NCBI GenBank assembly: GCA_947301965.1
Contig: CAMYUM010000003.1
Location: forward strand, 30,127-94,126
Reading direction: 5' to 3'
DNA length: 64,000 nt
DNA from: an uncultured Azospirillum sp.
GTDB lineage: Bacteria; Pseudomonadota; Alphaproteobacteria; RF32; CAG-239
The notes below the pieces were generated by a model. That model searched no databases. It had not been told where the DNA came from and saw only the letters and a program-made list of their open reading frames with translations. Positions within the stretch are counted from its first letter, which is position 1. The number at the start of each line of letters is the position of its first letter. Positions 1 to 64,000 of the stretch are shown here, one piece after another. Both the position numbers and the translations under genes were made by a program.

Positions 1-132
1 AATCATGCCGGCAATGGATAAGAACACAAGGTTGGCATAGTCGGGAGTTAGGTAATAAATAACACCGTGAAAATATTTAAGGTAATTGATGAGCATATAA
101 CTCAGCAATATTATAATAACAAAAAACATAGG
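1..132 (-). CDS. hypothetical membrane protein, N-terminal fragment (gene continues past window start)
   Basis: reverse-strand ATG at 130-132; translation MFFVIIILLSYMLINYLKYFHGVIYYLTPDYANLVFLSIAGMI... is hydrophobic and the frame stays open to the window edge. Confidence 0.3.
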
Positions 133-142
133 ACGATTGCGA

Positions 143-370
143 TTATAAAACATTAACAAAGCGATGTTGGAAAATGTAGCCGCATAAAAGGTTATATGTA
201 AAATATTTTGCACAAGATCGGGTAAGGGGGAAAAAAGCATAAATAAACATGCGGCAACCAGCAAAAGTCCGGCCGGAAGCCAAGAATTTTTCAAAAGCGG
301 GAGAATTTGCCACAGGTAATTTATATATTTTTTCAGCAATGTCGTTCCTTTCGAAACGGGAGTCTAGCAC
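143..370 (-). CDS. small hypothetical protein (75 aa) between queA and the edge gene
   Basis: ORF track only; no recognisable motif; could be spurious or part of a frameshifted neighbour. Confidence 0.2.
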   Translation of the reverse strand: MLDSRFERNDIAEKIYKLPVANSPAFEKFLASGRTFAGCRMFIYAFFPLTRSCAKYFTYNLLCGYIFQHRFVNVL

Positions 371-378
371 CGATAAGT

Positions 379-1464
379 TTAAATTTTATTTACGCATTTG
401 ATTATTGAACTGTCACCGTACGAATAAAAACGATATTTTTGTTCAATGGCGTGCTGATAAGCTTTTTTCATACGGTCAATGCCGGCGATGGCACAGATGA
501 GCATGAAAAGCGTGGATTTAGGTAGGTGAAAGTTGGTAATAATCATATCAATCATCTTAAATTTATAACCGGGAGTTATAAAAATATCAGTTGAGCCGGC
601 AAATGGGTGCAAAATCCCTTTGTCGTCGGCGGCACTTTCAAGCAGACGCAAAGATGTGGTGCCGACAGCAATTATACGGCGACCTTCACGCTTGGCACGG
701 TTGATGATTTCACAGGTCTCGGGAGTTATTTCACCATATTCGGCATGCATTTTGTGGTCTTTGGTGTCATCGGTTTTGACCGGCAGAAAAGTTCCGGCAC
801 CGACGTGCAGGGTAATAAATACTTTTTCAATTCCCTTTTTATCAAGAGCCTCAAATACTCTCGGCGTAAAATGCAGACCTGCAGTCGGGGCGGCAACGGC
901 TCCTTCATAATGGGCATAGATGGTCTGATAGTTTTCTTTGTCGTTATATTTGTCCCAAATGCCGTTAACGGTGGGTTTATCGCGCTTGATGTAGGGCGGA
1001 AGCGGCATAAGTCCGTACTTTTGCAAGTTGGTCGCTAATATTTCTGCCGGACAACCAAAACGAATTAAAACTCCGTCATCATCTTTTTTTTCAAGTACTT
1101 CGGCAAAAAAGTCGCTTTGTTCGGGGGTGATTTGGTCGGTATAAAAATTTACTCGGTCGCCGGGGTGCAGGCGCTTGGCGTTTTTGATAAAAGCCCACCA
1201 CGAAATGCCATCAAGCGGACGATAAAGAGTGACCTCAACTTTAGCCTCTCCACGAGCTCCATAGAGGCGGGCAGGAATAACTTTAGTATCATTAAAAACC
1301 AACAGGTCGCCTTTTTGAAGTAAATCCGGCAAATCATAAAAATGATGGTCGGTAATCTCGTCTTCAACGCTTAAGTCAAGCAAACGTGAAGTGTCGCGAG
1401 GATTTGCCGGTTGTGAAGCAATTAAGCTGCGGTCTAAAGTAAAATCAAAAATATCCACTTGCAT
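379..1464 (-). CDS. queA: S-adenosylmethionine:tRNA ribosyltransferase-isomerase
   Basis: ORF 379..1530 trimmed to the internal ATG at 1464 (MQVDIFDFTLDRSLIASQPANPRD...); full-length similarity to QueA (LLVFNDTKVIPARL, GTTSLRLLES motifs). Confidence 0.9.
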   Translation of the reverse strand: MQVDIFDFTLDRSLIASQPANPRDTSRLLDLSVEDEITDHHFYDLPDLLQKGDLLVFNDTKVIPARLYGARGEAKVEVTLYRPLDGISWWAFIKNAKRLHPGDRVNFYTDQITPEQSDFFAEVLEKKDDDGVLIRFGCPAEILATNLQKYGLMPLPPYIKRDKPTVNGIWDKYNDKENYQTIYAHYEGAVAAPTAGLHFTPRVFEALDKKGIEKVFITLHVGAGTFLPVKTDDTKDHKMHAEYGEITPETCEIINRAKREGRRIIAVGTTSLRLLESAADDKGILHPFAGSTDIFITPGYKFKMIDMIITNFHLPKSTLFMLICAIAGIDRMKKAYQHAIEQKYRFYSYGDSSIIKCVNKI

Positions 1465-1541
1465 AGTTGTTTTGTCCTTTTCTTTGCCGTTGTTATAGTA
1501 TATAGAATAATTATTTGCAAGAACTATCAAGGGAGATACCG

Positions 1542-2315
1542 ATGTCTAAAATTGTTACCATGATTCCGGTGCGTATGGCTTCAACACGCCTGCCAAACAA
1601 GCCTTTGCTTGATATAAACGGCAAAAGTTTGTTGCAAAGAGTTTATGAGAATGTAAAAAAATATGTGCCGGGAGATATTTATGTTGCCGCCGGGGATCAG
1701 GTGATTGTAGAAGCGTGCGAGAAGTTCGGGGCTAAAGCAATTTTGACCGATCCTAAACTGCCATCGGGTACCGACCGTATTGCCGCGGCATTAAAAGAGA
1801 TTGACCCGAGCGGTGATAAATATGATATTGTAGTTAATTTCCAAGGTGATGCGGTTAATGTTAATCCGGAAATTAATAATCAACTGATTAAAATTGTTGA
1901 AGAAAGCGGCTGTGATATTGCGACAGTCGGTATGGTGTTTAAAACCCAAGAGGAAATTGACAGCCCGAATAACGTAAAAATTGTTATGGGATTGCGTGAC
2001 GGGGAGACGGAAGGACGTTGTTTGTACTTTACACGGGCGGCGGCTCCGTATATTCGTAATCCGGAAAAATGCAGTAATCATGACTTTTACCATCATATCG
2101 GTATTTATGTTTATAATGCTAAATCATTGCGAAAAATCGTATCATTGCCGGTAGGGGTATTGGAAGCAAGAGAATCGCTTGAACAGTTGCGTGCGCTTGA
2201 AAACGGAATGGTTATAAGAGCTAAATTGGTCAATAACCTTAAGCTTAATCAGGAAGCTCCGGCAGATATCGATACAATGGAAGAGCTGGAAGAAGCCCGT
2301 AAAACGCTAATATAG
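1542..2315 (+). CDS. kdsB: 3-deoxy-manno-octulosonate cytidylyltransferase (CMP-KDO synthetase)
   Basis: MSKIVTMIPVRMASTRLPNKPL N-terminus typical of KdsB; GGGAGA RBS at 1531-1536; ATG at 1542. Confidence 0.9.
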   Translation: MSKIVTMIPVRMASTRLPNKPLLDINGKSLLQRVYENVKKYVPGDIYVAAGDQVIVEACEKFGAKAILTDPKLPSGTDRIAAALKEIDPSGDKYDIVVNFQGDAVNVNPEINNQLIKIVEESGCDIATVGMVFKTQEEIDSPNNVKIVMGLRDGETEGRCLYFTRAAAPYIRNPEKCSNHDFYHHIGIYVYNAKSLRKIVSLPVGVLEARESLEQLRALENGMVIRAKLVNNLKLNQEAPADIDTMEELEEARKTLI

Positions 2316-2330
2316 TCGGATACTGTTTGT

Positions 2331-2359
2331 TTGATATTGTGATGTTTTTGTGATACAAT
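2331..2359 (+). promoter_or_regulatory. sigma70-like promoter candidate TTGATA-17-TACAAT upstream of the pilin gene
   Basis: TTGATA 2331-2336, 17-nt spacer, TACAAT 2354-2359; about 40 nt upstream of the RBS/ATG at 2401. Confidence 0.4.
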
Positions 2360-2400
2360 ATTACGTAAGGTGTGTTTTTCCTTTTTGAGGGGCTGAACCT

Positions 2401-2970
2401 ATGAAGTCGACGGAACAAAAAGGGCGTTCAATGGTTGAGATGCTGGGCGTTTTAGCTATTATCGGCGTTTTGTCGATAGGTGGAATTGCGGGTTATTCAA
2501 AAGCAATGGAAAAATATAACACCAATAAGTTGGTTGATCAGTTTTTTATGATTCTTCATAATTTAACAACAGCAGTAGCAGCGGGACAGCCGGTGACGCA
2601 GTTGGCCAACAATTCGGTTGTTGATGCTTTAGGAATTTTGCCCAAGGAAATGGGCAAAGCCTCGCAATGTCGCCATGCCTTGGGCGGGCAATGTTATATT
2701 ACCGGCGGCGGAGACGGAACAATTATATCGGTAAGGTTTAAGGATTTGCCACCGAAAGGGTGTGTCGAACTATCCACGATAGATTTGAGAGGGGCAAAAG
2801 GAAACAGCATTGTTAATGCTGCCAACAGTATTAGCGTAACATCAAGTACGTGTGCTGTCGAAGACGGGCAGGGCAACTGCAAGTCATCGCAGTTCAGAAC
2901 GGTTACGCAGGCGACCAAAGAGTGTCGAGGCAAACTTAATGCGGTTATATTTACATTTAAGGTTTTGTAA
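2401..2970 (+). CDS. type IV pilin / pseudopilin-like protein (prepilin N-terminal cleavage-methylation domain)
   Basis: MKSTEQKGRSMVEMLGVLAIIGVLSIGGIAGY: KG|xxxxE + hydrophobic helix typical of class III signal peptides; C-terminal Cys pairs; GAGGGG RBS. Confidence 0.7.
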   Translation: MKSTEQKGRSMVEMLGVLAIIGVLSIGGIAGYSKAMEKYNTNKLVDQFFMILHNLTTAVAAGQPVTQLANNSVVDALGILPKEMGKASQCRHALGGQCYITGGGDGTIISVRFKDLPPKGCVELSTIDLRGAKGNSIVNAANSISVTSSTCAVEDGQGNCKSSQFRTVTQATKECRGKLNAVIFTFKVL

Positions 2971-2977
2971 TTAATTT

Positions 2978-3904
2978 TTATTTTTTACCGATTAGGGCGT
3001 GGCGCTCCCAAAAGATGCCGTCAGAATAGCCCTGAATTTGTTTGTTTTTTTGCGCCAACTCAAGCCGTCTTTCAGCCCAAATGCAATAATTTGGGTTTTG
3101 TTCTATGCCGACGTAACGACGTCCGAGTTTGCGTGCGGTTACGGAAGTTGTACCCGAGCCTAAAAACGGGTCAAAAACAATATCGTTTTTGTTGGAACTG
3201 GCCAAGATTAATTTAGCAATCAATTTTTCGGGCTTTTGGGTAGGATGAGCGGTGTTTTCGGGCATCGACCAATAAGGAATGGAAATATCATCCCAAAAAT
3301 TAGAAGGGCAGGTATTGCGAAAACGACCTTCCGAAGTCTGTTCCCAGTCTTTGGGTTTGCCGTCCTGTTTGTAGGGAGCCAAAACTTTGCGCCGGACTTT
3401 TACGGCATCAAGATTGAAAGTGTATTGTTTGTCCATGGTGGCAAACCAAATATCTTCCATGCCGTTTTTCCAATTTTGGGTGGCTCCGCGGCCTTTTTCA
3501 CGTTGCCAGGTAATACGGTTTTGAATATTGAAATAACGTGCCAAAACCGGACCGATAACCAGGCTTGATTTCCAATCACAACAAACATAAATGGAGGCAT
3601 CGGGCTTTAACAAAGGAAGAGCTTTTTCTATCCATTCAACAGTATATTTCTCGTATTCGTCATCGGCCGTTTGAGTAAATTTATTGCCGTGAAAATCTTT
3701 GCTAAGGTTATAAGGAGGGTCAACAATCAGCAGGTCTACAAAATGTCGGGGAAGTCTGGGCATGATTTTGAGCGAATCTCCGACGATGGTTTTGTTGATG
3801 ATTGCTGATAGGGTAGTTTTGCGGCTGACTTTAATACATCGTTTGAGATAAGCCCTGCCTTCAAGAAGTCCGATATCTATGGTTTTGTTTTTTTCTGATT
3901 TCAT
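2978..3904 (-). CDS. ccrM: beta-class N6-adenine DNA methyltransferase, CcrM/HinfI-like (orphan, no adjacent REase)
   Basis: motif IV DPPY (LLIVDPPYNL) precedes motif I FDPFLGSGTT; AHPTQKPEKL matches CcrM AHPTQKPEAL; ORF trimmed to ATG at 3904 (MKSEKNKTIDIGLLEGRAYLKR). Confidence 0.75.
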   Translation of the reverse strand: MKSEKNKTIDIGLLEGRAYLKRCIKVSRKTTLSAIINKTIVGDSLKIMPRLPRHFVDLLIVDPPYNLSKDFHGNKFTQTADDEYEKYTVEWIEKALPLLKPDASIYVCCDWKSSLVIGPVLARYFNIQNRITWQREKGRGATQNWKNGMEDIWFATMDKQYTFNLDAVKVRRKVLAPYKQDGKPKDWEQTSEGRFRNTCPSNFWDDISIPYWSMPENTAHPTQKPEKLIAKLILASSNKNDIVFDPFLGSGTTSVTARKLGRRYVGIEQNPNYCIWAERRLELAQKNKQIQGYSDGIFWERHALIGKK

Positions 3905-4055
3905 TTTTGCCTCATTGTTGAATTGATAGCAAATAAAAGCACAAAAACCAAGATGTTTTATAGTTTTTGTTGATATCTGTTCTGTAAATGTTATAGACAT
4001 GATTATAAAAACGATGTATGAAAAATGTGAAAGTGTAAGGCGTTAGGAAAACAAT

Positions 4056-4916
4056 ATGGATTGGGCAATAATCAGTAATGTCATTTTTGATAGTTTGAAA
4101 GACAGTGCATGGCTGTTTCTTTTTTTGCTGTTAACGTATATATTGCTTGAATATATAGAGCATAAAAACGGCAGTAAGTCGCTTAATTTAATCGGCAAAT
4201 CAGGTAAATTGGGGGCGGCGATCGGCGCGGTGAGCGGGATTGTGCCGCAATGCGGTTTTGCGGCGGCAGCAGCAAATTTTTATGCGGCGAGAGCAATTTC
4301 AGTAGGAACATTGCTGGCCGTGTTTTTGACGACCTCAGATGAAATGTTGCCGATTATGGTTTCCAATGCCGTAGAGCCGATGATTATTATTAAAATATTG
4401 GGAATTAAATTGGTTTTGGGAATGACAATCGGAATTTTGTGCGACGTTGTCCTAAACTCAAAACCGCAGACAGTTAATATTGAGCCGTTGTGCGAAGATG
4501 CCGCTTGTCATTGTGCAGGGGAGGGAATATTTAAGCCGGCACTGTTCCATGCAATAAAAATTACGGTTTTTGTGATGTTGGTTACATTTGCTCTAAATGC
4601 GGTTATAGCTGTTTGGGGAGAGCATTGTTTGAGCGAAATGGTGCTTAATCGCCCAATTGCCGGAGTGGCGGCGGCGGGGCTGATCGGGTTGGTTCCGAAT
4701 TGTTCGGCTTCGGTCATAATTACCCAATTGTGGTTGGAGGGCGCTATTAATTTCGGGGCAATGCTGGCCGGTCTTTTGTCGGGAGCAGGAGCAGGGCTGT
4801 TGGTGTTGTTTAAGGTAAATAAAAACAGAAAAGAAAATTTTAAAATAGTTGCGATTTTATATTTTTCGGCAGTTGCAACAGGGGGTTTAATTAATATTTT
4901 GCAAATAAATTTATAA
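4056..4916 (+). CDS. polytopic inner-membrane protein with internal duplication (GIVPQCGF / GLVPNCSAS motifs); putative transporter
   Basis: two hydrophobic halves each carrying P-x-C-G/S motif; AGGAAA RBS; no family assigned. Confidence 0.5.
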   Translation: MDWAIISNVIFDSLKDSAWLFLFLLLTYILLEYIEHKNGSKSLNLIGKSGKLGAAIGAVSGIVPQCGFAAAAANFYAARAISVGTLLAVFLTTSDEMLPIMVSNAVEPMIIIKILGIKLVLGMTIGILCDVVLNSKPQTVNIEPLCEDAACHCAGEGIFKPALFHAIKITVFVMLVTFALNAVIAVWGEHCLSEMVLNRPIAGVAAAGLIGLVPNCSASVIITQLWLEGAINFGAMLAGLLSGAGAGLLVLFKVNKNRKENFKIVAILYFSAVATGGLINILQINL

Positions 4917-4967
4917 TCTTTTAGTAATTTGGAGTTATATTAATAGTTTGAATGCGAGGTGTGATTA

Positions 4968-5936
4968 ATGTCGTTTCAGACTAAAAAGGTTGTAAAAAAA
5001 GTAATATCGTGGTCAGGACTGTTCTTTTTCGGTCTGGCGGTATATATGTTGTATCACCAGCTGTCGAAGTACAGTATTAACGACATTAAAGAGGCATTGT
5101 TCAGCATTCCGCACCATAATTTAATATTGGCGATGTTGGCGGCATTAGGCGGATATGTGGCATTGTCATCATATGATTTTTTGGCTCTTTGTTATATCAA
5201 GCGCAAAATTAGGGCGTGGAAATGGATTTTTGCCGGATTTGTGGGCTTTTCTGTCAGTAATAATGCCGGACACGCCATAGTTTCGGGCGGGACAATCAGG
5301 TACAGATTGTATACGAGATGGCGGTTTCGCGGTACCGAAATTGTACGGATGGTGACTTTTTCTGGCTTTACGTATTTGGTGGCGTGTTTCTTTTTGATTA
5401 TTGTCGGATATATGCTGACCCCTTCTCATGCCTTTGGCGCAGGGTCGGTTTCTAAAATGACAACGCAGATAGTTACGGCGGTCTCCGTTGTGGGATTAAT
5501 CGGATATTTTGCGTTGAGCCTGTTTTATAAAAAGCCGATGTATATTAAAGATGTTGAGTTTGATATGCCAAACTGGAAAATGGCAATCGCTCAGGTATTT
5601 TTGGGTTCGGCAGACATTATTATGGATTCAATCGTATTATATTTGGTGTTGATACCGTTTGTGCCGCTTGATTTTACGACTTTTATGGGCGTATTTATTA
5701 TTGCTAAGGTGTTGGGCGTATTCAGCCAGGTGCCGGGAGGATTAGGAGTATTTGAAGGTTTGTTTATGTATATTATTCCCGGAGAACACAATGATTTGAC
5801 ATTATTTGGAGCATTAATTGCATATCGTATCTTGTACTATTTGGTGCCGCTGTTGGTTTCGGGAATAGCTCTGATGAGCTATGAATGGTATTTGGCGTGG
5901 CGGCGCAGGCGGATGATAAATAAGATCAGAAGGTAG
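4968..5936 (+). CDS. UPF0104 / YbhN-family membrane protein (lysylphosphatidylglycerol-synthase-TM-like flippase domain)
   Basis: multi-TM; C-terminal PGGLGVFEGLF motif characteristic of LPG_synthase_TM/UPF0104. Confidence 0.65.
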   Translation: MSFQTKKVVKKVISWSGLFFFGLAVYMLYHQLSKYSINDIKEALFSIPHHNLILAMLAALGGYVALSSYDFLALCYIKRKIRAWKWIFAGFVGFSVSNNAGHAIVSGGTIRYRLYTRWRFRGTEIVRMVTFSGFTYLVACFFLIIVGYMLTPSHAFGAGSVSKMTTQIVTAVSVVGLIGYFALSLFYKKPMYIKDVEFDMPNWKMAIAQVFLGSADIIMDSIVLYLVLIPFVPLDFTTFMGVFIIAKVLGVFSQVPGGLGVFEGLFMYIIPGEHNDLTLFGALIAYRILYYLVPLLVSGIALMSYEWYLAWRRRRMINKIRR

Positions 5937-5941
5937 AAAAA

Positions 5942-5970
5942 ATCCCACCCTTGCGGTGGGATTTGTTTTG
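5942..5970 (+). terminator. rho-independent terminator (ATCCCACC-cttgc-GGTGGGAT + TTGTTTTG)
   Basis: 8-bp perfect stem directly after the stop at 5934-5936, then a T-rich tract. Confidence 0.7.
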
Positions 5971-6209
5971 TTGGTCGGGCACACCGCCACTAAATCAGAA
6001 AAATGATACCATTTTTTGATTGTTTCATTTTCACCTCTAAAATAGTGTGGACGCGTTTTTACGACCATTCCGGACACCCAAGGTGCAGATACCAGCCACG
6101 TGCTTTTTTTATTTCAAAAACAATAACATATACTGTCCACGTGGGAATTAAACTTGACTTTTATATTTTTTAAGCGATATAGCTATACAAGTGAAGTAAG
6201 AGGACAAAT

Positions 6210-7115
6210 ATGACATATATAACGAAAGAGACGGCTGATAATCTTGATTTAATCCGCAAAATTTTGGTAGATAGTGGTTTTTCGGAAATTAAGAATATTA
6301 CGCGTTTGCAAAGCGGCTCGCGTTCGGTTGCCTATTATGCCGATGATTATATCGTGCGTTTTCCCAAAGCGGAAATAATCTGGCAGACCATGCAACGTGA
6401 AAAAATGATAATTGACACGATTTATCCGCATTTAATGCCGTATTTTGAGGGCAAAATCCACAAAATTGAACTGATTGACGGCACTTATCCGTTTTCTGTT
6501 TCCAAGCGTATATATGGTAAAATTTGTGACGGACGGCCGGAAAGCGACTATGCCGTTTTATATCAAAATATTATACCGGAGCGACAGCTTAAACTGGCGC
6601 AAGATTTAGCGATGTTTTTTCATTTAATGCACCAAATTGATTATAAAAAGCTAAATATGCCGGAGCCGACCGAGGCTATTGATAATTGGGACGTTAGCAC
6701 AAGAGAAGATTTTGATTATGCCAGTGTCAGAGAAGCTTTATTGCCACATAAAATTGATTTAGATTACAATAAACCGACTTTGCCAAATACCGATAAAGCC
6801 TTATGCCACAACGATTTAAGCGGCTCTAATCTGTTACTCAATCCCGAAAGCGATGATATTCTCGCCGGCATTATTGACTTTGGAAACATGGTTATTATGC
6901 CAAAATATCAGGATTTTTTCCCGCTTTACAAAATTGACCGCAAATTGGCGATTGATACGCTGACGGAATATAACAAATTGACAACTTCAAAAATAGAGCC
7001 AAAACAACTTGATTATATGATTTTGTGCTACATCGGCTATGGACTTTATAAAACAAAAGACAATTCTTCGCCGTATTTTATGAAACTCTTAAAGCCGTTT
7101 TTTATAAAAAAATAA
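6210..7115 (+). CDS. phosphotransferase-family kinase (APH/choline-kinase-like fold)
   Basis: HNDLSGSNLLL (Brenner HxDxxxxN) and IIDFGN (DFG-like) motifs. Confidence 0.7.
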   Translation: MTYITKETADNLDLIRKILVDSGFSEIKNITRLQSGSRSVAYYADDYIVRFPKAEIIWQTMQREKMIIDTIYPHLMPYFEGKIHKIELIDGTYPFSVSKRIYGKICDGRPESDYAVLYQNIIPERQLKLAQDLAMFFHLMHQIDYKKLNMPEPTEAIDNWDVSTREDFDYASVREALLPHKIDLDYNKPTLPNTDKALCHNDLSGSNLLLNPESDDILAGIIDFGNMVIMPKYQDFFPLYKIDRKLAIDTLTEYNKLTTSKIEPKQLDYMILCYIGYGLYKTKDNSSPYFMKLLKPFFIKK

Positions 7116-7146
7116 CATAGTAGGTATACACATACTATGTTATATA

Positions 7147-7166
7147 GCTGGTCGAAGTGACTGGAC
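7147..7166. repeat. 19-20 bp direct repeat of the tRNA-Pro 3' end (TGGTCGAAGTGACTGGACT); att-like scar
   Basis: identical to 7341-7359 (the 3' acceptor/T-stem of the minus-strand tRNA-Pro). Confidence 0.7.
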
Positions 7167-7302
7167 TGTCCTCGACATTGCTTAAAGCAATGCTCGTTCC
7201 ACTGCGCTCGTCGGCTAAAGCCGACCGTGATACTTTCGTCTCACTCTCGCTTGTAGTCAAACAGCTTCCCGCTGGTTCGTGTCTTACCGCTTTGCGGTTA
7301 AC

Positions 7303-7337
7303 ATAAAAAAACCGCCATAAAGGCGGTATTTTTTTTA
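7303..7337. terminator. bidirectional rho-independent terminator (A-run, ACCGCC-ataaa-GGCGGT, T-run)
   Basis: stem 7311-7316/7322-7327 flanked by A8 and T10. Confidence 0.7.
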
Positions 7338-7340
7338 TGT

Positions 7341-7417
7341 TGGTCGAAGTGACTGGACTCGAACCAGCGACCTCTGCGTCCCGAACGCAGCGTTCTACCA
7401 GGCTGAACTACACTTCG
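7341..7417 (-). tRNA. tRNA-Pro (anticodon CGG)
   Basis: reverse complement gives CGAAGTG-TA-GTTCAGCCTGGTAGAAC...CTGCG-TTCGGGA-CGCAG...GGTTCGAGTCC...CACTTCGACCA; acceptor stem pairs, anticodon loop UUCGGGA, CCA encoded. Confidence 0.85.
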
Positions 7418-7525
7418 ATAGTGCCATTATGTTTAGCACAAAAAAAATAGATGACAACCTTTTTTTTATTGCAACGGCGTTTTTTTTAATTTACGCTGTG
7501 TTTGTATTTGTTAATGGAGGGAAAT

Positions 7526-8011
7526 ATGCGTAAAAAATTGGCATATTGGCTGGCAACAATCAGCGGCGTAGGGTATTGTCCGTTTGCATCGGGAACGGCA
7601 GGTTCGCTGGTAACAATTCCGTTGGCGTGGCTTTTGGCCTTTTATTATGGAGTTGTCGGTATTACCTTGGGCGCGGTGGTGGTATTTTTTGCCGGAACGG
7701 CAGCAACCAAAGAGGTGTTGAAATACACAAAGCATGATCCCTCAATTGTTGTTATTGATGAAATGGCCGGACAGTTGCTGAGTTTCGGGTTGGTAGCTAA
7801 CCAATTGGTTGAGCGAACCGATTTGGGCGCAATTTTGATGTATATTATAGGTTTTGGTTTGTTCCGGTTGTTTGATATTATTAAACCGCAACCGGCAAAA
7901 TGGGCAGACAGCCAGGTTTTGAATGCATGGGGTGTTATGCTTGATGATGTGTTTGCCGGAATTTATGCCGCAGTAATTTTGTGGCTGATTAATTTAATCT
8001 TTGTTCTCTAG
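7526..8011 (+). CDS. pgpA: phosphatidylglycerophosphatase A
   Basis: SGVGYCPFASGTAGSL ... VIDEMAGQ ... FRLFDIIKP motifs of PgpA; GGAGGG RBS 7516-7521; ATG 7526. Confidence 0.8.
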   Translation: MRKKLAYWLATISGVGYCPFASGTAGSLVTIPLAWLLAFYYGVVGITLGAVVVFFAGTAATKEVLKYTKHDPSIVVIDEMAGQLLSFGLVANQLVERTDLGAILMYIIGFGLFRLFDIIKPQPAKWADSQVLNAWGVMLDDVFAGIYAAVILWLINLIFVL

Positions 8012-8057
8012 CAGTTGAAATCTTACTTGCGTTGATTATATAGGCAACGGAGGTGAG

Positions 8058-8142
8058 AATGTTTTTCTTTAAGCATAGGCATATGGTAATGATGTCATTG
8101 TTGGCGTTGTTGGTGGCAATGACGTTGGTGTTGTTTAATTGA
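8058..8142 (+). CDS. mini-ORF, 27-aa single-TM peptide (MFFFKHRHMVMMSLLALLVAMTLVLFN)
   Basis: GGAGGTGAGA Shine-Dalgarno 6 nt upstream of ATG 8058; hydrophobic core; not in ORF track (<60 aa). Confidence 0.35.
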
Positions 8143-8150
8143 GGTTAGGT

Positions 8151-8219
8151 ATGAAAATCTGGCATTGGATTGTGGTCGCGGTTTTTATTTTTGCGGTGGT
8201 GATTACGTTGTTTTTTTAA
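8151..8219 (+). CDS. mini-ORF, 22-aa single-TM peptide (MKIWHWIVVAVFIFAVVITLFF)
   Basis: GAGGTTAGGT SD directly upstream of ATG 8151; 9 nt after previous mini-ORF stop. Confidence 0.35.
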   Translation: MKIWHWIVVAVFIFAVVITLFF

Positions 8220-8280
8220 GCGAGGTGTTTTTTTAGCTTGACACGTATGGATAAAAGGCGTATACACGCTTCATATTTAT

Positions 8281-8357
<77 letters not shown>

Positions 8358-8362
8358 ATAAA

Positions 8363-8396
8363 AATAAAAAACCTTCCTTTATGGAAGGTTTTTTTG
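8363..8396. terminator. bidirectional terminator (ACCTTCC-tttat-GGAAGGT + T7) between tRNA-fMet and the autotransporter
   Basis: perfect 7-bp stem, A-run upstream, T-run downstream. Confidence 0.7.
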
Positions 8397-8403
8397 TTTT
8401 GAA

Positions 8404-11400
8404 TTATTCAAATGCGTACCTCAGAGATAGCATTCCGGTGTGTTCTTGGTATCCGGAACGATAAGTTCCCATATATGATACGGCAGCAGAAATGTTTTCG
8501 GTCAGTGATTTTGCAAAGCTTAGGCTCGTTTCATAACCTAAACGACGCAATTTGTCGCCGTCGACAACATAACCGCTTCCATTGGACAGATATACATGAG
8601 TGTTGTTTTTGTCAGCCATAAAGTCATAGGTTAAACCGAGATAGGCTTCTGCCCGAATATCATATATTTCTCTGGCAAATCTTAAACTGATGACACCCCG
8701 CAAAATATCAGCATTGTCGGCAGATACTTTTTGAGCGGCGCTATCGGTATATCGGTCTCGTTTGATGTGATAGTAGCGGAAACCTGCTTCCGGTGTGAAA
8801 TATTCAAATTGATAACCGGCCATGCTTGCAACAGATGCAACCCATACGTCATATCTGGCGTTATAAGTATCATCAAGAGCATATTTCTTTTCTTTATAAT
8901 TCGATTGTCCGTAGGAAATAATTCCATTGATAAACTGTCGGCAAGGCTTGTATTCCCCATAAACAAAGCCGGTGACAGAATTTATGTCTATGTCTCGGGA
9001 CATAATATCAACGTCTGTTCTGTCAATTTGTAAACCGGCACCGAACTTGTAAGCGCGGTCTAATTCTTTTTCAAGACCAAATATAATGCCGCGGCTGTTG
9101 GAGTTTGAACCATCAATATTTTGGCGAGTACGCATCTTGGTATCGCTCAAATAAGGATTGCCCCAGGCGGTAACGTCGCTGAATTCGTCACTCGATAATA
9201 AACCGATTTGTTTGTTGCGGAGATATGAATCAACGGTCTTAAATAAAATGGAATTTTGTTCTGTTACGGTATTTTGGACAACCGCAGTTTCTGTCGGAGC
9301 AAGAGCCTTGAGGTTATGGACAAATCCGGCAGCATCATGTTGCGCCAAAGCGGCAAGTTTATCTGCAGCAATTGCACCGCTCGATCCTTCGGCAAAAGGA
9401 GCTTCATCTACCCATGCTCCGGCGGCATTTGCTACCCAAGATCTGGCTCCTTGCTCTTTAGCAACATCTGCAGCAGTTGATTTTTGAAGAATAGAGAAAA
9501 CACCAAACTTGCCTTTGGTCTTGATAAATTTGTACATATTGTTTTCGGCAACATCAACGCCTTCTTCGGTATGTGATACATCTTTATCAGCAAAATCACC
9601 GTTGTGGCTGCCGGCTTTAATTAAAGTTACTTCGCCATAATTGATGCCTTGAGCCAGAGTAGCTTTTAGTTTTGCTCCGCTGTTGATGGTCATGTCGTCA
9701 GTAATATTTAACAGGCCGTGCTGTCCATCTTCAAGACCATTAATTTTTAATGATAATGTGGATGAACTATCAAGTTTCATAGATTTGAGATTAACGGTGT
9801 TGGCGCCAATGTCTATCTTAGAGTTTTTGGCGTTTATTGTATCGGTATTATCCAAATAATTTGAACCGACTTTTAATGTAGAATTATTAACATTAATTTT
9901 ATTGCCGCTGATGGTGTTGGACAGTGTCCAGTTATTGTTGACGTTGATTACGCCGTTGTTATTTGTGCTTGAGATTGCATTTGTAAGAGCGGTGCCGGTT
10001 TTCAAATTTAAAGTGCCATTGTTTGTAATATCGCCGTTAACAATAGTGTTAACCAAGTTTATTGTTCCGTTGTTTACGACGGAATTGCCAATTGTAGAAT
10101 TCTTTGTGGTCAAATTACCGGTATTGGTAATGTTGGCGTTGGTAACAGAGCCGTTTAACTGATTTGTTCCGGAAGTGGTCATATTAAACGCGGTAGCGCC
10201 GGTAATTGTGCCGTTGATAATGCTGTCTTTAATGCCTACGGTTGCGCTGCCGTTAGTAACATTTGCTATGGTAGAAGCCCCGCTGACGGTTACGTTATCA
10301 AAGTTTAACGCAGTAGCACCTTCGCCAAGTTGGAAACCATGTCCGTTAAGGTTGAGAGTTTCTGCAGCACCGCCGGAGATACCTTTGATGTTTAATGTTC
10401 CTTTGGTGTCACCCAAATCGTCGCCCACATTATATGTCTTACCTTGTTGATTAGCCGTAAAGTTTTTGGTTGCATTGGTAGTGTCGTTGTTGACCAATTT
10501 CAGAGTATCACCAAGAGAGGTGTCGGTAGTCGTGCCACCATCACGTCTTGAAAAAGCAACCTCAATTGAGAGTTTGTCGTCGCTCAATCCTAATTTGCCA
10601 TAATCGGTGCTGGCGGTGGTGGTGTGTTCCTGATATACTTTGTTCCAAGCGGTATTTGCTTCGATAGTATCTGTTGAAGTGGTCGCTCCCGATGTTCCAA
10701 TAATGTATTCCGTTGAATTAAATGCTGCTTGTACGGCACTACTCAATGCCAGTTTGAGGGTGCTTGATGTCGCCGGATTTAAGACTTGTACGCTGAAATC
10801 ATCGGCGAGAGAAGTTGTTGACGGATCCAAGATATTAACGGAAGTCAGGGTGAGAGTTCCGGAAGAGGCATTGGTCAAATTAAACGTATCGACGGAAGAA
10901 CTTGATAGATTCATATCTATGGCCAAATTGCCGTTACCGTTAATAGCACCGATGTCATGAGATGTGATGGTTCCGTTTGAAACAGTGATTGTTCCACTAT
11001 TTGCGTTTAACGTTCCTGCAACTTCGGCTCCACTATTTAGTGTCAACGTACTATTAACATATGTTGTACCGGTTCCGGCAATAGTCTTTGCCAATACGCC
11101 GGATAAGTACAAATTACTGCTGTTGGTGATACTTGAATCGGCAATATTTGCCGCGGTTGTGGTTAAATTACCGGTATTGGTAATGTTGGCGTTGGTAACG
11201 GCTCCATTTAATTGGCTGGTTCCGGAAGTGGTCATATTAAACGCGGTATCGCCAGTGATTGTACCATTGAGAATACTGTTTGTAACACCGATTGTAGCAG
11301 AACCGTTAGTAACGGTAGCTATGGCAGAACTTGAATTGACGGTTACGTCATTAAAGTTTAATGCGGTAGCATCATCACCGACTTGAAAACCCTGATGTGA

Positions 11401-14400
11401 GGCAAGATTAAGTGTCTCAGCGTTGCCGCCAGATACACCGTTGATGTTAACAGTGCCGTTGGTTGCACCTAAATCATCACTGAGGTTATATGTCGCACCT
11501 TGTTGATTAGCAGTAAAGTTCTTGGTCGTATTAATTGTATCTTGGTTAACCAACTTTAAGGTATCACCCAAAGGACCATCGTCAACTCTGTCTCCTTGAA
11601 CGGTTGTTTCATGATCTTGTATATAACCAATGGAATCATTAGTAGTAGTTGTTGTTGTAAGACCTATAGTTCCGTAATGTTCTATGGTATCTTCTCTATG
11701 CCAACTAGAGAGTTGGTCGTTCCAATTTGTTGTTGCAGTTATTTGATCTGACCCTGTAACGGTTTGTGTAGTTTCAAATAACTTATGTATGTCGCTACCA
11801 CCTAGCTGTGATATAACCGCATCGGATAAAGCGAGCTGTAGGGCAGATCCGGAGGCATTATTTATTATTTGTACTTTATAATTGGCATCTACTCCGGTAA
11901 AGTCTCCGGTGAGGTTCAAATGTGATAGAGTTATGGTGCCGGCAGAATTGTTTGTGGCAGAAATGACATCAGCCTGTTTGCCTGAGGCGTCAAAATCTAT
12001 GGTATAATTTACATTGGCATTACTGTTAAGGTGATTTATTGCATATGTATCATATGAAGACGTGTTGCCGAGATTTATAGAACCGGCAGTAAAGTTAACG
12101 GTGTTGGCATTGGTAAATGTATCCGTGTTAAAAATTAATCCACCGTTACTATCGTTCATAGTTGCATTTGCCATGCCGACGGTTCCATTGATGGTATTAT
12201 TACCGCTTAATGTTAATCCGTAAGCGGCAGTACTTGCGGCAATATTACCATTGAGAATACTGTTTGTAACACCGATTGTAGCAGAACCGTTAGTAACGGT
12301 AGCTATGGCAGAACTTGAATTGACGGTTACGTCATTAAAGTTTAATGCGGTAGCATCATCACCGACTTGAAAACCCTGATGTGAGGCAAGATTAAGTGTC
12401 TCAGCGTTGCCGCCAGATACACCGTTGATGTTAACAGTGCCGTTGGTTGCACCTAAATCATCACTGAGGTTATATGTCGCACCTTGTTGATTAGCAGTAA
12501 AGTTCTTGGTCGTATTAATTGTATCTTGGTTAACCAACTTTAAGGTATCACCCATGTTCTCGTAGGAAGTATCACCGCCTTCTGTTCTGGTAACTGTAAT
12601 GCCAATAGAGTCATCTGTCGTGGTCTTTGTTTTCAGGCCTAGTTGTCCGTAGATTTCTTTATCGGAAATAACGGTTGTTTGATATATTTTGTCCCATGCT
12701 GTTGTGGTAGCAATTGCTTCGTCGGTTGTTGAACCTTCGATCGTTTCTAATAAATGTTCTGAGTCCAGGCCTGATGCAAGTTGCAATTTTAAAGTAGAAT
12801 CGGCATTTCCATTACTAATAATTTGTATTACGTCTTCAGTACTTAAATCTTCGTAATTGCCAATAATATTAATATTCCCAATGGTAATGGTTCCGTGAGA
12901 CTCTGCTGTTGTAGTAATCTTGTCTGCCGTTTTTTCGGTAGCATCAACGTCAATTTTATAGATTAAGCCATTTGAACCTAGCTCAACTGTGTTAATGGTG
13001 TTTGAATCAATATGATCATTAATTTGATTGATTTCTCCGCTATTGTTATCGGTTGTCAGCAAGGCAATTTGATTAAAATTTCCGTAGGTGATGTCGCCAT
13101 TTGTTTGAGTAATTTTACCTAAAATTAATTTAGCACCATTGTATAAATTTACGTTACTGTTAAGTATGTCGTTGTTAAATACATAAGTTCCGCCCTGAAT
13201 GCCGGTTTTGTTGTTAATGTTGATTGTACCTGAAGAATAAAGTCTGCCGCCAAATGAAATTTTTTGCCCCTCGGCAGCGTTTAGTGATATCGTACCGCCA
13301 TCATTGAATATATCACTATAATTTTCGCCGGCTTTGTTGTTATAAAAAACGATATCTCCATCATCACTTGTAGCATCTATAGATATTGTTCCTCGGTTGT
13401 ATATTGCTCCGCCTTTTCCCCCTGCAATATTGCCGAGAAAACTTCCACGGATGCTGCCATATGTGGCGTTACTACCTACATAGATGGCACCACCGGAGCC
13501 ACCGGCTTTGTTGTTAATAAAGTCTCCGATAATGTTATTTATTTTGCTGTTGGTGTTCGTATAGGTATATATTGCTCCGCCATCCTCACCGGCAGTGTTG
13601 GCAATAAAGTCACTGGTAATGGTACCAATAGTGGCACTGTTATGATAGATTGCTCCAGCTTTCCTGAGAGCACTATTACCAATAAAATCACCGGTGATAT
13701 AATTTCTATTTCCTTGTTTTGTATATATTGCACCACCACCATCAGTAGGTTTGGAGGGGGCATCAACTTGCCATAAACCTTCAGATCTGTTACCAATAAA
13801 ATTACCGCGTATTTCATTGATTGTCTGGTCCGTTCCAAGATTTAGCGCGCCGGCATTTTCCTTATATGCTACGTTGCCAATAAAATTGCCAATGACGGAA
13901 GTTATTTTAGTTTTACCACTAATTGCGACAGCTCCGCCTCCATATTTGTGTATGGTAGAATTGTTGATGAAATCACTTTGAATAGTGTCAGTATAGGTGT
14001 GTGCAGAAGTGCTTTTAAGAAATACTGCACCACCTTGACCTGCTTCTTCAATATTAAAAAATAATTTATTATTAACAGCAAGTGTTGCCTCTTCGTCTCC
14101 GCTTCCACTTTCATTTGCGTAACGTGTTTCTGTTTCGGTATAACCAGTGGGCAGAGTATATTGATATATATAGTCTTTGACTGGTGAATCGCCGATGACA
14201 TGTGGTATTTCGAACGAGATTGATCCGGTGGCTGTTGATGTTCCTTCATTCCAAGAAGGATCGGCAGTTCCTGATGTCCAAGATATATTATCAATATCTT
14301 TAAGATTGATGTTGTAATATTGTGTATTACCGCTTCCATCATTGACGGCAAAGTCGTAGCTTTCGGATGTTGCATTAGACCGTTCCCATGCGGTTTCTGC

Positions 14401-14514
14401 TGCCGCTGTTGTCGGTAAGAAAAAGACACCGCAAAGTAAACTGACTGTTGTAGTCAATCTGTGGATTCTTAAGTTTTTTATCGGTTTGTAAGTCAACATT
14501 AGTTTTTCCGTCAC
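8404..14514 (-). CDS. giant autotransporter (2036 aa) with polymorphic-membrane-protein (Pmp)-type GGAI/FxxN repeats, ~330-aa tandem passenger repeats and a C-terminal beta-barrel translocator
   Basis: N-terminal signal (LLCGVFFLPTTAAA); repeated GGAIY/GGAVF + FIGN/FINN motifs; C-terminal ~280 aa ending ...LSLRYAFE with aromatic terminus typical of autotransporter barrels. Confidence 0.8.
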   Translation of the reverse strand: MTEKLMLTYKPIKNLRIHRLTTTVSLLCGVFFLPTTAAAETAWERSNATSESYDFAVNDGSGNTQYYNINLKDIDNISWTSGTADPSWNEGTSTATGSISFEIPHVIGDSPVKDYIYQYTLPTGYTETETRYANESGSGDEEATLAVNNKLFFNIEEAGQGGAVFLKSTSAHTYTDTIQSDFINNSTIHKYGGGAVAISGKTKITSVIGNFIGNVAYKENAGALNLGTDQTINEIRGNFIGNRSEGLWQVDAPSKPTDGGGAIYTKQGNRNYITGDFIGNSALRKAGAIYHNSATIGTITSDFIANTAGEDGGAIYTYTNTNSKINNIIGDFINNKAGGSGGAIYVGSNATYGSIRGSFLGNIAGGKGGAIYNRGTISIDATSDDGDIVFYNNKAGENYSDIFNDGGTISLNAAEGQKISFGGRLYSSGTININNKTGIQGGTYVFNNDILNSNVNLYNGAKLILGKITQTNGDITYGNFNQIALLTTDNNSGEINQINDHIDSNTINTVELGSNGLIYKIDVDATEKTADKITTTAESHGTITIGNINIIGNYEDLSTEDVIQIISNGNADSTLKLQLASGLDSEHLLETIEGSTTDEAIATTTAWDKIYQTTVISDKEIYGQLGLKTKTTTDDSIGITVTRTEGGDTSYENMGDTLKLVNQDTINTTKNFTANQQGATYNLSDDLGATNGTVNINGVSGGNAETLNLASHQGFQVGDDATALNFNDVTVNSSSAIATVTNGSATIGVTNSILNGNIAASTAAYGLTLSGNNTINGTVGMANATMNDSNGGLIFNTDTFTNANTVNFTAGSINLGNTSSYDTYAINHLNSNANVNYTIDFDASGKQADVISATNNSAGTITLSHLNLTGDFTGVDANYKVQIINNASGSALQLALSDAVISQLGGSDIHKLFETTQTVTGSDQITATTNWNDQLSSWHREDTIEHYGTIGLTTTTTTNDSIGYIQDHETTVQGDRVDDGPLGDTLKLVNQDTINTTKNFTANQQGATYNLSDDLGATNGTVNINGVSGGNAETLNLASHQGFQVGDDATALNFNDVTVNSSSAIATVTNGSATIGVTNSILNGTITGDTAFNMTTSGTSQLNGAVTNANITNTGNLTTTAANIADSSITNSSNLYLSGVLAKTIAGTGTTYVNSTLTLNSGAEVAGTLNANSGTITVSNGTITSHDIGAINGNGNLAIDMNLSSSSVDTFNLTNASSGTLTLTSVNILDPSTTSLADDFSVQVLNPATSSTLKLALSSAVQAAFNSTEYIIGTSGATTSTDTIEANTAWNKVYQEHTTTASTDYGKLGLSDDKLSIEVAFSRRDGGTTTDTSLGDTLKLVNNDTTNATKNFTANQQGKTYNVGDDLGDTKGTLNIKGISGGAAETLNLNGHGFQLGEGATALNFDNVTVSGASTIANVTNGSATVGIKDSIINGTITGATAFNMTTSGTNQLNGSVTNANITNTGNLTTKNSTIGNSVVNNGTINLVNTIVNGDITNNGTLNLKTGTALTNAISSTNNNGVINVNNNWTLSNTISGNKINVNNSTLKVGSNYLDNTDTINAKNSKIDIGANTVNLKSMKLDSSSTLSLKINGLEDGQHGLLNITDDMTINSGAKLKATLAQGINYGEVTLIKAGSHNGDFADKDVSHTEEGVDVAENNMYKFIKTKGKFGVFSILQKSTAADVAKEQGARSWVANAAGAWVDEAPFAEGSSGAIAADKLAALAQHDAAGFVHNLKALAPTETAVVQNTVTEQNSILFKTVDSYLRNKQIGLLSSDEFSDVTAWGNPYLSDTKMRTRQNIDGSNSNSRGIIFGLEKELDRAYKFGAGLQIDRTDVDIMSRDIDINSVTGFVYGEYKPCRQFINGIISYGQSNYKEKKYALDDTYNARYDVWVASVASMAGYQFEYFTPEAGFRYYHIKRDRYTDSAAQKVSADNADILRGVISLRFAREIYDIRAEAYLGLTYDFMADKNNTHVYLSNGSGYVVDGDKLRRLGYETSLSFAKSLTENISAAVSYMGTYRSGYQEHTGMLSLRYAFE
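11264..11570. repeat. 307-bp segment identical to 12248-12554 (intragenic tandem repeat unit, period ~984 bp)
   Basis: read directly: identical string ccattgagaatactgtttgtaacaccgattg...ggtatcaccca at both positions. Confidence 0.85.
12248..12554. repeat. second copy of the identical 307-bp segment; a diverged third unit lies at ~10120-10520
   Basis: as above; encodes duplicated DTLKLVNQDTINTTKNFTANQQGATYNLSDD... block. Confidence 0.85.
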
Positions 14515-14604
14515 GTCAAATCTGTATAAGTGTGGTATTACAGACTTTCCAAGTATATTTTATAAAATTTAAAAAAGTTTTAAATTTACGAGTAAAAGGT
14601 ATTT

Positions 14605-16893
14605 TTATCGTCCGTTGTTTTGGTTTTTGCTTAGTGGCAAAATAGTCTTATTGTCTCTAAGCTGTTGCTCGTCAGGTATGCTGGCAATAAGATTATTGGT
14701 TTTATAAAGCCATTGCTTGAAAGCAGGTATGTTCTCTCGGGGCAAAACATATTGCTTACTTGCGCCAAAGTAAGATAAAATCAAAATTTTTTGGTCTTTT
14801 TGCTTTTCAAGTGTCTGCCAAAGCTGTGATTTTAGGCCGTGATCTGCTACGAAGAAGCTACCATCACCGCGTTTAAGTTTCCACTGGTATATAAATTGTG
14901 CCTTAATGGTGTCTGTCTGTTCAATTTGTCTTCCTTGAACACACTGTTTCTTGGGCCTTGATGGCTTGTCAGCTGTTGTTTTAGGAGCTTTTGTCTTACG
15001 AGGTATGCTCTCACCTTTTTGATAGACTGTAAAACCACCAATTTGATAAAGTTTTTGCTTGAAAGCGGGTATGTTTTCTTTAGGCAGAACAAAAGCGTAT
15101 TGAACCTGAACCAAAAGACCATTGTTTTCTTGTTTTTTGATGGTGTTCCAGAGTTGAGATTTTTGTTTGTAAGAGAGTTTTTTCCCATCGCTTGTGAACA
15201 AACGCCATCCGGCACAAAAGGAAGTTTGTGTAATATCAGTTTCAGTCCTCTGGCGCACATGGGGAGCAGGTTTTTTAGGGAATTTTGTTTTTGAGGCAAT
15301 GATGCCTTTTTCCGTTAAAAGCCATCGTTCAAGTGCAGGAATGTTTTCTTCGGGTAAAACATAAGTTCGGTTATTGCCACTAAAAGCATAAATGAAAAAT
15401 TTGTTACGATTTAAAGATTTAAATTCCTTAAAAAGTGCAGATTTTGCTTTTGTACCCTTAATGGATTGTCCGTCAAGCCCATTTAGGTGCCAGTAGCGGA
15501 ATTGTGTTGTTGAAAGGTCGGTTTCAAGCTTTTGGCGTAATGATAGGGTGTCGTTGAGGATTTTTGTCTCTGATGCAATGATGCCCTTTGCTGTAAGAAG
15601 CCATTGCTGGAAGGCGGGTATATTTTCTTGTGGCAAGACATATTGTTTGTAAGTTTTAGATTTGCCGTGTTTAACTGGGATGAAGAGGTTTTGTTGGTTT
15701 AATAGGCATTCTTCAAAAAGTAAGGATTTGGTTTTATGATTCCAGATAGGGTCATTATTTTTATCTCTTACAAACCAAGATCTGCAAAAGTTGTTCTTAG
15801 TTAAATCAGTTTTAAGCAATTGTCTTAAGGGTTCCAGGGGTTTCTGAGCAATTAACCCTTTTTGTTTGATAAGCCATTGCTGAAAAGCGGGTATATTTTC
15901 TTGAGGTAAAACAATAACAGGATGTGCTGAAGAAACACAGACAAATAGATTTGGATTTTTGGATTTAACTTCTTCAAAGAGTGCGATTTTAGTTTCGTAG
16001 TTTAGGACTTTGCCTTTTTCAGACATTATCAGCCAAGAGGTAGAAAATTGTGATTTGGTGATATCGGTATTAAGTTTTGCTCTAACGGATTTTAGAGGCT
16101 CTTGAGCTATAATATGTTTTTTTTGCAAAAGCCAATCCTTAAAGAAATGAATGTTCTCCTGAGGTAAAATAAAAGATGTTTTTCCATGTGACGGAACCAT
16201 GATGAATAGGTCTTTGTGTTTTGAAGATTTAAACTCGTTCCAAAGAGAAGTTCTGATTGGTCCTGGCACAGATTTGCCATTTTCGTTAGTTAGAATCCAA
16301 TGAGTATAAAACTGCAGATTGGTCAAATCAGTTTCAAGCACTTTTCGTTGAGATTTTCTTGTTTTTGAAGCTGTAATGCCTTTTTCTTCAATAAGCCATT
16401 GTTGAAATGCAGAGATGTTTTCCTGTGGTAAGGCGAGGGCGGAAAATCCGGTAGTTGAAGCGGTGACGAAAAGTTCTTGATGTGAATTTCGAAAAGTGTT
16501 CCATAGATTGATTCGATCTTGAATGGTGGGGGCTTTGCCGTTTTTGTCTCTTAAATGCCAAGAATGCACAAAATTGCTTATTAAAAGATCCGTATCGAGC
16601 TTGGGTCTTTGTGACTTGGCCAAAATAAGGCCTTTTTCTGCCCAAAGGCGTTTTTTAAAAGCAGGAATGTTTTCTTCGGGTAAAACGTGAATGAAGTGAT
16701 ATTTTGCTGAAAGCTGAATAAAGAGTTCGGGGGCAAATAACACAAGTTCATCCCAAATCTTTAGTTTTTGTTTTCGGTCAATAGCTTTGCCGTTTTGGTC
16801 CTTCAGACCGCATGCTTTGAAGAACTTGTTTCGGGTTAAATCGGTATCAAGTTTGGTGCGTTCATTTTGAGTAAAAGGAGATGTCTCTTCCAT
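14605..16893 (-). CDS. tandem-repeat protein (762 aa; ~8 units of ~88 aa with VLPQENIPAFQQWL...KGIIA and KLxTDLTxxxF..W motifs); function unknown
   Basis: self-similarity obvious in the translation; no signal peptide; Lys-rich. Confidence 0.75.
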   Translation of the reverse strand: MEETSPFTQNERTKLDTDLTRNKFFKACGLKDQNGKAIDRKQKLKIWDELVLFAPELFIQLSAKYHFIHVLPEENIPAFKKRLWAEKGLILAKSQRPKLDTDLLISNFVHSWHLRDKNGKAPTIQDRINLWNTFRNSHQELFVTASTTGFSALALPQENISAFQQWLIEEKGITASKTRKSQRKVLETDLTNLQFYTHWILTNENGKSVPGPIRTSLWNEFKSSKHKDLFIMVPSHGKTSFILPQENIHFFKDWLLQKKHIIAQEPLKSVRAKLNTDITKSQFSTSWLIMSEKGKVLNYETKIALFEEVKSKNPNLFVCVSSAHPVIVLPQENIPAFQQWLIKQKGLIAQKPLEPLRQLLKTDLTKNNFCRSWFVRDKNNDPIWNHKTKSLLFEECLLNQQNLFIPVKHGKSKTYKQYVLPQENIPAFQQWLLTAKGIIASETKILNDTLSLRQKLETDLSTTQFRYWHLNGLDGQSIKGTKAKSALFKEFKSLNRNKFFIYAFSGNNRTYVLPEENIPALERWLLTEKGIIASKTKFPKKPAPHVRQRTETDITQTSFCAGWRLFTSDGKKLSYKQKSQLWNTIKKQENNGLLVQVQYAFVLPKENIPAFKQKLYQIGGFTVYQKGESIPRKTKAPKTTADKPSRPKKQCVQGRQIEQTDTIKAQFIYQWKLKRGDGSFFVADHGLKSQLWQTLEKQKDQKILILSYFGASKQYVLPRENIPAFKQWLYKTNNLIASIPDEQQLRDNKTILPLSKNQNNGR

Positions 16894-17063
16894 TAAATCA
16901 ATCCTTATAAGGAGTCAATCTAATTGCCGGGTATAACAGATTTGGGCGGAAAAGTCAATGAAGTTTTGTCCAATATGTCCATTCTAAAAAATGTAAGAGT
17001 TTTTAGGAGTTGCGGACTGTTTTTACATAAATTTAATATATTTTTTTGCTGTTTTGTGTTATC

Positions 17064-18353
17064 ATGGACAAAGATAGGGTGATGGAGACTGCTATGGCTG
17101 AAGATGAGGTAAATGAAGATAAAATCAACACTGAGGGATATAAGCGAGATGCGCAATATCAGGTTGATACCCTTAAAGGTGAATTGTTTAGTGCGGGTGG
17201 TTTTAACCTGACGACAAATGCGTTGACTCTCAATTATTCCGGAGATGACTGGTTTGGAACGGCTTGGGCAGAGCATTATACAACTCTGATCCATGAGCTT
17301 CATCATCATGATAATGCATGGGGGGGAATGTATACATATCCGGTAAGCGCCGAGCAGGCCTATAAAATAAATATGCATGATGAGATTTCGGCCAACCTGG
17401 CAGAGTTGGTTGCGATGCGTGAAGAATATTTGAAAAGCGGAGATATTTCGGTTTTTGATGAAAAGGGCAGTAAGTTTGATTTTTATAAAGAGGCGATTGA
17501 AAATGGCAAAATAGAAGTAAACAGCCAAAATGTTTCTAAATTTAATGATGAAATGGGTTTTATGGCTAACGGAGTCCGCGATATGTGGGAACGTGATCGT
17601 GCAGAAAGTTATATTAAACAAAATTCGAGTAACGCAAAACTTTTTTATGATAAGAGTGGAAAATATGGTCGATATTATGATGAAAATTATCAACGGGCGG
17701 TCAAAAAAGCCTATGATATCGGTGGTATCAATTTCAGTGACTACATGGACAGAGATGTCAATATTCCCGAAAAAGGACGGGAGGCGCTTGATGCAATAAA
17801 GTCGCGGAGCAACGAAATAAGTTTTGACAATAATGTTAAAAATGAACCGATTAACAGCCTTCCGCCGCGCGAGCCGGGGTGGCGTGAGCATGAGGATAAG
17901 GACGGCAGTCGGTTTTCTCCGGTGCAAACAAAATCGATAGTTGATTTAAGAAAACCCGTAATTAATCGTCCGCGGGGCTATGTGGGAGCGGAACAGGGGC
18001 AGCAGGTTAGGTCACCTTCTGACCATCCGGAAGCAAATAGAAAAGTTTTAGTGGAAAAAATGCAATCTCAACCATCTGAAAGGACTGCAAATAATTTTGA
18101 AGAATTAAGAGCAAGATTTAGTGCGGATCATGAGCGTTTGCAACAAGTGCGTGAAAAGTTGGGAAATGGACATGAAGAATTATCCTCGGAATCAAAACTT
18201 TCGGAACATAATCAGGCATCGGGAAAAAGTCTTGCCGAGATAATAAGAGAAAAAAGATTTGAATCGGCAACTCCAAGCCGTCCGGCAAATACACAGCCGT
18301 TTTCCAGAGAAGCAATGCAACGAGCTATGTCAGACCGGCAATCCGGCAGATGA
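17064..18353 (+). CDS. HExxH-motif protein (putative zincin-like metalloprotease fold) with long low-complexity C-terminal tail
   Basis: TLIHELHHHDNAWGG motif; the opposite-strand ORF 16920..17927 has I/F-rich antisense composition; start may be 17064, 17082 or 17095 (GGAGA RBS before 17095). Confidence 0.6.
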   Translation: MDKDRVMETAMAEDEVNEDKINTEGYKRDAQYQVDTLKGELFSAGGFNLTTNALTLNYSGDDWFGTAWAEHYTTLIHELHHHDNAWGGMYTYPVSAEQAYKINMHDEISANLAELVAMREEYLKSGDISVFDEKGSKFDFYKEAIENGKIEVNSQNVSKFNDEMGFMANGVRDMWERDRAESYIKQNSSNAKLFYDKSGKYGRYYDENYQRAVKKAYDIGGINFSDYMDRDVNIPEKGREALDAIKSRSNEISFDNNVKNEPINSLPPREPGWREHEDKDGSRFSPVQTKSIVDLRKPVINRPRGYVGAEQGQQVRSPSDHPEANRKVLVEKMQSQPSERTANNFEELRARFSADHERLQQVREKLGNGHEELSSESKLSEHNQASGKSLAEIIREKRFESATPSRPANTQPFSREAMQRAMSDRQSGR

Positions 18354-18394
18354 GTTTGAAAATACTATAATTTGATTTTTTTGAAAGGTGGAAA

Positions 18395-18661
18395 ATGAAA
18401 AAAGCTATATACCTGTTTTTGTTGTGTTTGTTATTGCCGGCGTGTCAGGAGCTTGACGGTTTGTTAAACACAAACAATTTTGTTGTTTCAGAAGCCGATG
18501 ACAATCGCATGGTGGTGTTGAACACCAATACGCGTGTTTATCACGACCCAAAATGTAAAATTGCAAAAAGTTGCTCTAAAAATTGTGTTGTAACGACAAA
18601 ATACGATGCAAAGTCAAAAGGAGCAACCGCCTGCCAAAAGTGTAACGGCGGTAATAAATAG
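18395..18661 (+). CDS. small Cys-rich lipoprotein (88 aa; lipobox LLPAC; YHDPKC...C..C zinc-ribbon-like motif)
   Basis: signal + lipobox; six Cys; GAAAGGTGG RBS. Confidence 0.6.
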   Translation: MKKAIYLFLLCLLLPACQELDGLLNTNNFVVSEADDNRMVVLNTNTRVYHDPKCKIAKSCSKNCVVTTKYDAKSKGATACQKCNGGNK

Positions 18662-18682
18662 TTTAGTTTTTTACAAAAAAAA

Positions 18683-18716
18683 GCGGAACAGCTAGTGCTG
18701 TTTCCACTCTTTTTTG
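18683..18716. terminator. bidirectional terminator between convergent genes (GGAACAGC-tagt-GCTGTTTCC + T-run)
   Basis: A8 upstream, T6 downstream. Confidence 0.65.
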
Positions 18717-18733
18717 ATGTCTTCGAGGTGAGA

Positions 18734-19945
18734 CTAGTTTTTGGCAAAGAAGGTGATGTAGCCTGTAGCGGCTTTTCCGTTAATGGTCATCTGGATTTTG
18801 ACTTCGACGTTGTAGATGTCGTCTTCAACGCTGGTCCAAGTGGTTTTAATGACTCGGACACTGTTTTCATCAAACATCATCTTGTCGGTCAACGGCTCAT
18901 ATAATATGCCATTATCAAGGTACACGTTTTCACGCTTAAACGCTATTTCTGTGGTAAAAACACCAAGATCCAGCTCCAGAATATCGGTATGTAATGTCTT
19001 GAGCAGATATGGAGATCCGCTGGAGAGTTTTTCAATCGACTTGGCATCGATCTTGAGTGTTGCCTTTTTGAACTGGAGGTCTGCACGGTTTGCAATTTTT
19101 ACCACATTGCCATTTGCAGGATGATAGCTGGTGTTTTCGCCGTAAGCATAAGCCGTTTCGGTAAATGTTTCAGTGTCCTTGGTTCCATCGGAATATTCCG
19201 ATGTTACTTTTGCCTTAGAAACAAAACCGGCACGCCCATCCTGATTTTTCAGGGGCAGCAAGCTTTTCTCTACCATATTGCTGGACAGGATATACTTGCC
19301 GTTTATCTTTTCAATCGGGCGTGAAGCTACAACCTCGTTGGTTACAACATAAGTTTCGCGGTTAACCATCACTGTAATTGAGTGATTGTAGATTCTGCGA
19401 GCATAGGCTTTACCATCCTTTTCTACCGAACTGGCGCTTTTTACGGTCATATCATTGTTGACAATCTCGTCATAGCCATAGTATGGCATTGTTATCTTGG
19501 TATAGCCGTCATCGTATTCAGCCACCTGAAAGGTGAGAGGATACTCAAATTTGATTGTGCCATAATCAACCGTATATACCTGTACCGAATCGGTAGTTTT
19601 GATGTATGCGTCGTGTTTTGATGCAGTTGCTTTGCGAGATGTTTTGACTTTTGGTTCATAAGTTGCCCAGTTGGCAACAGTCACATTTTCTTTCACGTTT
19701 TTTAAGCTGTTGATCAGCTCAATCGAGAACTTACTATCGAATTCAGCTCTGGTCTGACCATATACCTGAATCCAGCTTTTGTAAGAGATAGTAGTACCGC
19801 CGTCATTGGCTTCAACAGTCACAGTGGCATCTCTGCCACTGTCGGCAACCTCGCTGGTTGCAATGTTAGAGATAAAGGTCTCCTTCTCGCATGCGGCGAG
19901 GACAATCACCGCCAAGGCAGCGATGATGGTGTTCACGTGTTTCAT
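18734..19945 (-). CDS. lipoprotein of unknown function (403 aa), GC-rich/foreign codon usage
   Basis: MKHVNTIIAALAVIVLAAC lipobox; hand-counted GC ~57% in a 60-nt sample vs ~32-38% in backbone samples. Confidence 0.7.
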   Translation of the reverse strand: MKHVNTIIAALAVIVLAACEKETFISNIATSEVADSGRDATVTVEANDGGTTISYKSWIQVYGQTRAEFDSKFSIELINSLKNVKENVTVANWATYEPKVKTSRKATASKHDAYIKTTDSVQVYTVDYGTIKFEYPLTFQVAEYDDGYTKITMPYYGYDEIVNNDMTVKSASSVEKDGKAYARRIYNHSITVMVNRETYVVTNEVVASRPIEKINGKYILSSNMVEKSLLPLKNQDGRAGFVSKAKVTSEYSDGTKDTETFTETAYAYGENTSYHPANGNVVKIANRADLQFKKATLKIDAKSIEKLSSGSPYLLKTLHTDILELDLGVFTTEIAFKRENVYLDNGILYEPLTDKMMFDENSVRVIKTTWTSVEDDIYNVEVKIQMTINGKAATGYITFFAKN

Positions 19946-20135
19946 AAGCTATAGGATTAAATATTGTTTGACAAAGACCATTAATCAAAATTTTCATCAC
20001 CGGCAATTGTTTGCCTTTTTTTCTAATGATAGCATTAATAATTTTGATTTGAGATTATGTTTTATACCCAGAGGGCGGTTTTTGTCAATATTGTTGAGTT
20101 GAATGATATTGTAAAATTCGGTGCATATGAAAATA

Positions 20136-20175
20136 CGAAAAAACCACTGCAGAGCAAATGCCTGCAGTGGTTTTG
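20136..20175 (-). terminator. rho-independent terminator for the 208+142-aa gene pair (CCACTGCAG...CTGCAGTGG; T-run on minus strand)
   Basis: 9-bp perfect stem; A8 on plus strand is T8 on the minus strand, immediately downstream of the stop at 20188. Confidence 0.65.
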
Positions 20176-20187
20176 GGTGTAAAGATT

Positions 20188-20616
20188 CTAGCTAGAGGAG
20201 AGCTCGGAAAAGTTCTGTTTCTGCAAGATTTGCTTGTAGTTGGAATAACCATTCCTGTCAAACTTCTCAGCGTAGAAGTGTAGGGCGCGATCGTAGAGAG
20301 GAAGTAATTGATATTCCTTTGGACGGTAATCGCAGGGATGCTCCAATACTCTTTCGGTCTCGGAAAGCAGTCTGTTGCACAGGGCATGCTCCAAACCGGC
20401 AGCAAGGCGTTTGAACATCGGCAATTGCGGACGATAATCTTCTCCCTTAGGACCGCTGATCCACTCGATTCGCTGCTGTGCGAGAGCCCAGCAGATCATA
20501 GTCTCGGGAGCTCCTGCAGGGAGAACTTGGTCTTTTACCTGCCACAGTACACCATCAGCATAAGCGACATTCTTGATTGCGGCGTCAAGAAGTTGTCTTT
20601 TTACTTCGTTGTTCAT
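20188..20616 (-). CDS. hypothetical protein (142 aa), GC-rich block
   Basis: ORF with non-biased composition; ~50% GC; no recognisable motif. Confidence 0.55.
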   Translation of the reverse strand: MNNEVKRQLLDAAIKNVAYADGVLWQVKDQVLPAGAPETMICWALAQQRIEWISGPKGEDYRPQLPMFKRLAAGLEHALCNRLLSETERVLEHPCDYRPKEYQLLPLYDRALHFYAEKFDRNGYSNYKQILQKQNFSELSSS

Positions 20617-20668
20617 GGTACAGGGGATTAAAAATCTACATAATCGTGCCTGTTATGTTTGGCAACAA

Positions 20669-21295
20669 TCAATACTCCTCGGCATCGCAGATGACTTTCT
20701 GGTTCACCATCATGTCAGGCAAGCCGCCTTTCATTCCGTAGAGAATGACGGTTGAGACATGGCGATCGAGGATTCTGTCGTAGATATCATGCAGATTCAA
20801 AGAATCTACCGTTATCTCGAAGGCTTTGACTCGGTCCAAATCCACGCTGGGTGGAATCTGCGAAAGGACTTCGTCAGTTCCGGGACGGAAAAAAACATAG
20901 TAGCCGCCGTACCTGTGATAGCAGGTAAACGAGGTAATAACCTCTAGTTCCGGCACTTCCAGGGGGACATCAGTTGTTCCGGTGTTGATGGTTACGATGT
21001 TTTCCGGTTTGAAATTGTAGAGGTAGCTCTGCCGGATATCGCACGGTTTGACGAACACGAGCTTGTCATCGGGCTTAAAATCTCCGTAAGAACGCTTGTC
21101 GCCGTTTCTGTCCAAGCGGACCAGTGGCTTAATTTTTACCGCACGCCTGGTGAGCTCATCAATGGGCATTTGATCTGCCTCTACGATGTGGCGATAGAGC
21201 GTGGCATAATTTTTAAGAGTGATGCCGCAAACCTCTTGCTTCAGTCTTTCCCCGAAAGAGTGAAGTTTTTCCTCGATGTAGTCTGAGTTGTACAT
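20669..21295 (-). CDS. hypothetical protein (208 aa), GC-rich block, likely co-transcribed with the 142-aa gene
   Basis: ORF; ~48% GC; 52-bp spacing to downstream gene, same strand. Confidence 0.55.
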   Translation of the reverse strand: MYNSDYIEEKLHSFGERLKQEVCGITLKNYATLYRHIVEADQMPIDELTRRAVKIKPLVRLDRNGDKRSYGDFKPDDKLVFVKPCDIRQSYLYNFKPENIVTINTGTTDVPLEVPELEVITSFTCYHRYGGYYVFFRPGTDEVLSQIPPSVDLDRVKAFEITVDSLNLHDIYDRILDRHVSTVILYGMKGGLPDMMVNQKVICDAEEY

Positions 21296-21398
21296 ATTGA
21301 AGGGTTTAAAATAATGGGAATAATTCTTATAAAACTGTGCTTTCTATATCATTTTTGGACAAAAAAGTCAAGTTTAAAACTGGAAGAAAGTTTTTTAT

Positions 21399-22361
21399 CT
21401 ATAAGATGACCCTTTTGATAATGATTAAATATTGAGCATATAAATATGCCACATAACAACAAAACATGAAAAGACCTTCGCAACGTCTTAACTTGTCTTT
21501 ATAAAGCAACAAAGGTAATAATAACGTTGTTGAGGCTAGCATAATCCATATGTCAAAAACAAAAAACTGGTATGAGATCTTGACGTCTAAAATAGATGCT
21601 GTGATTCCCATGATAAGAACGATATTCCAAATATTGGATCCCATTACATTACCAAGGGCAATGCCGTTTTGGTGGCGATACGCAGCAACACAGCTTGTAG
21701 CAAGTTCGGGGGCTGATGTTCCGACAGCAATAATGGTGAGCCCGATGACTTCTTGTGAAACACCGCATAAGCTTGCCAGGTTGGCAGCTCCTTTTACCAA
21801 AAAATCTGAACCATAAATAATCCCAGCCAGTCCGATAATGGTAGCTAACAAAATATAGAGCCAATTTTTTCCGATTAAATTGCCGGGAATGTCCAAATCA
21901 GTCTCGTCTTTATTACGCCGAAGCATATAGTAGTTGTAAAATATAAACCAGAATGAAATTAAAAGTAAAACCCAACCGTGCCAACGAGACAGTGTCCCTG
22001 TTAAGCAAAAACATACAAAAATCAAAGTGGTAAAGAACAAAAATACAAAATCACGTATAAAGGCGTTTTTGTTCACGTTAATAGGATAGATTAGGGCAGA
22101 TAGTCCGAGGACAAGTAAAATATTGGCAATATTTGATCCAATAACGTTGCCAAGTGAGATTGCGGAATTTCCGCTAATTGCGGCTTTAACACTAACGGTT
22201 AGTTCAGGCAACGATGTACCAAGTGCGACAATGGTCAAACCAATAATGAGGGTCGAAATTTTTAAGCGATTTGCTATAGCGACAGCACCAAGTACAAAAA
22301 AGTCAGCGCCACAAAGGAGGAATATCAGTCCAATTAAAATAAAAATAACAGCAGTAAGCAT
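21399..22361 (-). CDS. Ca2+/cation antiporter, CaCA family (YrbG-like Na+/Ca2+ exchanger)
   Basis: duplicated alpha-repeat motifs GTSLPEL and GTSAPELATS; 10 TM; AT-rich native-like codon usage. Confidence 0.8.
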   Translation of the reverse strand: MLTAVIFILIGLIFLLCGADFFVLGAVAIANRLKISTLIIGLTIVALGTSLPELTVSVKAAISGNSAISLGNVIGSNIANILLVLGLSALIYPINVNKNAFIRDFVFLFFTTLIFVCFCLTGTLSRWHGWVLLLISFWFIFYNYYMLRRNKDETDLDIPGNLIGKNWLYILLATIIGLAGIIYGSDFLVKGAANLASLCGVSQEVIGLTIIAVGTSAPELATSCVAAYRHQNGIALGNVMGSNIWNIVLIMGITASILDVKISYQFFVFDIWIMLASTTLLLPLLLYKDKLRRCEGLFMFCCYVAYLYAQYLIIIKRVIL

Positions 22362-22460
22362 TTTTAGTCTCTTTGAAAGTTGTACCGACGAAAGTATATA
22401 TTACAATAAAATAAAAGCAATAGATATGTTAAATAACGATTCGGTTTGATACTGCGCATA

Positions 22461-22490
22461 AAAAAAAGCACTTTTTAGGTGCTTTTTTTT
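22461..22490. terminator. bidirectional terminator overlapping the stop of the 148-aa gene (AAGCAC-loop-GTGCTT + T8)
   Basis: A7 / hairpin / T8. Confidence 0.55.
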
Positions 22491-22921
22491 ATAAAGTTGC
22501 CTTGATAACGGAGTTTTGCCGGCTGATTTCCGCCGTAATAATCCGCACTCAGGGTGTTGAATTCATTGTCGTCAAAACCAACCAGCCAACCACAACCATG
22601 CATATAATTACTGTCGGCCAAATAGATGCCTTCAAGTAAAGGTTGTTTAAGCTCGGTCAAATGTTGGTTCAACTGTTCTTTGATTTTGAAAACTTCGTTA
22701 CAAAAGCTAACATCTAGCAGGCGCTGTGTATTGACATCACGGTCGGTGTGCTTTTTGTTTTCGCATTCCTCAAGTTCGATGTAGCGATTGTCTTCGGCAA
22801 AAGGGAAGATGGCTATCGGCTTTAATAAATGACGAAAGCTGAAAGGCAGGCGAACCATTTTGTCATCGTCATAGACGTAGAGTAAATCAAAAGCGTTGGG
22901 TTTACGTTTATTTTTTTCCAT
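22475..22921 (-). CDS. hypothetical protein (148 aa)
   Basis: ORF; moderate GC; own terminator; 275-bp AT-rich upstream region. Confidence 0.5.
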   Translation of the reverse strand: MEKNKRKPNAFDLLYVYDDDKMVRLPFSFRHLLKPIAIFPFAEDNRYIELEECENKKHTDRDVNTQRLLDVSFCNEVFKIKEQLNQHLTELKQPLLEGIYLADSNYMHGCGWLVGFDDNEFNTLSADYYGGNQPAKLRYQGNFIKKST

Positions 22922-23204
22922 TTTAATAATATGACCGTGTCCTTGGCACGGGGTTTAATATTTATATAATAATAGTCTTTTGTTGCGTGTAACATATATA
23001 GGGATACAACATAAGTCAACATTAAAATCAGGCGTATATAGAAATTGAAAATGAAAAAACTTGGTTTTACCACTCTTTAGAAAGGGAGGCTTTAAATTTT
23101 GGTTTTATGTTAAAAAATAGATTTTATTATGTGAAAAATTTGAAGATATTGTGGAATGATGCTCTAAATTGGGAGTATCTGAAAATAAAAAGCGAGCGAA
23201 CAAA

Positions 23205-23240
23205 ATCCGCAGAACATGTGTTCTGCGGATTTTGATTCGG
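23205..23240. terminator. terminator with 12-bp perfect stem (ATCCGCAGAACA-tg-TGTTCTGCGGAT) immediately downstream of the 151-aa gene
   Basis: read directly; T-rich flanks on both sides. Confidence 0.7.
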
Positions 23241-23246
23241 ATTTTC

Positions 23247-23702
23247 TTAAATTTCATACCCACGATAACGTAGGATTTCGATGGTTAAACGCCCGAACAT
23301 GCGAGCTCTTGCGGCGTATTTCATGCATAAATCTCCATGGTTCGTAACGTCTACAGCTATGTCTGTGCGAATATCCCAAAGAGTAAATAAATCCAAAGGG
23401 GCCGTTTTAGGATCAGGCAGTTTTTCCAGATGGTAGAGCATACTATCAACATACAAATGCAAAGCCGCATCTTCCTTTGATAACCTCTCTTTGTTTAGGG
23501 CTTTTTTACAAACATCTGTCTGTACCAGGTCTTTTTGGAGGCCTTCGAAGCACATGCTTTCGTAGTGGCGTCGTGCCAGTAAGCAGGTTGTAGCAATGGG
23601 GCATGTTTTGCATTTGTTGCCACCAACATTGTAGTAGTTGGGTTCTAACTTTGGCTCGGAAGCGAATTCAAAGCCGACATCAAAAGGTGTCAACGGTTCC
23701 AT
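23247..23702 (-). CDS. hypothetical Cys-cluster protein (151 aa; CKTC-x5-C-x10-C)
   Basis: ORF; ~50% GC; metal-binding-like Cys spacing near N-terminus. Confidence 0.5.
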   Translation of the reverse strand: MEPLTPFDVGFEFASEPKLEPNYYNVGGNKCKTCPIATTCLLARRHYESMCFEGLQKDLVQTDVCKKALNKERLSKEDAALHLYVDSMLYHLEKLPDPKTAPLDLFTLWDIRTDIAVDVTNHGDLCMKYAARARMFGRLTIEILRYRGYEI

Positions 23703-23880
23703 AATTTAATAATGCATGGACTTTTACCATAGCAAGTTTTCTTGAGTTATATTTTAGATAATATTGTTAATAATTAGATAATGGATTCGGAGGGTAGATG
23801 AATTTTATCGAAAAAGCAAGAAAAAATTATATAGGATGTGGCTTTATTATTTAGTTGAACGAGACTATGAGTGTGATATT

Positions 23881-23921
23881 TATAATTTTAAAAGAAACCG
23901 CTCCCCCGGTAGGGAGAGCGG
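23881..23921 (-). terminator. terminator for the 160-aa gene (CCGCTCCCC-cggta-GGGAGAGCGG, T-rich on minus strand)
   Basis: imperfect 9-bp stem 18 nt downstream of stop 23939. Confidence 0.5.
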
Positions 23922-23938
23922 AAGATATGCAGGAACTT

Positions 23939-24421
23939 TTAATTCTCCTTCTTTTCTTTTTCCGTCACATACATTGCCTCGCGGCAGTGATAACACTTGG
24001 CCTTGTCCTCGGCGGTGTTGACGGCGTTGATGAGGTTTTCGGGCAGGGGGTGATCCCACTCGCCTTGGTCGTACTTGTTGACCAGAATGACCTCGATTTT
24101 TCCCTTTGCCTGTTCACCTTCGCCCTCTTTGAAGGCTCTGGTAATCCGGTAAACCTCGTGGATGAAGTCGCCTCTGTGGTGGTACGACTTGATGAGGTAG
24201 TAACCGGGGTGGACGGGAACGAGCGCGTGTTGCGCGCAGGATAAATGCCCGCCGCGGCGGATGTAGGTGGCTGTTGGCTTGGTGCCGTCGGCCTTGCAGA
24301 TGATGGTGGCATCACCTGTGTTTGTTGCTCCGCCGCCTTCCTCCCATACAGAAACGAGACCGCTCTTGGTGAGAGGAGCAAGCAAAATTGTGCCTTGGTT
24401 TTTCTTATTCGCCATACACAA
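23939..24421 (-). CDS. hypothetical protein (160 aa; His/Cys motifs SCAQH...SYHH...CYHC, possible zinc-finger/His-Me-like)
   Basis: ORF; ~48-60% GC; start may be the MANKK ATG at 24415. Confidence 0.5.
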   Translation of the reverse strand: MCMANKKNQGTILLAPLTKSGLVSVWEEGGGATNTGDATIICKADGTKPTATYIRRGGHLSCAQHALVPVHPGYYLIKSYHHRGDFIHEVYRITRAFKEGEGEQAKGKIEVILVNKYDQGEWDHPLPENLINAVNTAEDKAKCYHCREAMYVTEKEKKEN

Positions 24422-24737
24422 AAATTTATTTTCCCGTGAGCAGTTCCATTGAATATGATGTTTTTATCTTTCCGACTTTAATCTTTCCCTGTAACACGTA
24501 GTCACAAACCATAAAATGGCGGGCAGTTTGCACATACTCTTTCAGTCGTAGTCAATAAGTAACATATTCGTTGGAATATGCCGGCTCTTGGGGTGCTTTC
24601 TATTGGTTAATATTATTTTGACGGCTTGCATTTGACATAATCAAAAGGAAAGCTCAAACGCGCCAAAACTACTAATTGTCATAATAATCAAATGACAAAC
24701 TTGATTATAGCATATTTTTTGAAGGTTAACAAGAGGG

Positions 24738-25949
24738 TTATTGCTCGGAAGAAACCAGTTCGGCAAATTTTTGTGCCATGGTGGGGTTGTTTTTGGTCAA
24801 TTTCTTTACCGAAAGATCTTGAGCTTTGTTATTGGCAAGCCGCAGGTTGCTTTCTGATGACAAGAGAGCGTCTTTGGTCTTTTGCAGGTGGTCTATGGTC
24901 TTGTCAATCTCCTCAATGGCTTTGCGAAATTTGTCGCTGGCCAATTGATAATTACGCCCGAATTTTTCTTTGAAATCGTTCATGTCATCTTCAAAGTGAG
25001 AAATATCAATGTTTTGATTTTTATATTCGACCAATTGACGGCGGTATTGCACCGAATTTAGGGCGGCATTGCGCAAAACAGTTATCATTGAAATGAAAAA
25101 CTGGGGGCGAATTACATACATTTTGGGGTATTTGTGAGAAACATCAACAATCCCGGAATTATATAGTTCGTTGTCGGATTCCAAAAGCGAGACCAAAACC
25201 GCATATTCGCAGCCTTTTTCCTGGCGGTCTTTGTCAAGTTCTTTGAAAAAGTCCTCGTTTTTGTGTTTGGTGGCGGTGGTGTCCATCTCGTTTTTCATTT
25301 CAAACATAATGGAGATGAACTCAATGCCGTCGGTAGTGCTTTCGCGAAAAATATAGTCGCCTTTGCTACCGGTGCGGGCATCGTTGTCTTTTTCAAAATA
25401 AGCATTAGGAAAAGCACCGGCGCGGATTTTGTTAAACTCGGTCTCACAATGTTGTTCCAAAGTTTCGCCGACCATTTTGGTAGACATTTTGGTTTTGAGA
25501 TCTTTATAAAACTCAATGGTTTCGTCTTTGGCTTTGAGCTGAATTTCAAAATTTTCTTTTAGAGATTTTTCTTTGATTTCGCTGTCTTTTTCAGTTTCTT
25601 TTATCTTGCTTTCAAGCAAAATAATTTTTTGGTCTTTGGCGGCAATCTCGTCTTTTTGTTGATTAATGGCGTTAGTTACGGCGAGTTCCTGCGCTTGTCT
25701 GCCGCTTTCAATTTGGGATTTTAGGCGTTCAATCTCTTGTTTGAGTTCGGAGAGGCTTTTTTCTTTTTCGGCTTGTGCCTGGGTGGTCAACAGTCTGAGT
25801 TCAATGTCTTTGTCTTTAAGGAGTTGACGCTCGCGTTCCTGCAGGTCTTTAGTAAATTCGCTGTTGCGAACCTGGCTGACAATGGCGGCATATCCGCTCT
25901 CATCAACAGTAAAAACTTCGCCGCATTTGGGGCATTTGATTTCAGGCAT
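24738..25949 (-). CDS. DUF2130-like protein: N-terminal zinc ribbon (CPKCGEVF), long coiled coil, C-terminal globular domain
   Basis: [24 protein letters not shown] start; heptad-rich 40-170 region; architecture matches DUF2130 family as I recall it. Confidence 0.6.
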
Positions 25950-26024
25950 AACAATACTCTCCGTTTGACAAATTGTACGATATTGCGTACTTTATACTAA
26001 AATATTTTTGCAGGAAAGAAAAAA

Positions 26025-26873
26025 ATGAAAACAGCGTTGGTACTTGAGGGCGGGGCAAAAAGAGGAATTTATACCGCAGGTGTGCTTGATGTGATGTTGG
26101 AGCATAATTTGCTGGTTGATGGTGTGTTCGGAGTTTCGGCGGGGGCAATACACGGTTGTTCTTATGCCTCAAAGCAGATCGGCAGAAGTATCCGTTACAA
26201 TATTAAATACGGAAATGATTATCGTTTTATGAGTTTTAAGTCGTTGTTTTTGACCGGAAATATGGTCGAAACCGATTTTTGTTATCACGAACTGCCGGAA
26301 AAACTCGACCCCTACGATAATGAGGCATTTATGAAATCGGGGATTGAGTTTTATGCCGTATGTTCAAATGTTGAAACGGGAAAACCGGAATATATAAAAT
26401 GCAAAGATATGTTTGCCGAAATTGATTATATAAGAGCTTCAGCGTCTATGCCGCTGGTTTCGCAAATTGTGGAAGTCGGCGGAAAAAAACTGTTGGACGG
26501 AGGAATTGCTGACAGTATACCGTTGAAGGCGGCAGAACAACACGGCTTTGAAAAAAATATTGTGGTCTTGACACGCCCTAAAGGATATCGCAAAAAATCA
26601 GCGTCACTAAAATGGCTGGTGGCGTGGGTTTATCGCAAATATCCGAAATTTGTTGAGGCATTTGCAATGCGTCCGGATATGTATAATGCCGAACTTGATT
26701 ATATCGAAAAACAGGAAAACGCCGGCAAAGCTTTGGTGATCAGTCCAAGTCGGCTGGTAAAAATTAAAAAAATGGAGTCGAATTTGGATATTGTGCGTGA
26801 AATGTACGAATTGGGACGGCACGACGCATTGAAAATGCTTGATAAAATCAGTAAATATATAAAATCTGTCTAA
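26025..26873 (+). CDS. patatin-like phospholipase
   Basis: oxyanion GGAKRG and nucleophile elbow GVSAG (GxSxG) at the expected spacing; size 282 aa. Confidence 0.8.
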   Translation: MKTALVLEGGAKRGIYTAGVLDVMLEHNLLVDGVFGVSAGAIHGCSYASKQIGRSIRYNIKYGNDYRFMSFKSLFLTGNMVETDFCYHELPEKLDPYDNEAFMKSGIEFYAVCSNVETGKPEYIKCKDMFAEIDYIRASASMPLVSQIVEVGGKKLLDGGIADSIPLKAAEQHGFEKNIVVLTRPKGYRKKSASLKWLVAWVYRKYPKFVEAFAMRPDMYNAELDYIEKQENAGKALVISPSRLVKIKKMESNLDIVREMYELGRHDALKMLDKISKYIKSV

Positions 26874-26887
26874 TTTTGACAAAATTC

Positions 26888-26916
26888 TTGCTAATAGTTT
26901 AAAACTGTGTTATATT
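26888..26916 (+). promoter_or_regulatory. promoter candidate TTGCTA-17-TGT-TATATT (extended -10) upstream of the 188-aa gene
   Basis: spacing and TGn motif read from sequence. Confidence 0.35.
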
Positions 26917-26952
26917 GCGATAAAACTTCATTATTAACTAAAATTCTTATGT

Positions 26953-27519
26953 ATGGAAAAAATCGCAAGCTACTTTCGATTTGACATTACGCAGACAGTG
27001 CAGGTTTTGCTCTATAAAATGCGTATGGGAAACGGCAAGCGCTGGTCGGTTGAAAAAACTGCCGGCGGGCTGATTTTGCACCAGATTTATGAAGAAGGTG
27101 CAGAAAAAGAGGACAACCAAACCAAGGTCGAACTCAAGGGAAAACATACAATGATTATCACTACGGTGAGCGGGTTTGTGTACACAATTGTGGATAAGGA
27201 ACCCGACGGCGCCGAGGTGAGCTTTCATGGTCCGCTCAATGCGTTGCTGATGCAGTCGCTGATGCCGCGCATGACCTATGTCCCCGGGACGCTTATCGGC
27301 ATGAACAACCTGATGGACGACTACGTCTCTATAGGTGAGTATATGCGGTTGCGCCAAGAACGTCACAAAGGTAATGGTGAAGAAAATCCTCAAGACCGGT
27401 TCGGATGGCGTATCAATATGCGTTTCAACAACGAGCTGGTGCCGTGGTTCCCGGCCTTTAACGGCAACAAAAATGTTCCCAAAGACAAGGTCAGGAAAGG
27501 CAAGTTTACCCGTCGGTAA
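26953..27519 (+). CDS. hypothetical protein (188 aa), GC-rich orphan
   Basis: ORF; ~50% GC; own promoter candidate and terminator. Confidence 0.5.
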   Translation: MEKIASYFRFDITQTVQVLLYKMRMGNGKRWSVEKTAGGLILHQIYEEGAEKEDNQTKVELKGKHTMIITTVSGFVYTIVDKEPDGAEVSFHGPLNALLMQSLMPRMTYVPGTLIGMNNLMDDYVSIGEYMRLRQERHKGNGEENPQDRFGWRINMRFNNELVPWFPAFNGNKNVPKDKVRKGKFTRR

Positions 27520-27532
27520 TTTTGAGTTAGTA

Positions 27533-27566
27533 AAAAGGGTTCGGAGTGACGAACCCTTTTTATTGT
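27533..27566 (+). terminator. rho-independent terminator (GGGTTCG-gagtga-CGAACCC + T5)
   Basis: 7-bp perfect stem after the stop at 27517-27519. Confidence 0.7.
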
Positions 27567-27584
27567 TTTAAAGAGCAAAAACTT

Positions 27585-27620
27585 TAAAAAAAAGACTGCG
27601 GAACTTGGAGACCCGCAGTC
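27585..27620 (-). terminator. rho-independent terminator for fadL (GACTGCGG...CCGCAGTC; T9 on minus strand)
   Basis: 8-bp stem 24 nt downstream of the fadL stop. Confidence 0.7.
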
Positions 27621-27644
27621 TTCTAACAACTAAACTATGCGAGT

Positions 27645-28889
27645 TTAGAAGTTATATTGGAACTGAACGCCAACCATGTTACTGTAGTTGTCATGTCTGG
27701 CTTTGATGTTGCTAACTTCTCCAAGAGGAGTATAGCTTGTTTCATCAGTTCTGCCCTTGCTCATGAACAAGTGGGCATAACCGACGTCAACCTGCCAGTT
27801 CTTTGCCTGATAGCTGACACCGAGTGTGGTCCACAAACGGTTGGAATCAGGAATACGGGCCGTGCGGTGGAATTTATCACGAATCGGTGTCGGGTCGTAA
27901 GAAATACCGGCACGGAACGTCCACTCAGGAGAGTAGTAATAATCTACACCCAAAGAATAAGTCCAAGTGTTTTTCCATTTTTCCGGAACGGCTGCAGTGA
28001 TACCAGTGGTCGGAGAACGCATTACAAAGTCATCAAAGATGTCCCATTTGGTCCAACGAACGGCACCAGAAAGACCAAATTTGTCATTGAGTTTGTGATA
28101 CCCAGAAATTAATAACTGGCTCGGTAAGGTCATTTTTGAAACGCCGGGATATGTGCCATCCTTAGCTGTGCCGGTGCGTTTGATTGTATGGTCTCCGGTA
28201 ACTTTTTGAGCAGTATTCAGGCGGTAAGAAACACCGAAACGAGTGTCTTTGACCGGTTCATACATAATACCAAAGTTGTAGGCAAATTCCCAACCGTCCA
28301 AGTCAAATTCGTTACGAGAGTTCGGCATAAGTGGGTGAGCAGTATTTATAATATCGCCGTGAACATAACGATAGATTAAGCTTGCGCCTAAAGTAACCTG
28401 ATCAGTTACCTTATAAGCTCCGCCGAAAGCTACGTCAACAACATCCAATTCAGTACTGATACCATGATGAGCCCCGAACCATTCTTTGTTGTAAATAGAA
28501 GCCAAGCCGAACGGAGTATAAACACCACCACCAATTACAGCCTTATCATTGATTTTGTATTGTGCGAATCCCGACGGTAAGAACTTATAAAAATTCATTT
28601 TTCCGTAAGGTTTGTCAGCGACGGGGGTGCCGTTGTAATAGGTTGTTCCATCAACAAAAGAGTGCATTTGAACGGTTGATAAACCTAATTGTCCGCCGGT
28701 GCCTTTCAAGATCATACCGGCAGGGTTGAATGAAATAGCAGAATAGTCATCACCGACCACGCCGATGCCGGCAAAAGCGCGGCCAAGACCTGTGGCAGAG
28801 TATTCGTTGAGTTGATAGCCTGATGCATTGGCATTATTAGCGGCAACCAAGCTCAAGCCCAGCAATAAAAACTTAGTGTAGTTCTTCAT
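27645..28889 (-). CDS. fadL: outer-membrane long-chain fatty acid / hydrophobic compound transporter, FadL/TodX/OmpP1 family
   Basis: signal peptide then SGYQLNEYSATGLGRAFAG N-terminal motif; C-terminal aromatic residue (F). Confidence 0.8.
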   Translation of the reverse strand: MKNYTKFLLLGLSLVAANNANASGYQLNEYSATGLGRAFAGIGVVGDDYSAISFNPAGMILKGTGGQLGLSTVQMHSFVDGTTYYNGTPVADKPYGKMNFYKFLPSGFAQYKINDKAVIGGGVYTPFGLASIYNKEWFGAHHGISTELDVVDVAFGGAYKVTDQVTLGASLIYRYVHGDIINTAHPLMPNSRNEFDLDGWEFAYNFGIMYEPVKDTRFGVSYRLNTAQKVTGDHTIKRTGTAKDGTYPGVSKMTLPSQLLISGYHKLNDKFGLSGAVRWTKWDIFDDFVMRSPTTGITAAVPEKWKNTWTYSLGVDYYYSPEWTFRAGISYDPTPIRDKFHRTARIPDSNRLWTTLGVSYQAKNWQVDVGYAHLFMSKGRTDETSYTPLGEVSNIKARHDNYSNMVGVQFQYNF

Positions 28890-29019
28890 GAAATTAGTCC
28901 TAGTTGTTAACGAAATAAATTTGTTGCTAATACTAAACAGTTGTGTTATTTAGTAAAGTAGGCACCGTGAGGGATAATAGGTTCCATTCGGAAACTATTG
29001 TATATTTTCTGCGACTGAG

Positions 29020-29418
29020 GTGGGATTAGAATTGTTGAAAAAGACTGACAAGAATCTGACGGAAATTGTGTTTGATGTAATCGGCGATCGCTGGAAAGTC
29101 AAAATTGTTGAGAGTTTGTTGCAAGGTACGCAACGTTTTGGCGAACTCAAAAAATCGGTCGGAAACATTACACAAAAAGTTCTGACTTCCAATTTGCGTA
29201 AATTGGAGGAACACGGTGTGCTTATTCGCAAAGTTTATGCGCAAATTCCGCCGAAAGTTGAGTATCGTTTGACCGCCCTCGGCAAAAAGCTGAAACCCAT
29301 GATTGATTCAATGATTGATTGGGGAATGGAATATACCTCAAAAATGGGCGGTATTTCGAGAAAATGGTTTGCGCAGGATAATAACGAAGATAAAAAAGAC
29401 GAATCCGAAAAATCTTGA
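29020..29418 (+). CDS. HxlR-family winged-helix transcriptional regulator
   Basis: IVFDVIGDRWKVKIVESLLQGTQRFGELKKSV...VEYRLT matches the HxlR family (PF01638) signature; GTG start uncertain. Confidence 0.65.
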   Translation: MGLELLKKTDKNLTEIVFDVIGDRWKVKIVESLLQGTQRFGELKKSVGNITQKVLTSNLRKLEEHGVLIRKVYAQIPPKVEYRLTALGKKLKPMIDSMIDWGMEYTSKMGGISRKWFAQDNNEDKKDESEKS

Positions 29419-29500
29419 TATATTTAACTTGCTTTTAACCTCATTTTAATGAATAATGTATAGTATGTAGTCTAAATACTTTTAGACGGGGATTCGCGCT

Positions 29501-32413
29501 ATGAGACTAAAACTTACAGGTTGTTTTTTAGCTGCAACATTGGCGGTTAGTTATAATGCTTTCGCTCAATACGGAGGGATTGCAAGTAACCTGTATGAGA
29601 ACGCAAGACGCGGCAATTACGGCGCGATTCAACGTGTTATCGACAGCGGATACTCAATTGATACCACAGATGTCAACGGCAATACGGCTTTGTGCATGGC
29701 TTTGATGCACAGAGATTCTTATGCGTACAGTTTTTTGAGAAAATTCGGGGCTGATTCGCAACATGTTTGCACGAGGTATTTGCAAGGTAATACATATGCG
29801 AGCAGGTATTCGGGACCGGGTTTTGAGTGGAAACCGGCTTACACCGTGGGTGCAGTAGCATTGTTGGGTGGAGCTGGTGTTGCTGCGGCACTTGCCGGCG
29901 GCGGAGGAGGAGGTTCTCATCATTCTTCCGGCGGCGGTTCGGGCGGCGGCGGTGATGACCCCGGCGGCGGCGGTTCCGGTGGCGGTGATGACCCCGGAGG
30001 CGATGAACCAGGTGGCGGTGATGATCCGAGCGGCGGCGGTTCCGGCGGTGAGAGCGGAATTATTTCAGATAAAGAAATTGTTACCCCGTTGAACTCAAGC
30101 TTTTTTGAAACCGACGAATACAAAAAAGGCAATTTTTTAAGCAAAATTAATGCCTCAAAAGCTTATGCGCGTTTTTACGGTTTGGATGAAGACGGGAATA
30201 TGGCAACCCAACTTAATCGTGTGATGGTCGGAGTGATTGATACCGGTATTTATGCGGATAATGCCGATTTTGCAACCACAATTACGAGCGGCTTTAACTC
30301 TGACTATGGTCCGTGTTTGAACGGTGATAATAAGAACTGCTGGAAATATTCGGGCGGAAAAGTTTATTTTTCGGAAGACAGCAACCAGTATTATACAATG
30401 TCGCAGGCCGATTATAATACATGGGTAGCGGAATATAGCAGCAATTATAATTGGGATAATAATAAAGATAATTTCTTCCCGGAAAGAGGAACCAGCAATA
30501 TGCATGGAACTCACGTTGCCGGTATTATCGGAGCCGATAAAAACGGTTCGGGTATGCACGGAGTTGCTTTTTCAAACGCGGTACTCTTGGGCGGAAGATG
30601 GGATTTTATGTCACGTCCGGGAGATGTTATATCTAAAATGGTTGATGAAGGCGCCCAAGTCATTAATATGAGTTTCGGGCTTGATGCCAGAGTATATCCG
30701 GCCACAGATTTGAATGATGATTATTACAGTCAATACAGAACCAGCACAAATAATTATATTGTATCGGGGGTTTTAAAAGCAGCAAATAATAATGTGGTTA
30801 TGGTTATGTCGGCAGGAAACGAATCGCAGACACAACCGGGGCTGTATAACGGTATGCCCAATCTAACGGCGTTAAACGGGGCTTTGAACAATTTGTTTGT
30901 TACGGTAGTGGCGACGGGATCAGACGGATCAATTGCAAATTATTCCAATGCGTGCGGTGTTGCCAAAAACTACTGTATTGCCGCACCGGGTGGAGATTCT
31001 TCGAGCAAAATTTGGTCAACCGGTACTTATGATGTGACAATGTACGGTTCGTACGGAACATCAATGGCGGCACCGGTGGTTTCAGGCAGTATTGCATTGC
31101 TGATGGGGGCATATCCTTATTTGACACCGCAACAGATTGTGTCGTTAATTTTTGAAAGTGCCAATAAGAGCGGTATATATGCTAATAAGGACCTTTATGG
31201 TAATGGTATGTTGGATTTAGCTGCGGCAACGAATCCACAGGGATATTTGGGTACGATTTCATCAACAGATGCAGATTCAAGTGTGGTTAACATAAATTCA
31301 AGCAGAGTTGTTGTTCCGTCAGTATTTAAGGAAGCCCTGCAGAATAATATGCCAAAAACTATGGCGGTGTTTGATAAATATAAACGCCCGTTTAATATCA
31401 AATTTGATTCAATGGTTCAAACAACCCACAGCGGGCATAAGAACTTTAAGAACGATTTGTATAATTTCTCTCGTCATCAGCCGAAAAAGACGGTCAGCGA
31501 TGACAGTTTTGCTTTTGCTTATGCGCCTTCTTCGTATAGCAATAATGACGGAGGCATAGGTATTGCAGATGTTTCGTACAAAGATGATAATGCCGAGACA
31601 TCATTCTTCTTTGCCGAAAACAGTTTATACAGCTCCGGCGATTATAATGATAAAGCTATGTATAATCCTTATTTGGCAATGAACGATGCTTATGGTGTTG
31701 CTCATAAAATGTATTGGGATGATAATCTCAGCTTTAAGATGAGCTTTATGACCGGTGAAAACGGGTTGTATGACGGCGATCGTAATTATCATGATTATAA
31801 CTTTGATAATCGCTCCTATGCGTTTAATACAGAGGTTTCGTACCAAGTTACACCTAAGTTTAATGTAACGGCAATGACCGGTATGTTGGCTGAAGATGAT
31901 GCTTTGCTTGGTATGAACGGACGCGGTGCGTTATCAATCGGTGACAGTAATACTTATTATGCCGGGCTGATGTTGGAATGGCAGCCGTTTGAAAATTGGA
32001 GTTTCGGCGGAGCTTATTATCATGGTTGGACCGATGCATCAAAAGTTTATGGCAGTATGATTAGCACATCGCAACTGATGAGCGACAGTTTTGCTTTGGA
32101 CGGACACTATAATATTAATAAGACCGATGTTGTCGGTTTGCAAATATCTTCTCCGTTGAGGATTTATAACGGTCATGCGGATTTTGATATTGCAACCGGG
32201 CGTGATAATTATTCTAATGAAGTTTATCGTGAAAAAATCAGGGCTAACCTGAAACCGTCTTCAAGAGAATATAAGTTTGCGCTGTATCATAACCGTGAAA
32301 TAACCGACAGCGTGTTGTTCAAGAGTGAATTTGCAGTTCGCTTGCACCCAGAACATCAAAAAGATGCCGAAACCGATTATCGAGCAATGTTCGGTTTGTC
32401 GTGGGCATTCTGA
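29501..32413 (+). CDS. subtilisin-like (S8) serine protease autotransporter with N-terminal ANK-like repeat and Gly/Asp/Pro-rich linker
   Basis: signal peptide; catalytic triad motifs VGVIDTG (D), HGTHVAGII (H), GTSMAAPVVSG (S); C-terminal ~300-aa beta-barrel ending FGLSWAF. Confidence 0.85.
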   Translation: MRLKLTGCFLAATLAVSYNAFAQYGGIASNLYENARRGNYGAIQRVIDSGYSIDTTDVNGNTALCMALMHRDSYAYSFLRKFGADSQHVCTRYLQGNTYASRYSGPGFEWKPAYTVGAVALLGGAGVAAALAGGGGGGSHHSSGGGSGGGGDDPGGGGSGGGDDPGGDEPGGGDDPSGGGSGGESGIISDKEIVTPLNSSFFETDEYKKGNFLSKINASKAYARFYGLDEDGNMATQLNRVMVGVIDTGIYADNADFATTITSGFNSDYGPCLNGDNKNCWKYSGGKVYFSEDSNQYYTMSQADYNTWVAEYSSNYNWDNNKDNFFPERGTSNMHGTHVAGIIGADKNGSGMHGVAFSNAVLLGGRWDFMSRPGDVISKMVDEGAQVINMSFGLDARVYPATDLNDDYYSQYRTSTNNYIVSGVLKAANNNVVMVMSAGNESQTQPGLYNGMPNLTALNGALNNLFVTVVATGSDGSIANYSNACGVAKNYCIAAPGGDSSSKIWSTGTYDVTMYGSYGTSMAAPVVSGSIALLMGAYPYLTPQQIVSLIFESANKSGIYANKDLYGNGMLDLAAATNPQGYLGTISSTDADSSVVNINSSRVVVPSVFKEALQNNMPKTMAVFDKYKRPFNIKFDSMVQTTHSGHKNFKNDLYNFSRHQPKKTVSDDSFAFAYAPSSYSNNDGGIGIADVSYKDDNAETSFFFAENSLYSSGDYNDKAMYNPYLAMNDAYGVAHKMYWDDNLSFKMSFMTGENGLYDGDRNYHDYNFDNRSYAFNTEVSYQVTPKFNVTAMTGMLAEDDALLGMNGRGALSIGDSNTYYAGLMLEWQPFENWSFGGAYYHGWTDASKVYGSMISTSQLMSDSFALDGHYNINKTDVVGLQISSPLRIYNGHADFDIATGRDNYSNEVYREKIRANLKPSSREYKFALYHNREITDSVLFKSEFAVRLHPEHQKDAETDYRAMFGLSWAF
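29880..30060 (+). repeat. simple-sequence region (GGCGGCGGTGATGACCCCGG-type units) encoding GGGSGGGGDDPGGGG linker
   Basis: three tandem copies of an imperfect ~30-nt unit (ggcggcggtgatgaccccgg-like, read directly from sequence). Confidence 0.7.
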
Positions 32414-32425
32414 TAGGATTGCTTA

Positions 32426-32458
32426 AAACAAAAGGCCTCGTTACGAGGCCTTTTTTAT
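32426..32458. terminator. bidirectional terminator (AGGCCTCG-ttac-GAGGCCT + T6)
   Basis: perfect stem; overlaps the stop of the minus-strand gltD-like gene. Confidence 0.7.
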
Positions 32459-33640
32459 ATATTTGTTGATAATGGTTTGCGCGGCCGATTTGCCGGAGGC
32501 AAGAGCTTCTACCAAAGTAGAACCGCCGGTTTTGCAATCACCGGCATAAATGATTTTTTCGGTATCATCAAAATGAGGAGAAGAACTTCCGATTGCTTTA
32601 ATTACAAGATCAAAGCCGGGGCGGGCAATGGTGGTGCCGGGAATTTCTTCAAGTTTGACATTAACAAAACGATTTTTGCAAGTGTATAAGGTTAGAAAGT
32701 TATCCTGCTTGGTGATTTTTTTGATTTTGGTCATGGTGGTCAAATCAATACCATTATCAAGCAGATTTTGGCGTTCTTCGCCGGTAACCCGCATATCGGA
32801 AACCCTACGGCGGACAAACATTTCAATATATGAAGCGCCGTTTTCTTTAGCCGTAAGCGCACAGTCAACGGCGACAGCGCCGCCGCCGATTACGGCAACA
32901 TTGCCGGAAGATATGTATTTTTGCGGAGTGCGGAGATAGTCAATGTATGATACTGCAAAATCTTCACCTTCTACTCCAAGATTAATGGCGTTCGGTTCTC
33001 CGAAAGCAACAATTATGTTCTCAAAGCCTTGCTGCAAAAGTGCATTAATATCGGTGACGGGGGTGTTGAACCTGACTTCAAGCGCCGGATTTTGTCTGAT
33101 AAATTCCCATTCTTTATTGATTACTTCAGAGGGAAGACGATTGGCGGGGATTAAGTTAAGAGCACCGCCGACACGGTCGGTACTTTCAAATAAAGTAATG
33201 CTGAATCCATTTTTGAGAAGCTGTGCGCAGGCGGCAATTCCGGCAGGACCGGCACCGATTATGGCAATCCGGTGTCCATTTGACGGTTGTTGTGATAAGG
33301 CTTGCGGCTGATTATGGTGGTCGTGCATAATGGAGGCCTGAACCTTGGGAATATTAATCGGAAAGTCAATACGGGAACGGGTGCAGGCTTTCATGCAGAA
33401 TTTGTCGGGGCATATCAAGCCGCAGGTTTGCCCCATGGGGTTGACGGAAGTTATTGAGTGAACCGCACCCTCAAAGTTGCCGGCTTTGGCAAGGCTGATA
33501 AACTCTTGCGGATTGCAGCCGACAGGGCAGGCATCCATGCAAGGGTGGTTTTTGCAATTGAGGCAGCGGCTGATTTCGGCTTCAAATTGAGAACGGTTAA
33601 GGTAAAGCGGTTTAGTCATAGCATTTCCATTTATTAACAC
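32441..33640 (-). CDS. GltD-family NAD(P)H-dependent FAD/Fe-S oxidoreductase (glutamate synthase small-subunit-like / PreT-like), stand-alone
   Basis: N-terminal Cys cluster (CLNCKNHPCMDACPVGC), then IAIIGAGPAGIA and VAVIGGGAVAVD dinucleotide-binding motifs; start 33640 or 33619. Confidence 0.7.
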   Translation of the reverse strand: MLINGNAMTKPLYLNRSQFEAEISRCLNCKNHPCMDACPVGCNPQEFISLAKAGNFEGAVHSITSVNPMGQTCGLICPDKFCMKACTRSRIDFPINIPKVQASIMHDHHNQPQALSQQPSNGHRIAIIGAGPAGIAACAQLLKNGFSITLFESTDRVGGALNLIPANRLPSEVINKEWEFIRQNPALEVRFNTPVTDINALLQQGFENIIVAFGEPNAINLGVEGEDFAVSYIDYLRTPQKYISSGNVAVIGGGAVAVDCALTAKENGASYIEMFVRRRVSDMRVTGEERQNLLDNGIDLTTMTKIKKITKQDNFLTLYTCKNRFVNVKLEEIPGTTIARPGFDLVIKAIGSSSPHFDDTEKIIYAGDCKTGGSTLVEALASGKSAAQTIINKYIKKAS

Positions 33641-33702
33641 AGCCTATAGTTTACGCCATTAATGGGAGCAAGAGTCAAGAGTTTTTGCCAAATGTTGAGC
33701 AT

Positions 33703-33733
33703 AAAAAAACCTCCTTGAAGAAGGAGGTTTTTT
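33703..33733. terminator. bidirectional terminator (CCTCCTT-gaag-AAGGAGG + T6)
   Basis: A7 / 7-bp stem / T6, downstream of the OMP gene stop. Confidence 0.7.
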
Positions 33734-33751
33734 GTAAAACCAATTGATGGT

Positions 33752-34381
33752 TTAGAATACGTAACGCAGACCACCGTAAATTTCGTGATCGTGGATTTGA
33801 CCGTCGCCAAGTTTGCCGAAGTCAAAGTAACGATAGCCGACATCAAGATTCAAACGGTTGGTCATCTTAGCAGAAAGACCGGCACCGACTGACCAAGTGA
33901 AGCGATCTTTCTTGTAGCTGTCTGATGCACCGTCAGAGTTGTCATATGTAAATGTATATTCAAGTTCGGTCCAACCGATACCGGCACTCAAATAAGGAGT
34001 GAACCATGAGTATGGAGCCAAATCCCAGTATACGTTGAACATATAGGATGTGTAGTCAAATTCGCCTTTACTTTTGCTGATAATGTCTTCACGTCCTTCA
34101 ATAGGGATTATGATTGTTTTTTCATCTTCGTTGGTATTACGCCAAATGTATTCAACTTCAGCGCGGAAATATTCGTAACGGTAACCAAGAGCACCGCTGA
34201 CCATAAGATCCGTACCGCCGATATCAAAACGGTTGTCGCCTTTATGTGTGTCGTCGATGGTCGGACTAGAGCCACCACCACGAACAGCAAGATAAATTCC
34301 GTCGCACTCTGCGCGAGCTGATCCGGCTACTGCTAAGCCTAATACTACGGCGGATATCCCGATCATCATTTTATTTAACAT
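33752..34381 (-). CDS. small outer-membrane beta-barrel protein (OmpA-like TM / OmpW/opacity-porin family)
   Basis: ORF trimmed to MLNKMMIGISAVVLGLAVAGSARA signal peptide; alternating amphipathic strands; C-terminal ...GGLRYVF. Confidence 0.65.
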   Translation of the reverse strand: MLNKMMIGISAVVLGLAVAGSARAECDGIYLAVRGGGSSPTIDDTHKGDNRFDIGGTDLMVSGALGYRYEYFRAEVEYIWRNTNEDEKTIIIPIEGREDIISKSKGEFDYTSYMFNVYWDLAPYSWFTPYLSAGIGWTELEYTFTYDNSDGASDSYKKDRFTWSVGAGLSAKMTNRLNLDVGYRYFDFGKLGDGQIHDHEIYGGLRYVF

Positions 34382-34531
34382 ATATAGAATTCCCTTTAAT
34401 GTGTTGGACAAAATTTTGTAGCAATTTCGAAAATACAATAATTTTTGTATAAAATCAAGTTTTTTTATCAATTTTCTTTAGATTAAACAAAAATGTTGAA
34501 AAAAAAGTTAATATTATGATATTTGTTATTT

Positions 34532-35050
34532 ATGAATTACAAAAAGCAAATATATGAAGAAAGAACCAGAGGAGTGAGTTCTTTGGCAATGGCGGCGTTA
34601 CCGCTGTTGAGAAAAATTATGCGCAAAAAAGGGATGGTGACGGCCGACATCGTGACAATGTGGGAGCAGATTGTCGGAGAAGATATGGCGCAATATACTT
34701 TTCCGGAAAAATTGGAGTTTGCTCGCGGAGAACAAAACCAGGGAACGCTGTGGTTAAAAGTTCCGGGAGGTGCGTTTGCGTTGGAATTGCAGCATCGAGA
34801 AAAATTCGTAATAGAAAAAGTCAATACGTTTTTCGGTTATAACGCAGTTGCAAACCTAAAAATTATACAAGATGCGGAATTTGTTAAAAAGATGATAAAG
34901 AGAAGTAATCAACCGCAAACGCAAAAAAAGCTTGTAAGCAAAGAAGAAGAAATTTATATTGAAGAGGTAACAGGCAATATCACTAATGCCGGGTTGAAAG
35001 AAAGACTGCAAAAACTCGGTAAGGCGGTGTTTAATCAGAATCGTGAGTAA
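34532..35050 (+). CDS. DUF721-like protein (possible DciA-family)
   Basis: weak recall-based match of the central region (WEQIVGEDMAQYTFPEKLEF...TLWLKV...ALELQ) to DUF721; low certainty. Confidence 0.4.
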   Translation: MNYKKQIYEERTRGVSSLAMAALPLLRKIMRKKGMVTADIVTMWEQIVGEDMAQYTFPEKLEFARGEQNQGTLWLKVPGGAFALELQHREKFVIEKVNTFFGYNAVANLKIIQDAEFVKKMIKRSNQPQTQKKLVSKEEEIYIEEVTGNITNAGLKERLQKLGKAVFNQNRE

Positions 35051-35055
35051 AAAGG

Positions 35056-35769
35056 ATGTTTGAAAAAAGTATTAAGTTAGTAAGTCATATTTTGACGGTG
35101 TTTGTAATGTTCTTTTTGGCTGATGGATTTTATCTTGCTCAAAAGGGTTTTGTATGGAATAACGGCACGATTGAATTGGTAAAACCGGCACAGGCGGCAG
35201 AGCCGGTATCACAAAACATTGATACGAGATCATTTAAGATTGATGCTCAATACGTTTTGGGCAGACACGATGCGCCGGTTACAATTTATGAGTTTTCGTC
35301 TTTAGGCTGTAGTCACTGCGCCGATTTTCATTTGGGCGTGTTGCCAAAGATAAAGCAGGATTATATCGAATCGGGAAAAGTTAAATTGATTTTTGCTGAT
35401 TTTCCGATTGATAAAAAATCTATGCAGGCCGCAATGTTGGCGCATTGTATGGCGCAAGATAAATACTTTGACTTTTTGGGATTGCTGTTTAAAAAACAGC
35501 TGACTTGGGGCTTGTCATTCAAGACCGAAAAATTGTTGAGCGGATATGCCGGAGGTTTCGGACTTGATTCGGAAACAGCAAAAAAATGTATGAAAGATGA
35601 TAAAATGGCGGCAGAGATTATGTATGTCCGCCAACAGGCAATGGAAAGGTTGAATATTAAAGCTACACCGTCGTTTTTGGTGCGTTCGTCCGGCGGTGAC
35701 GATTTGATTACCGGCGCGCCAAGTTACTCAGAATTAAGCGAGGTTTTGAATAAAAAACTTCTGGATTAA
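35056..35769 (+). CDS. dsbA: DsbA-family thiol:disulfide oxidoreductase (CSHC active site)
   Basis: N-terminal TM/signal; YEFSSLGCSHCADFH thioredoxin-fold CxxC. Confidence 0.75.
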   Translation: MFEKSIKLVSHILTVFVMFFLADGFYLAQKGFVWNNGTIELVKPAQAAEPVSQNIDTRSFKIDAQYVLGRHDAPVTIYEFSSLGCSHCADFHLGVLPKIKQDYIESGKVKLIFADFPIDKKSMQAAMLAHCMAQDKYFDFLGLLFKKQLTWGLSFKTEKLLSGYAGGFGLDSETAKKCMKDDKMAAEIMYVRQQAMERLNIKATPSFLVRSSGGDDLITGAPSYSELSEVLNKKLLD

Positions 35770-35801
35770 TAAGTCAGTAACCTTTAAGGGAGTATAAAGT
35801 C

Positions 35802-36107
35802 TTGAGTAGCGAAGATATTCCTGAAAATCTGCAAGCGCTTGAAGCAAAAATATGCAAAATGCGCGGAGCCGGAAACAATAATAAAAACCTATCATCGTCG
35901 GAATATGTTACGGCAGCGGGGGTAGGTGTTCAGATTACTGCCGATTTGTTGGCAGGTGTTTTGGTGGGGGCCGGAGTCGGTTATTTGTTGGATTTGGTTT
36001 TTGGTTCACGACCGATTATGTTGACCGTCTTTTTGCTTTTTGGCGGAGCCGCGGGTTTTCTGAATGTTTATCGCATGGTAAAAAATGAAGAGAAAAAAGG
36101 AAAGTGA
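35802..36107 (+). CDS. atpI: ATP synthase protein I-like small membrane protein (atpI/atpR-type)
   Basis: ~100 aa, two TM helices, immediately upstream of atpB as in alphaproteobacterial atpIBEFF' operons; TTG start with AAGGGA RBS. Confidence 0.55.
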   Translation: MSSEDIPENLQALEAKICKMRGAGNNNKNLSSSEYVTAAGVGVQITADLLAGVLVGAGVGYLLDLVFGSRPIMLTVFLLFGGAAGFLNVYRMVKNEEKKGK

Positions 36108-36122
36108 CAAAGGAGTATATTA

Positions 36123-36845
36123 TTGTCAAATCCACTGGAACAATTTAATATCAAGACGATTATTCCTATTCATATCGGAAATTATGATATTTCATTTACA
36201 AATTCGTCATTGTTTATGCTGTTGGCGGTTGTAGCCTGTTCGGCTGTTTTTGGCTTGTGTCTGACAAAGAGGTCGATTGTTCCGGAAAAAGGTCAGGCTT
36301 TTGCGGAAATGATATACGGCTTTGTTCACGGGTTGGTGAAAAACAATGTCGGAGCTGAAGGCTTAAAGTATTTTGCTTTTATCTTTTCACTGTTTTTGTT
36401 TGTGGCTTTCGGTAATGTTTTGGGGCTGTTTCCGTATGCTTTTACGTTTACATCGCATGTGGCGGCGGTCGGTGCTTTGTCGGTACTGGCGTTGTTGTTT
36501 AATGTAGCGGTTGGTATAAAAAAGAAAAAATGGGGTTATATTCGTACTTTTATGCCCAAGGGAATTCCGTGGGTGTTGGCTCCGCTGGTGATGCCGATTG
36601 AGACAATTTCGTTATTATCAAAACCTTTTAGTTTGACCATTCGTTTGGTCGCTAATATGACGGTCGGGCATATTATGCTGAAGATAATTGCCGGATTTGT
36701 TGTAGCGTTGGGAGTTGCGGGCGTTGTTCCGTTGCTTTTTGATGCCGTTATTATTGTGTTTGAGTTGTTTATTGCGTTGTTGCAAGCTTTTATATATACG
36801 GTATTAAGCTGTATTTATTTGAGTGATGCAATACATGGTCATTAA
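36123..36845 (+). CDS. atpB: ATP synthase F0 subunit a
   Basis: 5-6 TM; conserved R in TM4 region (LSLTIRLVANM); TTG start with AAAGGAG RBS. Confidence 0.85.
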   Translation: MSNPLEQFNIKTIIPIHIGNYDISFTNSSLFMLLAVVACSAVFGLCLTKRSIVPEKGQAFAEMIYGFVHGLVKNNVGAEGLKYFAFIFSLFLFVAFGNVLGLFPYAFTFTSHVAAVGALSVLALLFNVAVGIKKKKWGYIRTFMPKGIPWVLAPLVMPIETISLLSKPFSLTIRLVANMTVGHIMLKIIAGFVVALGVAGVVPLLFDAVIIVFELFIALLQAFIYTVLSCIYLSDAIHGH

Positions 36846-36870
36846 ATTAATTTTTTTGAAAGGATAAAAA

Positions 36871-37098
36871 ATGGAACCTATGGCTTATATCAGTGCTGCT
36901 ATCTGCGCTGTAACCATGACTGTTGCCTCTTGGGGTGTTACTAAAATTTGGACAACAATTATTACTACCGTCGGACGCAATCCGCAGGTTAAGAAAGATG
37001 TTGATATTTACGGTTGGGCCGGATTTGCTGCGGTCGAAGCCATTGCATTATATGCTTTGGTTATTGCTTTGGTTATGCTTACCGGCGGAAGCAACTGA
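36871..37098 (+). CDS. atpE: ATP synthase F0 subunit c
   Basis: 75 aa hairpin; GRNP loop and conserved carboxylate in FAAVEAIALYALVIAL. Confidence 0.9.
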   Translation: MEPMAYISAAICAVTMTVASWGVTKIWTTIITTVGRNPQVKKDVDIYGWAGFAAVEAIALYALVIALVMLTGGSN

Positions 37099-37114
37099 CA
37101 AATAAGGCTTGGCG

Positions 37115-37603
37115 ATGCCGCAACTTAATAGTGCAACTTTTGTATCGCAAATTTTTTGGCTCGTAATCAGCTTTATGTTAATGTGGCTGGTTGTGGGGCG
37201 TTTTATTGTACCTAAAATAAATGATATTTGGAAACGTCGTCAAAGAAAAATTGATGATTATGTTGCGGCGGCCGAGGAATTTAGAACGTCGGCGGAAGAT
37301 TTGATTGCCCGTTATAATTCGGCGGTTGATAAAGCGGAAAAGCAGGCCGAAGACAGCTGGCAAGCGGTTTATGATGAGCTAAAACGCCAGTCTGATGAGC
37401 TGCATGCGGATATGGATGAGCGTTTGAAAAAACAACTTGCCGAGAGCAGTGAAAATTTACGGCGTGTGGAGCAAATGATTAAAACAAAGGTTGACGTTAT
37501 GGTGGCTGATTTGTCTGAAGCTGTCGTAAACAAACTTGAGATTTCCGACATTGAACGTAAAGATATTGAAAAGGCGTTAGAGCGGGAGAACCATAATGGA
37601 TGA
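37115..37603 (+). CDS. atpF2: ATP synthase F0 subunit b'
   Basis: single N-terminal TM then charged coiled coil; position after atpE typical of alphaproteobacteria. Confidence 0.75.
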   Translation: MPQLNSATFVSQIFWLVISFMLMWLVVGRFIVPKINDIWKRRQRKIDDYVAAAEEFRTSAEDLIARYNSAVDKAEKQAEDSWQAVYDELKRQSDELHADMDERLKKQLAESSENLRRVEQMIKTKVDVMVADLSEAVVNKLEISDIERKDIEKALERENHNG

Positions 37604-38213
37604 ATTGCTCGAAAATAACGCCGGAAAAGAGCTTATTGAAGCAACACAAGAAGTTGTGATTGATGCCGTAAACGATGTGGGCAATATTATTAAAACCACA
37701 ACCGAGGGCATTGCCAATACCAACCATGAGCTGTTCTATCAATCTCCGGAATTTTGGGTGGGGATGGCATTTGTGACAGTGGTGGCGGTTTTGTACATTC
37801 CGCTCAAAAAAATATTTTCGAGGTTGTTGCAAAAACGGATTGATAATGTTGTTACCCAAATAAAAGATGCCGAACAACTCCGAGACGAAGCACGCGGTAT
37901 TTTGGCGGAGTACGAACAAAAGGTTGAAGGCGTAAAATCAAAAACAGCACGAATTGTGCGCAAAGCCAAAAGCGATACGGAGGCTTTTAAGGCCGCGGAA
38001 ATGAAAAAAATAGATGAAGAATTATCAGCTCAAAAGCGGCAAGTTGAGGCAATAATTAAATCAAATGAAGAAAAAATGGTGGCCGAATCGTCAAAGATAA
38101 TTGTAGATCGTGCAAACAAAGTTTTACAAACCGCAATCGGTGTCGGTTTGAGTACAAAAAGCAAAAAAAATCTGATTGATAAATCAATTAAGGCTATATC
38201 TGAACTGAAATAG
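37596..38213 (+). CDS. atpF: ATP synthase F0 subunit b (with ~50-aa N-terminal extension before the TM helix)
   Basis: TM (FWVGMAFVTVVAVLYIPL) followed by long charged helix; overlaps atpF2 stop. Confidence 0.75.
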   Translation: MDELLENNAGKELIEATQEVVIDAVNDVGNIIKTTTEGIANTNHELFYQSPEFWVGMAFVTVVAVLYIPLKKIFSRLLQKRIDNVVTQIKDAEQLRDEARGILAEYEQKVEGVKSKTARIVRKAKSDTEAFKAAEMKKIDEELSAQKRQVEAIIKSNEEKMVAESSKIIVDRANKVLQTAIGVGLSTKSKKNLIDKSIKAISELK

Positions 38214-38385
38214 TGCAAATTCTGCGCAATGCTTTCCGATATAAAAAGAGTCTGTGAAAGCAATATATTTTTTTCTTGAAGAATCAATGTAAGTGTTATA
38301 AATTATGCCCGAATTTTAAGTGGAAAATCGTAGTTTATATGATTTTTGTTTTTTAACCTAATGCTAATAGGAGCACAGATAAACC

Positions 38386-41070
38386 ATGAGTAAATGGGTA
38401 TATACATTTGGAAACGGCAAAGCCGAGGGCGATGCCACCATGCGTAATCTCCTTGGCGGTAAAGGTGCTAACCTTGCAGAAATGAACAAGGTTGGATTGC
38501 CGGTTCCTCCGGGATTTACGGTTACTACTGAAGTTTGTACATATTATTATAATAACAATCATACCTATCCGGCTGATTTGAAAGAACAGGTAAAAGAGGC
38601 TGTTGCCGGTGTTGAGAAAATTATGGGCAAAAAGTTTGCTGATGCTAACAATCCTTTGCTTTTCTCAGTTCGTTCCGGTGCAAGAGTTTCGATGCCGGGT
38701 ATGATGGATACCGTTTTGAACCTCGGTTTGAATGATGAAACAGTTAAAGCTTTGGCTAAAGCTTCGGGTTCAGAGCGTTTTGCGTATGACTCATATCGTC
38801 GTTTTCTCCAAATGTTTTCTGACGTGGTTTTGGGTGCTGACCTGGAATTGTATGAAGAAGCTTTGGAAAATATGAAAAAGTCAAAAGGTTATAAATCTGA
38901 TACAGATTTGACCGCTGATGACTTGAAAGCATTGGTTGCTCAATATAAAGAAATCGGTCAGAAAATCGGTAAAGTTGTTCCGCAAGATCCATGGGATCAA
39001 TTGTGGGCAGGTATCGGTGCCGTATTCGGTTCTTGGATGGTTGATCGTGCCATTACTTATCGTAAATTGAACAATATTCCAGGTGACTGGGGTACAGCCG
39101 TTAACGTTCAAACCATGGTATTCGGTAACGCCGGTGATGACTGTGCAACAGGTGTTTGCTTCTCACGTGACCCGGCAACTGGTGAAAACGTATATTACGG
39201 TGAATATTTGGTTAATGCTCAAGGTGAAGACGTTGTGGCCGGTATTCGTACTCCGCAACCGATGGGCTCAAAAGGTGACGGAACTTCTTTGGAAGAAAAA
39301 TGGCCGCACCTGTATAAAGAATTGGTTGATGTTCGTAACAACCTCGAAGCTCACTACAAAGATATGCAGGATATGGAATTTACCATTGAGCACGGCAAAC
39401 TCTGGATGTTGCAATGCCGTAACGGTAAACGTACAGCACAAGCCGCTGTTCGTATGGCCGTAGAAATGGTTGAAGAAGGCCTGCTTAATAAAGAAGAAGC
39501 TATTATGCGCGTTGGTGCTGATCAGTTGGATCAGTTATTGCACCCGATGCTTGACCCGAAAGCCAAGAAAAATGTTATTGCTACAGGTCTTCCGGCTTCT
39601 CCCGGTGCTGCCGTAGGTCGCGCCGTATTTTGTGCCGAAGATGCTGAAGCTTGGGCTGCCAAAGGTGAAAAAGTTATCTTGATTCGTAACGAAACTTCTC
39701 CTGAAGATATCGGCGGTATGCATGCTTCTCAAGGTGTTATTACTGCTCGCGGCGGTATGACTTCTCACGCAGCCGTTGTTGCTCGCGGTATGGGAACTCC
39801 TTGCGTTTCCGGTTCTCATGATATTGTTATAAGCTATAAAGACAAAACCATGAGCACCAAGTCAGGTGTTGTTATTAAAGAAGGTGATTGGGTATCTTTG
39901 GATGGTGCCAAAGGTCAAATCATTGAAGGTCAGGTTCCGACAGTTAAAGCCGATACCAACAGCGGTAACTTCGGTAAATTGATGGGTTGGGTTGATGAAA
40001 TCCGTACAATGGAAGTTCGTGCTAATGCCGAAACTCCTAAAGATGCTCAACAAGCCCGTGATTTTGGCGCTCAAGGTATTGGTTTGGCTCGTACCGAACA
40101 CATGTTCTTTGATGCCGATCGTATTCCTAATATGAGAGCAATGATTTTGTCTGACAACGAAGAAGGTCGCCGTGCGGCTTTGGCTCGCTTGTTGCCTTAT
40201 CAAAAACAAGACTTTAAAGACTTGTTCAAGATTATGGATGGTCTGCCGGTTGTTATTCGTTTGCTCGATCCTCCGCTTCATGAGTTCTTGCCGCATACTG
40301 ATGCTGAAATGCAAGAATTGGCAGATAAAATGGGAATGACTTTGCAACAAGTTAAGAATCGTTCCGATGCTTTGCACGAAGCTAATCCGATGCTCGGTCA
40401 CCGCGGTTGCCGTTTGCCGATTACCTATCCGGAAATTTGCGAAATGCAAACCCGTGCTATTTTGGAAGCTGCTATTGAGAGCGCCGATGCCGGTGTTAAG
40501 GTAGTACCGGAAATCGAAGTTCCTTTGACAGGTTCTAAGAAAGAACTCGATATTGTTAAAAACATTATTGATACTACTGCCGAGAAAGTTTTTGCTGAAA
40601 AAGGCAAAAAGGTTAAGTATGAAGTCGGTTCAATGATTGAACTGCCTCGCGCAGCTTTGAAAGCTGATGAGTTGGCTCAGTCTGCCGAGTTCTTCGGCTT
40701 CGGTACCAATGACCTGACTCAGACGACTCTTGGTATGAGCCGTGATGATACAGGTGCCATCTTGGATGAATATCGCGCTCGCGGTGTTTATGTTGCCGAT
40801 CCGTTTGCTTCAATTGACGTTGAAGGTGTCGGTATGTTGGTTAAGATGGCTTGCCACAAAGCTCGTTCATCGAATCCGAAAATTTGGCTCGGTGTTTGCG
40901 GTGAACACGGTGGTGATCCTGCATCAATCGACTTCTTCCAGACTTGCGGTATGAACTATGTTTCATGCTCACCGTTCCGTGTACCGGTAGCTCGTCTGGC
41001 GGCTGCTCAAGCTGCGGTTCGTCATAAAAATGATAAGCCGGAAGATTGCTGCTGCAAGAAAGCCTGCTAA
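38386..41070 (+). CDS. ppdK: pyruvate, phosphate dikinase
   Basis: full-length match: MSKWVYTFGNGKAEGDATMRNLLGGKGANLAEM..., catalytic His region GGMTSHAAVVARG, C-terminal PEP-utilising TIM barrel; unusual C-terminal EDCCCKKAC tail. Confidence 0.95.
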   Translation: MSKWVYTFGNGKAEGDATMRNLLGGKGANLAEMNKVGLPVPPGFTVTTEVCTYYYNNNHTYPADLKEQVKEAVAGVEKIMGKKFADANNPLLFSVRSGARVSMPGMMDTVLNLGLNDETVKALAKASGSERFAYDSYRRFLQMFSDVVLGADLELYEEALENMKKSKGYKSDTDLTADDLKALVAQYKEIGQKIGKVVPQDPWDQLWAGIGAVFGSWMVDRAITYRKLNNIPGDWGTAVNVQTMVFGNAGDDCATGVCFSRDPATGENVYYGEYLVNAQGEDVVAGIRTPQPMGSKGDGTSLEEKWPHLYKELVDVRNNLEAHYKDMQDMEFTIEHGKLWMLQCRNGKRTAQAAVRMAVEMVEEGLLNKEEAIMRVGADQLDQLLHPMLDPKAKKNVIATGLPASPGAAVGRAVFCAEDAEAWAAKGEKVILIRNETSPEDIGGMHASQGVITARGGMTSHAAVVARGMGTPCVSGSHDIVISYKDKTMSTKSGVVIKEGDWVSLDGAKGQIIEGQVPTVKADTNSGNFGKLMGWVDEIRTMEVRANAETPKDAQQARDFGAQGIGLARTEHMFFDADRIPNMRAMILSDNEEGRRAALARLLPYQKQDFKDLFKIMDGLPVVIRLLDPPLHEFLPHTDAEMQELADKMGMTLQQVKNRSDALHEANPMLGHRGCRLPITYPEICEMQTRAILEAAIESADAGVKVVPEIEVPLTGSKKELDIVKNIIDTTAEKVFAEKGKKVKYEVGSMIELPRAALKADELAQSAEFFGFGTNDLTQTTLGMSRDDTGAILDEYRARGVYVADPFASIDVEGVGMLVKMACHKARSSNPKIWLGVCGEHGGDPASIDFFQTCGMNYVSCSPFRVPVARLAAAQAAVRHKNDKPEDCCCKKAC

Positions 41071-41076
41071 AAAACG

Positions 41077-41197
41077 CATATAACAAGCTCATCTAGAGCT
41101 AAAATTGCGAAAAGGGAAAAATTCATGTACTTCTTTGTACACTGGGATTTTTCCCTTTCTTATTTTGACTCTATCTGAACTGTTTTCTGTGTTTTTT
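41077..41197. repeat. intergenic repeat element copy 1 (~121 bp) with nested hairpins and T-run end
   Basis: ATAACAAGCTCATCTAGAGCTAAAAT...GGGAAAAATTCATGTACTTCTTTGTACACTGGGATTTTTCCC...; 9-bp inverted repeat GGGAAAAAT/ATTTTTCCC enclosing TGTAC..GTACA. Confidence 0.8.
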
Positions 41198-41202
41198 AGG
41201 GT

Positions 41203-41325
41203 ATATATAACAAGCTCATCTAGAGCTAAAATTGTTCAATAAGGAAAAATTCATGTACTTCTTTGTACACTGGAATTTTTCCCTTTCTTATTTTAACTTT
41301 ATCTGAACTGTTCTCTACGTTTTTT
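41203..41325. repeat. intergenic repeat element copy 2 (tandem to copy 1, ~90% identical)
   Basis: direct read; period ~126 bp. Confidence 0.8.
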
Positions 41326-41591
41326 GTACGCTCCTGTCGCTAAAGGAGTTTTTTCTTATTATTAGCCTCATAAATCACCTTCTAAGGAAAGTGCATATAT
41401 ATCTGTAGAAAAAATTTCTTTGCTCATTTTAACCATATATTAATGATTGTCGGAGGTTTTGGGGCAATAAAATATAAGAAAAAAGTTATATTTTTTATTT
41501 TTTTGTAATTTTGTTATTGAAAAATTAATTCTTATTGCTTAATTTAGCTAATGTATATTTATGAATATAAAACCATATATGGAGAAATAAT

Positions 41592-42047
41592 ATGAAAAAA
41601 CTTTTAGGTCTGTTTTGTGTAGTTGCTTTGTTATCTGCATGCTCTACCACAAGTGAACTTTTTGGCGGTAGCGAATGCGACTCTAGAGATGCACGCAACT
41701 TTATGGCTAATGCTGAAGACAGAGTATACTTTGACTTCGACAGCTCTGCTTTGACTAACAATGCTAAAGAAGCTCTTGATACTCAAGTTAAATGGTTGAA
41801 GAAACATGAGAAAGTTGACGTTGTTGTTCAAGGTTACTGCGATGAACGCGGTACAAGAGAATACAACTTGGCTTTGGGTGAACGTCGTGCCAATGCTATC
41901 AAGTCTTACTTGGTAAGCAACGGTATTGCCGCTAACAGAATTTCTACCATTTCTTATGGCAAAGAAAGACCGGCTGTTTTGGGTAGCAACGAAGCTGCTT
42001 GGGCCCAGAATCGTCGTGGTGTAACAGTTGTTAAATCTGCTCGCTAA
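41592..42047 (+). CDS. pal: peptidoglycan-associated lipoprotein (OmpA-like domain)
   Basis: lipobox LLSAC; OmpA-C domain motifs (YCDERGTREYNLALGERRANAIKSYL). Confidence 0.9.
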   Translation: MKKLLGLFCVVALLSACSTTSELFGGSECDSRDARNFMANAEDRVYFDFDSSALTNNAKEALDTQVKWLKKHEKVDVVVQGYCDERGTREYNLALGERRANAIKSYLVSNGIAANRISTISYGKERPAVLGSNEAAWAQNRRGVTVVKSAR

Positions 42048-42065
42048 TACGACAGACTTACATGT

Positions 42066-42103
42066 TGAAAAAAGAGGTATCTGTTGGATACCTCTTTTTT
42101 TGT
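42066..42103 (+). terminator. rho-independent terminator after pal (AGAGGTATC-tgttg-GATACCTCT + T7)
   Basis: perfect 9-bp stem. Confidence 0.8.
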
Positions 42104-42160
42104 CTTGAGATATTGAAAATTTTGCAATATTTTTAAGAAAAGTAACTTTGGGATGGAAAA

Positions 42161-42988
42161 ATGAAAAAATATTGGTTGTTTATTTTGGTTTCGCTATTGG
42201 TCGGAACCCCTGTTGCAAAAGCTCAAGATATTTCGGTATTGCAACAAGAACTGGAAGATGTGCGAGAGGATATTAAAATCCTGCAGCGTCGAGCTTATAA
42301 TAATGAAGATAAAGGCGATACCGTCGTACAGGTAAGCAGACTCGATGAACAAGTTCGCAGTACATCGGGAAAACTGGATGAGCTGGAATATAGAATTAAG
42401 CAACTTGATGAAAAAATTGATATGATTAATAGGGATATTGATATCCGTATTAAGATGCTTGAGGGTAAAAAAATAGACAGTTCCGTCAGTGCCAATGTTC
42501 CGGATAATACCCCGAAGTTTGCTGCTCCGGTAGCGACGGAAGCTCCGCAATCGATTGTCGGCGGAAGTATCAGCGGGGAAGACTTGAAGCCCGCTAACGG
42601 AGATACGGCGCCGGAAATTTATCAATCAGGATTGGAAGCATTGAAGGCAAATCAATATGCCGATGCCGAAAAAGCTTTTACCAAAGTTGTAACCCGGTTT
42701 TCGGGTGATAAATTGGCCGGTAATGCACAATATTGGTTGGGCGAAACGTTTTATGCCCGCCAGGAATATGACAAGGCAGCAATAACTTTTGCCAAAGGAT
42801 ATCAGCAGTATCATGATAATGCTAAAGCGGCTGACAGTTTGTTGAAGCTGGGAATGTCAATGAAAGCCTTAAAGAAGAATAAAGAGGCTTGCGCAGCTTT
42901 TGTCAGTTTGCCGACAGAATTTCCCAATGCTGATAAAAATGTAAAAGATAAAGCGGCTGCGGAAAAGAAAAATTTGGGCTGTAAATAA
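42161..42988 (+). CDS. cpoB: Tol-Pal system protein CpoB/YbgF (signal peptide, coiled coil, C-terminal TPR)
   Basis: position after pal; coiled-coil 25-110; TPR-like YWLGETFYARQEYDKAAITF. Confidence 0.8.
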   Translation: MKKYWLFILVSLLVGTPVAKAQDISVLQQELEDVREDIKILQRRAYNNEDKGDTVVQVSRLDEQVRSTSGKLDELEYRIKQLDEKIDMINRDIDIRIKMLEGKKIDSSVSANVPDNTPKFAAPVATEAPQSIVGGSISGEDLKPANGDTAPEIYQSGLEALKANQYADAEKAFTKVVTRFSGDKLAGNAQYWLGETFYARQEYDKAAITFAKGYQQYHDNAKAADSLLKLGMSMKALKKNKEACAAFVSLPTEFPNADKNVKDKAAAEKKNLGCK

Positions 42989-44109
42989 TGCCGGGTTTGC
43001 AACAACTTTTTAATTCAGAACTAAATCGAATCGCAAAACAATACAATCTTAATCAAAAAAAGATGGCGATAGCCGTGTCCGGTGGTGCGGATTCTTTGGC
43101 GTTGGCTTTTTTGATCAAAGAGTATGCACAAAAATTTAATGTCAAAATTATTGCGTTGACGGTTAATCACAATTTGCGACCGGAAGCAAAAGAAGAAGCT
43201 GAGTATGTGGCTCGTTTGATGAAAAAAAACGGAATCGAACACCACGTACTGGAGTGGAAACATTTGAAATTAAGTACGGGAATTGAAACTAAAGCCCGTG
43301 AGGCGCGTTATAATTTGCTCTTTGACTGGTGCAGGAAGAATAAGGTGAAGAATTTGCTCACGGCACACCACTTGCGGGATCAGGCAGAAACTTTTTTGAT
43401 GAGGTTGCAAAGAGGAAGCGGCGTTGATGGTTTGGCCTCAATGTCAAGTGTGGTTGAGCGTGACGGAGTGTGGGTTGTTCGTCCGTTGTTAAATGTTGAG
43501 CCGCAGGCTTTACGAGATTTTTTGGTCGAAAATAAAATTGAATGGAAAGAAGATGCTTCCAATGAGTGTGATGATTTTCTGCGGGTAAGAGTGCGAAAGA
43601 TGTTACCAAAGCTGGAAAAAGAGCTGGGTATCACCATTCAAAAAATCGGAGTTGCCGTGAATGCTTTGAACGGTGCGCGAGAATATTTTGCCGCTCAAGC
43701 AAATGAGTTTATAGAGAATCGTTGCCGTAATTGGTATGGGTGCGGTTGGAGCTTTAATCCCGAAATGTTTGCTCAACTGCATAACGAAATTAAAATTCGT
43801 GTGGTTGCAGAACTGATAAAAAATATCGGCAACGATGATTATGCTCCCGAGTATGTTGCGTTGGAACGATTGTGTGAGGCAATAGCCGGGAAAGATTTCA
43901 GAGGAGCTACACTCGGGAAATGTGAGGTTTTGAAATTTAATCGGCGGATTTGGTTCGTGGCCGAAAACAAGACAAATTCAGTTTTAAGCAAAGAACAGTG
44001 GAATACTTATATATTAAAGCATCCAAGGGTATTGACGCACGGATTGCCATATAAGTTAAAACTTAATTTGTATGAAAAAAGCGGTAAAGCGGTTGAGTTT
44101 GATAAATAA
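42988..44109 (+). CDS. tilS: tRNA(Ile)-lysidine synthetase
   Basis: PP-loop SGGADS; start ATG overlaps cpoB stop (TAATG). Confidence 0.85.
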   Translation: MPGLQQLFNSELNRIAKQYNLNQKKMAIAVSGGADSLALAFLIKEYAQKFNVKIIALTVNHNLRPEAKEEAEYVARLMKKNGIEHHVLEWKHLKLSTGIETKAREARYNLLFDWCRKNKVKNLLTAHHLRDQAETFLMRLQRGSGVDGLASMSSVVERDGVWVVRPLLNVEPQALRDFLVENKIEWKEDASNECDDFLRVRVRKMLPKLEKELGITIQKIGVAVNALNGAREYFAAQANEFIENRCRNWYGCGWSFNPEMFAQLHNEIKIRVVAELIKNIGNDDYAPEYVALERLCEAIAGKDFRGATLGKCEVLKFNRRIWFVAENKTNSVLSKEQWNTYILKHPRVLTHGLPYKLKLNLYEKSGKAVEFDK

Positions 44110-44150
44110 AAAAACTATATTATGAGAAGTTGAATTTTTATAAGGAATAA

Positions 44151-46025
44151 ATGATGAAAGCTGGAAAAAACTTGTTATTTTGGATTGCGGCAATAGTAGT
44201 GATTGCGTTGCTCAGCAATTTGGCCGGTGTGAGCAGAGGAACTCCGATGTCACGCGGAAATAATTTGGCTTTTTCCGATTTTATGAATTTTGTTGAGAAT
44301 AAAAATATCGAATCGGTTTCTATTTCCGGTCATGATATTACCGGCAGTATGAGCGATGGCAGTCGTTTTTATACTTATGCTCCTAATGATCCTTCAATGT
44401 TTGAAACTTTACGAAAGTCCGGAGTTAAGGTCGAAGCTAAACCACAGGATAATACGGCAGATACTTTTTGGGGAGTGTTTATTTCGTGGTTCCCGATGAT
44501 TTTGTTGATCGGGGTTTGGATATTTTTTATGCGTCAGGCAAATTCAGGCAACAATAAGGCTATGAGTTTCGGAAAATCACGGGCGAGATTAATTGAAAAT
44601 ACCAAAAAAGTTACTTTTGCCGATGTTGCCGGATGTGACGAATCAAAACAAGAGCTTGAAGAAATAATAGACTTTTTAAAAGACCCGCAAAAATTTCAAC
44701 GTTTGGGCGGAAAAATTCCGAAGGGCGTTTTGTTGGTAGGTCCTCCGGGAACAGGTAAAACTTTGTTGGCAAAAGCAGTTGCCGGCGAAGCAGACGTGCC
44801 GTTCTTCTCAATTTCTGGTTCAGATTTTGTGGAGATGTTTGTCGGTGTGGGTGCATCACGTGTGCGTGATATGTTTGCACAAGCAAAGAAAAATGCACCA
44901 TGCCTGCTGTTTATTGATGAAATTGATGCTGTGGGGCGTCATCGCGGTGCTGGTCTGGGCGGTGGAAATGACGAGCGCGAGCAGACATTAAACCAACTGT
45001 TGGTTGAGATGGATGGTTTTGATGAAAATGAAAATGTAATTCTAATTGCCGCAACTAACCGTCCTGATGTTTTGGATCCGGCCTTATTGCGTCCGGGGCG
45101 TTTTGACCGTCAGGTGGTTGTAACTAATCCGGATTTGAAAGGGCGTGAAGAAATTTTGAAAGTGCACGTCAAAAAAGTTCCGCTGGCTAAAGATGTTAAT
45201 CTTGCAGTTATTGCCCGCGGTACTCCGGGGTTTTCGGGAGCGGATTTGGCTAATTTGGTGAACGAGGCGGCATTGCTTGCAGCGCGTAAAAACAAGCGTA
45301 AAGTTACTTCAAAAGACTTTGATGATGCCAAAGATAAAGTGATGATGGGTAATGAGCGCAAATCAATGGCGATGGATGAGCAAGAAAAAATGCTGACGGC
45401 TTATCACGAAGCCGGACATGCAATATGCTCTCTTAATGTACCGGAAACCGATCCTATTCATAAAGCAACAATTATACCGAGAGGGCGGGCTCTCGGCATG
45501 GTGCAGCAGTTGCCGGAAAAAGATCAATATTCTTACTCGCGGGCAAAGATGCTTTCACGCCTTATTATTACTATGGGCGGACGTGCTGCGGAAGAAATTA
45601 AGTTCGGTTATGATAAAGTAACCAGCGGCGCATCATCAGACATTGCCGCGGCAACCAAATTGGCGCGGGCGATGGTTACCGAATGGGGAATGAGCGACAA
45701 ATTAGGTCCAATTTTGTACGTCGACAACTCTGAAGAAGTCTTTTTGGGTAAGTCTGTTACGCAAAATAAAAATATGAGTGAAGAAACCGCACGTCTGATT
45801 GATGCGGAAATTAAGCGTTTAGTCAGCGAAGCTCACGAATCAGCACTTAAAATTTTGCATGATAAAAAAGACGATTGGGAACACTTGGCTCAGGCCCTGA
45901 TTGAGTATGAAACCTTGAGCGGTGACGAGATAAAAGCTATCTTGCGCGGTGAAGAGATTTTGAAGAATAAAGATGCTCCGGTTCCTGAGGAGAAAAAGAC
46001 TAAGAGTTCAGTCCCCGAAGTATGA
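44151..46025 (+). CDS. ftsH: ATP-dependent zinc metalloprotease FtsH
   Basis: two N-terminal TM, Walker [18 protein letters not shown] zinc motif. Confidence 0.95.
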
Positions 46026-46033
46026 TAAAAAAG

Positions 46034-46100
46034 TGCGTATAACAGCTCATCTAGAGCTAAAATCGCAAAAAGGAAAAATTCATGTACTTCTTTGTACACT
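46034..46100. repeat. intergenic repeat element copy 3 (5' ~68 bp of the 41.1-kb element)
   Basis: GTGCGTATAACAGCTCATCTAGAGCTAAAATCGCAAAAAGGAAAAATTCATGTACTTCTTTGTACACTG matches copies 1/2 then diverges. Confidence 0.75.
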
Positions 46101-46247
46101 GCGGTGCTTTCGCTCTTGTTTCTTGTTATTTACCTCATTCTCCGAGTTTTTGACAAATGGATAACTAGCACATAAATTTCATTTTTTTATATTTGTTACC
46201 ATTTGTTAGGAATATTTATGTATTATCATATCCGAGGAGATTTTGAT

Positions 46248-47600
46248 ATGGCAGGAAAATTGTTTGGTACAGACGGTGTGCGCGGTGTGGCAAATCAATA
46301 TCCGATGAATGTTGATTTTGCGTCTAAACTCGGTATGGCTTGCGGATTGGAAATTTGTAAGAATCGGCATCGTGTTGCAATCGGGCGTGATACGCGAATT
46401 TCGGGAGAAATGTTGCAATCGTCTTTAACTGCGGGTTTTTTGGCTGCCGGTGTTGATGTAGTTTTGCTCGGGGTTTTGCCTACACCGGCCATAACCGCAA
46501 TTACGTCAGAGCTTGATGTTGACATGTCGGTTATGATTACGGCTTCACATAATCCTTATTATGATAATGGAATTAAGCTGATTGATAATCAGGGTGAAAA
46601 GTTCAGTGATGAGGTTACATCAAAGATAGAAGACCTTGTTGCGGCCGGAAATTTTGAATTAAGTCATGATAAACTCGGACGTATTATTGAGAGTAAAGAC
46701 GCAATAGAATTATATTTGCAAAAACTTAATCAGATTGTTGAAGATGAACGCCCGTTGCGTGGTTTAAAGGTGGTTTTGGATTGTGCCAACGGCTGCTTTG
46801 CCGGCATTATGCCGCAGGTTTTCAAAAATCTGGGAGCCGGGGTTATAAGCCTGGGTAATGAGCCGGATGGTTATAATATCAACCGTGACTGCGGTTCACA
46901 ACATCCGGAAAAACTTTATGAAACCGTCAAAGGTTCGCACGCTCATATCGGAATCGCCGTAGATGGTGACGGTGACAGAATCTTGGTCTGTGATGATAAC
47001 GGAAATAAAATTCCGGGAGAGGCTTTAATTGCTTTCTTAGCGCGATATTTGAAAGAGTGCGGAAAATACAGAGGTAATGCCGTTGTTTCGACAATTATTT
47101 CAAATACGGCAATGGAACGCTATATCAAAAAAATGGGCTTTGATTATTATAGTGTAAAAGTCGGAGAACGTGCAATTATTGCCAAAATGAAAGAAGTCGG
47201 TTGCAGTTTGGGCGGTGAAGAATCGGGACATATCGTGGCCGGAGACTATTGTAAAAGCGGTGACGGCATGATTAATGCCGTGCTGGTTTGTTTGGCGTTG
47301 GTTAAAAGCGGTAAAAAAATGAGCGAGATTTTTCCAGAGTTTGAATTTGATCCGTACGTTTTTGTCAGCGTTGGCGTAAAAGATCGCGAAACCGTGAAGA
47401 AAGCCGCTACCTCCGAGGAGGTATTGAATGCAGTGGCAAAAGCAGAAGCCAAAATGGCGGGTAACGGACGTGTGGTTTTACATCCGTCGGGTACCGAACC
47501 GAAAATCAGAGTTTGGGTTTCGGGAAGTGATGAAAAAATTGTACAAGAATCTGCAGATATGATTATAAATGAGGTTAAGAAGTTTCAGGAGGAAAAATGA
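46248..47600 (+). CDS. glmM: phosphoglucosamine mutase
   Basis: ORF trimmed to MAGKLFGTDGVRG (GAGGAGA RBS 46234-46240); active-site TASHNPYYDNGIK. Confidence 0.9.
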   Translation: MAGKLFGTDGVRGVANQYPMNVDFASKLGMACGLEICKNRHRVAIGRDTRISGEMLQSSLTAGFLAAGVDVVLLGVLPTPAITAITSELDVDMSVMITASHNPYYDNGIKLIDNQGEKFSDEVTSKIEDLVAAGNFELSHDKLGRIIESKDAIELYLQKLNQIVEDERPLRGLKVVLDCANGCFAGIMPQVFKNLGAGVISLGNEPDGYNINRDCGSQHPEKLYETVKGSHAHIGIAVDGDGDRILVCDDNGNKIPGEALIAFLARYLKECGKYRGNAVVSTIISNTAMERYIKKMGFDYYSVKVGERAIIAKMKEVGCSLGGEESGHIVAGDYCKSGDGMINAVLVCLALVKSGKKMSEIFPEFEFDPYVFVSVGVKDRETVKKAATSEEVLNAVAKAEAKMAGNGRVVLHPSGTEPKIRVWVSGSDEKIVQESADMIINEVKKFQEEK

Positions 47601-47914
47601 TTAAAGGAATTATTGCATTATTTTCAAGCGGTACCATATTAAACCCGATGGTGTGGCTGGGGGTTTTGGGAGGACTGTTCCTTTCGTATCGTCTCGGGCT
47701 TGAAAAAATTTATGATGTTTTTAAAGACTATAATTTTTATTTGATCAGTTTTTGTGTGGCTTTTGTTTACACATTTGCCTTCAATCAGGTTTATAAAGGT
47801 TATAGCAATGTGATTGATTGGATGGGTACGGTAAAAAGATTTTTCGGACATTGGTGGATGTTAATGCTATCGACATTTTTAGCCGCAATCTTCTTTACAA
47901 CATTGATTTTCTAG
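47597..47914 (+). CDS. small hypothetical membrane protein (105 aa, 3 TM)
   Basis: ATGA overlap with glmM stop; hydrophobic; no family recognised. Confidence 0.4.
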   Translation: MIKGIIALFSSGTILNPMVWLGVLGGLFLSYRLGLEKIYDVFKDYNFYLISFCVAFVYTFAFNQVYKGYSNVIDWMGTVKRFFGHWWMLMLSTFLAAIFFTTLIF

Positions 47915-47917
47915 GAA

Positions 47918-49732
47918 ATGACAGCAACATTCGATATAAAAAAAGGGTTGGAAATTTTGGAGCAAAATATCAAAATTGCTCCGGAAAAGCCAGGTGTTTA
48001 TCGAATGATTGATGAAAACGAAAAGGTTTTGTATGTCGGCAAGGCTAAAAATATAAAAAAACGTATTGTTGCCTATTCGCGAATCAACCAGTTGCCGGCA
48101 AGATTGCAGCGTATGGTTGCACAAATCAGGCGTATGGAATTTATTATTGTTGAGAGTGAGGCCAAAGCTTTATTGCTCGAAAATGAGCTGATAAAAAAAC
48201 TTGAGCCAAAGTATAACATTTTACTTAAAGATGATAAAACTTTTCCCTACTTAAGCCTTAATCTTAAAGAAGATTTTCCGGTTTTGAAAAAGTATCGCGG
48301 AGCTAAGAAAAACGGGTATAAATATTTTGGTCCGTTTGCCAGCGTCGGTGCGGTTAATGATGTATTGGACCTTTTGCAAAAGGCTTTTTTGCTGCGTTCG
48401 TGCAGTGATGCAAATTTTAGGAATCGCGAACGCCCATGTCTGATGTATCAGATTAAACGTTGTTCGGCACCGTGTGTCGGAAAGATTTCTAAAAAAGATT
48501 ATCGTGCGCTGATAGATGAAGCAGTTCGTTTTCTTGAGGGTAAAAGTACAAATATCCAAGAAGAAATGTCGCAAAAAATGCAGGAAGCCAGCGACAGTTG
48601 TGATTTTGAAACAGCGATGGTTTTTCGTGACAGAATAAGGGCGTTGACCAATGTTCAACAGGAAAAATCAGTGGAATACGGCAATATCAAATCGGCCGAT
48701 GTAGCGGCAATTTATACTGAGCATAATCATTGTTGTATACAAATATTTTTTATCCGCGGCGGGCAGAACTGCGGGAATATGGCGTTTTTTCCGAAACAAA
48801 CCGAAGATGCAAGCCAAAGTGAAATTTTGGGTGCTTTTTTAAGCAGCTTTTATGCATCACATCAATTGCCGGAAGAAGTGATTGTATCAACAGAGCCGGA
48901 AGATAAAGGATTTTTGCAAGAGGCTTTAGGAATAAAGATAAATTTGTATCAACGAGGTATAAAGGCCAAAATAGCAGATAATATCGTACAAAATGCCAAA
49001 GAAGCCTTGGAACGAAAAATTGCTCTTGAAACGTCAATTTTGAATAATTTGAAAGAAATGCAACAGGTGTTCGGGTTGGCAAAAGTGCCGCGACGGATAG
49101 AGGTATATGACAACTCACACATTCAGGGAAGTTATGCCGTCGGGGCGATGATTGTGGCGACGCCGGACGGATTTGATCGTAAGTCTTATCGAACATTCAA
49201 TATTAAAAACAGTGAAATTACAAATGATGATTTTGCAATGATGAAAGAAGTGCTGACCAGAAGGTTTGAAAGCATGAATGAGGCGAATCATCCTGATGTG
49301 ATTTTGCTTGATGGTGGTTTGGGACAATTGCATGCAGTGCATGAGTGTCTGAAAGATTATGATTTGTCCGACATTGCCATAATTGCAATTTCAAAAGGGC
49401 CGGAACGTAATGCCGGAAAAGAATTTTATCATCAAATGGGAAAAGAGAGTTTTGCTTTGCCGTTTCGTTCTCCGCTGGCGTTTTATATGCAAAATATCAG
49501 AGATGAGGCGCATCGTTTTGCAATCGGAACCCATCGCAAAAAACGCGGAAAATCAATGTTTGTATCACAATTGGATGAAATAGAAGGTGTGGGACATGAC
49601 CGCAAAAAGTCGTTGCTTAATCATTTCGGATCAGTTGAGGCAATAAGCCAGGCATCGGTTATGGAATTACAAAAAGTTTCAGGCATAAGCAAAAAAACAG
49701 CGGAAAAGATATTTAACTACTTCCATAAATAA
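47918..49732 (+). CDS. uvrC: excinuclease ABC subunit C
   Basis: GIY-YIG (PGVYRMIDENEKVLYVGKAKNIKKR), UvrBC-interaction, RNase-H-like and C-terminal HhH. Confidence 0.9.
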   Translation: MTATFDIKKGLEILEQNIKIAPEKPGVYRMIDENEKVLYVGKAKNIKKRIVAYSRINQLPARLQRMVAQIRRMEFIIVESEAKALLLENELIKKLEPKYNILLKDDKTFPYLSLNLKEDFPVLKKYRGAKKNGYKYFGPFASVGAVNDVLDLLQKAFLLRSCSDANFRNRERPCLMYQIKRCSAPCVGKISKKDYRALIDEAVRFLEGKSTNIQEEMSQKMQEASDSCDFETAMVFRDRIRALTNVQQEKSVEYGNIKSADVAAIYTEHNHCCIQIFFIRGGQNCGNMAFFPKQTEDASQSEILGAFLSSFYASHQLPEEVIVSTEPEDKGFLQEALGIKINLYQRGIKAKIADNIVQNAKEALERKIALETSILNNLKEMQQVFGLAKVPRRIEVYDNSHIQGSYAVGAMIVATPDGFDRKSYRTFNIKNSEITNDDFAMMKEVLTRRFESMNEANHPDVILLDGGLGQLHAVHECLKDYDLSDIAIIAISKGPERNAGKEFYHQMGKESFALPFRSPLAFYMQNIRDEAHRFAIGTHRKKRGKSMFVSQLDEIEGVGHDRKKSLLNHFGSVEAISQASVMELQKVSGISKKTAEKIFNYFHK

Positions 49733-49785
49733 AATTTATACAATAATATGGTTACAAATGTTAATTAACAGATAGGTGTAAAGCT

Positions 49786-50559
49786 ATGTATAATCTTCCT
49801 AATATTTTGACAATTTCGCGAATTGTCGTTATTCCGGTTATCTTTTTGGCGATATATATTCATTCGGCACTATGGTCGATTTTGGCCGGTGTGCTGTTTG
49901 TGATGGCGTCAATTACAGATTATTTGGACGGATATTTTGCCCGTTCTCGTAACCAAAACTCAGTTTTAGGTCGTTTGCTTGATCCGATTGCCGACAAGCT
50001 TTTGGTAGTTTCGGCCTTGTTGATTATTGTTGCCAATCAAATGGTAAGTCCGATTACATATATTCCGGTGATTATCATTATGTGCCGTGAAGTTTTGGTT
50101 TCGGGTATGCGTGAATTTTTGGCCGAATTTCGTGTCGGAATGCCGGTTACTCGTTTGGCTAAGTGGAAAACAGCCTGCCAAATGACAGCAATTTCGATGA
50201 TTTTGTTGCAAAGATTGTACTTTATTGGCGATGCTGTCGGATTTATCGGTGAATGGTTGCTGTGGATTGCCGGTATTTTGACTTTTGTTACCGGATATCA
50301 ATATTTTGAAAAATGTATTGATTATATTTATACGGTCGAAAACAATAAGAAAAATCCGGTAAAAACGGTTGAGCAGGAAGTAATAAAAATTGCCGAAAGA
50401 GTTAGAACGGTAGTTTCGGAAAAAGTAAAACAACAGGTGCAAAAAAGTAAATCCGCAACTGGTGCAAAAAAGTCGGCATCACACAAAACTTCAGCAAAGA
50501 AAAAGACAAAACGTTCGGTTAAAAAAGTTGCACCAGAGCCAACTGTTGCCGAAAAATAA
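49786..50559 (+). CDS. pgsA: CDP-diacylglycerol--glycerol-3-phosphate 3-phosphatidyltransferase with ~70-aa Lys-rich C-terminal extension
   Basis: CDP-alcohol phosphatidyltransferase motif DYLDGYFAR...G...DPIADK; tail KSKSATGAKKSASHKTSAKKKTKRSVKKVAPEPTVAEK. Confidence 0.85.
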   Translation: MYNLPNILTISRIVVIPVIFLAIYIHSALWSILAGVLFVMASITDYLDGYFARSRNQNSVLGRLLDPIADKLLVVSALLIIVANQMVSPITYIPVIIIMCREVLVSGMREFLAEFRVGMPVTRLAKWKTACQMTAISMILLQRLYFIGDAVGFIGEWLLWIAGILTFVTGYQYFEKCIDYIYTVENNKKNPVKTVEQEVIKIAERVRTVVSEKVKQQVQKSKSATGAKKSASHKTSAKKKTKRSVKKVAPEPTVAEK

Positions 50560-50574
50560 TTTCGGAGTTGGGGC

Positions 50575-51264
50575 ATGATTGATAAAAAAGCCCACATATT
50601 AGCGGTTGACGATGATACCAGATTACGCTCTCTCTTGACAAGATTTTTAAGAGAGAGCGGATTTATGGTTTCTGCAGCAAAGGGAGCAGCGGAAGCCAGG
50701 GAGATGATGCGTCAATATAAATTTGATTTGCTGGTGGTTGATATAATGATGCCGGGCGAAAGCGGTTTGGAATTTTTGGAAAAACTGCGCAAAGAAGATA
50801 CTGTTCCGGTGATTTTGTTGACGGCGATGGGGGCAAGCGGCGACAGAATTAATGGTTTGGAGTGTGGAGCCGATGACTATCTGCCTAAACCGTTCGAACC
50901 AAAAGAGCTGGTTTTGCGGATTAAAAATATTTTAAAGCGCACTCCGCAGGTTGATGAAGCTGCCAACAGCAAACTTAATTTGGGTATGTGCGTGTATGAT
51001 ATGGATAAGAAAGAACTGGCCGATAAACAAGGTCGCATAATCCATATTACGCCGGTTGAACAAGCAATGCTGTCACTTTTGGGACAGAAATCGGGGCAGA
51101 TTTTCAGCCGAGACAGGTTGGCAGAGTTGCTGGGAGCCGGTCAGGGACCTCGTTCGATTGATGTTCAGGTTACAAGACTGCGCAAAAAAATTGAAAAAGA
51201 TTCAAAAAATCCCCGCTATCTGCAGACAGTCAGAGGCAAGGGGTATATGTTGTTGACGGAGTAA
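50575..51264 (+). CDS. OmpR-family response regulator
   Basis: receiver (ILAVDDDTRLRSLL...LLVVDIMMPGESG...) + winged-helix output; close to E. coli OmpR pattern. Confidence 0.85.
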   Translation: MIDKKAHILAVDDDTRLRSLLTRFLRESGFMVSAAKGAAEAREMMRQYKFDLLVVDIMMPGESGLEFLEKLRKEDTVPVILLTAMGASGDRINGLECGADDYLPKPFEPKELVLRIKNILKRTPQVDEAANSKLNLGMCVYDMDKKELADKQGRIIHITPVEQAMLSLLGQKSGQIFSRDRLAELLGAGQGPRSIDVQVTRLRKKIEKDSKNPRYLQTVRGKGYMLLTE

Positions 51265-51277
51265 ACGGAGAAAAGTA

Positions 51278-52648
51278 ATGCATTTAAAGCTTCCAAGTAA
51301 AGTTGACGAGATGTTGAAGTACGTGCGTATTAAGTATATGCCGAAAACATTGTTCTTCAGAACAATGTTGTTGATTTTTATACCGCTGATTGTGGTTCAG
51401 GTGGTTTCAATCGTAGCTTTTTTTGACGGTTCATGGGGAAGGGTCGGACGCAGACTTTCAAGTAATTTGACGTCAAATATGGCATTTACGATGAAATTGG
51501 CAGAAGAAGCTCCGGAGAATATTGACGAAATTCAACGTCTGGCTGAAAAGTATTATGATTTAGGTTTTAAGACTTATAATAATGAAGAAAGGCACGATGT
51601 TATCCGCAAAGTCCGCCGCAATAACAAGATGATTACAGGTTTTTTGGAAGAATCGTTAAATCGTGAATTTCCTGATTATATAACAAGTATTTATTTGAAA
51701 CATTCCAACTTGGTGGTTTTTGTAGAAACACAAAACGGTTTATATGAGTTTACGACAAGTTCCAAAAATATATTTTCAACATCTATTTTCGGATTTATGG
51801 CATGGATGATAGGTACATCATTGCTGTTATTCTTGGTCGCGGTCGGCTTTTTACGTATTCAGGTTCGATCAATCGCAAATTTGGCTGAGGCTGCGGAAGA
51901 TTTTGGTAAAGGTGTTGATAATAAAAACTTTAAACCATACGGTTCATCAGAAGTACGCAAGGCCGGTATTGCTTTTATTAAAATGAAGGAGCGTATTCAA
52001 CGTCAGATCAGTGAACGTACCAGAATGTTGGCGGGGGTTTCTCATGATTTGCGCACACCATTGACAAGAATGCGTTTGCAGCTAGCTTTGTTGCCGGACG
52101 AAAAAAGCAAAGACGGAATCGATAAAGAAGAATTTTTGCAAGATGTGACCGAGATGGAAAAAATGCTTGAGGGTTACCTGTCGTTCGTCAGCGGAGAAGG
52201 CGGAGAAGAACCAACCTTTGTTGATTTGAATGAGATGATTTTGAGCATTATTAATAAATTCAGAACTTCAAACAAAGCCCTGATACGCTACTCTACCAAT
52301 GATCAGGTGAGTGCGGTACAGGGAAGAGAACAAGCATTGAAGAGAGCTTTGAGCAATGTTATCGGAAATGCTTTTAAATATGCTAAAACGATTGCGGTGA
52401 ACTTGGAAAGTGTCGGTAATAAGGTAGAGGTTATCGTAGACGATGACGGACCGGGAATTCCGGAAGATAAGCGTGAAGATGTGTTTAAGGCGTTTTATCG
52501 TCTTGAAGAATCGCGTAATAAAGAGACCGGAGGCGTCGGTCTGGGACTTTCGATTGCCAAAGATGTGATTACATCTCACGGCGGAAACATTGAACTGCAA
52601 GATTCACCAATGGGAGGCTTGAGGGTACTCATTAGTATTCCCTTATAA
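51278..52648 (+). CDS. EnvZ-like sensor histidine kinase
   Basis: two TM, HAMP, H-box SHDLRTPLTRMRL, G2 box GGVGLGLSI; start could be 51311. Confidence 0.85.
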   Translation: MHLKLPSKVDEMLKYVRIKYMPKTLFFRTMLLIFIPLIVVQVVSIVAFFDGSWGRVGRRLSSNLTSNMAFTMKLAEEAPENIDEIQRLAEKYYDLGFKTYNNEERHDVIRKVRRNNKMITGFLEESLNREFPDYITSIYLKHSNLVVFVETQNGLYEFTTSSKNIFSTSIFGFMAWMIGTSLLLFLVAVGFLRIQVRSIANLAEAAEDFGKGVDNKNFKPYGSSEVRKAGIAFIKMKERIQRQISERTRMLAGVSHDLRTPLTRMRLQLALLPDEKSKDGIDKEEFLQDVTEMEKMLEGYLSFVSGEGGEEPTFVDLNEMILSIINKFRTSNKALIRYSTNDQVSAVQGREQALKRALSNVIGNAFKYAKTIAVNLESVGNKVEVIVDDDGPGIPEDKREDVFKAFYRLEESRNKETGGVGLGLSIAKDVITSHGGNIELQDSPMGGLRVLISIPL

Positions 52649-52744
52649 TTCGCATGTCCGAAAATATGTTTTTCGTTAAGTGAACATTCGGTGTTGAATT
52701 AAATTATTATACCAGATAATAAAAAAACTTTAGAGGAAGTCAAA

Positions 52745-53635
52745 ATGGCCGAAGAAGAAGAGTTGGATATTGAGTTGAATGATGCCGCGGATAAAGATCA
52801 TGAGGTTGAGGAGATCAATCTTGATGATGTTAAAGATGCCGGGCTTGATGACTTTTTAAAAGAGGTTGATTCTAAAGAAGACCTGCCTGATATAAATTAT
52901 CAGGATGAGGTGGCGCATACCTCTTACAGTGATGATGTTGCCGCTTTGTCAGAGGCAACTGAAGCTGATTTTGCCAATTTGAATCTCAATGACTTTAATG
53001 CAGCTCTTGATTCATATAAAGCGGCAAGGTCCGGAAAAGTGTCGACGGCATCAGTTGCTACGGACGATGTTGCGCAAATTGATGTGCCGACAGATAACGG
53101 TGTTGCGGCAGAAGACGAAGATCCGATAACTTATGAACAGGAGCGGGAGTTTACGGTCGAGGCCGATAATACAGATAAGAAAGAAGAAAGTGAGGTTTCC
53201 GCATCCGCAGCCGAAAATGAAGAATCGAAAGAGGCCGTTGAGGAGCTGCCGATTGAAGAAGAAAGTTTTGATGATTTGCCGGTCATTAAAAACAAAGATG
53301 ATGCCGGACAGGAAATTATGAACTGGTACAGCGGTTCATTGAAGGATAAGACATATAAAATATCGGACAATGATATGCCGGAGTTTTTGGATGGAGACAG
53401 AACTACCCGGGTTATCCATGTTAGTGTTGAGTCTCCGTATGGATGGAATGTGTTTTTTGATAACGGGATGTTTATGAGTTTACGCGATGTGAAGGAATAT
53501 CAGGAGCGTCATGGTGAGTTGCCTTGTCAGGAAGGAAAAATTATTTATGGTGACAAAACCTGTTCGTTTGAACAAATTCTTAAAATTGTGGTGTATGAGC
53601 AACCGCGATATTTTTCGTATCAAGTAAAACAATAA
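52745..53635 (+). CDS. acidic, probably intrinsically disordered protein (N-terminal ~200 aa D/E-rich) with ~100-aa C-terminal folded domain
   Basis: MAEEEELDIELNDAADKDHEVEEINLDD...; no TM/signal. Confidence 0.55.
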   Translation: MAEEEELDIELNDAADKDHEVEEINLDDVKDAGLDDFLKEVDSKEDLPDINYQDEVAHTSYSDDVAALSEATEADFANLNLNDFNAALDSYKAARSGKVSTASVATDDVAQIDVPTDNGVAAEDEDPITYEQEREFTVEADNTDKKEESEVSASAAENEESKEAVEELPIEEESFDDLPVIKNKDDAGQEIMNWYSGSLKDKTYKISDNDMPEFLDGDRTTRVIHVSVESPYGWNVFFDNGMFMSLRDVKEYQERHGELPCQEGKIIYGDKTCSFEQILKIVVYEQPRYFSYQVKQ

Positions 53636-53649
53636 ATGAATTATGATAC

Positions 53650-53682
53650 AAAAAAGACCACCTTTGCGGTGGTCTTTTTTTG
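53650..53682. terminator. bidirectional terminator (AGACCACC-tttgc-GGTGGTCT + T7)
   Basis: perfect 8-bp stem between convergent genes. Confidence 0.8.
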
Positions 53683-53696
53683 TGTATGTTGATAAT

Positions 53697-54560
53697 TTAT
53701 TTGCGGTTGATCGGAAATACCTGAACCCCGTTTGTCGGCTTTGATGCGTCCTCAGAACTCATCGGAGCCTGCATATATTCATCAGCCTTCTTTTGGGCTT
53801 TAGTCTTTTCTTCCGGAGCCACAAAGTTGGCTTTGAGCGGATAGGACATGTTGGGTAAACGCAAAAGCATATACCCGCTTCCGCCACCGTAAGCAGGGCC
53901 GGAAAGACCGATTGAGTAGTAACCGCCGATAAAGCCGTAATCAAGATCAATGTAGTCAACCAGGAACAAGGTTTTAATTGTGGTTGTGCCGATGGTGGTC
54001 ATTTTACATTGATAACCATTGTCTTCCATTACAATATTATCGGTATTTTTGACAAACATGAGGGTGCGATCCGGAGCACAATCCGGGGTTTGCCCGTTGT
54101 AGGTAACATTATAATTGAGTACCAGTTTAATTGATGAAGAGCCTTTGGAAATATGAACATCGCTGATCTTTACATAATCGATGTACATATATGCCGGAGT
54201 AATACCGACAGTAATAGGCAGGGATATATAATTCATGTAGCAGTTGTGACCGCCGGTATCAGCGGTACAAAGCAATGCACGTTGGTTGTTGTTGTTTTGC
54301 ATCAGCTGTACAAGACTGTTGTATATATATTCTTTTGACATGGACAGTTTGAGCGGAGCGCATTGTTTGGCGCGGCAAACAACAATATTACGCGGCATTT
54401 GCAACGGTGTCATATAAACGCTGCGTTTAGTGGCATCAGCACGATTTTGGCTGTCAAAAGGGTCGTTTAATACTTGTTGCAAACTGCGGTTCCAAAAACT
54501 GCAGTTGCTGGCGGTAAACAGGATTAAACCAAACAAGGCAAACGCTTTCAACCTAGACAC
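53697..54560 (-). CDS. secreted/lipo-protein, Cys-rich (287 aa), unknown function
   Basis: signal peptide LFGLILFTASNC; 10+ Cys; Gly-rich GGYYSIGLSGPAYGGGSGY segment. Confidence 0.55.
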   Translation of the reverse strand: MSRLKAFALFGLILFTASNCSFWNRSLQQVLNDPFDSQNRADATKRSVYMTPLQMPRNIVVCRAKQCAPLKLSMSKEYIYNSLVQLMQNNNNQRALLCTADTGGHNCYMNYISLPITVGITPAYMYIDYVKISDVHISKGSSSIKLVLNYNVTYNGQTPDCAPDRTLMFVKNTDNIVMEDNGYQCKMTTIGTTTIKTLFLVDYIDLDYGFIGGYYSIGLSGPAYGGGSGYMLLRLPNMSYPLKANFVAPEEKTKAQKKADEYMQAPMSSEDASKPTNGVQVFPINRK

Positions 54561-54711
54561 GACTTTGAATCCTTTAACAATTAATCTAAAACTGAACTTA
54601 TAATAAGATAAAAAACATAAACTACCAAGTATTTTTTAAGTTTATTAAATGATAATTTAGAGTTTGCATATTTCGGGCGGTTAATTTATACTCTCGGCAA
54701 GGAGTTTGAAT

Positions 54712-55215
54712 ATGTGGAAAATATTGAGAGGGTTAATTTTTGCTGTATTGGTACTTGGGGTCTGGTATCTCGGCTTTAAGGAGAACACCATAACGGTAAA
54801 TGCCAATGAGAAAATTAAGGTTGTGGACGGAGACAGCTTGGAACTGGGGCGCCGAAGAATAAGGTTGTTGGGAATCGACTCGCCGGAATATGTGCAGGAT
54901 TGTTATGATAAACAACATAAAAAATATTCTTGCGGGATTAAGGCAAAAAAATATATGGAAAAACTGATTGCTCAAGGAAACGTTGAGTGCCGTGAGGTGT
55001 CAAAGGACAGATATGAGCGCAGTTTGTCGGTATGTTATTCCGGCAGTCAGAATTTGAATGAGGAAATGGTGCGGGCAGGCTGGGCGGTGGCATATCGTGA
55101 CGAGGAGGGGCTTTATGATCGTGCCGAAGAAGAAGCTAAAGAGTACAAACGCGGTATTTGGCAAGGAAAATTTATGCGCCCGGAGCTGTTTCGGTTCAAA
55201 AACCGGCGTGAATAG
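54712..55215 (+). CDS. staphylococcal-nuclease-like (thermonuclease/SNase fold) protein with N-terminal TM anchor
   Basis: VVDGDSLEL...IRLLGIDSPE...GWAVAY...EEAKEYKRGIW motifs; AAGGAGT RBS, ATG 54712. Confidence 0.75.
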   Translation: MWKILRGLIFAVLVLGVWYLGFKENTITVNANEKIKVVDGDSLELGRRRIRLLGIDSPEYVQDCYDKQHKKYSCGIKAKKYMEKLIAQGNVECREVSKDRYERSLSVCYSGSQNLNEEMVRAGWAVAYRDEEGLYDRAEEEAKEYKRGIWQGKFMRPELFRFKNRRE

Positions 55216-55237
55216 TTAATTTTTATTGAAAATGTTG

Positions 55238-55265
55238 TTGACAGCAAAAAAAACTTATGTATATT
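55238..55265 (+). promoter_or_regulatory. sigma70-like promoter TTGACA-16/17-TATATT upstream of rplU-rpmA-obg
   Basis: TTGACA 55238-55243; TATATT 55260-55265. Confidence 0.45.
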
Positions 55266-55314
55266 GCAAACAACGTTTTGTGTTTAAATAATCAAAATAA
55301 ATTAGGTGAATAAA

Positions 55315-55611
55315 ATGTACGCAGTAATTAGAACAGGCGGAAAACAATATAAAGTAACCACCGGCGACGTTATAAAAATCGAAAAAATTGCCGGCGAAGA
55401 AGGCGGAAAAGTTGTTTTCGGCGAAGTGTTAGCAAAAGACGGTGTAGTCGGCACTCCATTGGTTGCCGGTGCATCGGTTAATGCAACCATTGTTAAACAG
55501 GCTAAGGCTGACAAAGTCGTTGTCTTCAAAAAGAAAAGAAGACAAAACTATCGTCGTAAAAACGGCCACAGACAGAATATTACTATCGTTAAAATCGGCG
55601 AAATCGCCTAA
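55315..55611 (+). CDS. rplU: 50S ribosomal protein L21
   Basis: MYAVIRTGGKQYKV signature; AGGTGA RBS. Confidence 0.9.
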   Translation: MYAVIRTGGKQYKVTTGDVIKIEKIAGEEGGKVVFGEVLAKDGVVGTPLVAGASVNATIVKQAKADKVVVFKKKRRQNYRRKNGHRQNITIVKIGEIA

Positions 55612-55640
55612 TCGGTAGAGAGTTATAGAGGAGAGAAGTT

Positions 55641-55892
55641 ATGGCACACAAGAAGTCAGGTGGTAGCAGCGATAACGGACGCGATACCGAAGGCCGTCGT
55701 CTGGGTTTGAAAAAATCAGGCGGTCAGGCTGTTATTGCGGGTAACATCATTATCCGTCAACGCGGTACCAAATATCATCCGGGTGAAAATGTCGGCATGG
55801 GTAAAGACCATACAATTTTTGCTTTGGTTGAAGGAAAAGTTGCTTTCAGAAAGTCCGGCGATAAGACTTTTGTTTCGGTTGTTACCGAGTAA
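55641..55892 (+). CDS. rpmA: 50S ribosomal protein L27
   Basis: [10 protein letters not shown]...[17 protein letters not shown] signature. Confidence 0.9.
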
Positions 55893-55963
55893 TAGATACA
55901 GTCTTTATGGTGGAGGGGGCTTGAAAGCCCCCTTTGCTTTATGTTAGAAAGAATGTTGAGTAA

Positions 55964-57019
<1,056 letters not shown>

Positions 57020-57037
57020 TCAGAGAGGGTTGGAAAA

Positions 57038-57388
57038 TTGGTAAAGAAAAAAGAAGAAGATAAGATTTTGAAAATTGTTGAAGAATCGCTTGATGACGGT
57101 AAAGCGGAAGATGTTACTGTTATTGATTTGCGCGGCAAAACTTCAATTGCAAACGAGATGGTGGTTGCTTCGGGAACATCAGACCGTCATGTGATTTCTT
57201 TGGCACAAAGAGTGCAGGAAAACCTGAAAGCTGCCGGTTACAGATCTGTAAGCGAAGGTGAAAATAAGGGGGATTGGGTGCTGATAGATGCTTATGATGT
57301 TATTGTTCATATATTCAGACCCGAGGTTCGCGAATTTTATAATCTCGAAAAAATGTGGAACGCGGTAGCAAATCTGCGTGAAGAGTAA
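57038..57388 (+). CDS. rsfS: ribosomal silencing factor RsfS (Iojap-like)
   Basis: DVTVIDL...MVVASGTSDRHV...DWVLIDAYDVIVHIF. Confidence 0.8.
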   Translation: MVKKKEEDKILKIVEESLDDGKAEDVTVIDLRGKTSIANEMVVASGTSDRHVISLAQRVQENLKAAGYRSVSEGENKGDWVLIDAYDVIVHIFRPEVREFYNLEKMWNAVANLREE

Positions 57389-57390
57389 AT

Positions 57391-57831
57391 ATGAAGGTTA
57401 CGATTGCGGCAATCGGAAAATGTAAGAAGGGTTCTCCGGAAAGAACGTTGGTAGATGAATATATCAAGCGTTCAACTTGGGATGTGACAATAAAAGAAGC
57501 AGACAACTCCAATCAAGATGACGAAGCCAAATTTTTGCAGGCGGCAGTTCCGCATGGTGCAAAAGTGATAGTGCTTGATGAGCGCGGTGTAAATATTAAA
57601 AGTATTGAGTTGGCGGCAAAAATTGCAGATTGGCAACTGAATGGGTGCTCCGAAATTTGTTTTTTAATCGGCGGAGCTGACGGGCATTTGCAGTCAACCA
57701 GAGATAAAGCTGATTTAATCTTATCATTTGGTAAACTGACTTTGCCTCATATGTTAATGAGGGCAGTGTTGGCGGAGCAGATCTATCGAATTCAAACGAT
57801 AATTGCCGGTCACCCGTATCACCGGGAATAA
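57391..57831 (+). CDS. rlmH: 23S rRNA (pseudouridine1915-N3)-methyltransferase RlmH (SPOUT)
   Basis: MKVTIAAIGK...GGADGH...SFGKLTLPHMLMRAVLAEQIYR. Confidence 0.8.
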   Translation: MKVTIAAIGKCKKGSPERTLVDEYIKRSTWDVTIKEADNSNQDDEAKFLQAAVPHGAKVIVLDERGVNIKSIELAAKIADWQLNGCSEICFLIGGADGHLQSTRDKADLILSFGKLTLPHMLMRAVLAEQIYRIQTIIAGHPYHRE

Positions 57832-57834
57832 TTT

Positions 57835-58884
57835 TTAGTTATAGACCTGCAAATTAAAGACATTTGCCAATACAAACAGTGAAATGTAACAAATTAATGC
57901 ACTGATTATCGGGGTGGCAATCCAACCGATTATGATTTTGCCGATTAAATGCCAGTTGATGGAACTTCCGCCCTTTATTAGTCCGATAGCCATGACAGCA
58001 CCGATTACGGCTTGAGAACTGGATACCGGAACCAGCGGAATAGCAGGGAAATTGTGCGAGATTAAAAATTCGTGCAAGGCAGGAGAGGCAAACAAGAATA
58101 AGACTAAAGATTGTGAGATAACAACAATCCAAGCGGCAATAGGACTCATTTGCATAATGTTGCGTCCGACGGTAGCCATGGTTTTGTGTGAATAAGTAAA
58201 AATACCGATGGCAACAGCTATGGCTCCGAGCATGAACAAAACCTGTTCAGGTGATAATGAGAATCCATAAGGTAAAGGCAAACTGTGAAGCATATTGGCG
58301 CCGACAAACACACCCATAACATTAGCAATATTGTTTGCACCCAAGGCGTAGGCTCCGAAGGCACCGGCAATAATGAGACCGATGCGGGTATATGTATCTT
58401 GAGTAAGCAAAGATACGCAATGCAGCTTCAGAAACATTTTGGTGAGATAATAAATTATGATTGCAAAAATTCCTGACAGAATCGGACAGAGAATCCAAGT
58501 TGATGCAATGGTTGATACAAGAGATAAGTCAGTAGGTTTGGCACTGTAGATGTTCCAACCGATAATGGCTCCTACAATGGCTTGTGAACTGGAAGTCAAA
58601 ATCCGCGAACGTACCATCAGATAAATTGTAAAGGCAGCGGCAAGTTCGGCCATAAAAGCACCGGGGAGGGCGTTGATGTTACCCAATCGATTGAGGGTGT
58701 TGGCGGCACCGCTTCCGGCCAAAACCGCACCGAGAACAACAAATACGGAGGCAATAATTGCGGCGGTTTTAAAGCGCAACATTCTGGTGCCGACGGCAGT
58801 GCCGAATATGTTGGCTCCATCGTTGGCTCCTAATGACCAGCCGAGAAAAAGTCCGCTACTTAAGAAAAAAAGAAACGCTCCCAT
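57835..58884 (-). CDS. inorganic phosphate transporter, PiT/PHO4 family
   Basis: duplicated GANDGANIFGTAVG / GANNIANVMG motifs; 10+ TM. Confidence 0.85.
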   Translation of the reverse strand: MGAFLFFLSSGLFLGWSLGANDGANIFGTAVGTRMLRFKTAAIIASVFVVLGAVLAGSGAANTLNRLGNINALPGAFMAELAAAFTIYLMVRSRILTSSSQAIVGAIIGWNIYSAKPTDLSLVSTIASTWILCPILSGIFAIIIYYLTKMFLKLHCVSLLTQDTYTRIGLIIAGAFGAYALGANNIANVMGVFVGANMLHSLPLPYGFSLSPEQVLFMLGAIAVAIGIFTYSHKTMATVGRNIMQMSPIAAWIVVISQSLVLFLFASPALHEFLISHNFPAIPLVPVSSSQAVIGAVMAIGLIKGGSSINWHLIGKIIIGWIATPIISALICYISLFVLANVFNLQVYN

Positions 58885-59543
58885 TATATATCTCTCTTAA
58901 TTGCAAAAATTAGCAATTTGTCGGCACAGTCTTCGGCAATGTCAGCAATTTGATCAATTTCAGTAATCAGTAAGTCAAGCTGGATTTTGTTGGCTAAAGG
59001 AAGATCAGAAGCAAAAATCGATTTTTTTATTTCATTACAGGTGAGGTCGGATTCTTGCTCCATCAGATAAACTTTGTGCGTGTAGTCGCGGACAATGCTT
59101 AAATCTTTGAAAAAAGCGCGAGAAGCAATACCCATGTTTTCGCAACATTCGGCGACCTGCTTGCATAAGATTTCGACGGAACGGTGGAGTTCTGCTGGAA
59201 TTTCGGGTTGTTCAACATGAAATTTATAGACAACATCGTGTATTTGATTATTGATCTTGTCCATGCTTTCAATCAGCTCAAGAACGTCAGCCTGCAAGTT
59301 AGGAAGCAGATTTTGAGCGTAGAGTTGGTTTTCAATTTCGCGGCGCAGACCATCGGCATCGTGTTCAATTTTTTTAATTTGTTTATTGACTGAGCGGTAT
59401 TCTTCACGTCCGTCCTGGCTTAAAAAAACTTTGATTGCTTTGCGAAAAAGCACAGCCGAATCGATAACTTTGTCGTGAAAACTGTCAATTTTGTTTTCCA
59501 GAGATTTGGTTTTGGGGAAAAGCGAAATTTTAATTTTAAACAT
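58884..59543 (-). CDS. PhoU-like Pit accessory protein (DUF47)
   Basis: ~220-aa all-helical; HDADGLRREI motif; immediately upstream of and overlapping pit. Confidence 0.7.
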   Translation of the reverse strand: MFKIKISLFPKTKSLENKIDSFHDKVIDSAVLFRKAIKVFLSQDGREEYRSVNKQIKKIEHDADGLRREIENQLYAQNLLPNLQADVLELIESMDKINNQIHDVVYKFHVEQPEIPAELHRSVEILCKQVAECCENMGIASRAFFKDLSIVRDYTHKVYLMEQESDLTCNEIKKSIFASDLPLANKIQLDLLITEIDQIADIAEDCADKLLIFAIKRDI

Positions 59544-59693
59544 TATTTTTCTCCGTTAATATCTGCTGATAACATAGGACATAAAGGTTAAATAACAATA
59601 AATATTTTTTAACTTGTAATCTTGTTTTAGATTGGCTAAATTATTCTTTGTCTTATGATTTTTTAGGGTTAATTAACACTTAAGGAAAATATT

Positions 59694-60416
59694 ATGAAAA
59701 AAGCAATTGTTATTTCATTGTTGGCATTGTTGGTTGCGGTTGCCGCATTGGTTAAAGTTTATTTGCCATGCACACAAAAGGTTGATTCAGCCGCTTCCGT
59801 TGATGTTGAACAGGTTTTGAAAGCTCATCCGGAATATGTTGTAAATGCTTTGCAAGCATATGACCAGAAAATGAGAGAAGAAGAAGAAAACAGAATAAAA
59901 GCTTTGGTTAAGGATAATGAAGCAGCTTTGAACGAAAGTAATGCTCCGTTCCAAGGCCCTGCCGACTCGAAGATTGTTTTGGTTGAGTTCTTTGATTATG
60001 CCTGTGGATACTGCCGCAGATTATATCCGGAATTGAACGAGATTATTGCACAGAATGCTGACGTAAAAGTTTTGTACAGACCGTTGGCTTTTGTTTCTCA
60101 ATATTCTGAATATGCTGCTCGTGCCGTTTTGGCTGCTAACGAACAGGGTAAATTCAGTGAATTGCATACCGCTTTGTTTACTGTTCAAAAACCATTGGAT
60201 GAAAAATTGGTTGATGAATTAGCTGAAAAAGCCGGTATTGATGTTGAAAAAATGAAAGCCGATATGAAATCTGATAAGGTTAATGCCGCTTTTGCCACCA
60301 ATAATTCGTTGGCCGAAAAAATTCAAATTAACGGCGTTCCGACTCTGATTTTGAATGGTGAAATGTTGCAACCTGCACCAAAAGCTATTCAAGAAAAAAT
60401 TGACCAAGCAAAATAA
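59694..60416 (+). CDS. DsbA-family thiol:disulfide oxidoreductase (CGYC active site), second paralog
   Basis: signal/TM; FFDYACGYCRRLYPE. Confidence 0.75.
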   Translation: MKKAIVISLLALLVAVAALVKVYLPCTQKVDSAASVDVEQVLKAHPEYVVNALQAYDQKMREEEENRIKALVKDNEAALNESNAPFQGPADSKIVLVEFFDYACGYCRRLYPELNEIIAQNADVKVLYRPLAFVSQYSEYAARAVLAANEQGKFSELHTALFTVQKPLDEKLVDELAEKAGIDVEKMKADMKSDKVNAAFATNNSLAEKIQINGVPTLILNGEMLQPAPKAIQEKIDQAK

Positions 60417-60434
60417 TTTGATTTGGTTGATAAT

Positions 60435-60468
60435 AAAAAAGCCGCTCGTTAAAGAGCGGCTTTTTTTA
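60435..60468. terminator. bidirectional terminator (AGCCGCTC-gttaaa-GAGCGGCT + T7)
   Basis: perfect 8-bp stem between convergent genes. Confidence 0.8.
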
Positions 60469-61227
60469 TACCTTGTGCGGCAATTTTGAATATATGTAAG
60501 TGCTGATACAATTTGGGACAATGGATAACGCCCAGGTGGCAAATCGCATCGGCCAAGGAAAAGCTATAAGTCCGACATTTTTTTCCAACCGTGAAGCTAT
60601 GATATCAGCAGCTTTTTCAGCAGACATAAAAAACGGCATCGGGCAAGTGTTTTTGTCGGTTATGCGTGATTTTACAAAACCAGGGCAAATAACATTGATT
60701 TGAATATTTTGTTTTAAGTAAGCGGCACGCAGGGCCTCGCCATAAGCTTTTACGCAGGCTTTGCTGGCACTATAGGACGGGCAGGCCGCCAGTCCGTGAT
60801 ATCCGGCAATCGAACTCAAAATCGCAACAGCTTTAGGCGAATCGTCTTTACGGTTTTGATAAATGTCAAGTGCGGGATGAATGGTATTTAGAACGCCAAA
60901 AACATTGATATTGAAGGTGTTATAAATGTTGTTGGGGGTTTCCTGCAAAGTAGCAACTCCGGCGTTGGCGACAACAAGGTTGAGCGGAGCCTTTTTATCG
61001 GCTTCATTAATCCAATCGTTAACGGCCTCTTTGTTGCTGACATCAAGAATTTTGGAATGAACCTTAATGTTTTTTTGAGAGCATTTTTGAGCAACCTGTT
61101 CAAGGCGTTCGGCGTTGCGTCCGCAAATAAAAATATTTTCGGCGCCAATTGCGGCGTAATGCAAGGCCAAAGCTTCACCGATACCTGATGAGGCACCGGT
61201 TATCAGAATGTTTTTGAATTTGGTCAT
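60466..61227 (-). CDS. short-chain dehydrogenase/reductase (SDR)
   Basis: TGASSGIG cofactor motif; YSASK active site. Confidence 0.85.
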   Translation of the reverse strand: MTKFKNILITGASSGIGEALALHYAAIGAENIFICGRNAERLEQVAQKCSQKNIKVHSKILDVSNKEAVNDWINEADKKAPLNLVVANAGVATLQETPNNIYNTFNINVFGVLNTIHPALDIYQNRKDDSPKAVAILSSIAGYHGLAACPSYSASKACVKAYGEALRAAYLKQNIQINVICPGFVKSRITDKNTCPMPFFMSAEKAADIIASRLEKNVGLIAFPWPMRFATWALSIVPNCISTYIYSKLPHKV

Positions 61228-61297
61228 CGTTTTTATCCATTAATTGTTAATCTTTTATGGATATAATAACAAAAAATTTAATTTAAGGAGAAAATTT

Positions 61298-62197
61298 TTG
61301 AATATATCCAGTATGACAGGTTTCGGGCGTGCGAGCGGACATTGCGAAATCGGAGATGTGGCTTTTGATTGGGCATTTGAGGCCAAAAGCGTTAATGCTA
61401 AAAATTTTGATTTTAAGATGAGAGCACCGCAAATGTTAGAAAATATGGGCGGTGAACTGAAAACAATCGCTCAAAAATATTTTGAACGCGGCACAATCAG
61501 TGTAAGTTTAGATGTAAAAACCGAGCAAAACGCCGATAATGTAAAAATCAATAATGAGTTGTTGGCAAAGTTGATGGAAACGTCAAAAGAATTTTGCAAG
61601 AATGAAAATTTGCAAATGCCGACGATGGGTGAGTTGTTGAATGTTAACGGTGTAATCGAAATTGAGCGCAGAACTTTTGATGACGAAATGTTGGCAAAAT
61701 TAAGTGATGAACTGAAAAACGGGTTTGAAAAATGTTGTGCCGAATTGCAAGCGGACAGGCAACGAGAAGGGGAAAAAATTGCCGGAGCATTGGCTGTTTT
61801 ATTGCAAAAAATTAAAAATATCGTGAATGATATTGTGGCCAAAGCGGATAAAATGCCGGAGCAAATTGCTGAAAAACTTAAACAGCAAATTGCTGACTTT
61901 TTGGGCGAAAACACAGATGTAGGCGAGGATAGGTTGGCGCAAGAGATTGTGTTTTTGGTAAATCGTGCCGACATCAGAGAGGAAACCGACCGTTTGCAGG
62001 CACATATTAAGACAGCGGAGCAGTTGTTGCAAAGCGGGCAAAGTGTAGGACGCAGACTGGATTTTTTGTGTCAGGAACTTAATCGTGAAGCAAATACAAC
62101 TTGCTCTAAAGCCGCAGATGTAGAAATCATAAATTGCGGTATGGAGTTAAAGGCAACAATTGAGCAGTTTAGAGAACAAGTGCAAAATATGGAGTAG
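61298..62197 (+). CDS. yicC: YicC-family protein
   Basis: N-terminal (M)NISSMTGFGRA parallels E. coli MIRSMTAYAR; TTG start 7 nt after GGAG (alternative ATG 61313). Confidence 0.75.
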   Translation: MNISSMTGFGRASGHCEIGDVAFDWAFEAKSVNAKNFDFKMRAPQMLENMGGELKTIAQKYFERGTISVSLDVKTEQNADNVKINNELLAKLMETSKEFCKNENLQMPTMGELLNVNGVIEIERRTFDDEMLAKLSDELKNGFEKCCAELQADRQREGEKIAGALAVLLQKIKNIVNDIVAKADKMPEQIAEKLKQQIADFLGENTDVGEDRLAQEIVFLVNRADIREETDRLQAHIKTAEQLLQSGQSVGRRLDFLCQELNREANTTCSKAADVEIINCGMELKATIEQFREQVQNME

Positions 62198-62200
62198 GCT

Positions 62201-62869
62201 ATGGAAGATATCATTAATTATTTACGTCGAGTAAGACGTGGGGCAATGTTTTTGATTGAGGCACCGTCAGGAACAGGGAAAGGAACGGTTATTAAAGAGT
62301 TATTGAGGCGTGATGACAAGCTGAAATTTTCAATTTCGGTAACCACACGTGCTCCACGCCACAATGAAGTTGATGGAGTTGATTATTATTTTATTTCAGA
62401 TGAGCAATATGATAAGTACAAAGCAGAAGACGCTTTTTATGAGTATGTTGATTCCCAATACGGTAGCCGTTACGGTACATTGCGCTCGGAAGTTGACAGT
62501 TTTTTGAATGTCGGTGAAGACGTTATTTTTGATATAGACTGGATGGGAGCACGGCAGATGAAAGAAAAAGCTCCGCAAGAAGTGGTTACGATTTATATGT
62601 TGCCGCCGTCAATCAAAGAAGTAAGATCTCGTTTGGAAAACCGCAGAACCGACAGTAAAGAGGTGATTGAAAAGCGCATGAAACTTGTTACTGAAAAAAT
62701 TTGCCATTGGCAAGAATTTGACTATGTAGTGGTAAATGCCAATTTGGAAGATACGGTTGAGAAAATCAGACGTATTATCTCGGGCGAAAGAATGAAACGC
62801 GTGCGTCAGCAACAAGGGCTTGAAAACTTTGTTAATGAGTTGATGGAAGAAGCAAAATCAATGAAATGA
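62201..62869 (+). CDS. gmk: guanylate kinase
   Basis: P-loop SGTGKGT, ...TTRAPR... guanylate kinase signature. Confidence 0.9.
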   Translation: MEDIINYLRRVRRGAMFLIEAPSGTGKGTVIKELLRRDDKLKFSISVTTRAPRHNEVDGVDYYFISDEQYDKYKAEDAFYEYVDSQYGSRYGTLRSEVDSFLNVGEDVIFDIDWMGARQMKEKAPQEVVTIYMLPPSIKEVRSRLENRRTDSKEVIEKRMKLVTEKICHWQEFDYVVVNANLEDTVEKIRRIISGERMKRVRQQQGLENFVNELMEEAKSMK

Positions 62870-62925
62870 TTGCTTGCCAAAAATAATATTTTTGGTTATG
62901 CTCCAGTCAATTGATTGAGGAAGAA

Positions 62926-64000
62926 AATGAAACCGAATTCGATTTTAGGCAGATATCTATCACGTCAGATGCTGATGAGTTTTTTAGCAGTATTGCTAAT
63001 GATTGTCGGCATTATTATGATGTTTGATATTATTGAGCTGTTGCGTCGTACGGCTAACCGGCCGGATGTCGGTTTTGACTTTGTTGTTAAAATGGCATTA
63101 GTAAAAATGCCGCGTTCTTTTGAACTGGTCTTTCCGTTTGTAATGATGATTGCGGCGATGGTGACTTTTTGGAAAGTCAGTCGGTCCAACGAATTTGTGA
63201 TTATGCGGGCAGCAGGTGTTTCAATTTGGGGATTTTTAACACCGGTACTGACAATTGTATTTGTGGTTGGAATGCTCAATATTACGGTTATCAACCCGAT
63301 TTCTTCTTATATGTATGAAGTATATGAAACAATGAACTATCGGTTTAAGACCAAAAATCCTGATGCGGTATTGTTTTCAAACAAAGGTTTATGGATAAGA
63401 GAAGCCGGAGAAAATGATAATATTTTAGTGTTGGAAGCAAAGTCGGTACGCCAGGAAGATGATCTTTTGTTGTTGCGCAAAGTGAGTTTGTTGGAGTTGA
63501 GTAAGAATTCTCACCTGTTACGGCGTATTGAGGCCTATGCGGCAGAATTGCACAATGATAAGGTGGAAATGAAAGACGTTAAGATATTTGAGCCGGGAAA
63601 GCCGACACAAAAACTTAATGATTTTGATTATAAAACGTCGCTGACTATTGATCGTATTAAGGAAAACTTTGTTGATCCGGAGGCAATTTCATTTTGGAGT
63701 CTGCCGGAAACTATAGAGTTTTATGAAAAATCAGGCTTTTCGGTTGTGCGGCATAAGATGCGCTATTTGTCGCTGTGGGCATCACCGTTTTTGTTGATGG
63801 CGATGGTTTTGATTGCTGCGGTATTTTCTTTACGCGGAAACAATCGTCGAGGCGGCGTAATGTATATGATTGTCGGGGGGATTACGACGGGTTTTGTAGT
63901 ATATTTTATGTCGCAGATTATTTATGCTTTCGGGGTAAACAATTATATTCCGATATTGTTGGCGGTGTGGGCTCCGACGTTGATTATCGTGATGGTGGCA
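62926..64000 (+). CDS. LPS export ABC permease LptF/LptG (YjgP/YjgQ family), 3'-truncated by window end
   Basis: GAGGAAG RBS, ATG 62926; MKPNSILGRYLSRQMLMSFLAVLLMIVGIIMMFDIIELL typical family N-terminus; open to window end. Confidence 0.75.

Follow-up and report, generated by a model that had tools for sequence, protein, structure and literature searches.

Why would two stretches of a single surface-protein gene be identical nucleotide for nucleotide when the sequence on either side of them has so little in common? The question is raised by a large autotransporter gene in the window analysed here (a 64-kb stretch of DNA), whose host is an uncultured rumen alphaproteobacterium near the MAG "uncultured Rhodospirillales bacterium RUG10691". 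A sequence-only reading of this DNA had described two identical 307-bp segments lying in a ~984-bp tandem repeat. The exact identity is confirmed in the assembled sequence, and its full length is 309 nt (11262-11570 = 12246-12554), with an in-frame offset of 984 nt (328 codons). It is the longest repeat anywhere in the window and far beyond chance for an exact match. The tandem repeat itself exists at the protein level only, as three units (here A, B and C): at the DNA level, identity at offset 984 drops to background immediately on either side of the 309-nt repeat, and the spacing from B to C is 1053 nt, against 984 nt from A to B. Tandem Repeats Finder reported no array in the gene because DNA-level similarity is confined to the core of the units.

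The reading frame lies on the minus strand and has 2036 codons counted from a GTG; the database copy (P0001, 2031 aa) starts at an ATG five codons downstream, which is likely the true start (Table 1). The product is probably a classical (type Va) autotransporter adhesin of ~2030 aa, its adhesin role being suggested by the architecture: along the protein come a putative signal peptide, a Pmp-type GGAI/FxxN head, three modules of ~330-350 aa and a PF03797 barrel. GGA[ILV] occurs at 6 positions (aa 161-368) and FxxN at 9 (aa 55-390), and a Pfam scan of fragments finds PF02415 Chlam_PMP repeats within the N-terminal 495 aa (E 6.6e-13, 5 stretches). A whole-protein Pfam scan missed the barrel, which the fragment scan recovered: with a C-terminal fragment starting at aa 1685 as query, PF03797 matches in the last 352 aa at 109.9 bits (cut-off 26) over profile positions 1-254 of 255. 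An NCBIfam scan gave no match. A terminal aromatic residue is common in autotransporter barrels, without being defining; here the C-terminus reads RYAFE, with F penultimate, close relatives end in RYEFE or RYEFD, and in distant homologues F is the last residue.

Table 1. Features of the adhesin locus, listed from upstream to downstream of the gene (window positions; aa, residues of the protein).
Feature	Position	Strand	Remarks
Weak sigma-70-like promoter match	14557..14584	-	TTTAAA-16-TAAAAT, 90-nt upstream spacer; consensus match only
Autotransporter adhesin CDS	8404..14514	-	Translation probably begins at the ATG at 14499 (2031 aa, the length of P0001)
Putative Sec signal peptide, MLTYKPIKNLRIHRLTTTVSLLCGVFFLPTTAAA-ETAW	14398..14499	-	Basic n-region, hydrophobic core, AAA cleavage motif (AAA-E); read from the translation
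Pmp-type repeat head, ~aa 140-400	13315..14097	-	PF02415 and 6 GGA[ILV]
Module A up part, aa 487-654	12553..13056	-	Orthologues in P0002 and L002 (up parts), 66-68% aa
Module A core, aa 655-757, GDTLKLVNQ...SILNG	12246..12554	-	Copy 1 of the 309-nt exact repeat
A-down and B-up, aa 758-982	11571..12245	-	Unique sequence separating the identical cores; missing in L002 and P0002; L003 has the end of B-up
Module B core, aa 983-1085	11262..11570	-	Copy 2 of the 309-nt exact repeat
B-down and C-up, aa 1086-1334	10513..11261	-	First 44 aa of B-down against C-down: 77% aa, 79.5% nt
Module C core, aa 1335-1436	10207..10512	-	Against A/B cores: 72% nt, 71% aa
Module C down part, aa 1437-1530	9925..10206	-	From sequence comparison of units and relatives
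Membrane-proximal passenger end and linker, aa 1531-1782	9169..9924	-	Conserved, 82-86% among relatives
Autotransporter beta-barrel PF03797, aa 1783-2014 matched	8473..9168	-	Pfam E 2.2e-31
Terminator-like hairpin, bidirectional	8366..8394	.	10 nt past the stop codon, between the adhesin gene and convergent pgpA

The three units follow one another head to tail (~aa 487-820, 821-1175 and 1176-1530) and match each other in self-BLASTP with E values of 1e-77 to 1e-94. In each, a conserved 103-aa core lies between an "up" part, which is variable and evolves fast, and a "down" part. A third, diverged unit had been placed at ~10120-10520, and it is indeed there, with its core inside that interval and a similarity between B and C that reaches down to 10104. 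Pairwise comparison of the units, which had been proposed as a check, separates the A and B cores, 100% identical, from a C core that resembles them at the level given in Table 1. Outside the core A and B have little in common: their up parts share 35.5% of amino acids, 48% of nucleotides and 36% of third positions, and their down parts ~30% of amino acids, so that flank identity overall is 30-35% at the protein level and a near-random 23-36% at third positions. Where the flanks do encode the same amino acid, 34 of 59 codons are written differently. In the core all 309 of 309 nt agree and none of the 102 codons for identical amino acids shows a synonymous difference. If the core were as old as its flanks, 0 differences in 102 codons would have a probability of roughly 1e-38 (binomial estimate).

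Orthologues of A-up, B-up, B-down, C-up and C-down are present in related species, and on sequence evidence the three-module array is old. The saturated flanks of A and B imply this age, and they also imply that the identity of the cores reflects recent gene conversion, not recent duplication. The sequence-only reading had attributed the perfect identity to recent gene conversion or recombination, and the contrast between core and flanks bears it out: gene conversion within old, diverged units best explains why the A and B cores are identical. One core would recently have been copied onto the other by non-reciprocal homologous exchange, with perfect direct repeats of 309 bp at a distance of 984 bp as the result. 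Such conversion would have stayed within the core, since in that part alone the paralogous modules were still similar enough in DNA to pair, and the outcome would be core-limited concerted evolution. The same pattern is seen independently in the related locus L002. Within-genome core identity is 100% for A and B of the window and 91% for the two cores of L002, against 67-77% between genomes (67-73% for the L002 cores against those of the window).

Two other accounts of the identical cores can be set against these counts. Units arranged head to tail with an in-frame period of 984 nt might suggest a recent tandem duplication of the whole unit, in which B is a young copy of A that later diverged. 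Silent sites of A and B outside the core, however, are like those of unrelated sequence (third positions 23-36%), and unit B has orthologues of its own, of the up part in L003 (69%) and of the down part in L002 (84%), which means that it predates the L002 and L003 lineages. Contradicted by both silent-site divergence and the orthology of the flanks, whole-unit duplication is very improbable. Purifying selection on an essential binding site might also keep the cores alike, and across the family no other stretch of the module is as conserved as the core, which has columns that are invariant or nearly so. Selection at the protein level, however, cannot hold synonymous sites: of the 72 residues that the A/B cores share with the C core, 33 are written with different codons, against 0 of 102 between A and B. 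These synonymous codon counts contradict selection as the cause and reduce its likelihood to almost nothing.

What recombination would make of such repeats can be read from the relatives, rumen MAGs that carry the orthologous gene between syntenic flanking genes. Four related genomes have four architectures, and every junction falls within the core. P0002 has a single unit (A-up/core/C-down), L002 (lineage Tb.RUG.69) has A-up/core/B-down/C-up/core/C-down and is without A-down/B-up, and L003 (lineage RUG10691) has B-up/core/C-down; the contigs of L002 and L003 end inside the adhesin gene, and their unit counts are lower bounds. Two metagenome assemblies belong to the same species: L001 has one unit and L002 at least two, while outside the junction they differ at 1 of 324 nt and 13 of 2037 nt (99.4-99.7% identical). 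Within the core, at nt 2010-2028, the single unit of L001 passes from resembling unit 1 of L002 to resembling unit 2. Variation in repeat number between strains, which the sequence-only reading had predicted, is thus probable, and the modules missing from the relatives support module-number variation, as judged from sequences of MAG and metagenome contigs that differ between strains and species. Further copies of the window's own allele were sought as well: an exact database look-up found none on record, the protein is a database singleton (the one member of its 90% cluster), a scan of genome contigs returned only L002 and L003, and a scan of metagenomes only L004 (identical to L002) and the 2.3-kb fragment L005.

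These architectures are what would be expected if the cores serve as crossover sites, with recombination dropping or adding whole modules in frame. In the window's gene, recombination between the two identical cores would remove a 984-nt segment (A-down and B-up plus one core), shorten the protein by 328 aa and leave A-up/core/B-down, exactly as in L002. The modules most likely form a stalk that holds the Pmp-type adhesive head off the outer membrane, as read from the architecture only, and their gain or loss would alter adhesin length and exposed epitopes. Overall, we give a probability of about 70% to an old modular autotransporter adhesin that undergoes core-limited gene conversion and core-to-core gain and loss of modules.

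This reading has to be weighed against the quality of the assemblies and against a more elaborate biology. Near-identical cores could have been merged into one consensus that was then traversed twice, or the number and order of units could come from short-read repeat resolution or collapse. All loci come from MAG or metagenome contigs, two orthologous contigs break off inside the adhesin gene (the assembly hazard that the sequence-only reading had warned of), and the JAEEGL metagenome offers no closer relative of the gene than a 2.3-kb fragment. At 309 bp the exact repeat is longer than typical assembler k-mers (contig names include MEGAHIT k141 and k127), so the assembler must have either resolved it or merged near-identical copies. 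Rickettsial rompA repeats were closed only with nanopore reads (PMC6908463). Exact identity between units as a general family trait is also ruled out by P0003, whose units are 79% identical at the nucleotide level with a longest exact run of 29 nt. Against an artefact, the window has the expanded form whereas artefacts usually collapse repeats, and the 675 nt between the cores are unique, so that a core must flank them on both sides in some real molecule. A single k141 contig of L002 spans both units, whose repeats have no more than 57 nt of exact identity, so collapse can hardly account for the missing A-down/B-up. The erasure of a few SNPs would still leave the cores far more alike than the flanks. 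We consider an artefact unlikely, although short-read collapse may have affected some contigs, the unit counts of the window and of L001, or the exact 100% figure. Less likely again is a true contingency or antigenic-variation locus, with module number or core sequence switching at a high rate in the population. Perfect 309-bp direct repeats are an efficient substrate for recombination, every core-to-core deletion product is present among the relatives, and a second clade of the family has 2-, 3- and 4-unit proteins with cores that are 95-99% identical. The differences seen are, however, between strains and species and not inside one sample, and the hallmarks of a switching locus were absent from what was scanned: between 8001 and 15300 there are no homopolymers (>=8 for A/T, >=7 for G/C) and no repeats of 2-7-nt units with >=5 copies, blastn and tblastn find no second or silent copy of the gene or core outside 8404-14514 within the window, no inverted repeats were found, and a scan of the ten flanking ORFs brought up no dedicated recombinase. 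The contingency-locus behaviour proposed by the sequence-only reading is therefore an over-reach. A related idea, doubtful to about the same degree as the artefact, is that the 103-codon core is a built-in recombination cassette, kept alike by repeated conversion and used to lose, duplicate and rejoin otherwise unrelated stalk modules in frame; this would give standing length and epitope heterogeneity of a major adhesin within rumen populations, a recombination-driven contingency system on a previously undescribed ~330-aa module.

The module itself belongs to a large family (645 cluster representatives). When 26 module sequences were scanned against Pfam no consistent family emerged, and sequence searches of the PDB with the protein and with a module profile gave no usable match. 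The homologues named in the search are from Alphaproteobacteria and Gastranaerophilaceae MAGs; judged by these source names, the module is common to giant autotransporters of both groups. The 67 homologues scanned have 1-5 core copies per protein, and the wider family search finds up to 17 matched stretches per protein. A beta-helix passenger had been put forward for structural checking, with a mixed outcome: AF2 models module B as all-beta (pLDDT 90.3, pTM 0.76), and Foldseek returns nothing significant for the model. Its top matches, none of them significant, are right-handed beta-helices, with Ag43, Hap and Hbp (4kh3, 7koh, 3syj, 1wxr) among them. The up part is modelled with unusually long strands (12-19 residues) and may be something other than a plain beta-helix.

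The case adds a clear instance of a known phenomenon, loss of whole modules by recombination being a familiar source of variation in surface proteins, and leaves knowledge of repeat-adhesin variation unchanged. Its value lies in a sequence-only case of core-limited concerted evolution in a surface adhesin, with the predicted recombination products present among relatives. In rumen and gut microbiology it suggests that a major surface structure varies between strains of an uncultured lineage of alphaproteobacteria. Annotation gains a widespread passenger module that has a confident AF2 model and no Pfam or PDB match, and for genomics the case means that unit counts of such genes are unreliable in short-read MAGs.

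Several known systems resemble parts of this locus. Cassette systems such as pilE/pilS, msp2 and vlsE differ from it in having silent donor copies, of which there are none within the 64-kb window. Ag43, Hap and Hbp have an all-beta passenger, as is modelled here for module B, before a PF03797 barrel, but sequence and fold matches to them are non-significant (E >= 0.03, TM <= 0.28). Chlamydial Pmps are themselves classical autotransporters with a signal peptide, N-terminal GGA(I/L/V) and FxxN motifs and a C-terminal barrel, and in Pmp21 these motifs mediate adhesion (PMC2997323). The protein described here has the layout of C. pneumoniae Pmp21 and C. trachomatis PmpD, its signal peptide being putative, and carries 6 GGA[ILV] and 9 FxxN motifs together with PF02415 and PF03797. 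Dozens of homologues have both domains too, and the view that Pmp repeats fused to a barrel are unusual does not hold. The differences are that the host is an alphaproteobacterial rumen MAG and not one of the Chlamydiaceae, that the Pmp-type region makes up only ~260 of ~2030 aa, the bulk being three modules of an unannotated family, and that adhesion is predicted. In Rickettsia, the tandem repeats of rompA, sca1 and sca2 differ in number inside a species as well as from one species to another, and short-read assemblies break at them (PMC6908463). The present gene is like those of rOmpA (Sca0) and Sca1/Sca2 in encoding an alphaproteobacterial autotransporter with passenger tandem repeats that vary in unit number. 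The rOmpA units are short (216-225 bp) and highly similar from end to end, whereas those described here are 984-1053 bp long and alike only in the 309-bp core; near-identity over the whole unit is not found, only 309 of 984 nt being identical. Unlike in rOmpA, homogenisation is patchy, and recombination here would join non-identical flanks into chimeric modules.

The longest repeat of the entire 64-kb window lies inside its autotransporter adhesin gene: two segments of 309 nt, identical at every position and offset by 984 nt (328 codons). A sequence-only reading had described the pair as 307 nt long within a "~984-bp (328-aa) tandem repeat"; the perfect identity is real, but the length is 309 nt and the tandem repeat exists at the protein level only, since the match at offset 984 falls to background at once on either side of the segments and Tandem Repeats Finder reported no array. 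In the protein, self-BLASTP finds three head-to-tail units, modules A, B, and C (about aa 487-820, 821-1175, and 1176-1530; E 1e-77 to 1e-94), and their alignment divides each into an "up" part (~165 aa), a 103-aa core (GDTLKLVNQ...SILNG), and a "down" part.

Features of the window
Feature	Coordinates	Strand	Remarks
N6/N4 DNA methylase near the autotransporter locus	2978-4000	minus	PF01555, E 1.7e-45
Match to metagenome fragment L005	7149-9411		JAEEGL012909734.1, 2263 bp, 99.8%
Terminator-like hairpin	8366-8394		after autotransporter stop codon
Autotransporter adhesin ORF	8404-14514	minus	2036 codons from GTG
Last autotransporter codons	8404-8412		protein ends ...RYAFE
Modules A-C	9925-13056
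Identical segments	11262-11570, 12246-12554		309 nt each
ORF immediately upstream of autotransporter	14605-16893	minus	762 aa; not syntenic in L001
Intergenic repeat, three copies	41110-41197, 41238-41325, 46067-46154		88 nt, 61-100% alike; hairpin-like palindrome inside

The database copy of the protein (P0001, 2031 aa) starts at an ATG five codons downstream of the GTG, and its N-terminus reads like a putative Sec signal peptide. Pfam scans of fragments matched PF02415 (Chlam_PMP) in five stretches of the first 495 aa (E 6.6e-13) and PF03797, the autotransporter beta-domain, in the last 352 aa (E 2.2e-31); a whole-protein scan missed the latter. Residues 55-390 hold six GGA[ILV] and nine FxxN motifs. 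In autotransporters the passenger C-terminus adjoins the barrel, so the Pmp-type head would sit at the distal end, on a stalk that the three modules would make up; loss or gain of modules would alter reach and exposed epitopes. In chlamydial Pmp21 adhesion is mediated by GGA(I/L/V) and FxxN motifs (PMC2997323). The union of Pmp repeats with a barrel, previously called unusual, is not: the literature describes Pmps as autotransporters of the classical type, with signal sequence, passenger, and C-terminal barrel (PMC2997323), and many homologues carry PF02415 with PF03797. Close relatives end in ...RYEFE and ...RYEFD, and homologues further off in the usual terminal F; the window's clade thus has an extra acidic residue past the barrel's terminal aromatic. 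The 90-nt spacer upstream of the gene holds only a weak promoter-like match. Beyond it, the 762-aa ORF consists of ~8 diverged repeats of ~90 aa (motif ...VLPQENIPAFQQWL..KGIIA); it matches no Pfam family convincingly and shows no obvious signal peptide.

Pairwise comparison of the units supports the suggestion of gene conversion. The up parts of A and B are 35.5% identical in amino acids and 48% in nucleotides (third positions 36%), with different codons at 34 of 59 identical residues, and the first 44 aa of their down parts are ~30% identical (third positions 23%). Their cores are 100% identical in protein and DNA (309/309 nt), a figure that may be an upper bound because the assembler could have fused near-identical cores, and none of 102 identical residues differs in its codon. 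The core of C is 71% (aa) and 72% (nt) identical to that of A/B, with different codons at 33 of 72 identical residues; B-down and C-down share 77% of amino acids and 79.5% of nucleotides over their first 44 aa. Were the A/B cores of the same age as the sequence around them, zero synonymous differences would have p ~1e-38 by a binomial estimate from the codon-comparison counts. Purifying selection cannot account for identity at silent sites, and recent duplication of the whole unit leaves the saturated A/B flanks unexplained. Recent non-reciprocal exchange confined to the core fits both observations, and by these codon comparisons the 309-nt identity is a putative conversion patch within an old array.

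The age of the array emerges from relatives, all of them, like the window, known from metagenome assemblies. The nearest homologue (P0002, 1354 aa) lies at a syntenic locus, L001, that shares neighbours PgpA, LPG_synthase_TM, and ArsP_2 with the window. A genome scan added two orthologues, L002 ("MAG: Alphaproteobacteria bacterium Tb.RUG.69", a MEGAHIT k141 contig) and L003 ("uncultured Rhodospirillales bacterium RUG10691", 80-85% identical to the window in nucleotides across ~11 kb of flanking synteny). Segment-by-segment BLASTP gave A-up/core/A-down/B-up/core/B-down/C-up/core/C-down for the window, (cut) A-up/core/B-down/C-up/core/C-down for L002, (cut) B-up/core/C-down for L003, and A-up/core/C-down for P0002; the L002 and L003 contigs both stop within the gene, and their unit counts are lower bounds. 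Orthologous parts are 66-86% identical and paralogous parts ~25-40%, so the three-module array is older than these lineages. Every rearrangement junction among the four falls within a core, and recombination of one identical core of the window with the other would remove 984 nt in frame (328 aa), giving exactly the L002 form. The window allele is itself a singleton in databases; the only same-species fragment found elsewhere, L005, comes from the metagenome assembly that gave Tb.RUG.69 (L002 is identical to a further locus, L004), so both species co-occur there.

L001 and L002 are, by their sequences, one species: A-up has a single difference in 324 nt, and the C-terminal part has 13 in 2037 nt. 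The two units seen in the cut L002 contig have cores 91% identical across 412 nt (longest exact run 57 nt), and informative sites in the single L001 unit turn from L002-unit-1-like to unit-2-like at nt 2010-2028, within the core. This single unit could be a true deletion or a short-k-mer assembler collapse; the two-unit structure of L002, on one k141 contig, is hard to attribute to collapse. With the caveat that they come from assemblies, the comparative data support the predicted variation in length, both among strains and among species. The label "contingency locus" is not supported: searches found no homopolymers or short repeats in 8001-15300, no silent cassettes in the 64-kb window, and no inverted repeats.

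In nucleotides, cores are more alike within genomes (100% for window A/B, 91% for L002) than between them (67-77%), so they were homogenised independently in two lineages while flanks follow orthology. Homogenisation is not universal: most homologues show 25-70% within-protein core identity, and the two most alike units of the P0003 gene are just 79% identical in DNA. In a second clade (P0015, P0038, P0120, and relatives) there are 4, 3, and 2 units, with cores 95-99% identical at shifted positions, which suggests that module number differs among near relatives there as well.

Modules A-C belong to an unannotated family: no Pfam family matches the ~330-aa module and PDB sequence searches gave no match. 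Of the 122 proteins examined with a core HMM, 67 contain 1-5 copies, and a module profile matches 645 cluster representatives at E <= 1e-3 (231 at E <= 1e-30) of 1.84 billion searched; some have as many as 17 matched stretches, and the longest proteins reach ~7000 aa. Among the carriers with named sources are MAGs of Alphaproteobacteria and Candidatus Gastranaerophilaceae. The AF2 model of module B, from a 26-sequence alignment (A1), is all-beta (pLDDT 90.3, pTM 0.76), with long strands (12-19 residues) in the up part and short ones in the core and down part. Foldseek found no significant match in the PDB; its weak top matches are to right-handed beta-helices, among them the passengers of the autotransporters Ag43, Hap, and Hbp.

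The observation thus holds and is well accounted for by a putative adhesin whose old stalk modules undergo gene conversion, limited to the core, and recombination from core to core. With its unannotated module family, it adds a new example to a known kind of variation. Among Alphaproteobacteria the closest precedent comes from Rickettsia: the tandem repeats of rompA, sca1, and sca2 differ both within a species and from one species to another, and nanopore reads were required to close them (PMC6908463).

Follow-up and report, generated by a model that had tools for sequence, protein, structure and literature searches.

Tandem autonomous domains of 70–90 aa, basic and joined by short linkers, make up the arrays of S1 (six S1/OB domains), SelB (four winged helices), multi-KH proteins and TFIIIC/Rpc82. 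The TAL effector/BAT, PPR and PUF proteins are likewise tandem and variable in copy number, but their near-identical repeats are α-helical, only 33–36 aa long, packed into one solenoid and marked by one or two hypervariable code residues. In SF2 enzymes, accessory domains of various families, each in single copy, lie beside a ResIII/Helicase_C motor, as in the XPB damage-recognition, SauUSI target-recognition, UvsW N-terminal and RecQ winged-helix domains. The fold comparison concerns winged helix-turn-helix domains of the MerR/Xis type (MerR family N-termini, λ-type excisionases, RacA, pSK1 Par, TnrA/GlnR and small-terminase N-termini), which run helix, helix, β-hairpin wing, helix, and which occur singly, functioning as dimers or filaments.

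The protein studied here, of 762 aa, is encoded in a 64-kb stretch of DNA (the window). It resembles the S1, SelB, KH and TFIIIC arrays in being a basic chain of tandem domains, but its unit family is a different one, absent from Pfam and limited to a few uncultured alphaproteobacterial lineages. Its units differ from the TAL, PPR and PUF repeats in being self-folding α/β domains of 85 aa that are 27–49% identical in pairwise comparison and vary across the whole surface. In related proteins the units lie beside an SF2 motor, as the accessory domains named above do, but in up to 11 copies, and they also occur without a motor.

The open reading frame is intact and complete, with an ATG start and 762 codons plus a stop. 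The protein begins with MEETSPFTQNERTK, 8 aa ahead of the first unit. The anchor [LV]PxEN[IL] recurs at aa 71, 155, 243, 329, 420, 513, 603 and 717, marking eight units with an anchor-to-anchor spacing of 84–114 aa. A search of all six reading frames of the window with an HMM of the unit gave exactly eight matches (E 2e-27 to 7e-32), every one within this gene; the rest of the 64 kb gave none. The features are as follows.

14605..16893, minus strand: stand-alone array ORF with eight ~85-aa units (ORF call, unit HMM)
17035..17062, minus strand: weak match (9/12) to a sigma-70-like promoter, within the divergent intergenic region; consensus match only, such matches there being no more numerous than expected from shuffled sequence
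16902..16906, minus strand: Shine-Dalgarno-like AAGGA, 8 nt 5' of the ATG (read from sequence)
16612..16869, minus strand: unit 1, aa 9–94 (unit HMM envelope, six-frame match)
16360..16617, minus strand: unit 2, aa 93–178 (unit HMM envelope, six-frame match)
16096..16356, minus strand: unit 3, aa 180–266 (unit HMM envelope, six-frame match)
15838..16092, minus strand: unit 4, aa 268–352 (unit HMM envelope; the unit modelled with AlphaFold2)
15565..15834, minus strand: unit 5, aa 354–443 (unit HMM envelope, six-frame match)
15286..15546, minus strand: unit 6, aa 450–536 (unit HMM envelope, six-frame match)
15016..15264, minus strand: unit 7, aa 544–626 (unit HMM envelope, six-frame match)
14941..15015, minus strand: Lys/Pro-rich linker of 25 aa, GESIPRKTKAPKTTADKPSRPKKQC, joining units 7 and 8
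14674..14940, minus strand: unit 8, aa 652–740 (unit HMM envelope)
14608..14673, minus strand: C-terminal 22-aa tail DEQQLRDNKTILPLSKNQNNGR (read from the sequences)

Units 1–7 adjoin one another (gaps of -2 to +7 aa), and orthologues have a K-rich linker of 39–41 aa at the place of the linker that precedes unit 8. Unit 8 is the one best conserved relative to the last unit of the orthologues, at 50–54% identity. The tail is polar with little net charge, and its motif [KT]x[IV]L[PS][LF]x[KT][NK]Q is common to the window protein and the orthologues P0002–P0008. The protein has a net charge of +52 and a pI of 9.9, with 11.8% K and 2.6% W. It is without a transmembrane segment or signal peptide, since its maximum 19-aa Kyte-Doolittle hydropathy is only 1.19. 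The earlier note on this DNA had described an array of about eight units, rich in Lys and Trp and lacking both kinds of segment, and this description holds.

At the nucleotide level the units are 43–57% identical in pairs, and TRF found no tandem repeat matching the array. DNA-level similarity is confined to a 66-nt core encoding VLPQENIPAFQQWL..KGI (7 copies, 61–79%). The unit-to-unit DNA similarity is weak and no TRF repeat is present; therefore, the array is old. Between orthologues dN/dS is 0.33, and they are under purifying selection, in line with the earlier proposal of an old, selected array. Orthologue identity is 36–42%, and the surfaces of the array evolve fast.

The protein matches no family in Pfam, NCBIfam or PADLOC and none among the PDB sequences, and the named repeat families (ANK, TPR, Sel1, LRR, pentapeptide, TAL) gave no significant Pfam profile match, so the earlier failure to assign it to a known repeat was borne out. 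Scanned whole against Pfam, the protein drew only a 24.5-bit DUF1949 match, whose best stretch spans 17 residues, and PAS_11 under the cut-off; when 50 separate units were scanned, no family was matched by more than one of them. NCBIfam gave only a 20-aa stretch, judged spurious, and PADLOC only an 18.6-bit stretch. Scattered short matches of DUF1949, CBD_PlyG, DUF5710 and fosA13 to the strand-helix motif VLPxENIxxFxxWL were also judged spurious. Faint precomputed BstA_C and weak PADLOC BstA matches in homologues were gone when Pfam was scanned directly at E <= 10 and were rejected. Pfam HTH families matched neither the whole protein nor separate units. PDB sequence searches with the protein and with the narrow (A1), broad (A6) and 74-aa-unit (A5) profiles gave nothing significant, and when A1 was aligned by hhalign with CueR and λ Xis, for both of which approximate sequences were used, the probability was below 1%. 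Judged by these searches, the domain family is new, being absent from Pfam, NCBIfam and PADLOC and having no solved relative.

When 1.84 billion representatives were searched exhaustively with the profile, 29 matches emerged, about 20 of them credible clusters, and the credible members that could be traced all come from uncultured rumen/gut Alphaproteobacteria. Most members carry 1–11 units C-terminal to an XPB/SauUSI/type-I-R-like SF2 DNA helicase. The first search had found P0009 and P0011 (E 5e-120 and 3e-68 with the window protein), in which a DEAD/ResIII/SWI2_SNF2/Helicase_C core is followed by 6 or 4 units. Most credible matches of the exhaustive search are a helicase with 4–11 units; the unit profile detects 4–11 in P0015–19, P0021, P0025, P0031 and P0033, and other members of the helicase clade have 1–3. 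In the fused proteins the units start after the helicase core, at about aa 480–490, and the motifs GxGKT, DEAH, TATP and QxxGRxxR, read from the sequence, are intact. The narrow and distant subfamilies align in hhalign with a probability of 97.5% (E 7e-12). By Pfam, P0027–P0030, P0034 and P0037 are Flg_new, PKD or zf-BED repeat proteins and were discounted, as were the similarly weak matches P0035, P0036 and P0038, regarded as repeat-summed noise. The broad profile matched nothing in a database of 5.8 billion proteins; a genome-contig scan gave no match with the whole protein and two MAGs with the conserved VLPQENIP core.

The sister helicases P0062–64 carry a different tandem unit of 74 aa. 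It aligned with the family in the same register with a non-significant hhalign probability below 5%, and homology between the ~85-aa and 74-aa units is not claimed. For the fused helicases PADLOC reported weak helicase-core matches to PbeA and mREase_IV. A role as an anti-phage defence or polyvalent module was rejected, there being no PADLOC system match and the neighbourhoods consisting of housekeeping genes.

The window protein is a helicase-less form of the family, as are P0002–8, P0010, P0012 and P0013, and tblastn detected no helicase core in the 64-kb window (best E 1.3). Stand-alone eight-unit proteins have a charge of +48 to +52 and a pI of 9.7–10. The arrays of the other proteins analyzed (helicase-fused or stand-alone with a tail) have a pI of 8.3–9.6, and the helicase cores measured have a pI of 5.0–5.8. 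In P0009 and P0011 the units are close to neutral, which weakens the support for non-specific polyanion binding.

The AlphaFold2 model of unit 4 (pLDDT 93.8, pTM 0.81) contains the elements H13-19, E21-24, H32-45, E51-54, E59-62, H64-78 and E80-83, a predicted topology of helix, β-hairpin, helix, β-hairpin ("wing"), helix and strand. In a four-unit model every unit stays folded (pLDDT 83.4), and the pTM is 0.35; therefore, the units are independent, without a fixed mutual geometry. The predicted topology may correspond to a MerR/Xis-type winged helix-turn-helix in its order of helices and wing, with a hairpin (aa 20–31) that interrupts the two "HTH" helices and an extra C-terminal strand. In that comparison a basic residue, K/R35, would stand at the start of the recognition-helix equivalent; it sits at the N-terminus of helix 2 and is conserved across the family. 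The other family-wide conserved polar positions are few, namely D10 and the N/D26-G27-K28 turn, and positions 52 and 54 in the "wing" strand are recurrently basic. Unlike MerR/Xis domains the unit comes in 1–11 tandem copies, and it has no detectable sequence or profile similarity to them. Foldseek of the unit model against the PDB was non-significant (best E 0.086, TM <= 0.43), its neighbours at that level being winged-HTH DNA binders, and Foldseek against BFVD viral structures gave no match.

Because the domain is attached to a DNA helicase in related bacteria, it is probably a new DNA-binding module and not a secreted effector. Our preferred reading, held tentatively and with somewhat less than even confidence, is that the 762-aa protein is a cytoplasmic, strongly basic, multivalent array of low specificity that binds nucleic acid, probably DNA, and derives from a helicase targeting module. 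The position of the units beside the motor suggests a substrate-targeting role. Most plausibly, 1–11 C-terminal copies would tether the lineage-specific SF2 motor to the nucleic acid on which it acts, or target it there. The window protein, with eight apparently independently folding ~85-aa α/β domains of a previously undescribed family, would be a motor-less derivative that became more basic (+52) and acquired the Lys/Pro-rich linker. It may be a DNA-binding protein associated with the nucleoid or with replication, or alternatively a trans-acting partner or competitor of helicase paralogues. The repeat anatomy, the autonomous fold in the models, the helicase fusion, the narrow distribution, the purifying selection and the chromosomal contexts are observed; nucleic-acid binding, the preference for DNA over RNA and this cellular role are what we infer for the protein. 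The gene context favours this reading: the family gene adjoins hdaA at four loci in two lineages and an ftsK-like gene at three loci, and the orthologue neighbourhoods hdaA-array-sufS or ftsK-like/array/accBC are conserved. Points against it are the missing sequence relationship to CueR and λ Xis, the near-neutral units of P0009 and P0011, the fast-evolving surfaces, the lack of a helicase paralogue in the window, and neighbourhoods that differ between sub-lineages, with neither hdaA nor ftsK lying beside the window copy.

The units may instead form a protein–protein scaffold that recruits partners, such as replisome or clamp components, and binds no nucleic acid, which we consider unlikely. 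Conservation lies almost wholly in the hydrophobic core with variable surfaces, and this, the near-neutral units of P0009 and P0011 and the short C-terminal peptide motif common to orthologues would suit a scaffold. The adjacency to hdaA would suit one too. However, no partner gene is conserved across the sub-lineages. The stand-alone proteins have, with their charge of +48 to +52 and their Lys/Pro-rich linker, features typical of polyanion binders, and the fold neighbours, non-significant as they are, are all DNA-binding domains.

An RNA-binding array, in which the units bind structured RNA (rRNA, tRNA or mRNA) as SelB winged helices or S1 do and the fused enzyme is an RNA helicase or remodeller, appears distinctly improbable. 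It would account for a very basic chain of independent domains, for the Pfam DEAD and Helicase_C matches that the fused proteins give, and for the ribosomal winged-helix proteins eS10 and eS25 as top, though non-significant, Foldseek matches. The helicase core, however, fits ResIII and SWI2_SNF2 (E 1e-21 to 1e-24) far better than DEAD (1e-8 to 1e-10). Its closest solved sequence is 7clg (E 3e-11), which is SauUSI (PMC7913695), with XPB/Rad25 and then a type I R subunit coming next, and its solved or curated relatives (SauUSI, XPB, RadD, type I R) are DNA enzymes. The conserved neighbours are DNA-replication and segregation genes, not ribosomal or RNA-processing genes.

The preferred reading of a low-specificity binder departs in part from the earlier note, which had offered a sequence-reading nucleic-acid binder as one of two alternatives. 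The binder part fits the helicase fusion, the winged-HTH fold neighbours and the charge of +52. Reading in the TALE sense does not, as the units are autonomous α/β domains of 85 aa with limited mutual identity, and they lack a common scaffold with hypervariable code positions. A different modular scheme, which we regard as a long shot, would have each unit recognize one short DNA (or RNA) feature and 1–11 modules set the footprint, and the array would guide the SF2 motor to particular sites on the chromosome. An array standing alone would then bind such sites without a motor or regulate replication or segregation, with a possible link to HdaA or FtsK. If this were true, bacteria would have a targeting system of the array type that is unrelated to TALE, PPR, PUF and zinc fingers.

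That the protein is a secreted effector, as also suggested earlier, or a surface protein in a bacterium living with a host is very improbable. The organism is from gut or rumen, the protein is repeat-rich, lineage-specific and fast-evolving, and a 2036-aa autotransporter-like gene lies beside the window copy; that adjacency, however, is unique to the window. The orthologues lie among housekeeping genes and not beside secretion systems. Homologous units are covalently joined, as C-terminal parts, to a cytoplasmic ATP-dependent helicase, and the window protein has neither a signal peptide or TM segment nor a secretion-related Pfam domain, RTX or other secretion motif. The idea that the gene opens an accessory region was not supported: its GC3 of 0.34 is close to the 0.36–0.42 of the six other window ORFs computed, its neighbours are chromosomal, and the orthologues occupy conserved core-gene settings. 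The gene is, as previously described, transcribed divergently from an HExxH protein (17046-18353, plus strand, with HELHH), but a functional link was rejected because this adjacency is conserved at no related locus.

A decaying, non-functional remnant left by loss of the helicase domain, which the missing helicase and the high orthologue divergence might suggest, is largely refuted and scarcely credible, given an intact ORF with a Shine-Dalgarno sequence, eight units at E < 1e-27 against the family profile that retain their core residues and are predicted to fold, the dN/dS of 0.33, the recurrence of the 762-aa length in three near-identical members of its cluster, recovered from JGI/IMG, ENA, NCBI and Logan records, and helicase-less arrays with conserved synteny in at least three diverged sub-lineages.

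The narrow distribution and the still predicted nature of the binding role limit the importance of the family for now. If the preferred reading is true, the unit would be a new accessory module of SF2 DNA helicases, present in 1–11 tandem copies, replaced in sister helicases by another tandem unit of 74 aa, and also freed as a very basic stand-alone protein. As a small, well-folding domain with testable binding rules, it would offer a handle on DNA transactions in poorly known, uncultured rumen/gut Alphaproteobacteria.

The array gene is an intact open reading frame with an ATG start, and a Shine-Dalgarno sequence, AAGGA, lies 8 nt 5' of this codon. It is found among the following features of the window:

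2978-4000 (-): 340-aa N6-adenine DNA methyltransferase, with sub-threshold similarity to the CcrM model; fits an alphaproteobacterial chromosome
8404-14514 (-): 2036-aa autotransporter-like ORF, weak Chlam_PMP match
14605-16893 (-): array ORF, 762 aa
17046-18353 (+): 435-aa HELHH-containing protein, beside the array
18395-18661 (+): 88-aa lipoprotein-like ORF, sub-threshold Ada_Zn_binding match
18734-19945 (-): 403-aa lipoprotein-like ORF, lineage-specific

A profile search of the six-frame translation detected exactly eight unit copies (E 2e-27 to 7e-32), matching the approximately eight counted in the earlier note, and none in the rest of the 64 kb outside the array gene. The [LV]PxEN[IL] motif occurs at aa 71, 155, 243, 329, 420, 513, 603 and 717. 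Units 1-7 are contiguous, a Lys/Pro-rich linker of 25 aa precedes unit 8, and a polar tail of 22 aa forms the C-terminal end. The protein is rich in Lys and Trp (net charge +52, pI 9.9) and lacks hydrophobic segments (the highest 19-aa hydropathy is 1.19), in agreement with the earlier description of a Lys/Trp-rich protein without signal peptide or TM segment. The units share 27-49% identity in protein and 43-57% in DNA, Tandem Repeats Finder detected no array in this DNA, and the only repeat trace at the DNA level is a 66-nt core encoding VLPQENIPAFQQWL..KGI. Because of this divergence the array is taken to be old and kept by selection, as the earlier note had proposed.

The dN/dS between the orthologous genes of loci L004 and L005 (85% aa identity) was 0.33. 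Three near-identical 762-aa cluster members were found in JGI/IMG, ENA, NCBI and Logan records, so the unit number in the window species looks stable and the gene is not in decay. Sub-lineages vary in unit number and order; window unit 2, for instance, is nearest to unit 1 of homologues P0002 and P0007. The residues conserved family-wide are mostly core hydrophobics (F16, aromatic 20, L22, L30, L38, W/F39, V53, V61, L/I62, aromatic 73, L74), next to some polar positions (D10, the N/D26-G27-K28 turn, K/R35, G79); positions 6, 28, 35, 52 and 54 are repeatedly basic, and the ExN of the LPQENIP motif is restricted to a subfamily.

The AlphaFold2 model of unit 4, built on an alignment of 50 units, had a pLDDT of 93.8 and a pTM of 0.81. 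It contains short strand(s), H13-19, E21-24, H32-45, E51-54, E59-62, H64-78 and E80-83, and the conserved N/D-G-K forms the hairpin turn at E21-24. In a four-unit model with a shallow alignment (7-10 rows), every unit was folded (pLDDT 83.4) and the pTM was 0.35, which means that the units are predicted to be independent domains whose mutual arrangement is not confidently fixed. Foldseek of the unit model against PDB and BFVD gave nothing significant, and the best matches were winged-helix proteins. The unit may be a winged-helix-like domain whose two 'HTH' helices are separated by an additional β-hairpin; it resembles that fold without proven membership. The hhalign comparison with manually entered CueR and λ Xis sequences showed no relationship. 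Scans of Pfam, NCBIfam and PADLOC gave just brief matches to the strand-helix motif, with no consistency among them, and neither phmmer nor three different profiles detected a solved relative by sequence, which bears out the description of the family as unrecognised.

Only 13 whole-protein matches were found among 5.8 billion clustered proteins, and the unit profile, run exhaustively with HMMER over 1.84 billion representatives, gave 29. Six of the weakest profile matches were scanned and proved to be unrelated repeat proteins; the equally weak remainder was discounted too. The relatives are annotated only as 'hypothetical protein' or 'DEAD/DEAH box helicase family protein' in Alphaproteobacteria MAGs, and of the two GTDB genomes matched, one belongs to an uncultured reindeer alphaproteobacterium and the other is the rumen MAG RUG803. 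The credible relatives take two forms: stand-alone arrays of 5-8 units (the window protein, P0002-8, P0010, P0012 and P0013) and fused arrays, in which 1-11 units follow a ResIII/SWI2_SNF2/Helicase_C core and always start at about aa 480-490. Window-type units and the most divergent ones (P0021, P0025, P0031, P0033) were matched by hhalign with 97.5% probability.

Motifs I, II, III and VI of the helicase core, read from sequence, are intact. Its closest solved sequence is 7clg, SauUSI (PMC7913695), then XPB/Rad25 and a type I R subunit, and NCBIfam and PADLOC gave only sub-threshold matches (XPB, RadD, EcoAI, PbeA, type IV REase); the core therefore represents a separate clade among DNA-type SF2 motors. 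The sister helicases P0062-64, whose cores share 48-49% identity with it, place 2-4 copies of a different unit of 74 aa (TSEWLT..EL.GKYIVG..KI...L.QYADKMPNDIQVKRSG..TALCLRRGAIDEFCKLSGL) where the array sits (aa ~478 to the end). In hhalign, its strand-strand-helix part aligned with the window unit in the same register, not significantly. The next-nearest helicases (~526 aa) are only 23-25% identical; the few names given by their sources suggest Firmicutes and phages.

Two paralogous helicase-array genes (878 and 1051 aa; L001 161-2797 and 10001-13156) lie ~7 kb apart on one metagenomic contig, with sppA, gatCAB and a Zip transporter gene between them. A conserved helical tail (C-terminal ~55 aa, DKLHELQEKA..P.E..KY...A.K.F..LNP) is present in helicase-fused and some stand-alone arrays (P0009-P0013, P0021, P0024, P0025, P0044, P0049, P0051, P0055), and the window protein is without it. 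Its similarity to DUF2786 is weak (E 0.012 for two tails taken alone, 0.089 for full-length P0010), and most helicase-fused members and P0013 carry a C..C pair in it. A short C-terminal peptide is common to the stand-alone proteins with 8 and 7 units: KTILPL (window, 14608-14673 (-)), KTILSF (P0002-6), NILPL (P0007) or AVLSL (P0008). We take this, speculatively, to resemble loosely β-clamp-binding hexapeptides such as Hda QLSLPL, without the usual Gln.

The window is ordinary chromosome, containing queA, kdsB, the CcrM-like methyltransferase gene, pgpA, two tRNAs, the autotransporter-like giant, the array, the HExxH ORF, Na/Ca exchanger, DUF2130, patatin, FadL, subtilase, dciA, dsbA, atp genes and ppdK. 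The array GC3 (0.34) is near that of six other window ORFs computed. No significant family match was found for the lineage-specific HELHH, 88-aa and 403-aa ORFs, and the HExxH gene and the autotransporter are not kept as neighbours of the array across the orthologue loci. The earlier suggestion that the array opens an accessory region is not supported, nor is a functional link to the HExxH gene. Nothing around the array genes suggested a mobile or defence island. The autotransporter-like ORF carries repeat blocks (period ~1 kb, 71-82% identity) and a perfect 300-nt duplication (11262-11561 and 12246-12545), indicating recent intragenic duplication.

The P0002-8 orthologues always show the order dnaE ... 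pgm, CckA-like hybrid kinase, hdaA, array, sufS, in the loci L004, L005, L009 and L010. The coordinates for the hdaA-linked array in these loci are:

L004 9171-12280: hdaA-type
L005 99-2755: hdaA-type
L009 7199-10028: hdaA-type
L010 1139-3968: hdaA-type

In this group the array always follows the 240-aa Hda/DnaA-like gene at a distance of 57-80 nt and in the same orientation; the hdaA-sufS context has been lost around the window copy. The P0010/P0012 array genes and a 417-423-aa FtsK_SpoIIIE gene are in every case divergently oriented, with accB/accC after the array, and the fused helicase genes have housekeeping neighbours.

Our favoured, still tentative, reading is that the window protein is a cytoplasmic nucleic-acid binder, most likely of DNA, and would derive from a helicase targeting array but lack the motor. 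Four results point to this role: the fusion with a DNA-type motor, fold neighbours of winged-helix-like type, the very strong basic charge of the stand-alone forms together with their H1-like Lys/Pro linker, and the replication/segregation-gene neighbours. We hold back, since the binding is an inference throughout and the fold resemblance is weak. A protein scaffold is an unlikely alternative, and RNA binding is somewhat less likely still. The motor fusion, charge and fold neighbours fit the nucleic-acid binder of the earlier note, but not its sequence reading: a TALE-like code is unlikely for units so large, autonomous and divergent, while a modular array that reads sites keeps a low probability. 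The secreted effector also proposed there is improbable, since relatives are fused to a helicase and secretion signals are absent. Least probable is a decaying remnant, against which selection and conservation speak.

In summary, the finding is real and the domain family is undescribed, although the kind of system is familiar, being a variant of a known theme in which small domains, here putatively nucleic-acid-binding, are repeated in tandem and serve an SF2 helicase. The array domain is clean and testable, with unusual modular behaviour and a very narrow distribution.

Follow-up and report, generated by a model that had tools for sequence, protein, structure and literature searches.

The stretch from tRNA-Met (8357) to fadL (27645) in an uncultured Azospirillum sp. 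is probably a flexible part of the chromosome (a plasticity zone) that took shape in multiple events; it is neither a single mobile island nor a demonstrated effector island. Locus content differs between species and is fixed within the species, breakpoints are intergenic, the cargo is under purifying selection, and tracts of divergent alleles form a mosaic. The window, by which we mean the whole 64,000-nt stretch analysed (GCA_947301965.1 CAMYUM010000003.1:30127-94126), is chromosomal DNA of an uncultured rumen alphaproteobacterium, in which the initial annotation had singled out positions 16894-27644 as an accessory region. The comparison set comprised five related rumen alphaproteobacterial species at 70-82% nucleotide identity between species, the nearest being L009. 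All relatives are metagenome-assembled, each locus is visible over ~10 kb from an anchor gene, and each event was called a gain or a loss by parsimony over the five species from these metagenome-assembled loci.

A conserved scaffold and its borders

Backbone order is kept over the five related species and runs PgpA, tRNA-Met, a first slot, DUF2130, patatin, the 188-aa gene, a second slot and fadL. The scaffold and tRNA features of the window are:

7149-7167, minus strand: att-like repeat, an exact 19-nt duplicate of the 3' end of tRNA-Pro, 175 nt downstream of tRNA-Pro
7341-7417, minus strand: tRNA-Pro (CGG), its 3' end pointing left toward a second, smaller variable slot
7502-8011, plus strand: PgpA, conserved backbone gene between two outward-facing tRNAs
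8281-8357, plus strand: tRNA-Met (CAT), actual left border of the variable interval
24738-25949, minus strand: DUF2130 protein (Pfam), conserved anchor that closes the main variable interval on the right
26025-26873, plus strand: Patatin+DUF6363 phospholipase (Pfam), conserved anchor
26953-27519, plus strand: 188-aa protein, conserved anchor, GC3 0.61
27366-27586: deletion point, with two lipoprotein genes (~1.2 kb) in L002, L003, L009, L007 and L016 and neither of them in the window species
27645-28889, minus strand: fadL, which flanks the region on the right and is an allele-replacement tract too

Patatin orthologues in L002, L003, L009 and L016 share 78-88% amino acid identity with omega values of 0.06-0.09, and the patatin+DUF6363 protein has no signal peptide. 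DUF2130 adjoins the tRNA-Met region in the more distant L016, is also found in L009 and is missing from L002 and L003. The 188-aa protein had been labelled an orphan, which is contradicted by its orthologues, kept in synteny in four related species (55-76% amino acid identity, omega ~0.09, all GC3-high), and by a search of 1.8 billion proteins that yielded 44 representative clusters. The double terminator reported at 27.5-27.6 kb is indeed present as two convergent hairpin/T-run terminators (27536-27560 and 27586-27625). Domain searches identify FadL, HxlR and an S8 protease among the neighbouring genes outside the region, and beyond fadL on the right the alignment to L009 is a single HSP of 10.6 kb.

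Homology to the sister species L002 stops 47 bp past tRNA-Met (8357), where variable DNA begins. Comparison thus places the left border at the tRNA-Met 3' end, 8.5 kb to the left of 16894, and the right end before DUF2130 (~24.7 kb); the true flexible interval spans ~8358-24737, plus a small slot beside fadL. Neither border of the initial annotation survives, since position 16894 falls within a species-specific block (14404-18349), and the DUF2130, patatin and 188-aa genes (24.7-27.5 kb), which lie inside a right border at 27644, are conserved in related species. Both tRNAs had been positioned correctly. With the borders reset by comparison, the statement that no tRNA lies at them fails: variable DNA reaches the tRNA-Met 3' end, and the statement holds only for the coordinates originally drawn.

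A 26-nt tRNA-end repeat is present at tRNA-Met in L002, and homology between L002 and the window breaks off exactly at the 19-nt tRNA-Pro repeat (7149-7167). Because such tRNA-end repeats exist in the clade, we conclude that site-specific integration has occurred there at both tRNA-Met and tRNA-Pro. No further copy of the tRNA-Met 3' end was found in the 64-kb window (last 17 or 25 nt, up to 3 mismatches). The search of the flanks for att or inverted repeats that had been proposed recovered the tRNA-Pro-end repeat; it recovered neither a tRNA-Met repeat nor direct or inverted repeats at the block junctions, all of which are intergenic.

Species-specific cassettes interleaved with older genes

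Gene sets differ among the window, L002, L003/L012, L009 and L016 in the slot between tRNA-Met and DUF2130/patatin, and likewise in the slot between the 188-aa gene and fadL. The variable genes and blocks of the window, at positions where ORF calls agree with those given earlier, are:

8404-14514, minus strand: PMP-repeat autotransporter, 2036 aa, first cargo gene past tRNA-Met
14404-18349: species-specific block 1, repeat protein and HExxH protein
14605-16893, minus strand: 762-aa eight-repeat protein, block 1
17064-18353, plus strand: HExxH protein, block 1
18395-18661, plus strand: 88-aa Cys-rich lipoprotein, lipobox LLPAC, weak Ada_Zn_binding match
18661-22460: species-specific block 2, four minus-strand genes
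18734-19945, minus strand: 403-aa lipoprotein, block 2
20188-20616, minus strand: unk142, block 2, GC3 0.54
20669-21295, minus strand: unk208, block 2, GC3 0.61
21399-22361, minus strand: CaCA antiporter, block 2, Pfam Na_Ca_ex
22475-22921, minus strand: unk148, common to L009 (92% amino acid identity, omega 0.08)
23027-23888: replacement slot, unk151 in the window versus a glycosyltransferase in L009
23247-23702, minus strand: unk151, 151 aa, replacement slot
23939-24421, minus strand: unk160, GC3 0.68 (the highest), common to L009 (87% amino acid identity, omega 0.10)

When compared with L009, the window has three species-specific blocks (14404-18349, 18661-22460 and 23027-23888) and one deletion. 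The L009 counterpart of the block 1 site is a ~300-bp divergent intergenic region; block 2 separates the 88-aa stop codon from the unk148 terminator, having been inserted into a gap that measures ~29 bp in L009, and the unk151 site is occupied in L009 by a 309-aa TOD1/MUCI70-like glycosyltransferase. The autotransporter is found in L009 and L003/L012 and not in L002 or L016, and the 88-aa lipoprotein (omega 0.06) is common to L009 only. The distance from patatin to tRNA-Met is 1.6 kb in L002 versus 17.7 kb in the window, the L003/L012 locus carries a different autotransporter and a glycosyltransferase, and the order in L016 is tRNA-Met, DUF2247, DUF2130, a lipoprotein, patatin, the 188-aa gene, ~6 kb of other cargo, two lipoproteins and fadL. 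Presence and absence are thus nested and interleaved over the five related species, which requires several separate events and bears out the earlier description of the region as mosaic and repeatedly hit.

Within the species, five independent conspecific assemblies are collinear with the window at 95-99% identity. The supporting contigs (JGI 3300010998 and 3300011002; Logan SRR14597533 and SRR22585850; ENA ERZ3810914; one NCBI assembly) cover 12.4-32.9 kb. L018/L021, L022, L023, L019, L020 and L011 are collinear, and their differences are limited to indels of less than 100 bp and tracts of allele replacement; presence/absence variation at the strain level was not seen among the conspecific assemblies. 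Full synteny in relatives, named in the initial annotation as the observation that would count against an accessory region, therefore exists inside the species but fails across species. Sharp low-identity tracts among conspecifics coincide with the autotransporter passenger domain (70-89% identity), unk142, CaCA and fadL, the last being 83% identical at the nucleotide level to conspecific contigs despite 100% identity in neighbouring genes. Diversity is lowest in block 1 (99.4-100% identity), as expected for a recent arrival or a sweep.

Gene content, composition and selection

Pfam matches in the region are limited to Na_Ca_ex, DUF2130 and Patatin+DUF6363, plus the weak Ada_Zn_binding match, and nine unknowns returned zero matches in NCBIfam, PHROGs and PADLOC. 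Of the two lipoproteins that had been described as Cys-rich, the 88-aa one is and the second is not. The absence of mobility genes was confirmed: scans of the annotated genes of the region with Pfam, NCBIfam and PHROGs found no integrase or transposase domain in any ORF of at least 80 aa, and no mobility gene, integrase included, was detected in the window or in the related loci examined (~10 kb per locus). The largest intergenic gap is 325 bp, and a large decayed mobility gene therefore cannot fit. The region shows no similarity to any phage, plasmid or viral contig. Lagging-strand genes are overrepresented in it (10/14 versus 10/44 elsewhere, p=0.0024).

Mean GC3 in the window is 0.42 (sd 0.066). 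Values above 0.53 occur in 4 of 13 region genes and in 0 of 44 elsewhere in the window (Fisher p=0.0018), and composition is native-like in the genes for CaCA and HExxH. This supports the uneven composition noted earlier but not its reading as recently foreign, since GC3 in the GC3-rich families remains high among orthologues at dS >1.6 and among homologues from other genomes. As high GC3 is kept past synonymous saturation, composition gives no arrival date; the deviation appears to be a stable trait of gene families and not a sign of recent import. Omega is 0.03-0.2 where synonymous divergence is informative, which covers all unknowns but the repeat and HExxH proteins, and shows that the unknowns tested evolve under purifying selection.

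The products are mostly envelope or surface proteins (the autotransporter and two lipoproteins) and small cytoplasmic proteins (six), with no shared function or secretion link evident among them. In the HExxH family the H-E-x-x-H and D-E residues are invariant, and its homologues in other gut Alphaproteobacteria lie amid ribosomal and housekeeping genes. The unk208 fold is predicted with high confidence (pLDDT 92); the model has no PDB match and resembles only uncharacterised giant-virus and siphovirus proteins. The unk160 family comprises 16 clusters among 5.8 billion proteins, one of them from a thaumarchaeon. Elsewhere, cargo families occur one at a time and in unrelated contexts, homologues of unk208, unk160 and HExxH being found at unrelated loci. 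It seems quite improbable that unk142, unk208, unk160 and the 188-aa protein are undescribed 'wandering' cargo families of gut and rumen Alphaproteobacteria with a shared role, for example in phage or mobile-element conflict. On that reading their composition, with GC3 0.13-0.25 above the local background, also in unrelated genomes, would be actively maintained.

Origin of the region

A scaffold of PgpA, tRNA-Met, DUF2130, patatin, the 188-aa gene and fadL is kept across related species, and we propose that the gaps between these genes gain and lose small self-contained cassettes of one to four genes, each with its own promoter and terminator. At least three layers may be distinguished: the old autotransporter; a middle layer common to L009 (88-aa lipoprotein, unk148, unk160); and a recent species-specific layer made up of the repeat and HExxH proteins, of the lipoprotein with unk142, unk208 and CaCA, and of unk151. 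The two lipoprotein genes next to fadL would have been lost in the window species. Entry would have been mostly by recombination where insertions are tolerated, presumably through exchange of homologous flanks with relatives that have diverged and through illegitimate insertion into gaps at terminators and promoters, and past integrase-mediated events at the tRNA-Met and tRNA-Pro 3' ends may have turned the neighbourhood into a hotspot.

Differential loss, in which a large ancestral region was deleted in different parts by each species, L009 included, and the window keeps more of it, would explain why five relatives have two lipoprotein genes beside fadL that are gone from the window species, why DUF2130 is missing in L002 and L003 yet present in the more distant L016, and the native-like composition of CaCA and HExxH. 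It is nevertheless unlikely, as it requires many independent, precise deletions sparing short intergenic regions, such as the one terminator that the 88-aa gene and unk148 share in L009; moreover, every species has unique slot genes of its own, unk208, unk160 and HExxH have homologues at unrelated loci in other genomes, and block 1 diversity within the species is near zero. The interleaving of layers, with new blocks lying between older genes and not nested outward from the tRNA, also makes it distinctly unlikely that the region is a single classical island inserted by a tyrosine recombinase at the tRNA-Met 3' end, whose integrase and distal att repeat have since been lost. Such an island would account for variable DNA starting 47 bp past tRNA-Met, for the tRNA-end repeats (26 nt at tRNA-Met in L002, 19 nt at tRNA-Pro in the window) and for the lagging-strand bias, but its cargo families are never found together elsewhere, the 64-kb window has no integrase, no tRNA-Met repeat and no gap above 325 bp to hide a decayed gene, and similarity to phage, plasmid and viral contigs is lacking.

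A functional reading, that of a co-selected set of secreted or host-directed products (HExxH protease, patatin phospholipase, lipoproteins, autotransporter), draws on the predicted surface location of the autotransporter and two lipoproteins and on the invariant HExxH-family residues; some known effectors also contain patatin domains. We regard it as very unlikely, because the patatin with DUF6363 is kept at the site in all close relatives and lacks a signal peptide, the HExxH homologues sit among housekeeping genes, six products are small and cytoplasmic, the genes arrived at different times, and Pfam, NCBIfam, PHROGs and PADLOC revealed neither a secretion-system gene nor a domain typical of effectors, toxins or immunity proteins, nor any match to a defence system. 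Judged from sequence, the 'effector island' of the initial annotation is therefore unsupported. The metagenomic type of the source and the uneven composition could hint at a chimeric contig joining unrelated DNA, an assembly or binning artefact that is hardly credible and is refuted for 12.4-32.9 kb by collinearity at 95-99% across independent samples and assemblers. A flexible region built up in multiple events is the reading that we prefer.

Comparison with known systems

Two pitfalls are illustrated by this locus: borders of an island read from a single sequence may be wrong by kilobases, and a 'foreign-looking' codon composition may be an old, stable family trait. Its practical value lies in a catalogue of function-unknown proteins that are conserved and under selection and by which species of the clade differ, among them the HExxH family, the eight-repeat protein and one apparently new predicted fold.

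Classical genomic or pathogenicity islands are defined by a tRNA site, flanking direct repeats, an integrase, deviating G+C content and instability. Like them, the region adjoins a tRNA 3' end, has some genes of deviating composition and carries surface proteins in its cargo; unlike them, it has no integrase and no flanking repeat, is of multi-event origin and shows stable family composition. Nor does it resemble an anti-phage defence island or orphan immunity array, as PADLOC gave 0 matches for ten proteins and Pfam no immunity domains. In plasticity zones of the Chlamydia type, one interval concentrates the differences between collinear species and holds surface, phospholipase-like and unknown proteins without mobility genes. 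The pattern here is similar, but lineage and genes are unrelated and the analogy is descriptive only.

The tRNA-flanked islands of Prochlorococcus are shaped by tycheposons and form heterogeneous aggregates that are immobile as a unit (bioRxiv 10.1101/2020.12.28.424599). Shared with these are a setting beside tRNAs, Pro and Met(CAT) among them, the location of most genes outside an active element, and partial tRNAs as marks of older events. In contrast, no tyrosine recombinase with a replication module was found in the window, L002, L003, L009 or L016 (~10 kb per locus), and the sole partial tRNA copy in the window is that of tRNA-Pro, outside the region first noted. In the additive flexible islands of Alteromonas, the commonly used sites include tRNA-Met and tRNA-Pro (PMC4898812). 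Both systems have a fixed tRNA-adjacent site between core genes, differing and mostly hypothetical cassettes, and occasional partial tRNA repeats (PMC4898812). However, the published content is usually strain-variable, whereas here five conspecific assemblies have identical gene content and differences exist only between species; the window is also without an integrase, and its new blocks are interleaved, not stacked at the tRNA. The region is of a known kind, that of tRNA-adjacent additive islands, and adds nothing fundamentally new on genomic islands; it offers a worked example, from an uncultured rumen lineage, of a tRNA-adjacent interval that gathers unrelated cassettes and keeps no mobility gene.

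Gene content of the region between tRNA-Met and fadL

The window has a G+C content of about 41% and a strongly positive GC skew. An initial annotation had singled out 16894-27644 as an accessory region of about 10.7 kb that looked like an integration hotspot or 'effector island', and its list of ORFs for 16.9-27.6 kb matches the ORFs that we called there. Proteins of unknown function are named unk followed by their length in amino acids.

Features of the region (window coordinates, strand where assigned, description)
7341-7417, tRNA-Pro (Rfam)
8281-8357, tRNA-Met (Rfam)
17064-18353, plus, HExxH protein (ORF)
18395-18661, plus, 88-aa Cys-rich lipoprotein with lipobox LLPAC (ORF)
18734-19945, minus, 403-aa lipoprotein (ORF)
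Between the 403-aa lipoprotein and DUF2130, all minus, unk142, unk208, CaCA antiporter, unk148, unk151 and unk160 (ORFs)
20669-21295, minus, unk208 (ORF)
23939-24421, minus, unk160 (ORF)
24738-25949, minus, DUF2130 protein (ORF, Pfam)
26025-26873, plus, patatin+DUF6363 protein (ORF, Pfam)
26953-27519, plus, 188-aa protein (ORF)

From tRNA-Met to fadL the DNA measures 19.3 kb and is compact, with 2.1 kb of intergenic sequence and a biggest gap of 325 bp; the gap between the 188-aa gene and fadL holds two convergent terminators. Genes on the lagging strand make up 10 of the 14 in this interval versus 10 of 44 elsewhere in the window (p=0.0024). Domain scans found no integrase or transposase among the region's ORFs, as the annotation had stated, and Rfam across 5-30 kb returned nothing beyond tRNA-Pro and tRNA-Met. 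Recognition by Pfam was limited to Na_Ca_ex, DUF2130, Patatin/DUF6363 and a weak Ada-type zinc motif, and for the remaining proteins searches of NCBIfam, PHROGs, PADLOC, Pfam and PDB sequences were empty or at chance level.

Borders placed by gene order in related species

We compared the region with loci of related rumen alphaproteobacterial species, of which L009 is the nearest and L016 more distant.

Gene order at the related loci
L002: fadL, two lipoproteins, 188-aa gene, patatin, two small genes, tRNA-Met, PgpA, tRNA-Pro, homologues of the window's 4-6 kb genes
L003/L012: after patatin, a different autotransporter and a glycosyltransferase, ending in an orthologue of the 2036-aa autotransporter
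L009: fadL, two lipoproteins, 188-aa gene, patatin, DUF2130, unk160, TOD1/MUCI70-type glycosyltransferase, unk148, 88-aa lipoprotein, autotransporter
L016, tRNA-Met side: tRNA-Met, DUF2247 gene, DUF2130, lipoprotein, patatin, two membrane ORFs, 188-aa gene
L016, fadL side, following on that 188-aa gene: other genes over about 6 kb, two lipoproteins, fadL

L002 is decisive for the borders. The distance between patatin and tRNA-Met is 1.6 kb in L002 versus 17.7 kb in the window, and the left-hand homology between the two stops at window position 8404, 47 bp past tRNA-Met, which contradicts the earlier statement that no tRNA lies at the borders. L002 and L003 are collinear over 13.3 kb at 81% identity, stopping exactly at the 5' end of patatin. 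On the right-hand side of fadL, a single 10.6-kb HSP of 82% identity joins the window and L009; left of fadL the alignment is fragmented. By these gene orders, the anchors that the related species conserve include DUF2130, patatin and the 188-aa gene, which are thus no accessory genes, and the variable DNA runs from 8358 to about 24737, with an additional slot beside fadL, instead of following the limits first proposed. The patatin orthologue of L009 (13027-13871) is split into a 243-aa ORF and a 42-aa tail in another frame, which could reflect either a frameshift or an assembly error.

Breakpoints and tRNA-end repeats

Differences between the window and L009
14404-18349, window only: eight-repeat 762-aa protein and HExxH protein, a divergent pair (block 1), where L009 has a divergent intergenic region of about 300 bp
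18661-22460, window only: lipoprotein, unk142, unk208 and CaCA (block 2), bounded by the 88-aa gene's stop codon and the unk148 terminator
23027-23888, replacement: unk151 where L009 has a glycosyltransferase
27366-27586, missing in the window: two lipoprotein genes

Junction alignments revealed neither a target-site duplication nor an inverted repeat, and no repeats beyond chance were found at these comparative breakpoints or at the initially proposed borders, whose flanks the annotation had suggested searching for att or inverted-repeat sequences. Two related traces exist at tRNAs. A perfect copy of the last 19 nt of tRNA-Pro lies 175 nt downstream of the tRNA (7149-7167 and 7341-7359, minus strand), and this repeat is kept in L002 (16498-16514 / 16688-16704). 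The second copy is the exact point at which window and L002 cease to be homologous; beyond it the genes differ per genome, the window having an APH-like kinase (6210-7115). PgpA thus sits between two outward-facing tRNAs, each directed toward a variable slot. L002 also contains a 26-nt direct repeat comprising the last 20 nt of tRNA-Met plus 6 nt (15265-15290 and 15489-15510), the copy lying 220 nt downstream of tRNA-Met and preceding L002's own two-gene cargo. It is an att-like scar that the window lacks: nowhere in the 64 kb does the tRNA-Met 3' end recur. The two repeats together indicate that site-specific integration has taken place at both tRNA-Met and tRNA-Pro in the clade.

Composition of the region

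G+C at third codon positions (GC3) exceeded 0.53 in 4 of 13 region genes versus none of the 44 elsewhere in the window (Fisher p=0.0018), namely unk142 (0.54), unk208 (0.61), unk160 (0.68) and the 188-aa gene (0.61); the window mean is 0.42 (sd 0.066). Because of this excess and the lagging-strand bias, the 'mosaic composition' noted earlier is real. The GC3 excess is spread generally over codon classes. In five species (window, L002, L003, L009 and L016) the 188-aa gene lies 0.13-0.2 above its neighbours despite saturated synonymous divergence.

Do these values mark recent import? The GC3 of the 188-aa gene is 0.48-0.61 in four species at dS 1.6-4 and always exceeds that of its neighbours; something other than recent transfer maintains it. 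Likewise, the GC3 of unk160 stays at 0.62-0.64 both in L009 and on an unrelated contig of 37.5% GC, and unk208 homologues in two other genomes have 0.53-0.56. Since orthologues and homologues of these three genes keep a raised GC3, it is probably a lasting trait of the gene families and not a timestamp of import, and the comparison does not support reading the 'foreign-like' genes as recently foreign. Translational selection is an unlikely cause, given that the window's most conserved long genes have a GC3 of 0.32-0.39. Nor is an antisense gene overlapping the 188-aa gene needed: the antisense frame is open because a GC3-rich gene lacks TTA, CTA and TCA codons, and the sense frame has a selection ratio (omega) of 0.09.

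Cargo proteins and their origin

Every cargo gene with an orthologue at informative synonymous divergence had an omega of 0.03-0.2, indicating purifying selection; the repeat and HExxH proteins are near-identical among conspecifics (dS about 0), so that omega says little about them. The 762-aa protein (14605-16893) is built from eight tandem repeats, each 84-93 aa long and bearing the motif YVLPQENIPAFQQWL. It had no convincing family match; every conspecific assembly has it at 99-100% identity, and none of the related species examined contains it. About 45 clusters (430-760 aa) make up the family of the HExxH domain, in which H77, E78, H81, D106 and E107 are invariant and which appears confined to gut and rumen MAGs. 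Its members adjoin gapR and ribosomal protein genes and sometimes occur as tandem paralogues; the confidently predicted core had no Foldseek match in the PDB. For unk208 we found 41 related clusters, the named ones all from Alphaproteobacteria MAGs with identity grading from 88% to 33%, and one homologue is located among leuS, lptE, holA, recJ and mfd. Its AlphaFold model is confident (pLDDT 92, pTM 0.88); Foldseek gave no match in the PDB (best E 1.3), and the only proteins that the predicted model resembles are uncharacterised ones from the giant viruses Edafosvirus and Klosneuvirus and from a siphovirus (E 4e-6 to 1e-3, TM about 0.46). Only 16 relatives (clusters) of unk160 occur among 5.8 billion proteins. 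A Nitrosocaldaceae archaeon MAG has one of these, 49% identical and surrounded by unannotated genes, and another lies near a PcfJ-like gene on the 37.5%-GC contig; GC3 is high in all of them (L029, L033). The 188-aa protein has 44 representative relatives.

Age layers of the cargo are interleaved along the chromosome, with new blocks between genes shared with L009 and those between older anchors, a pattern that fits neither a single island nor serial stacking at an att site. A co-moving module is rejected, as nowhere else do two of the island families share a locus. A phage or plasmid origin is rejected too: DNA similarity was limited to one chance-size 51-bp match, three IMG/VR scans found no relatives, and tblastn of unk208 against phages and of unk160 against plasmids gave no match.

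Variation within the species

Searches anchored on fadL and patatin returned MAGs only; these come from rumen and gut and carry the label Alphaproteobacteria or Rhodospirillales. At least five independent samples and assemblers yielded contigs that are 95-99% identical to the window and collinear with it over 12.4-32.9 kb in single alignments. The arrangement is no chimera, and gene content is fixed within the species. Conspecific identity is 98-100% outside sharp low-identity tracts, which comprise the passenger of the 2036-aa PMP-repeat autotransporter (8404-14514; 70-89%), unk142 (88-90% in two contigs), CaCA (91% in two others) and fadL (27500-29000). The latter shows 83-89% nucleotide identity to all conspecific contigs (86-88% aa, dS about 0.8), while genes on both sides are 99.6-100% identical among the same contigs, and the allele of a different species, L001, is slightly closer to it (85.0% nt) than conspecific alleles are (83.1%). 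This outer-membrane protein gene looks like a case of allele replacement or long-lived polymorphism, and the tracts as a whole argue for frequent homologous replacement with diverged donors in this region. Block 1 is the least diverse segment within the species (99.4-100%), which suggests recent arrival or a sweep.

Two further observations concern the autotransporter genes. That at 8404-14514 contains a perfect 300-nt internal repeat (11262-11561 = 12246-12545) in tandem units of about 1 kb, and the S8 protease autotransporter differs between conspecific contigs by small indels in a Gly-rich low-complexity linker (29500-30500).

A probable multi-event flexible region

As judged from comparative sequence data, the region is best described as a multi-event flexible region adjoining tRNA-Met. 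The initial annotation is confirmed for gene content and composition and not for the borders and the tRNA; its notion of a repeatedly modified hotspot is supported, while the effector island and the recently foreign genes are not. Comparable cases are found in Alteromonas, with its additive flexible islands (PMC4898812), and in Prochlorococcus, where tRNA-flanked islands occur (bioRxiv 10.1101/2020.12.28.424599); unlike these, the region is fixed within the species and carries no mobility gene.

Follow-up and report, generated by a model that had tools for sequence, protein, structure and literature searches.

The gene encoding the HExxH protein lies in ordinary chromosomal DNA. The window, i.e., the whole 64-kb stretch that was analyzed, carries genes for QueA, KdsB, PgpA, FtsH, TilS, GlmM, UvrC, PPDK, and ATP synthase subunit a, and the HExxH gene is found inside a lineage-specific block (8.4 to 21.3 kb) with slightly low GC that adjoins two tRNA genes. 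According to the open reading frame list, the frame on the + strand opens with a TTG at 17046, has its first ATG at 17064, and ends at the stop at 18353; three in-frame ATGs are available as starts. Residues are numbered here from ATG 17064, the start used in the preliminary description, which gives 429 amino acids. Since a Shine-Dalgarno-like GGAG (17084..17087, + strand), read directly from the sequence, precedes ATG 17094 with a 6-nt spacer, since the closest homolog, P0002, starts at the residue equivalent to this Met, and since an NCBI/ENA entry in the same protein cluster has the 419 amino acids expected from this start, translation likely begins at 17094. The coding sequence would then be 17094..18353 (+ strand), with a product of 419 amino acids. 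A longer N-terminus is excluded by a stop codon upstream of the frame.

An ortholog that is 74% identical to the query and has the same short architecture is present in the closest relative, at a locus referred to here as L076. Compared with this ortholog, dN/dS was 0.07 for the catalytic-type domain (residues 24-250) and 0.08 for the strap region (residues 251-310), with dS saturated in both cases, and 0.30 for the polar tail (residues 311-429). In addition, six near-identical copies of the query gene were found in independent datasets. The gene is real, conserved, and under purifying selection. An antisense ORF covers part of the same DNA (16920..17927, − strand, 335 amino acids). Because its length is not kept in the closest relative, with 341 stop-free codons here vs 232 in the orthologous DNA, and because the sense strand of the gene is 60% purine, the antisense frame fits a composition artefact, as had been proposed from the sequence at the outset.

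The preliminary description had placed the gene divergent from a repeat protein. This is the arrangement in the window, but not at L076, where the divergent upstream neighbor is the ortholog (59% identity) of the 2036-aa autotransporter-like protein of the window; the downstream neighbors at L076 are orthologs of orf142 and orf208. Both lipoprotein genes and the gene for the 762-aa repeat protein are absent from L076. For this reason, we rejected both the repeat protein, as a conserved partner, and the 88-aa lipoprotein encoded immediately downstream, as a partner or immunity gene, the latter being missing from all other loci as well. When 75 loci were compared, no neighbor family was conserved across the whole set, so that no functional partner emerges from the gene context; neither an HTH gene nor a secretion gene was a conserved neighbor among these loci. 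Recurrent neighbors, namely a TerB-domain gene immediately upstream (10 loci), a gene for a 584-aa protein upstream (8 loci), and an ABC exporter about 3.6 kb away (10 loci), were judged to reflect synteny among close relatives. The scanned parts of the window contained no secretion-system genes except one for a type V (autotransporter-like) protein, and an Rfam scan detected no RNA element near the HExxH gene. Using tblastn, we found no match in plasmids, while the matches among phages were two 'UNVERIFIED' fecal contigs, of which the one looked at (MT836799.1) carries bacterial housekeeping genes.

Family size and distribution

A word-indexed protein search returned 34 relatives, for which the sole names given were 'hypothetical protein [Alphaproteobacteria bacterium]'. 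An exhaustive profile search gave 376 representatives (50%-identity clusters) at E ≤ 1e-3, with 297 at E ≤ 1e-10. We also scanned one genome per GTDB species and obtained 71 loci, every one of them in a metagenome-assembled genome. Nearly all record titles for these loci named uncultured Alphaproteobacteria, and the few other taxonomic labels are probably binning errors. The preliminary description had pointed to amoeba- or arthropod-associated alphaproteobacteria as the place to look for orthologs; this expectation was not borne out, as the samples named in the record titles were human gut or ruminant gut. Two or more loci were present in several genomes of the species-level scan, and tandem paralogs were found at eleven loci; the 64-kb window holds a single copy. 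These searches show that the family is restricted to uncultured gut and rumen Alphaproteobacteria and that it is multi-copy.

No significant match to Pfam, NCBIfam, or PHROGs was found when the query was scanned together with 33 close and 69 distant relatives, and sequence-profile searches of the PDB with the 34- and 145-sequence profiles were likewise without significant match. The family is thus absent from all four databases. The zincin families suggested earlier as candidates, DUF4157, M91 (NleD), and anthrax LF, found no support either: their Pfam models did not match the query and 33 homologs at E ≤ 1 or 69 distant members at E ≤ 0.1, and the Foldseek alignment to anthrax LF (1j7n) had an E-value of 7.8 and an rmsd of 27 Å.

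Predicted architecture of the HExxH protein

Residues 24-250 (17133..17813, + strand) were predicted to form a catalytic-type domain in which a three-stranded sheet is followed by ten helices. Two AlphaFold2 (AF2) models, made from 34 sequences (pTM 0.69) and 145 sequences (pTM 0.75), had an identical layout, and the domain had a pLDDT of about 90-98 in both, consistent with the earlier view that the N-terminal ~250 residues are globular. Strands 27-37, 45-48, and 53-59 (strand pLDDT 85-93) precede the HExxH helix, and the helices comprise a short one at 63-69, helix 72-86 with HExxH, helix 96-125 with E107, and seven more up to residue 246. The motif itself, H77-E78-L79-H80-H81 (HELHH; 17292..17306, + strand), is part of the translated segment TLIHELHHHDNAWGG. 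The stretch 17283-17399 translates to TLIHELHHHDNAWGGMYTYPVSAEQAYKINMHDEISANL and places E107 26 residues past H81, within the motif D106-E107-I-S-A110-N111 (17379..17396, + strand) of the next helix. The query contains no Cys, and its catalytic-type domain is acidic, with a net charge of −16.

Conservation was counted in 145 representatives with no more than 50% identity to one another. H77 and H81 were each present in 141/141 sequences, E78 in 140/141, and E107 in 140/140. A110 was found in 132 of 141, and position 106 was Asp in 102 of 140 and Asn in 23. R119 was invariant (141/141), and Y122, Y141, Y183, Y209, G220, G221, and F224 were also invariant or nearly so. A zincin-like HExxH with a Glu about 25 residues downstream as a possible third ligand had been proposed from the single sequence, and both elements turned out to be family-wide, well beyond what chance would give. 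With HExxH and E107 on successive AF2 helices, and with some 376 relatives, the preliminary description stands with regard to both the helix pair and the existence of homologs.

In the glutamate helix of the gluzincin type, the third metal ligand belongs to the motif (E,H)xx(A,F,T,S,G) (PMC7213743), and E107-I-S-A110 matches the ExxA glutamate-helix motif as defined there. Since a sheet, an HExxH helix, and a Glu in E-x-x-A on the following helix make up the gluzincin definition, the predicted arrangement is that of a gluzincin, and we consider it likely that the domain is of the zinc metallopeptidase type and of this kind.

The preliminary description had ascribed a disordered, low-complexity tail of about 200 residues, rich in Ser, Pro, Arg, and Glu, to the part beyond the domain. 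Low-confidence modeling is limited to residues 311-429 and does not extend to residues 251-310, which are conserved, have a dN/dS of 0.08, and were modeled with a pLDDT of 86-96 although they contain almost no regular secondary structure, with just two strands (282-284 and 288-293) in AF2. Their composition is 11.7% Pro, 10% Glu, and 10% Arg. Within this region, a conserved post-catalytic strap can be delimited at residues 258-305 (VKNEPIN...DGSRFSPVQTKSIVDLRKPVINRP; 17835..17978, + strand), in which N260, R283, S285, D294 (or Asn), and P303 are kept family-wide. Because the pLDDT is high and positions are conserved despite the scarcity of secondary structure, the strap is probably packed against the catalytic domain. 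Between domain and strap, 90 of 110 representatives (about 82%) have an insert of 100-500 aa (median, 201), whereas the query and 19 others (18%) are short forms that lack it. An 'aspartate- or cysteine-switch' role of the strap in latency was considered unlikely because the strap conserves neither Cys nor His and 26 representatives have Asn in place of D294.

The variable polar tail, residues 311-429 (17994..18350, + strand), ends in ...MSDRQSGR and was modeled as four low-confidence helices with a pLDDT of 35-69. It is made up of Ser, Glu, Arg, and Gln at 13, 13, 12, and 9%, respectively, in agreement with the enrichment in Ser, Arg, and Glu described before, but Pro accounts for only 5%. 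Its net charge is +2 over 119 residues. The entropy of 3.83 bits indicates a biased composition and not true low complexity, and the earlier term was therefore not retained.

Comparison with known metallopeptidases

The best profile-profile match obtained was a weak one to ArdC. ArdC binds its metal through H201, H205, and E229, with E228 orienting H205; no substrate has been found, and an E229A mutant kept its function (PMC7213743), so that a zincin domain with HExxH need not have protease activity that can be demonstrated. Using hhalign, the family aligned to R388 ArdC with P = 0.0026 and to a 15-sequence ArdC alignment with P = 0.0014 (probability, 18%; 65 columns), the alignment starting at the 'aYY..I' hairpin and extending across HExxH to the glutamate helix, in a register that places E107 opposite E233 of ArdC and not opposite the ligand E229. 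In the controls, which were two other proteins with HExxH, FtsH M41 (from the window) gave P = 0.53 and RseP M50 gave P = 0.37, and the motif was not aligned. The C-terminal metalloprotease domain of ArdC (MPTase-PolyVal, PF18818), solved for R388 ArdC, and the present family share the beta-hairpin 'aYY...I' ahead of HExxH and an acidic pair (E228-E229 vs D106-E107) with the third-ligand Glu, putative here, on the next helix; the distance from the second His to this Glu is 24 residues in ArdC and 26 here. However, the present domain, at about 225 aa, has seven additional helices plus a strap at its C-terminal side, and its gene is chromosomal, unlike the plasmid- or phage-borne genes of ArdC and the polyvalent proteins. 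The PF18818 model did not match the query at E ≤ 1 and matched one of 70 distant members at E = 0.036, below the gathering score, and the ArdC-N ssDNA-binding domain (PF08401) was not matched by the query or 33 homologs.

Three members of a distant subgroup (P0141, P0163, and P0172) matched Pfam DUF6782 (PF20573, 'putative metallopeptidase family') with E-values of 0.005-0.025, which at 14.3-16.6 bits vs a gathering score of 27 is below threshold. The matches of these three cover about 100 residues comprising the sheet, HExxH, and the glutamate helix. In all, the DUF6782 model was matched, always below threshold, by 4 of the 70 distant members scanned, and the query and its close relatives did not match. 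DUF6782 is itself uncharacterized and was not mentioned in the literature searched. A word-indexed search with a profile of this DUF6782-like subgroup returned just three proteins, all of the family, and thus gave no link to any annotated protein.

Classical gluzincins (thermolysin M4, M13, M2, and M3) have HExxH and, some 20-26 residues past the second His, a Glu on an 'E-x-x-(A/S/G)' helix. The HExxH protein resembles them in motif layout but has no detectable sequence or global fold similarity to them. Foldseek searches of the PDB with the two models, and of BFVD, gave no match at E < 0.4. The low-rmsd alignments among the matches listed were confined to zincin cores: projannalysin (4jix; 56 columns, 3.7 Å), selecase (4qhg; 53 columns, 3.5 Å), MMP-11 (52 columns, 5.2 Å), and IrrE-like and SprT-like viral proteins. 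The E-values for projannalysin and selecase, 4.5-7.7, are not significant. In these minigluzincins (4jix and 4qhg), the edge strand, the HExxH helix, and the glutamate helix superpose locally on the model, but they total about 110 aa, whereas the domain here is twice that size, carries other decorations, and shares no sequence similarity with them. IrrE-like and SprT-like viral proteins were among the weak BFVD matches. Like the present domain, ImmA/IrrE (M78) and SprT/Spartan are minimal HExxH zincins, and IrrE and Spartan are named as neighbors of ArdC (PMC7213743). IrrE draws its third ligand, a Glu, from the next helix; in Spartan, by contrast, this ligand is a His. Neither a partner repressor gene nor a DNA-binding module is found here, in contrast to these groups, and the Pfam M78 and SprT models did not match the query or 33 homologs.

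Location, mechanism, and competing explanations

The N-terminus of the query has no hydrophobic segment (best 19-aa Kyte-Doolittle window, 0.43), in agreement with the earlier statement that there is no signal peptide, and most of its own cluster is likewise without a signal-like N-terminus. In about 41 of 135 complete representatives (~30%), across several clusters, the N-terminus is signal- or lipobox-like, with a hydrophobic segment that in some is followed by a lipobox-like Cys. This suggests that some members of the family are located in the periplasm or on the surface. Because close to a third of the members have signal- or lipoprotein-like N-termini, we lean toward action of the family outside the cytoplasm; for the signal-less query copy, this is roughly a coin toss. 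In one group of relatives, mostly with signal-like N-termini, the C-terminus has the motif C..DF..IP.VLK.C with a Cys pair. Across the family, 65 of 164 sequences end in Arg (40%; 6.5-fold over the local background), Gly is 6-fold enriched at position −2, and the mean charge of the last 25 residues is +2.6 to +3.2. The query ends in ...DRQSGR, and this Arg-ended motif occurs in members both with and without Sec signals. The Cys content of the family is 0.7-0.86 per 100 aa vs 1.5 in the housekeeping genes of the window, and a comparison of even with odd Cys counts did not clearly speak for or against export.

The reading we favor, with a probability of about 75%, is that the gene encodes a zinc metallopeptidase of the gluzincin type, from a family not described before and restricted to uncultured gut and rumen Alphaproteobacteria. 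If the protein works as gluzincins do, one Zn2+ would be bound by H77 and H81 of the active-site helix together with E107 of the glutamate helix, and D106 may orient a ligand His. E78 would activate the metal-bound water for attack on the peptide bond, and the transition state could be stabilized by one of Y122, Y141, Y183, and Y209 or by R119. Metal binding, peptidase activity, docking of the strap, and any localization are inferred; in this picture, segment 258-305 would turn back to lie against the catalytic domain and act as a structural strap. Residues 311-429 would form a flexible polar tail, possibly with a role in targeting or regulation.

Uncultured gut and rumen Alphaproteobacteria are widespread, but to our knowledge their interactions with the host or with neighboring bacteria have not been described. 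With about 376 clusters, several and often tandem copies per genome, an intact predicted metalloprotease site, and frequent export signals, the family is a candidate for such interactions. Defining it would annotate hundreds of 'hypothetical proteins' and give a concrete biochemical target; were its members simply housekeeping peptidases, only a new family entry would be gained. The HExxH proteins are a new family within a well-known enzyme superfamily, and the main interest lies in their restriction to, and expansion in, an unstudied gut lineage.

Against this background, one could imagine that the protein is a translocated or secreted effector that leaves the cell independently of Sec, for example by a type I or IV system and guided by its tail, and cleaves a protein of the host or of a gut competitor. 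The preliminary description had pointed this way by calling the architecture common in translocated effectors. Such a role is possible but unlikely. The signal-less query has relatives with signal or lipoprotein signals, which suggests an extracytoplasmic role of the family, and the query lacks Cys and has an acidic domain (−16) in a Cys-poor family. The positive average charge of the C-terminal 25 residues and the final Arg of 40% of members would also fit, as would a lineage-restricted, multi-copy, tandemly duplicated family whose gene here has an autotransporter-like neighbor in a region where genes are gained and lost. However, secretion-system genes were found neither in the scanned parts of the window nor as conserved neighbors across the loci, the C-terminal motif is equally present in members with Sec signals and matches no nameable sorting signal, and nothing links the protein to any host target. 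A broader scenario, in which these are rapidly diversifying, multi-copy exported gluzincins of gut and rumen Alphaproteobacteria alone, whose strap completes or gates the domain, whose conserved Arg-ended C-terminus is a new export or latency signal, and whose targets are host mucosal or competitor proteins, appears rather improbable. Conversely, the protein might stay in the cytoplasm as a minimal gluzincin with a regulatory or DNA-associated function, comparable to ImmA/IrrE, Spartan, or ArdC, cleaving a specific intracellular regulator or a DNA-bound protein while its tail binds a partner or nucleic acid. The nearest profile and local-structure relatives are indeed ArdC/MPTase-PolyVal, IrrE-like, and SprT-like domains, the query copy has no signal peptide, and the net charge of the tail is slightly positive. 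At +2 over 119 aa, however, the tail is weakly basic, no HTH repressor gene lies next to it, unlike in ImmA/ImmR pairs, and no ArdC-N ssDNA-binding domain was detected. Signal- or lipobox-like N-termini in ~30% of relatives, scattered over clusters, and the Cys-pair C-terminal motif in one mostly signal-bearing group also argue against it, and we regard a cytoplasmic role of this type as very unlikely.

The favored metallopeptidase reading also has to be weighed against the idea that the site is catalytically silent, i.e., that HExxH and the Glu bind a metal or ligand in a zincin-like scaffold that acts by binding, as an adhesin, an inhibitor, or a chaperone-like protein. ArdC offers a precedent, as its function is independent of the metal-ligand Glu and no substrate has been found (PMC7213743), and the domain resembles no solved protease beyond a core of about 55 residues. 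Yet the general base E78 (140/141) and the three proposed ligands are near-absolute in sequences at ≤50% identity, as expected of an active enzyme, and we attach little credence to a silent site. As for a chance ORF or a decaying pseudogene, it could be noted that the start codon is ambiguous and that the middle module of about 200 aa present in most relatives is missing, but the conservation data effectively refute this reading: the same kind of short form makes up 18% of representatives, every catalytic residue is intact, dN/dS is 0.07-0.30 vs the 74%-identical ortholog of the same short architecture, and the six near-identical copies come from independent datasets.

Conserved C-terminal end of the HExxH family

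Across the family-wide alignments (A2 and A3), the character of the extreme C-terminus was kept in the HExxH family of putative zinc metallopeptidases, corresponding to window positions 18330-18350 in this copy. The final residue was Arg in 65 of the 164 sequences, 6.5 times the local background, and enrichment was also observed for Gly at -2, Gln at -4/-5, Arg at -6/-7 and Leu at -8. Many members carried an "LRFE/LRGL ... amphipathic helix ... GR" module, which to our knowledge matches no known signal.

Duplication and genomic setting of the homologues

The HExxH family is undergoing expansion inside these genomes. Tandem or adjacent paralogues were found within single loci (L003, L005, L006, L007, L009, L030, L035, L053, L055, L056, and L073), and several MAGs carried extra, unlinked copies. 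In the 759-aa member P0108, the C-terminal half of the catalytic-type domain appears to be partly duplicated, with a repeated "...NDENF...YTIGGIDYS..." stretch.

In one subgroup, 10 loci (L047, where the gene is at 7463-7915 on the + strand, and nine others) carried a gene for a 151-aa TerB/DUF533-domain protein, with approximately 26 bp separating it from the HExxH homologue downstream. Homologues were also encoded on two contigs from human feces, MT836799.1 (locus L077) and MT838386.1, both labeled "UNVERIFIED: Bacteriophage sp." in GenBank. The L077 homologue had an HEYQH motif and a signal-anchor-like N-terminus, and its neighbors were murA, a cytidine deaminase gene and a GNAT gene. Most likely, this is bacterial DNA inside a virome dataset.

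Genes flanking the HExxH gene in the window

Upstream, a 762-aa repeat protein is encoded at 14605-16893 (- strand), with about eight repeats of ~90 aa, each closing with VLP(Q/E)ENIPAF(Q)QWL. It lacked a signal peptide, and Pfam gave no convincing match. Since this protein was missing at L076, the locus of the closest relative, we regard it as an insertion in the window rather than a partner conserved with the HExxH gene. Downstream, two predicted lipoproteins are encoded in the interval that separates the HExxH gene from orf142. One (18395-18661, +; 88 aa) has an Ada-like metal-binding pattern of four Cys residues, and the other (18734-19945, -; 403 aa) gave no family match. Their genes share a bidirectional terminator-like hairpin (18685-18704), and neither was present at L076.

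The lineage-specific gene block at 8.4-21.3 kb had a slightly low GC content (0.376-0.392), with two tRNA genes at its edge (7344-7417, -, and 8281-8354, +). It may represent a variable island, although an integrase was not observed. A 2036-aa protein encoded at 8404-14514 (-) resembles autotransporters or PMP-type surface proteins; it has a signal peptide, matched the Chlam_PMP repeat and terminates in ...LSLRYAFE. At L076, the divergent neighbor of the HExxH gene was the orthologue of this protein, with 59% identity. Elsewhere in the window, a FadL/TodX-type outer-membrane channel gene (27645-28889, -) adjoins that of a 970-aa subtilase (Peptidase_S8; 29501-32413, +) with a long C-terminal extension, a probable further exported protease.
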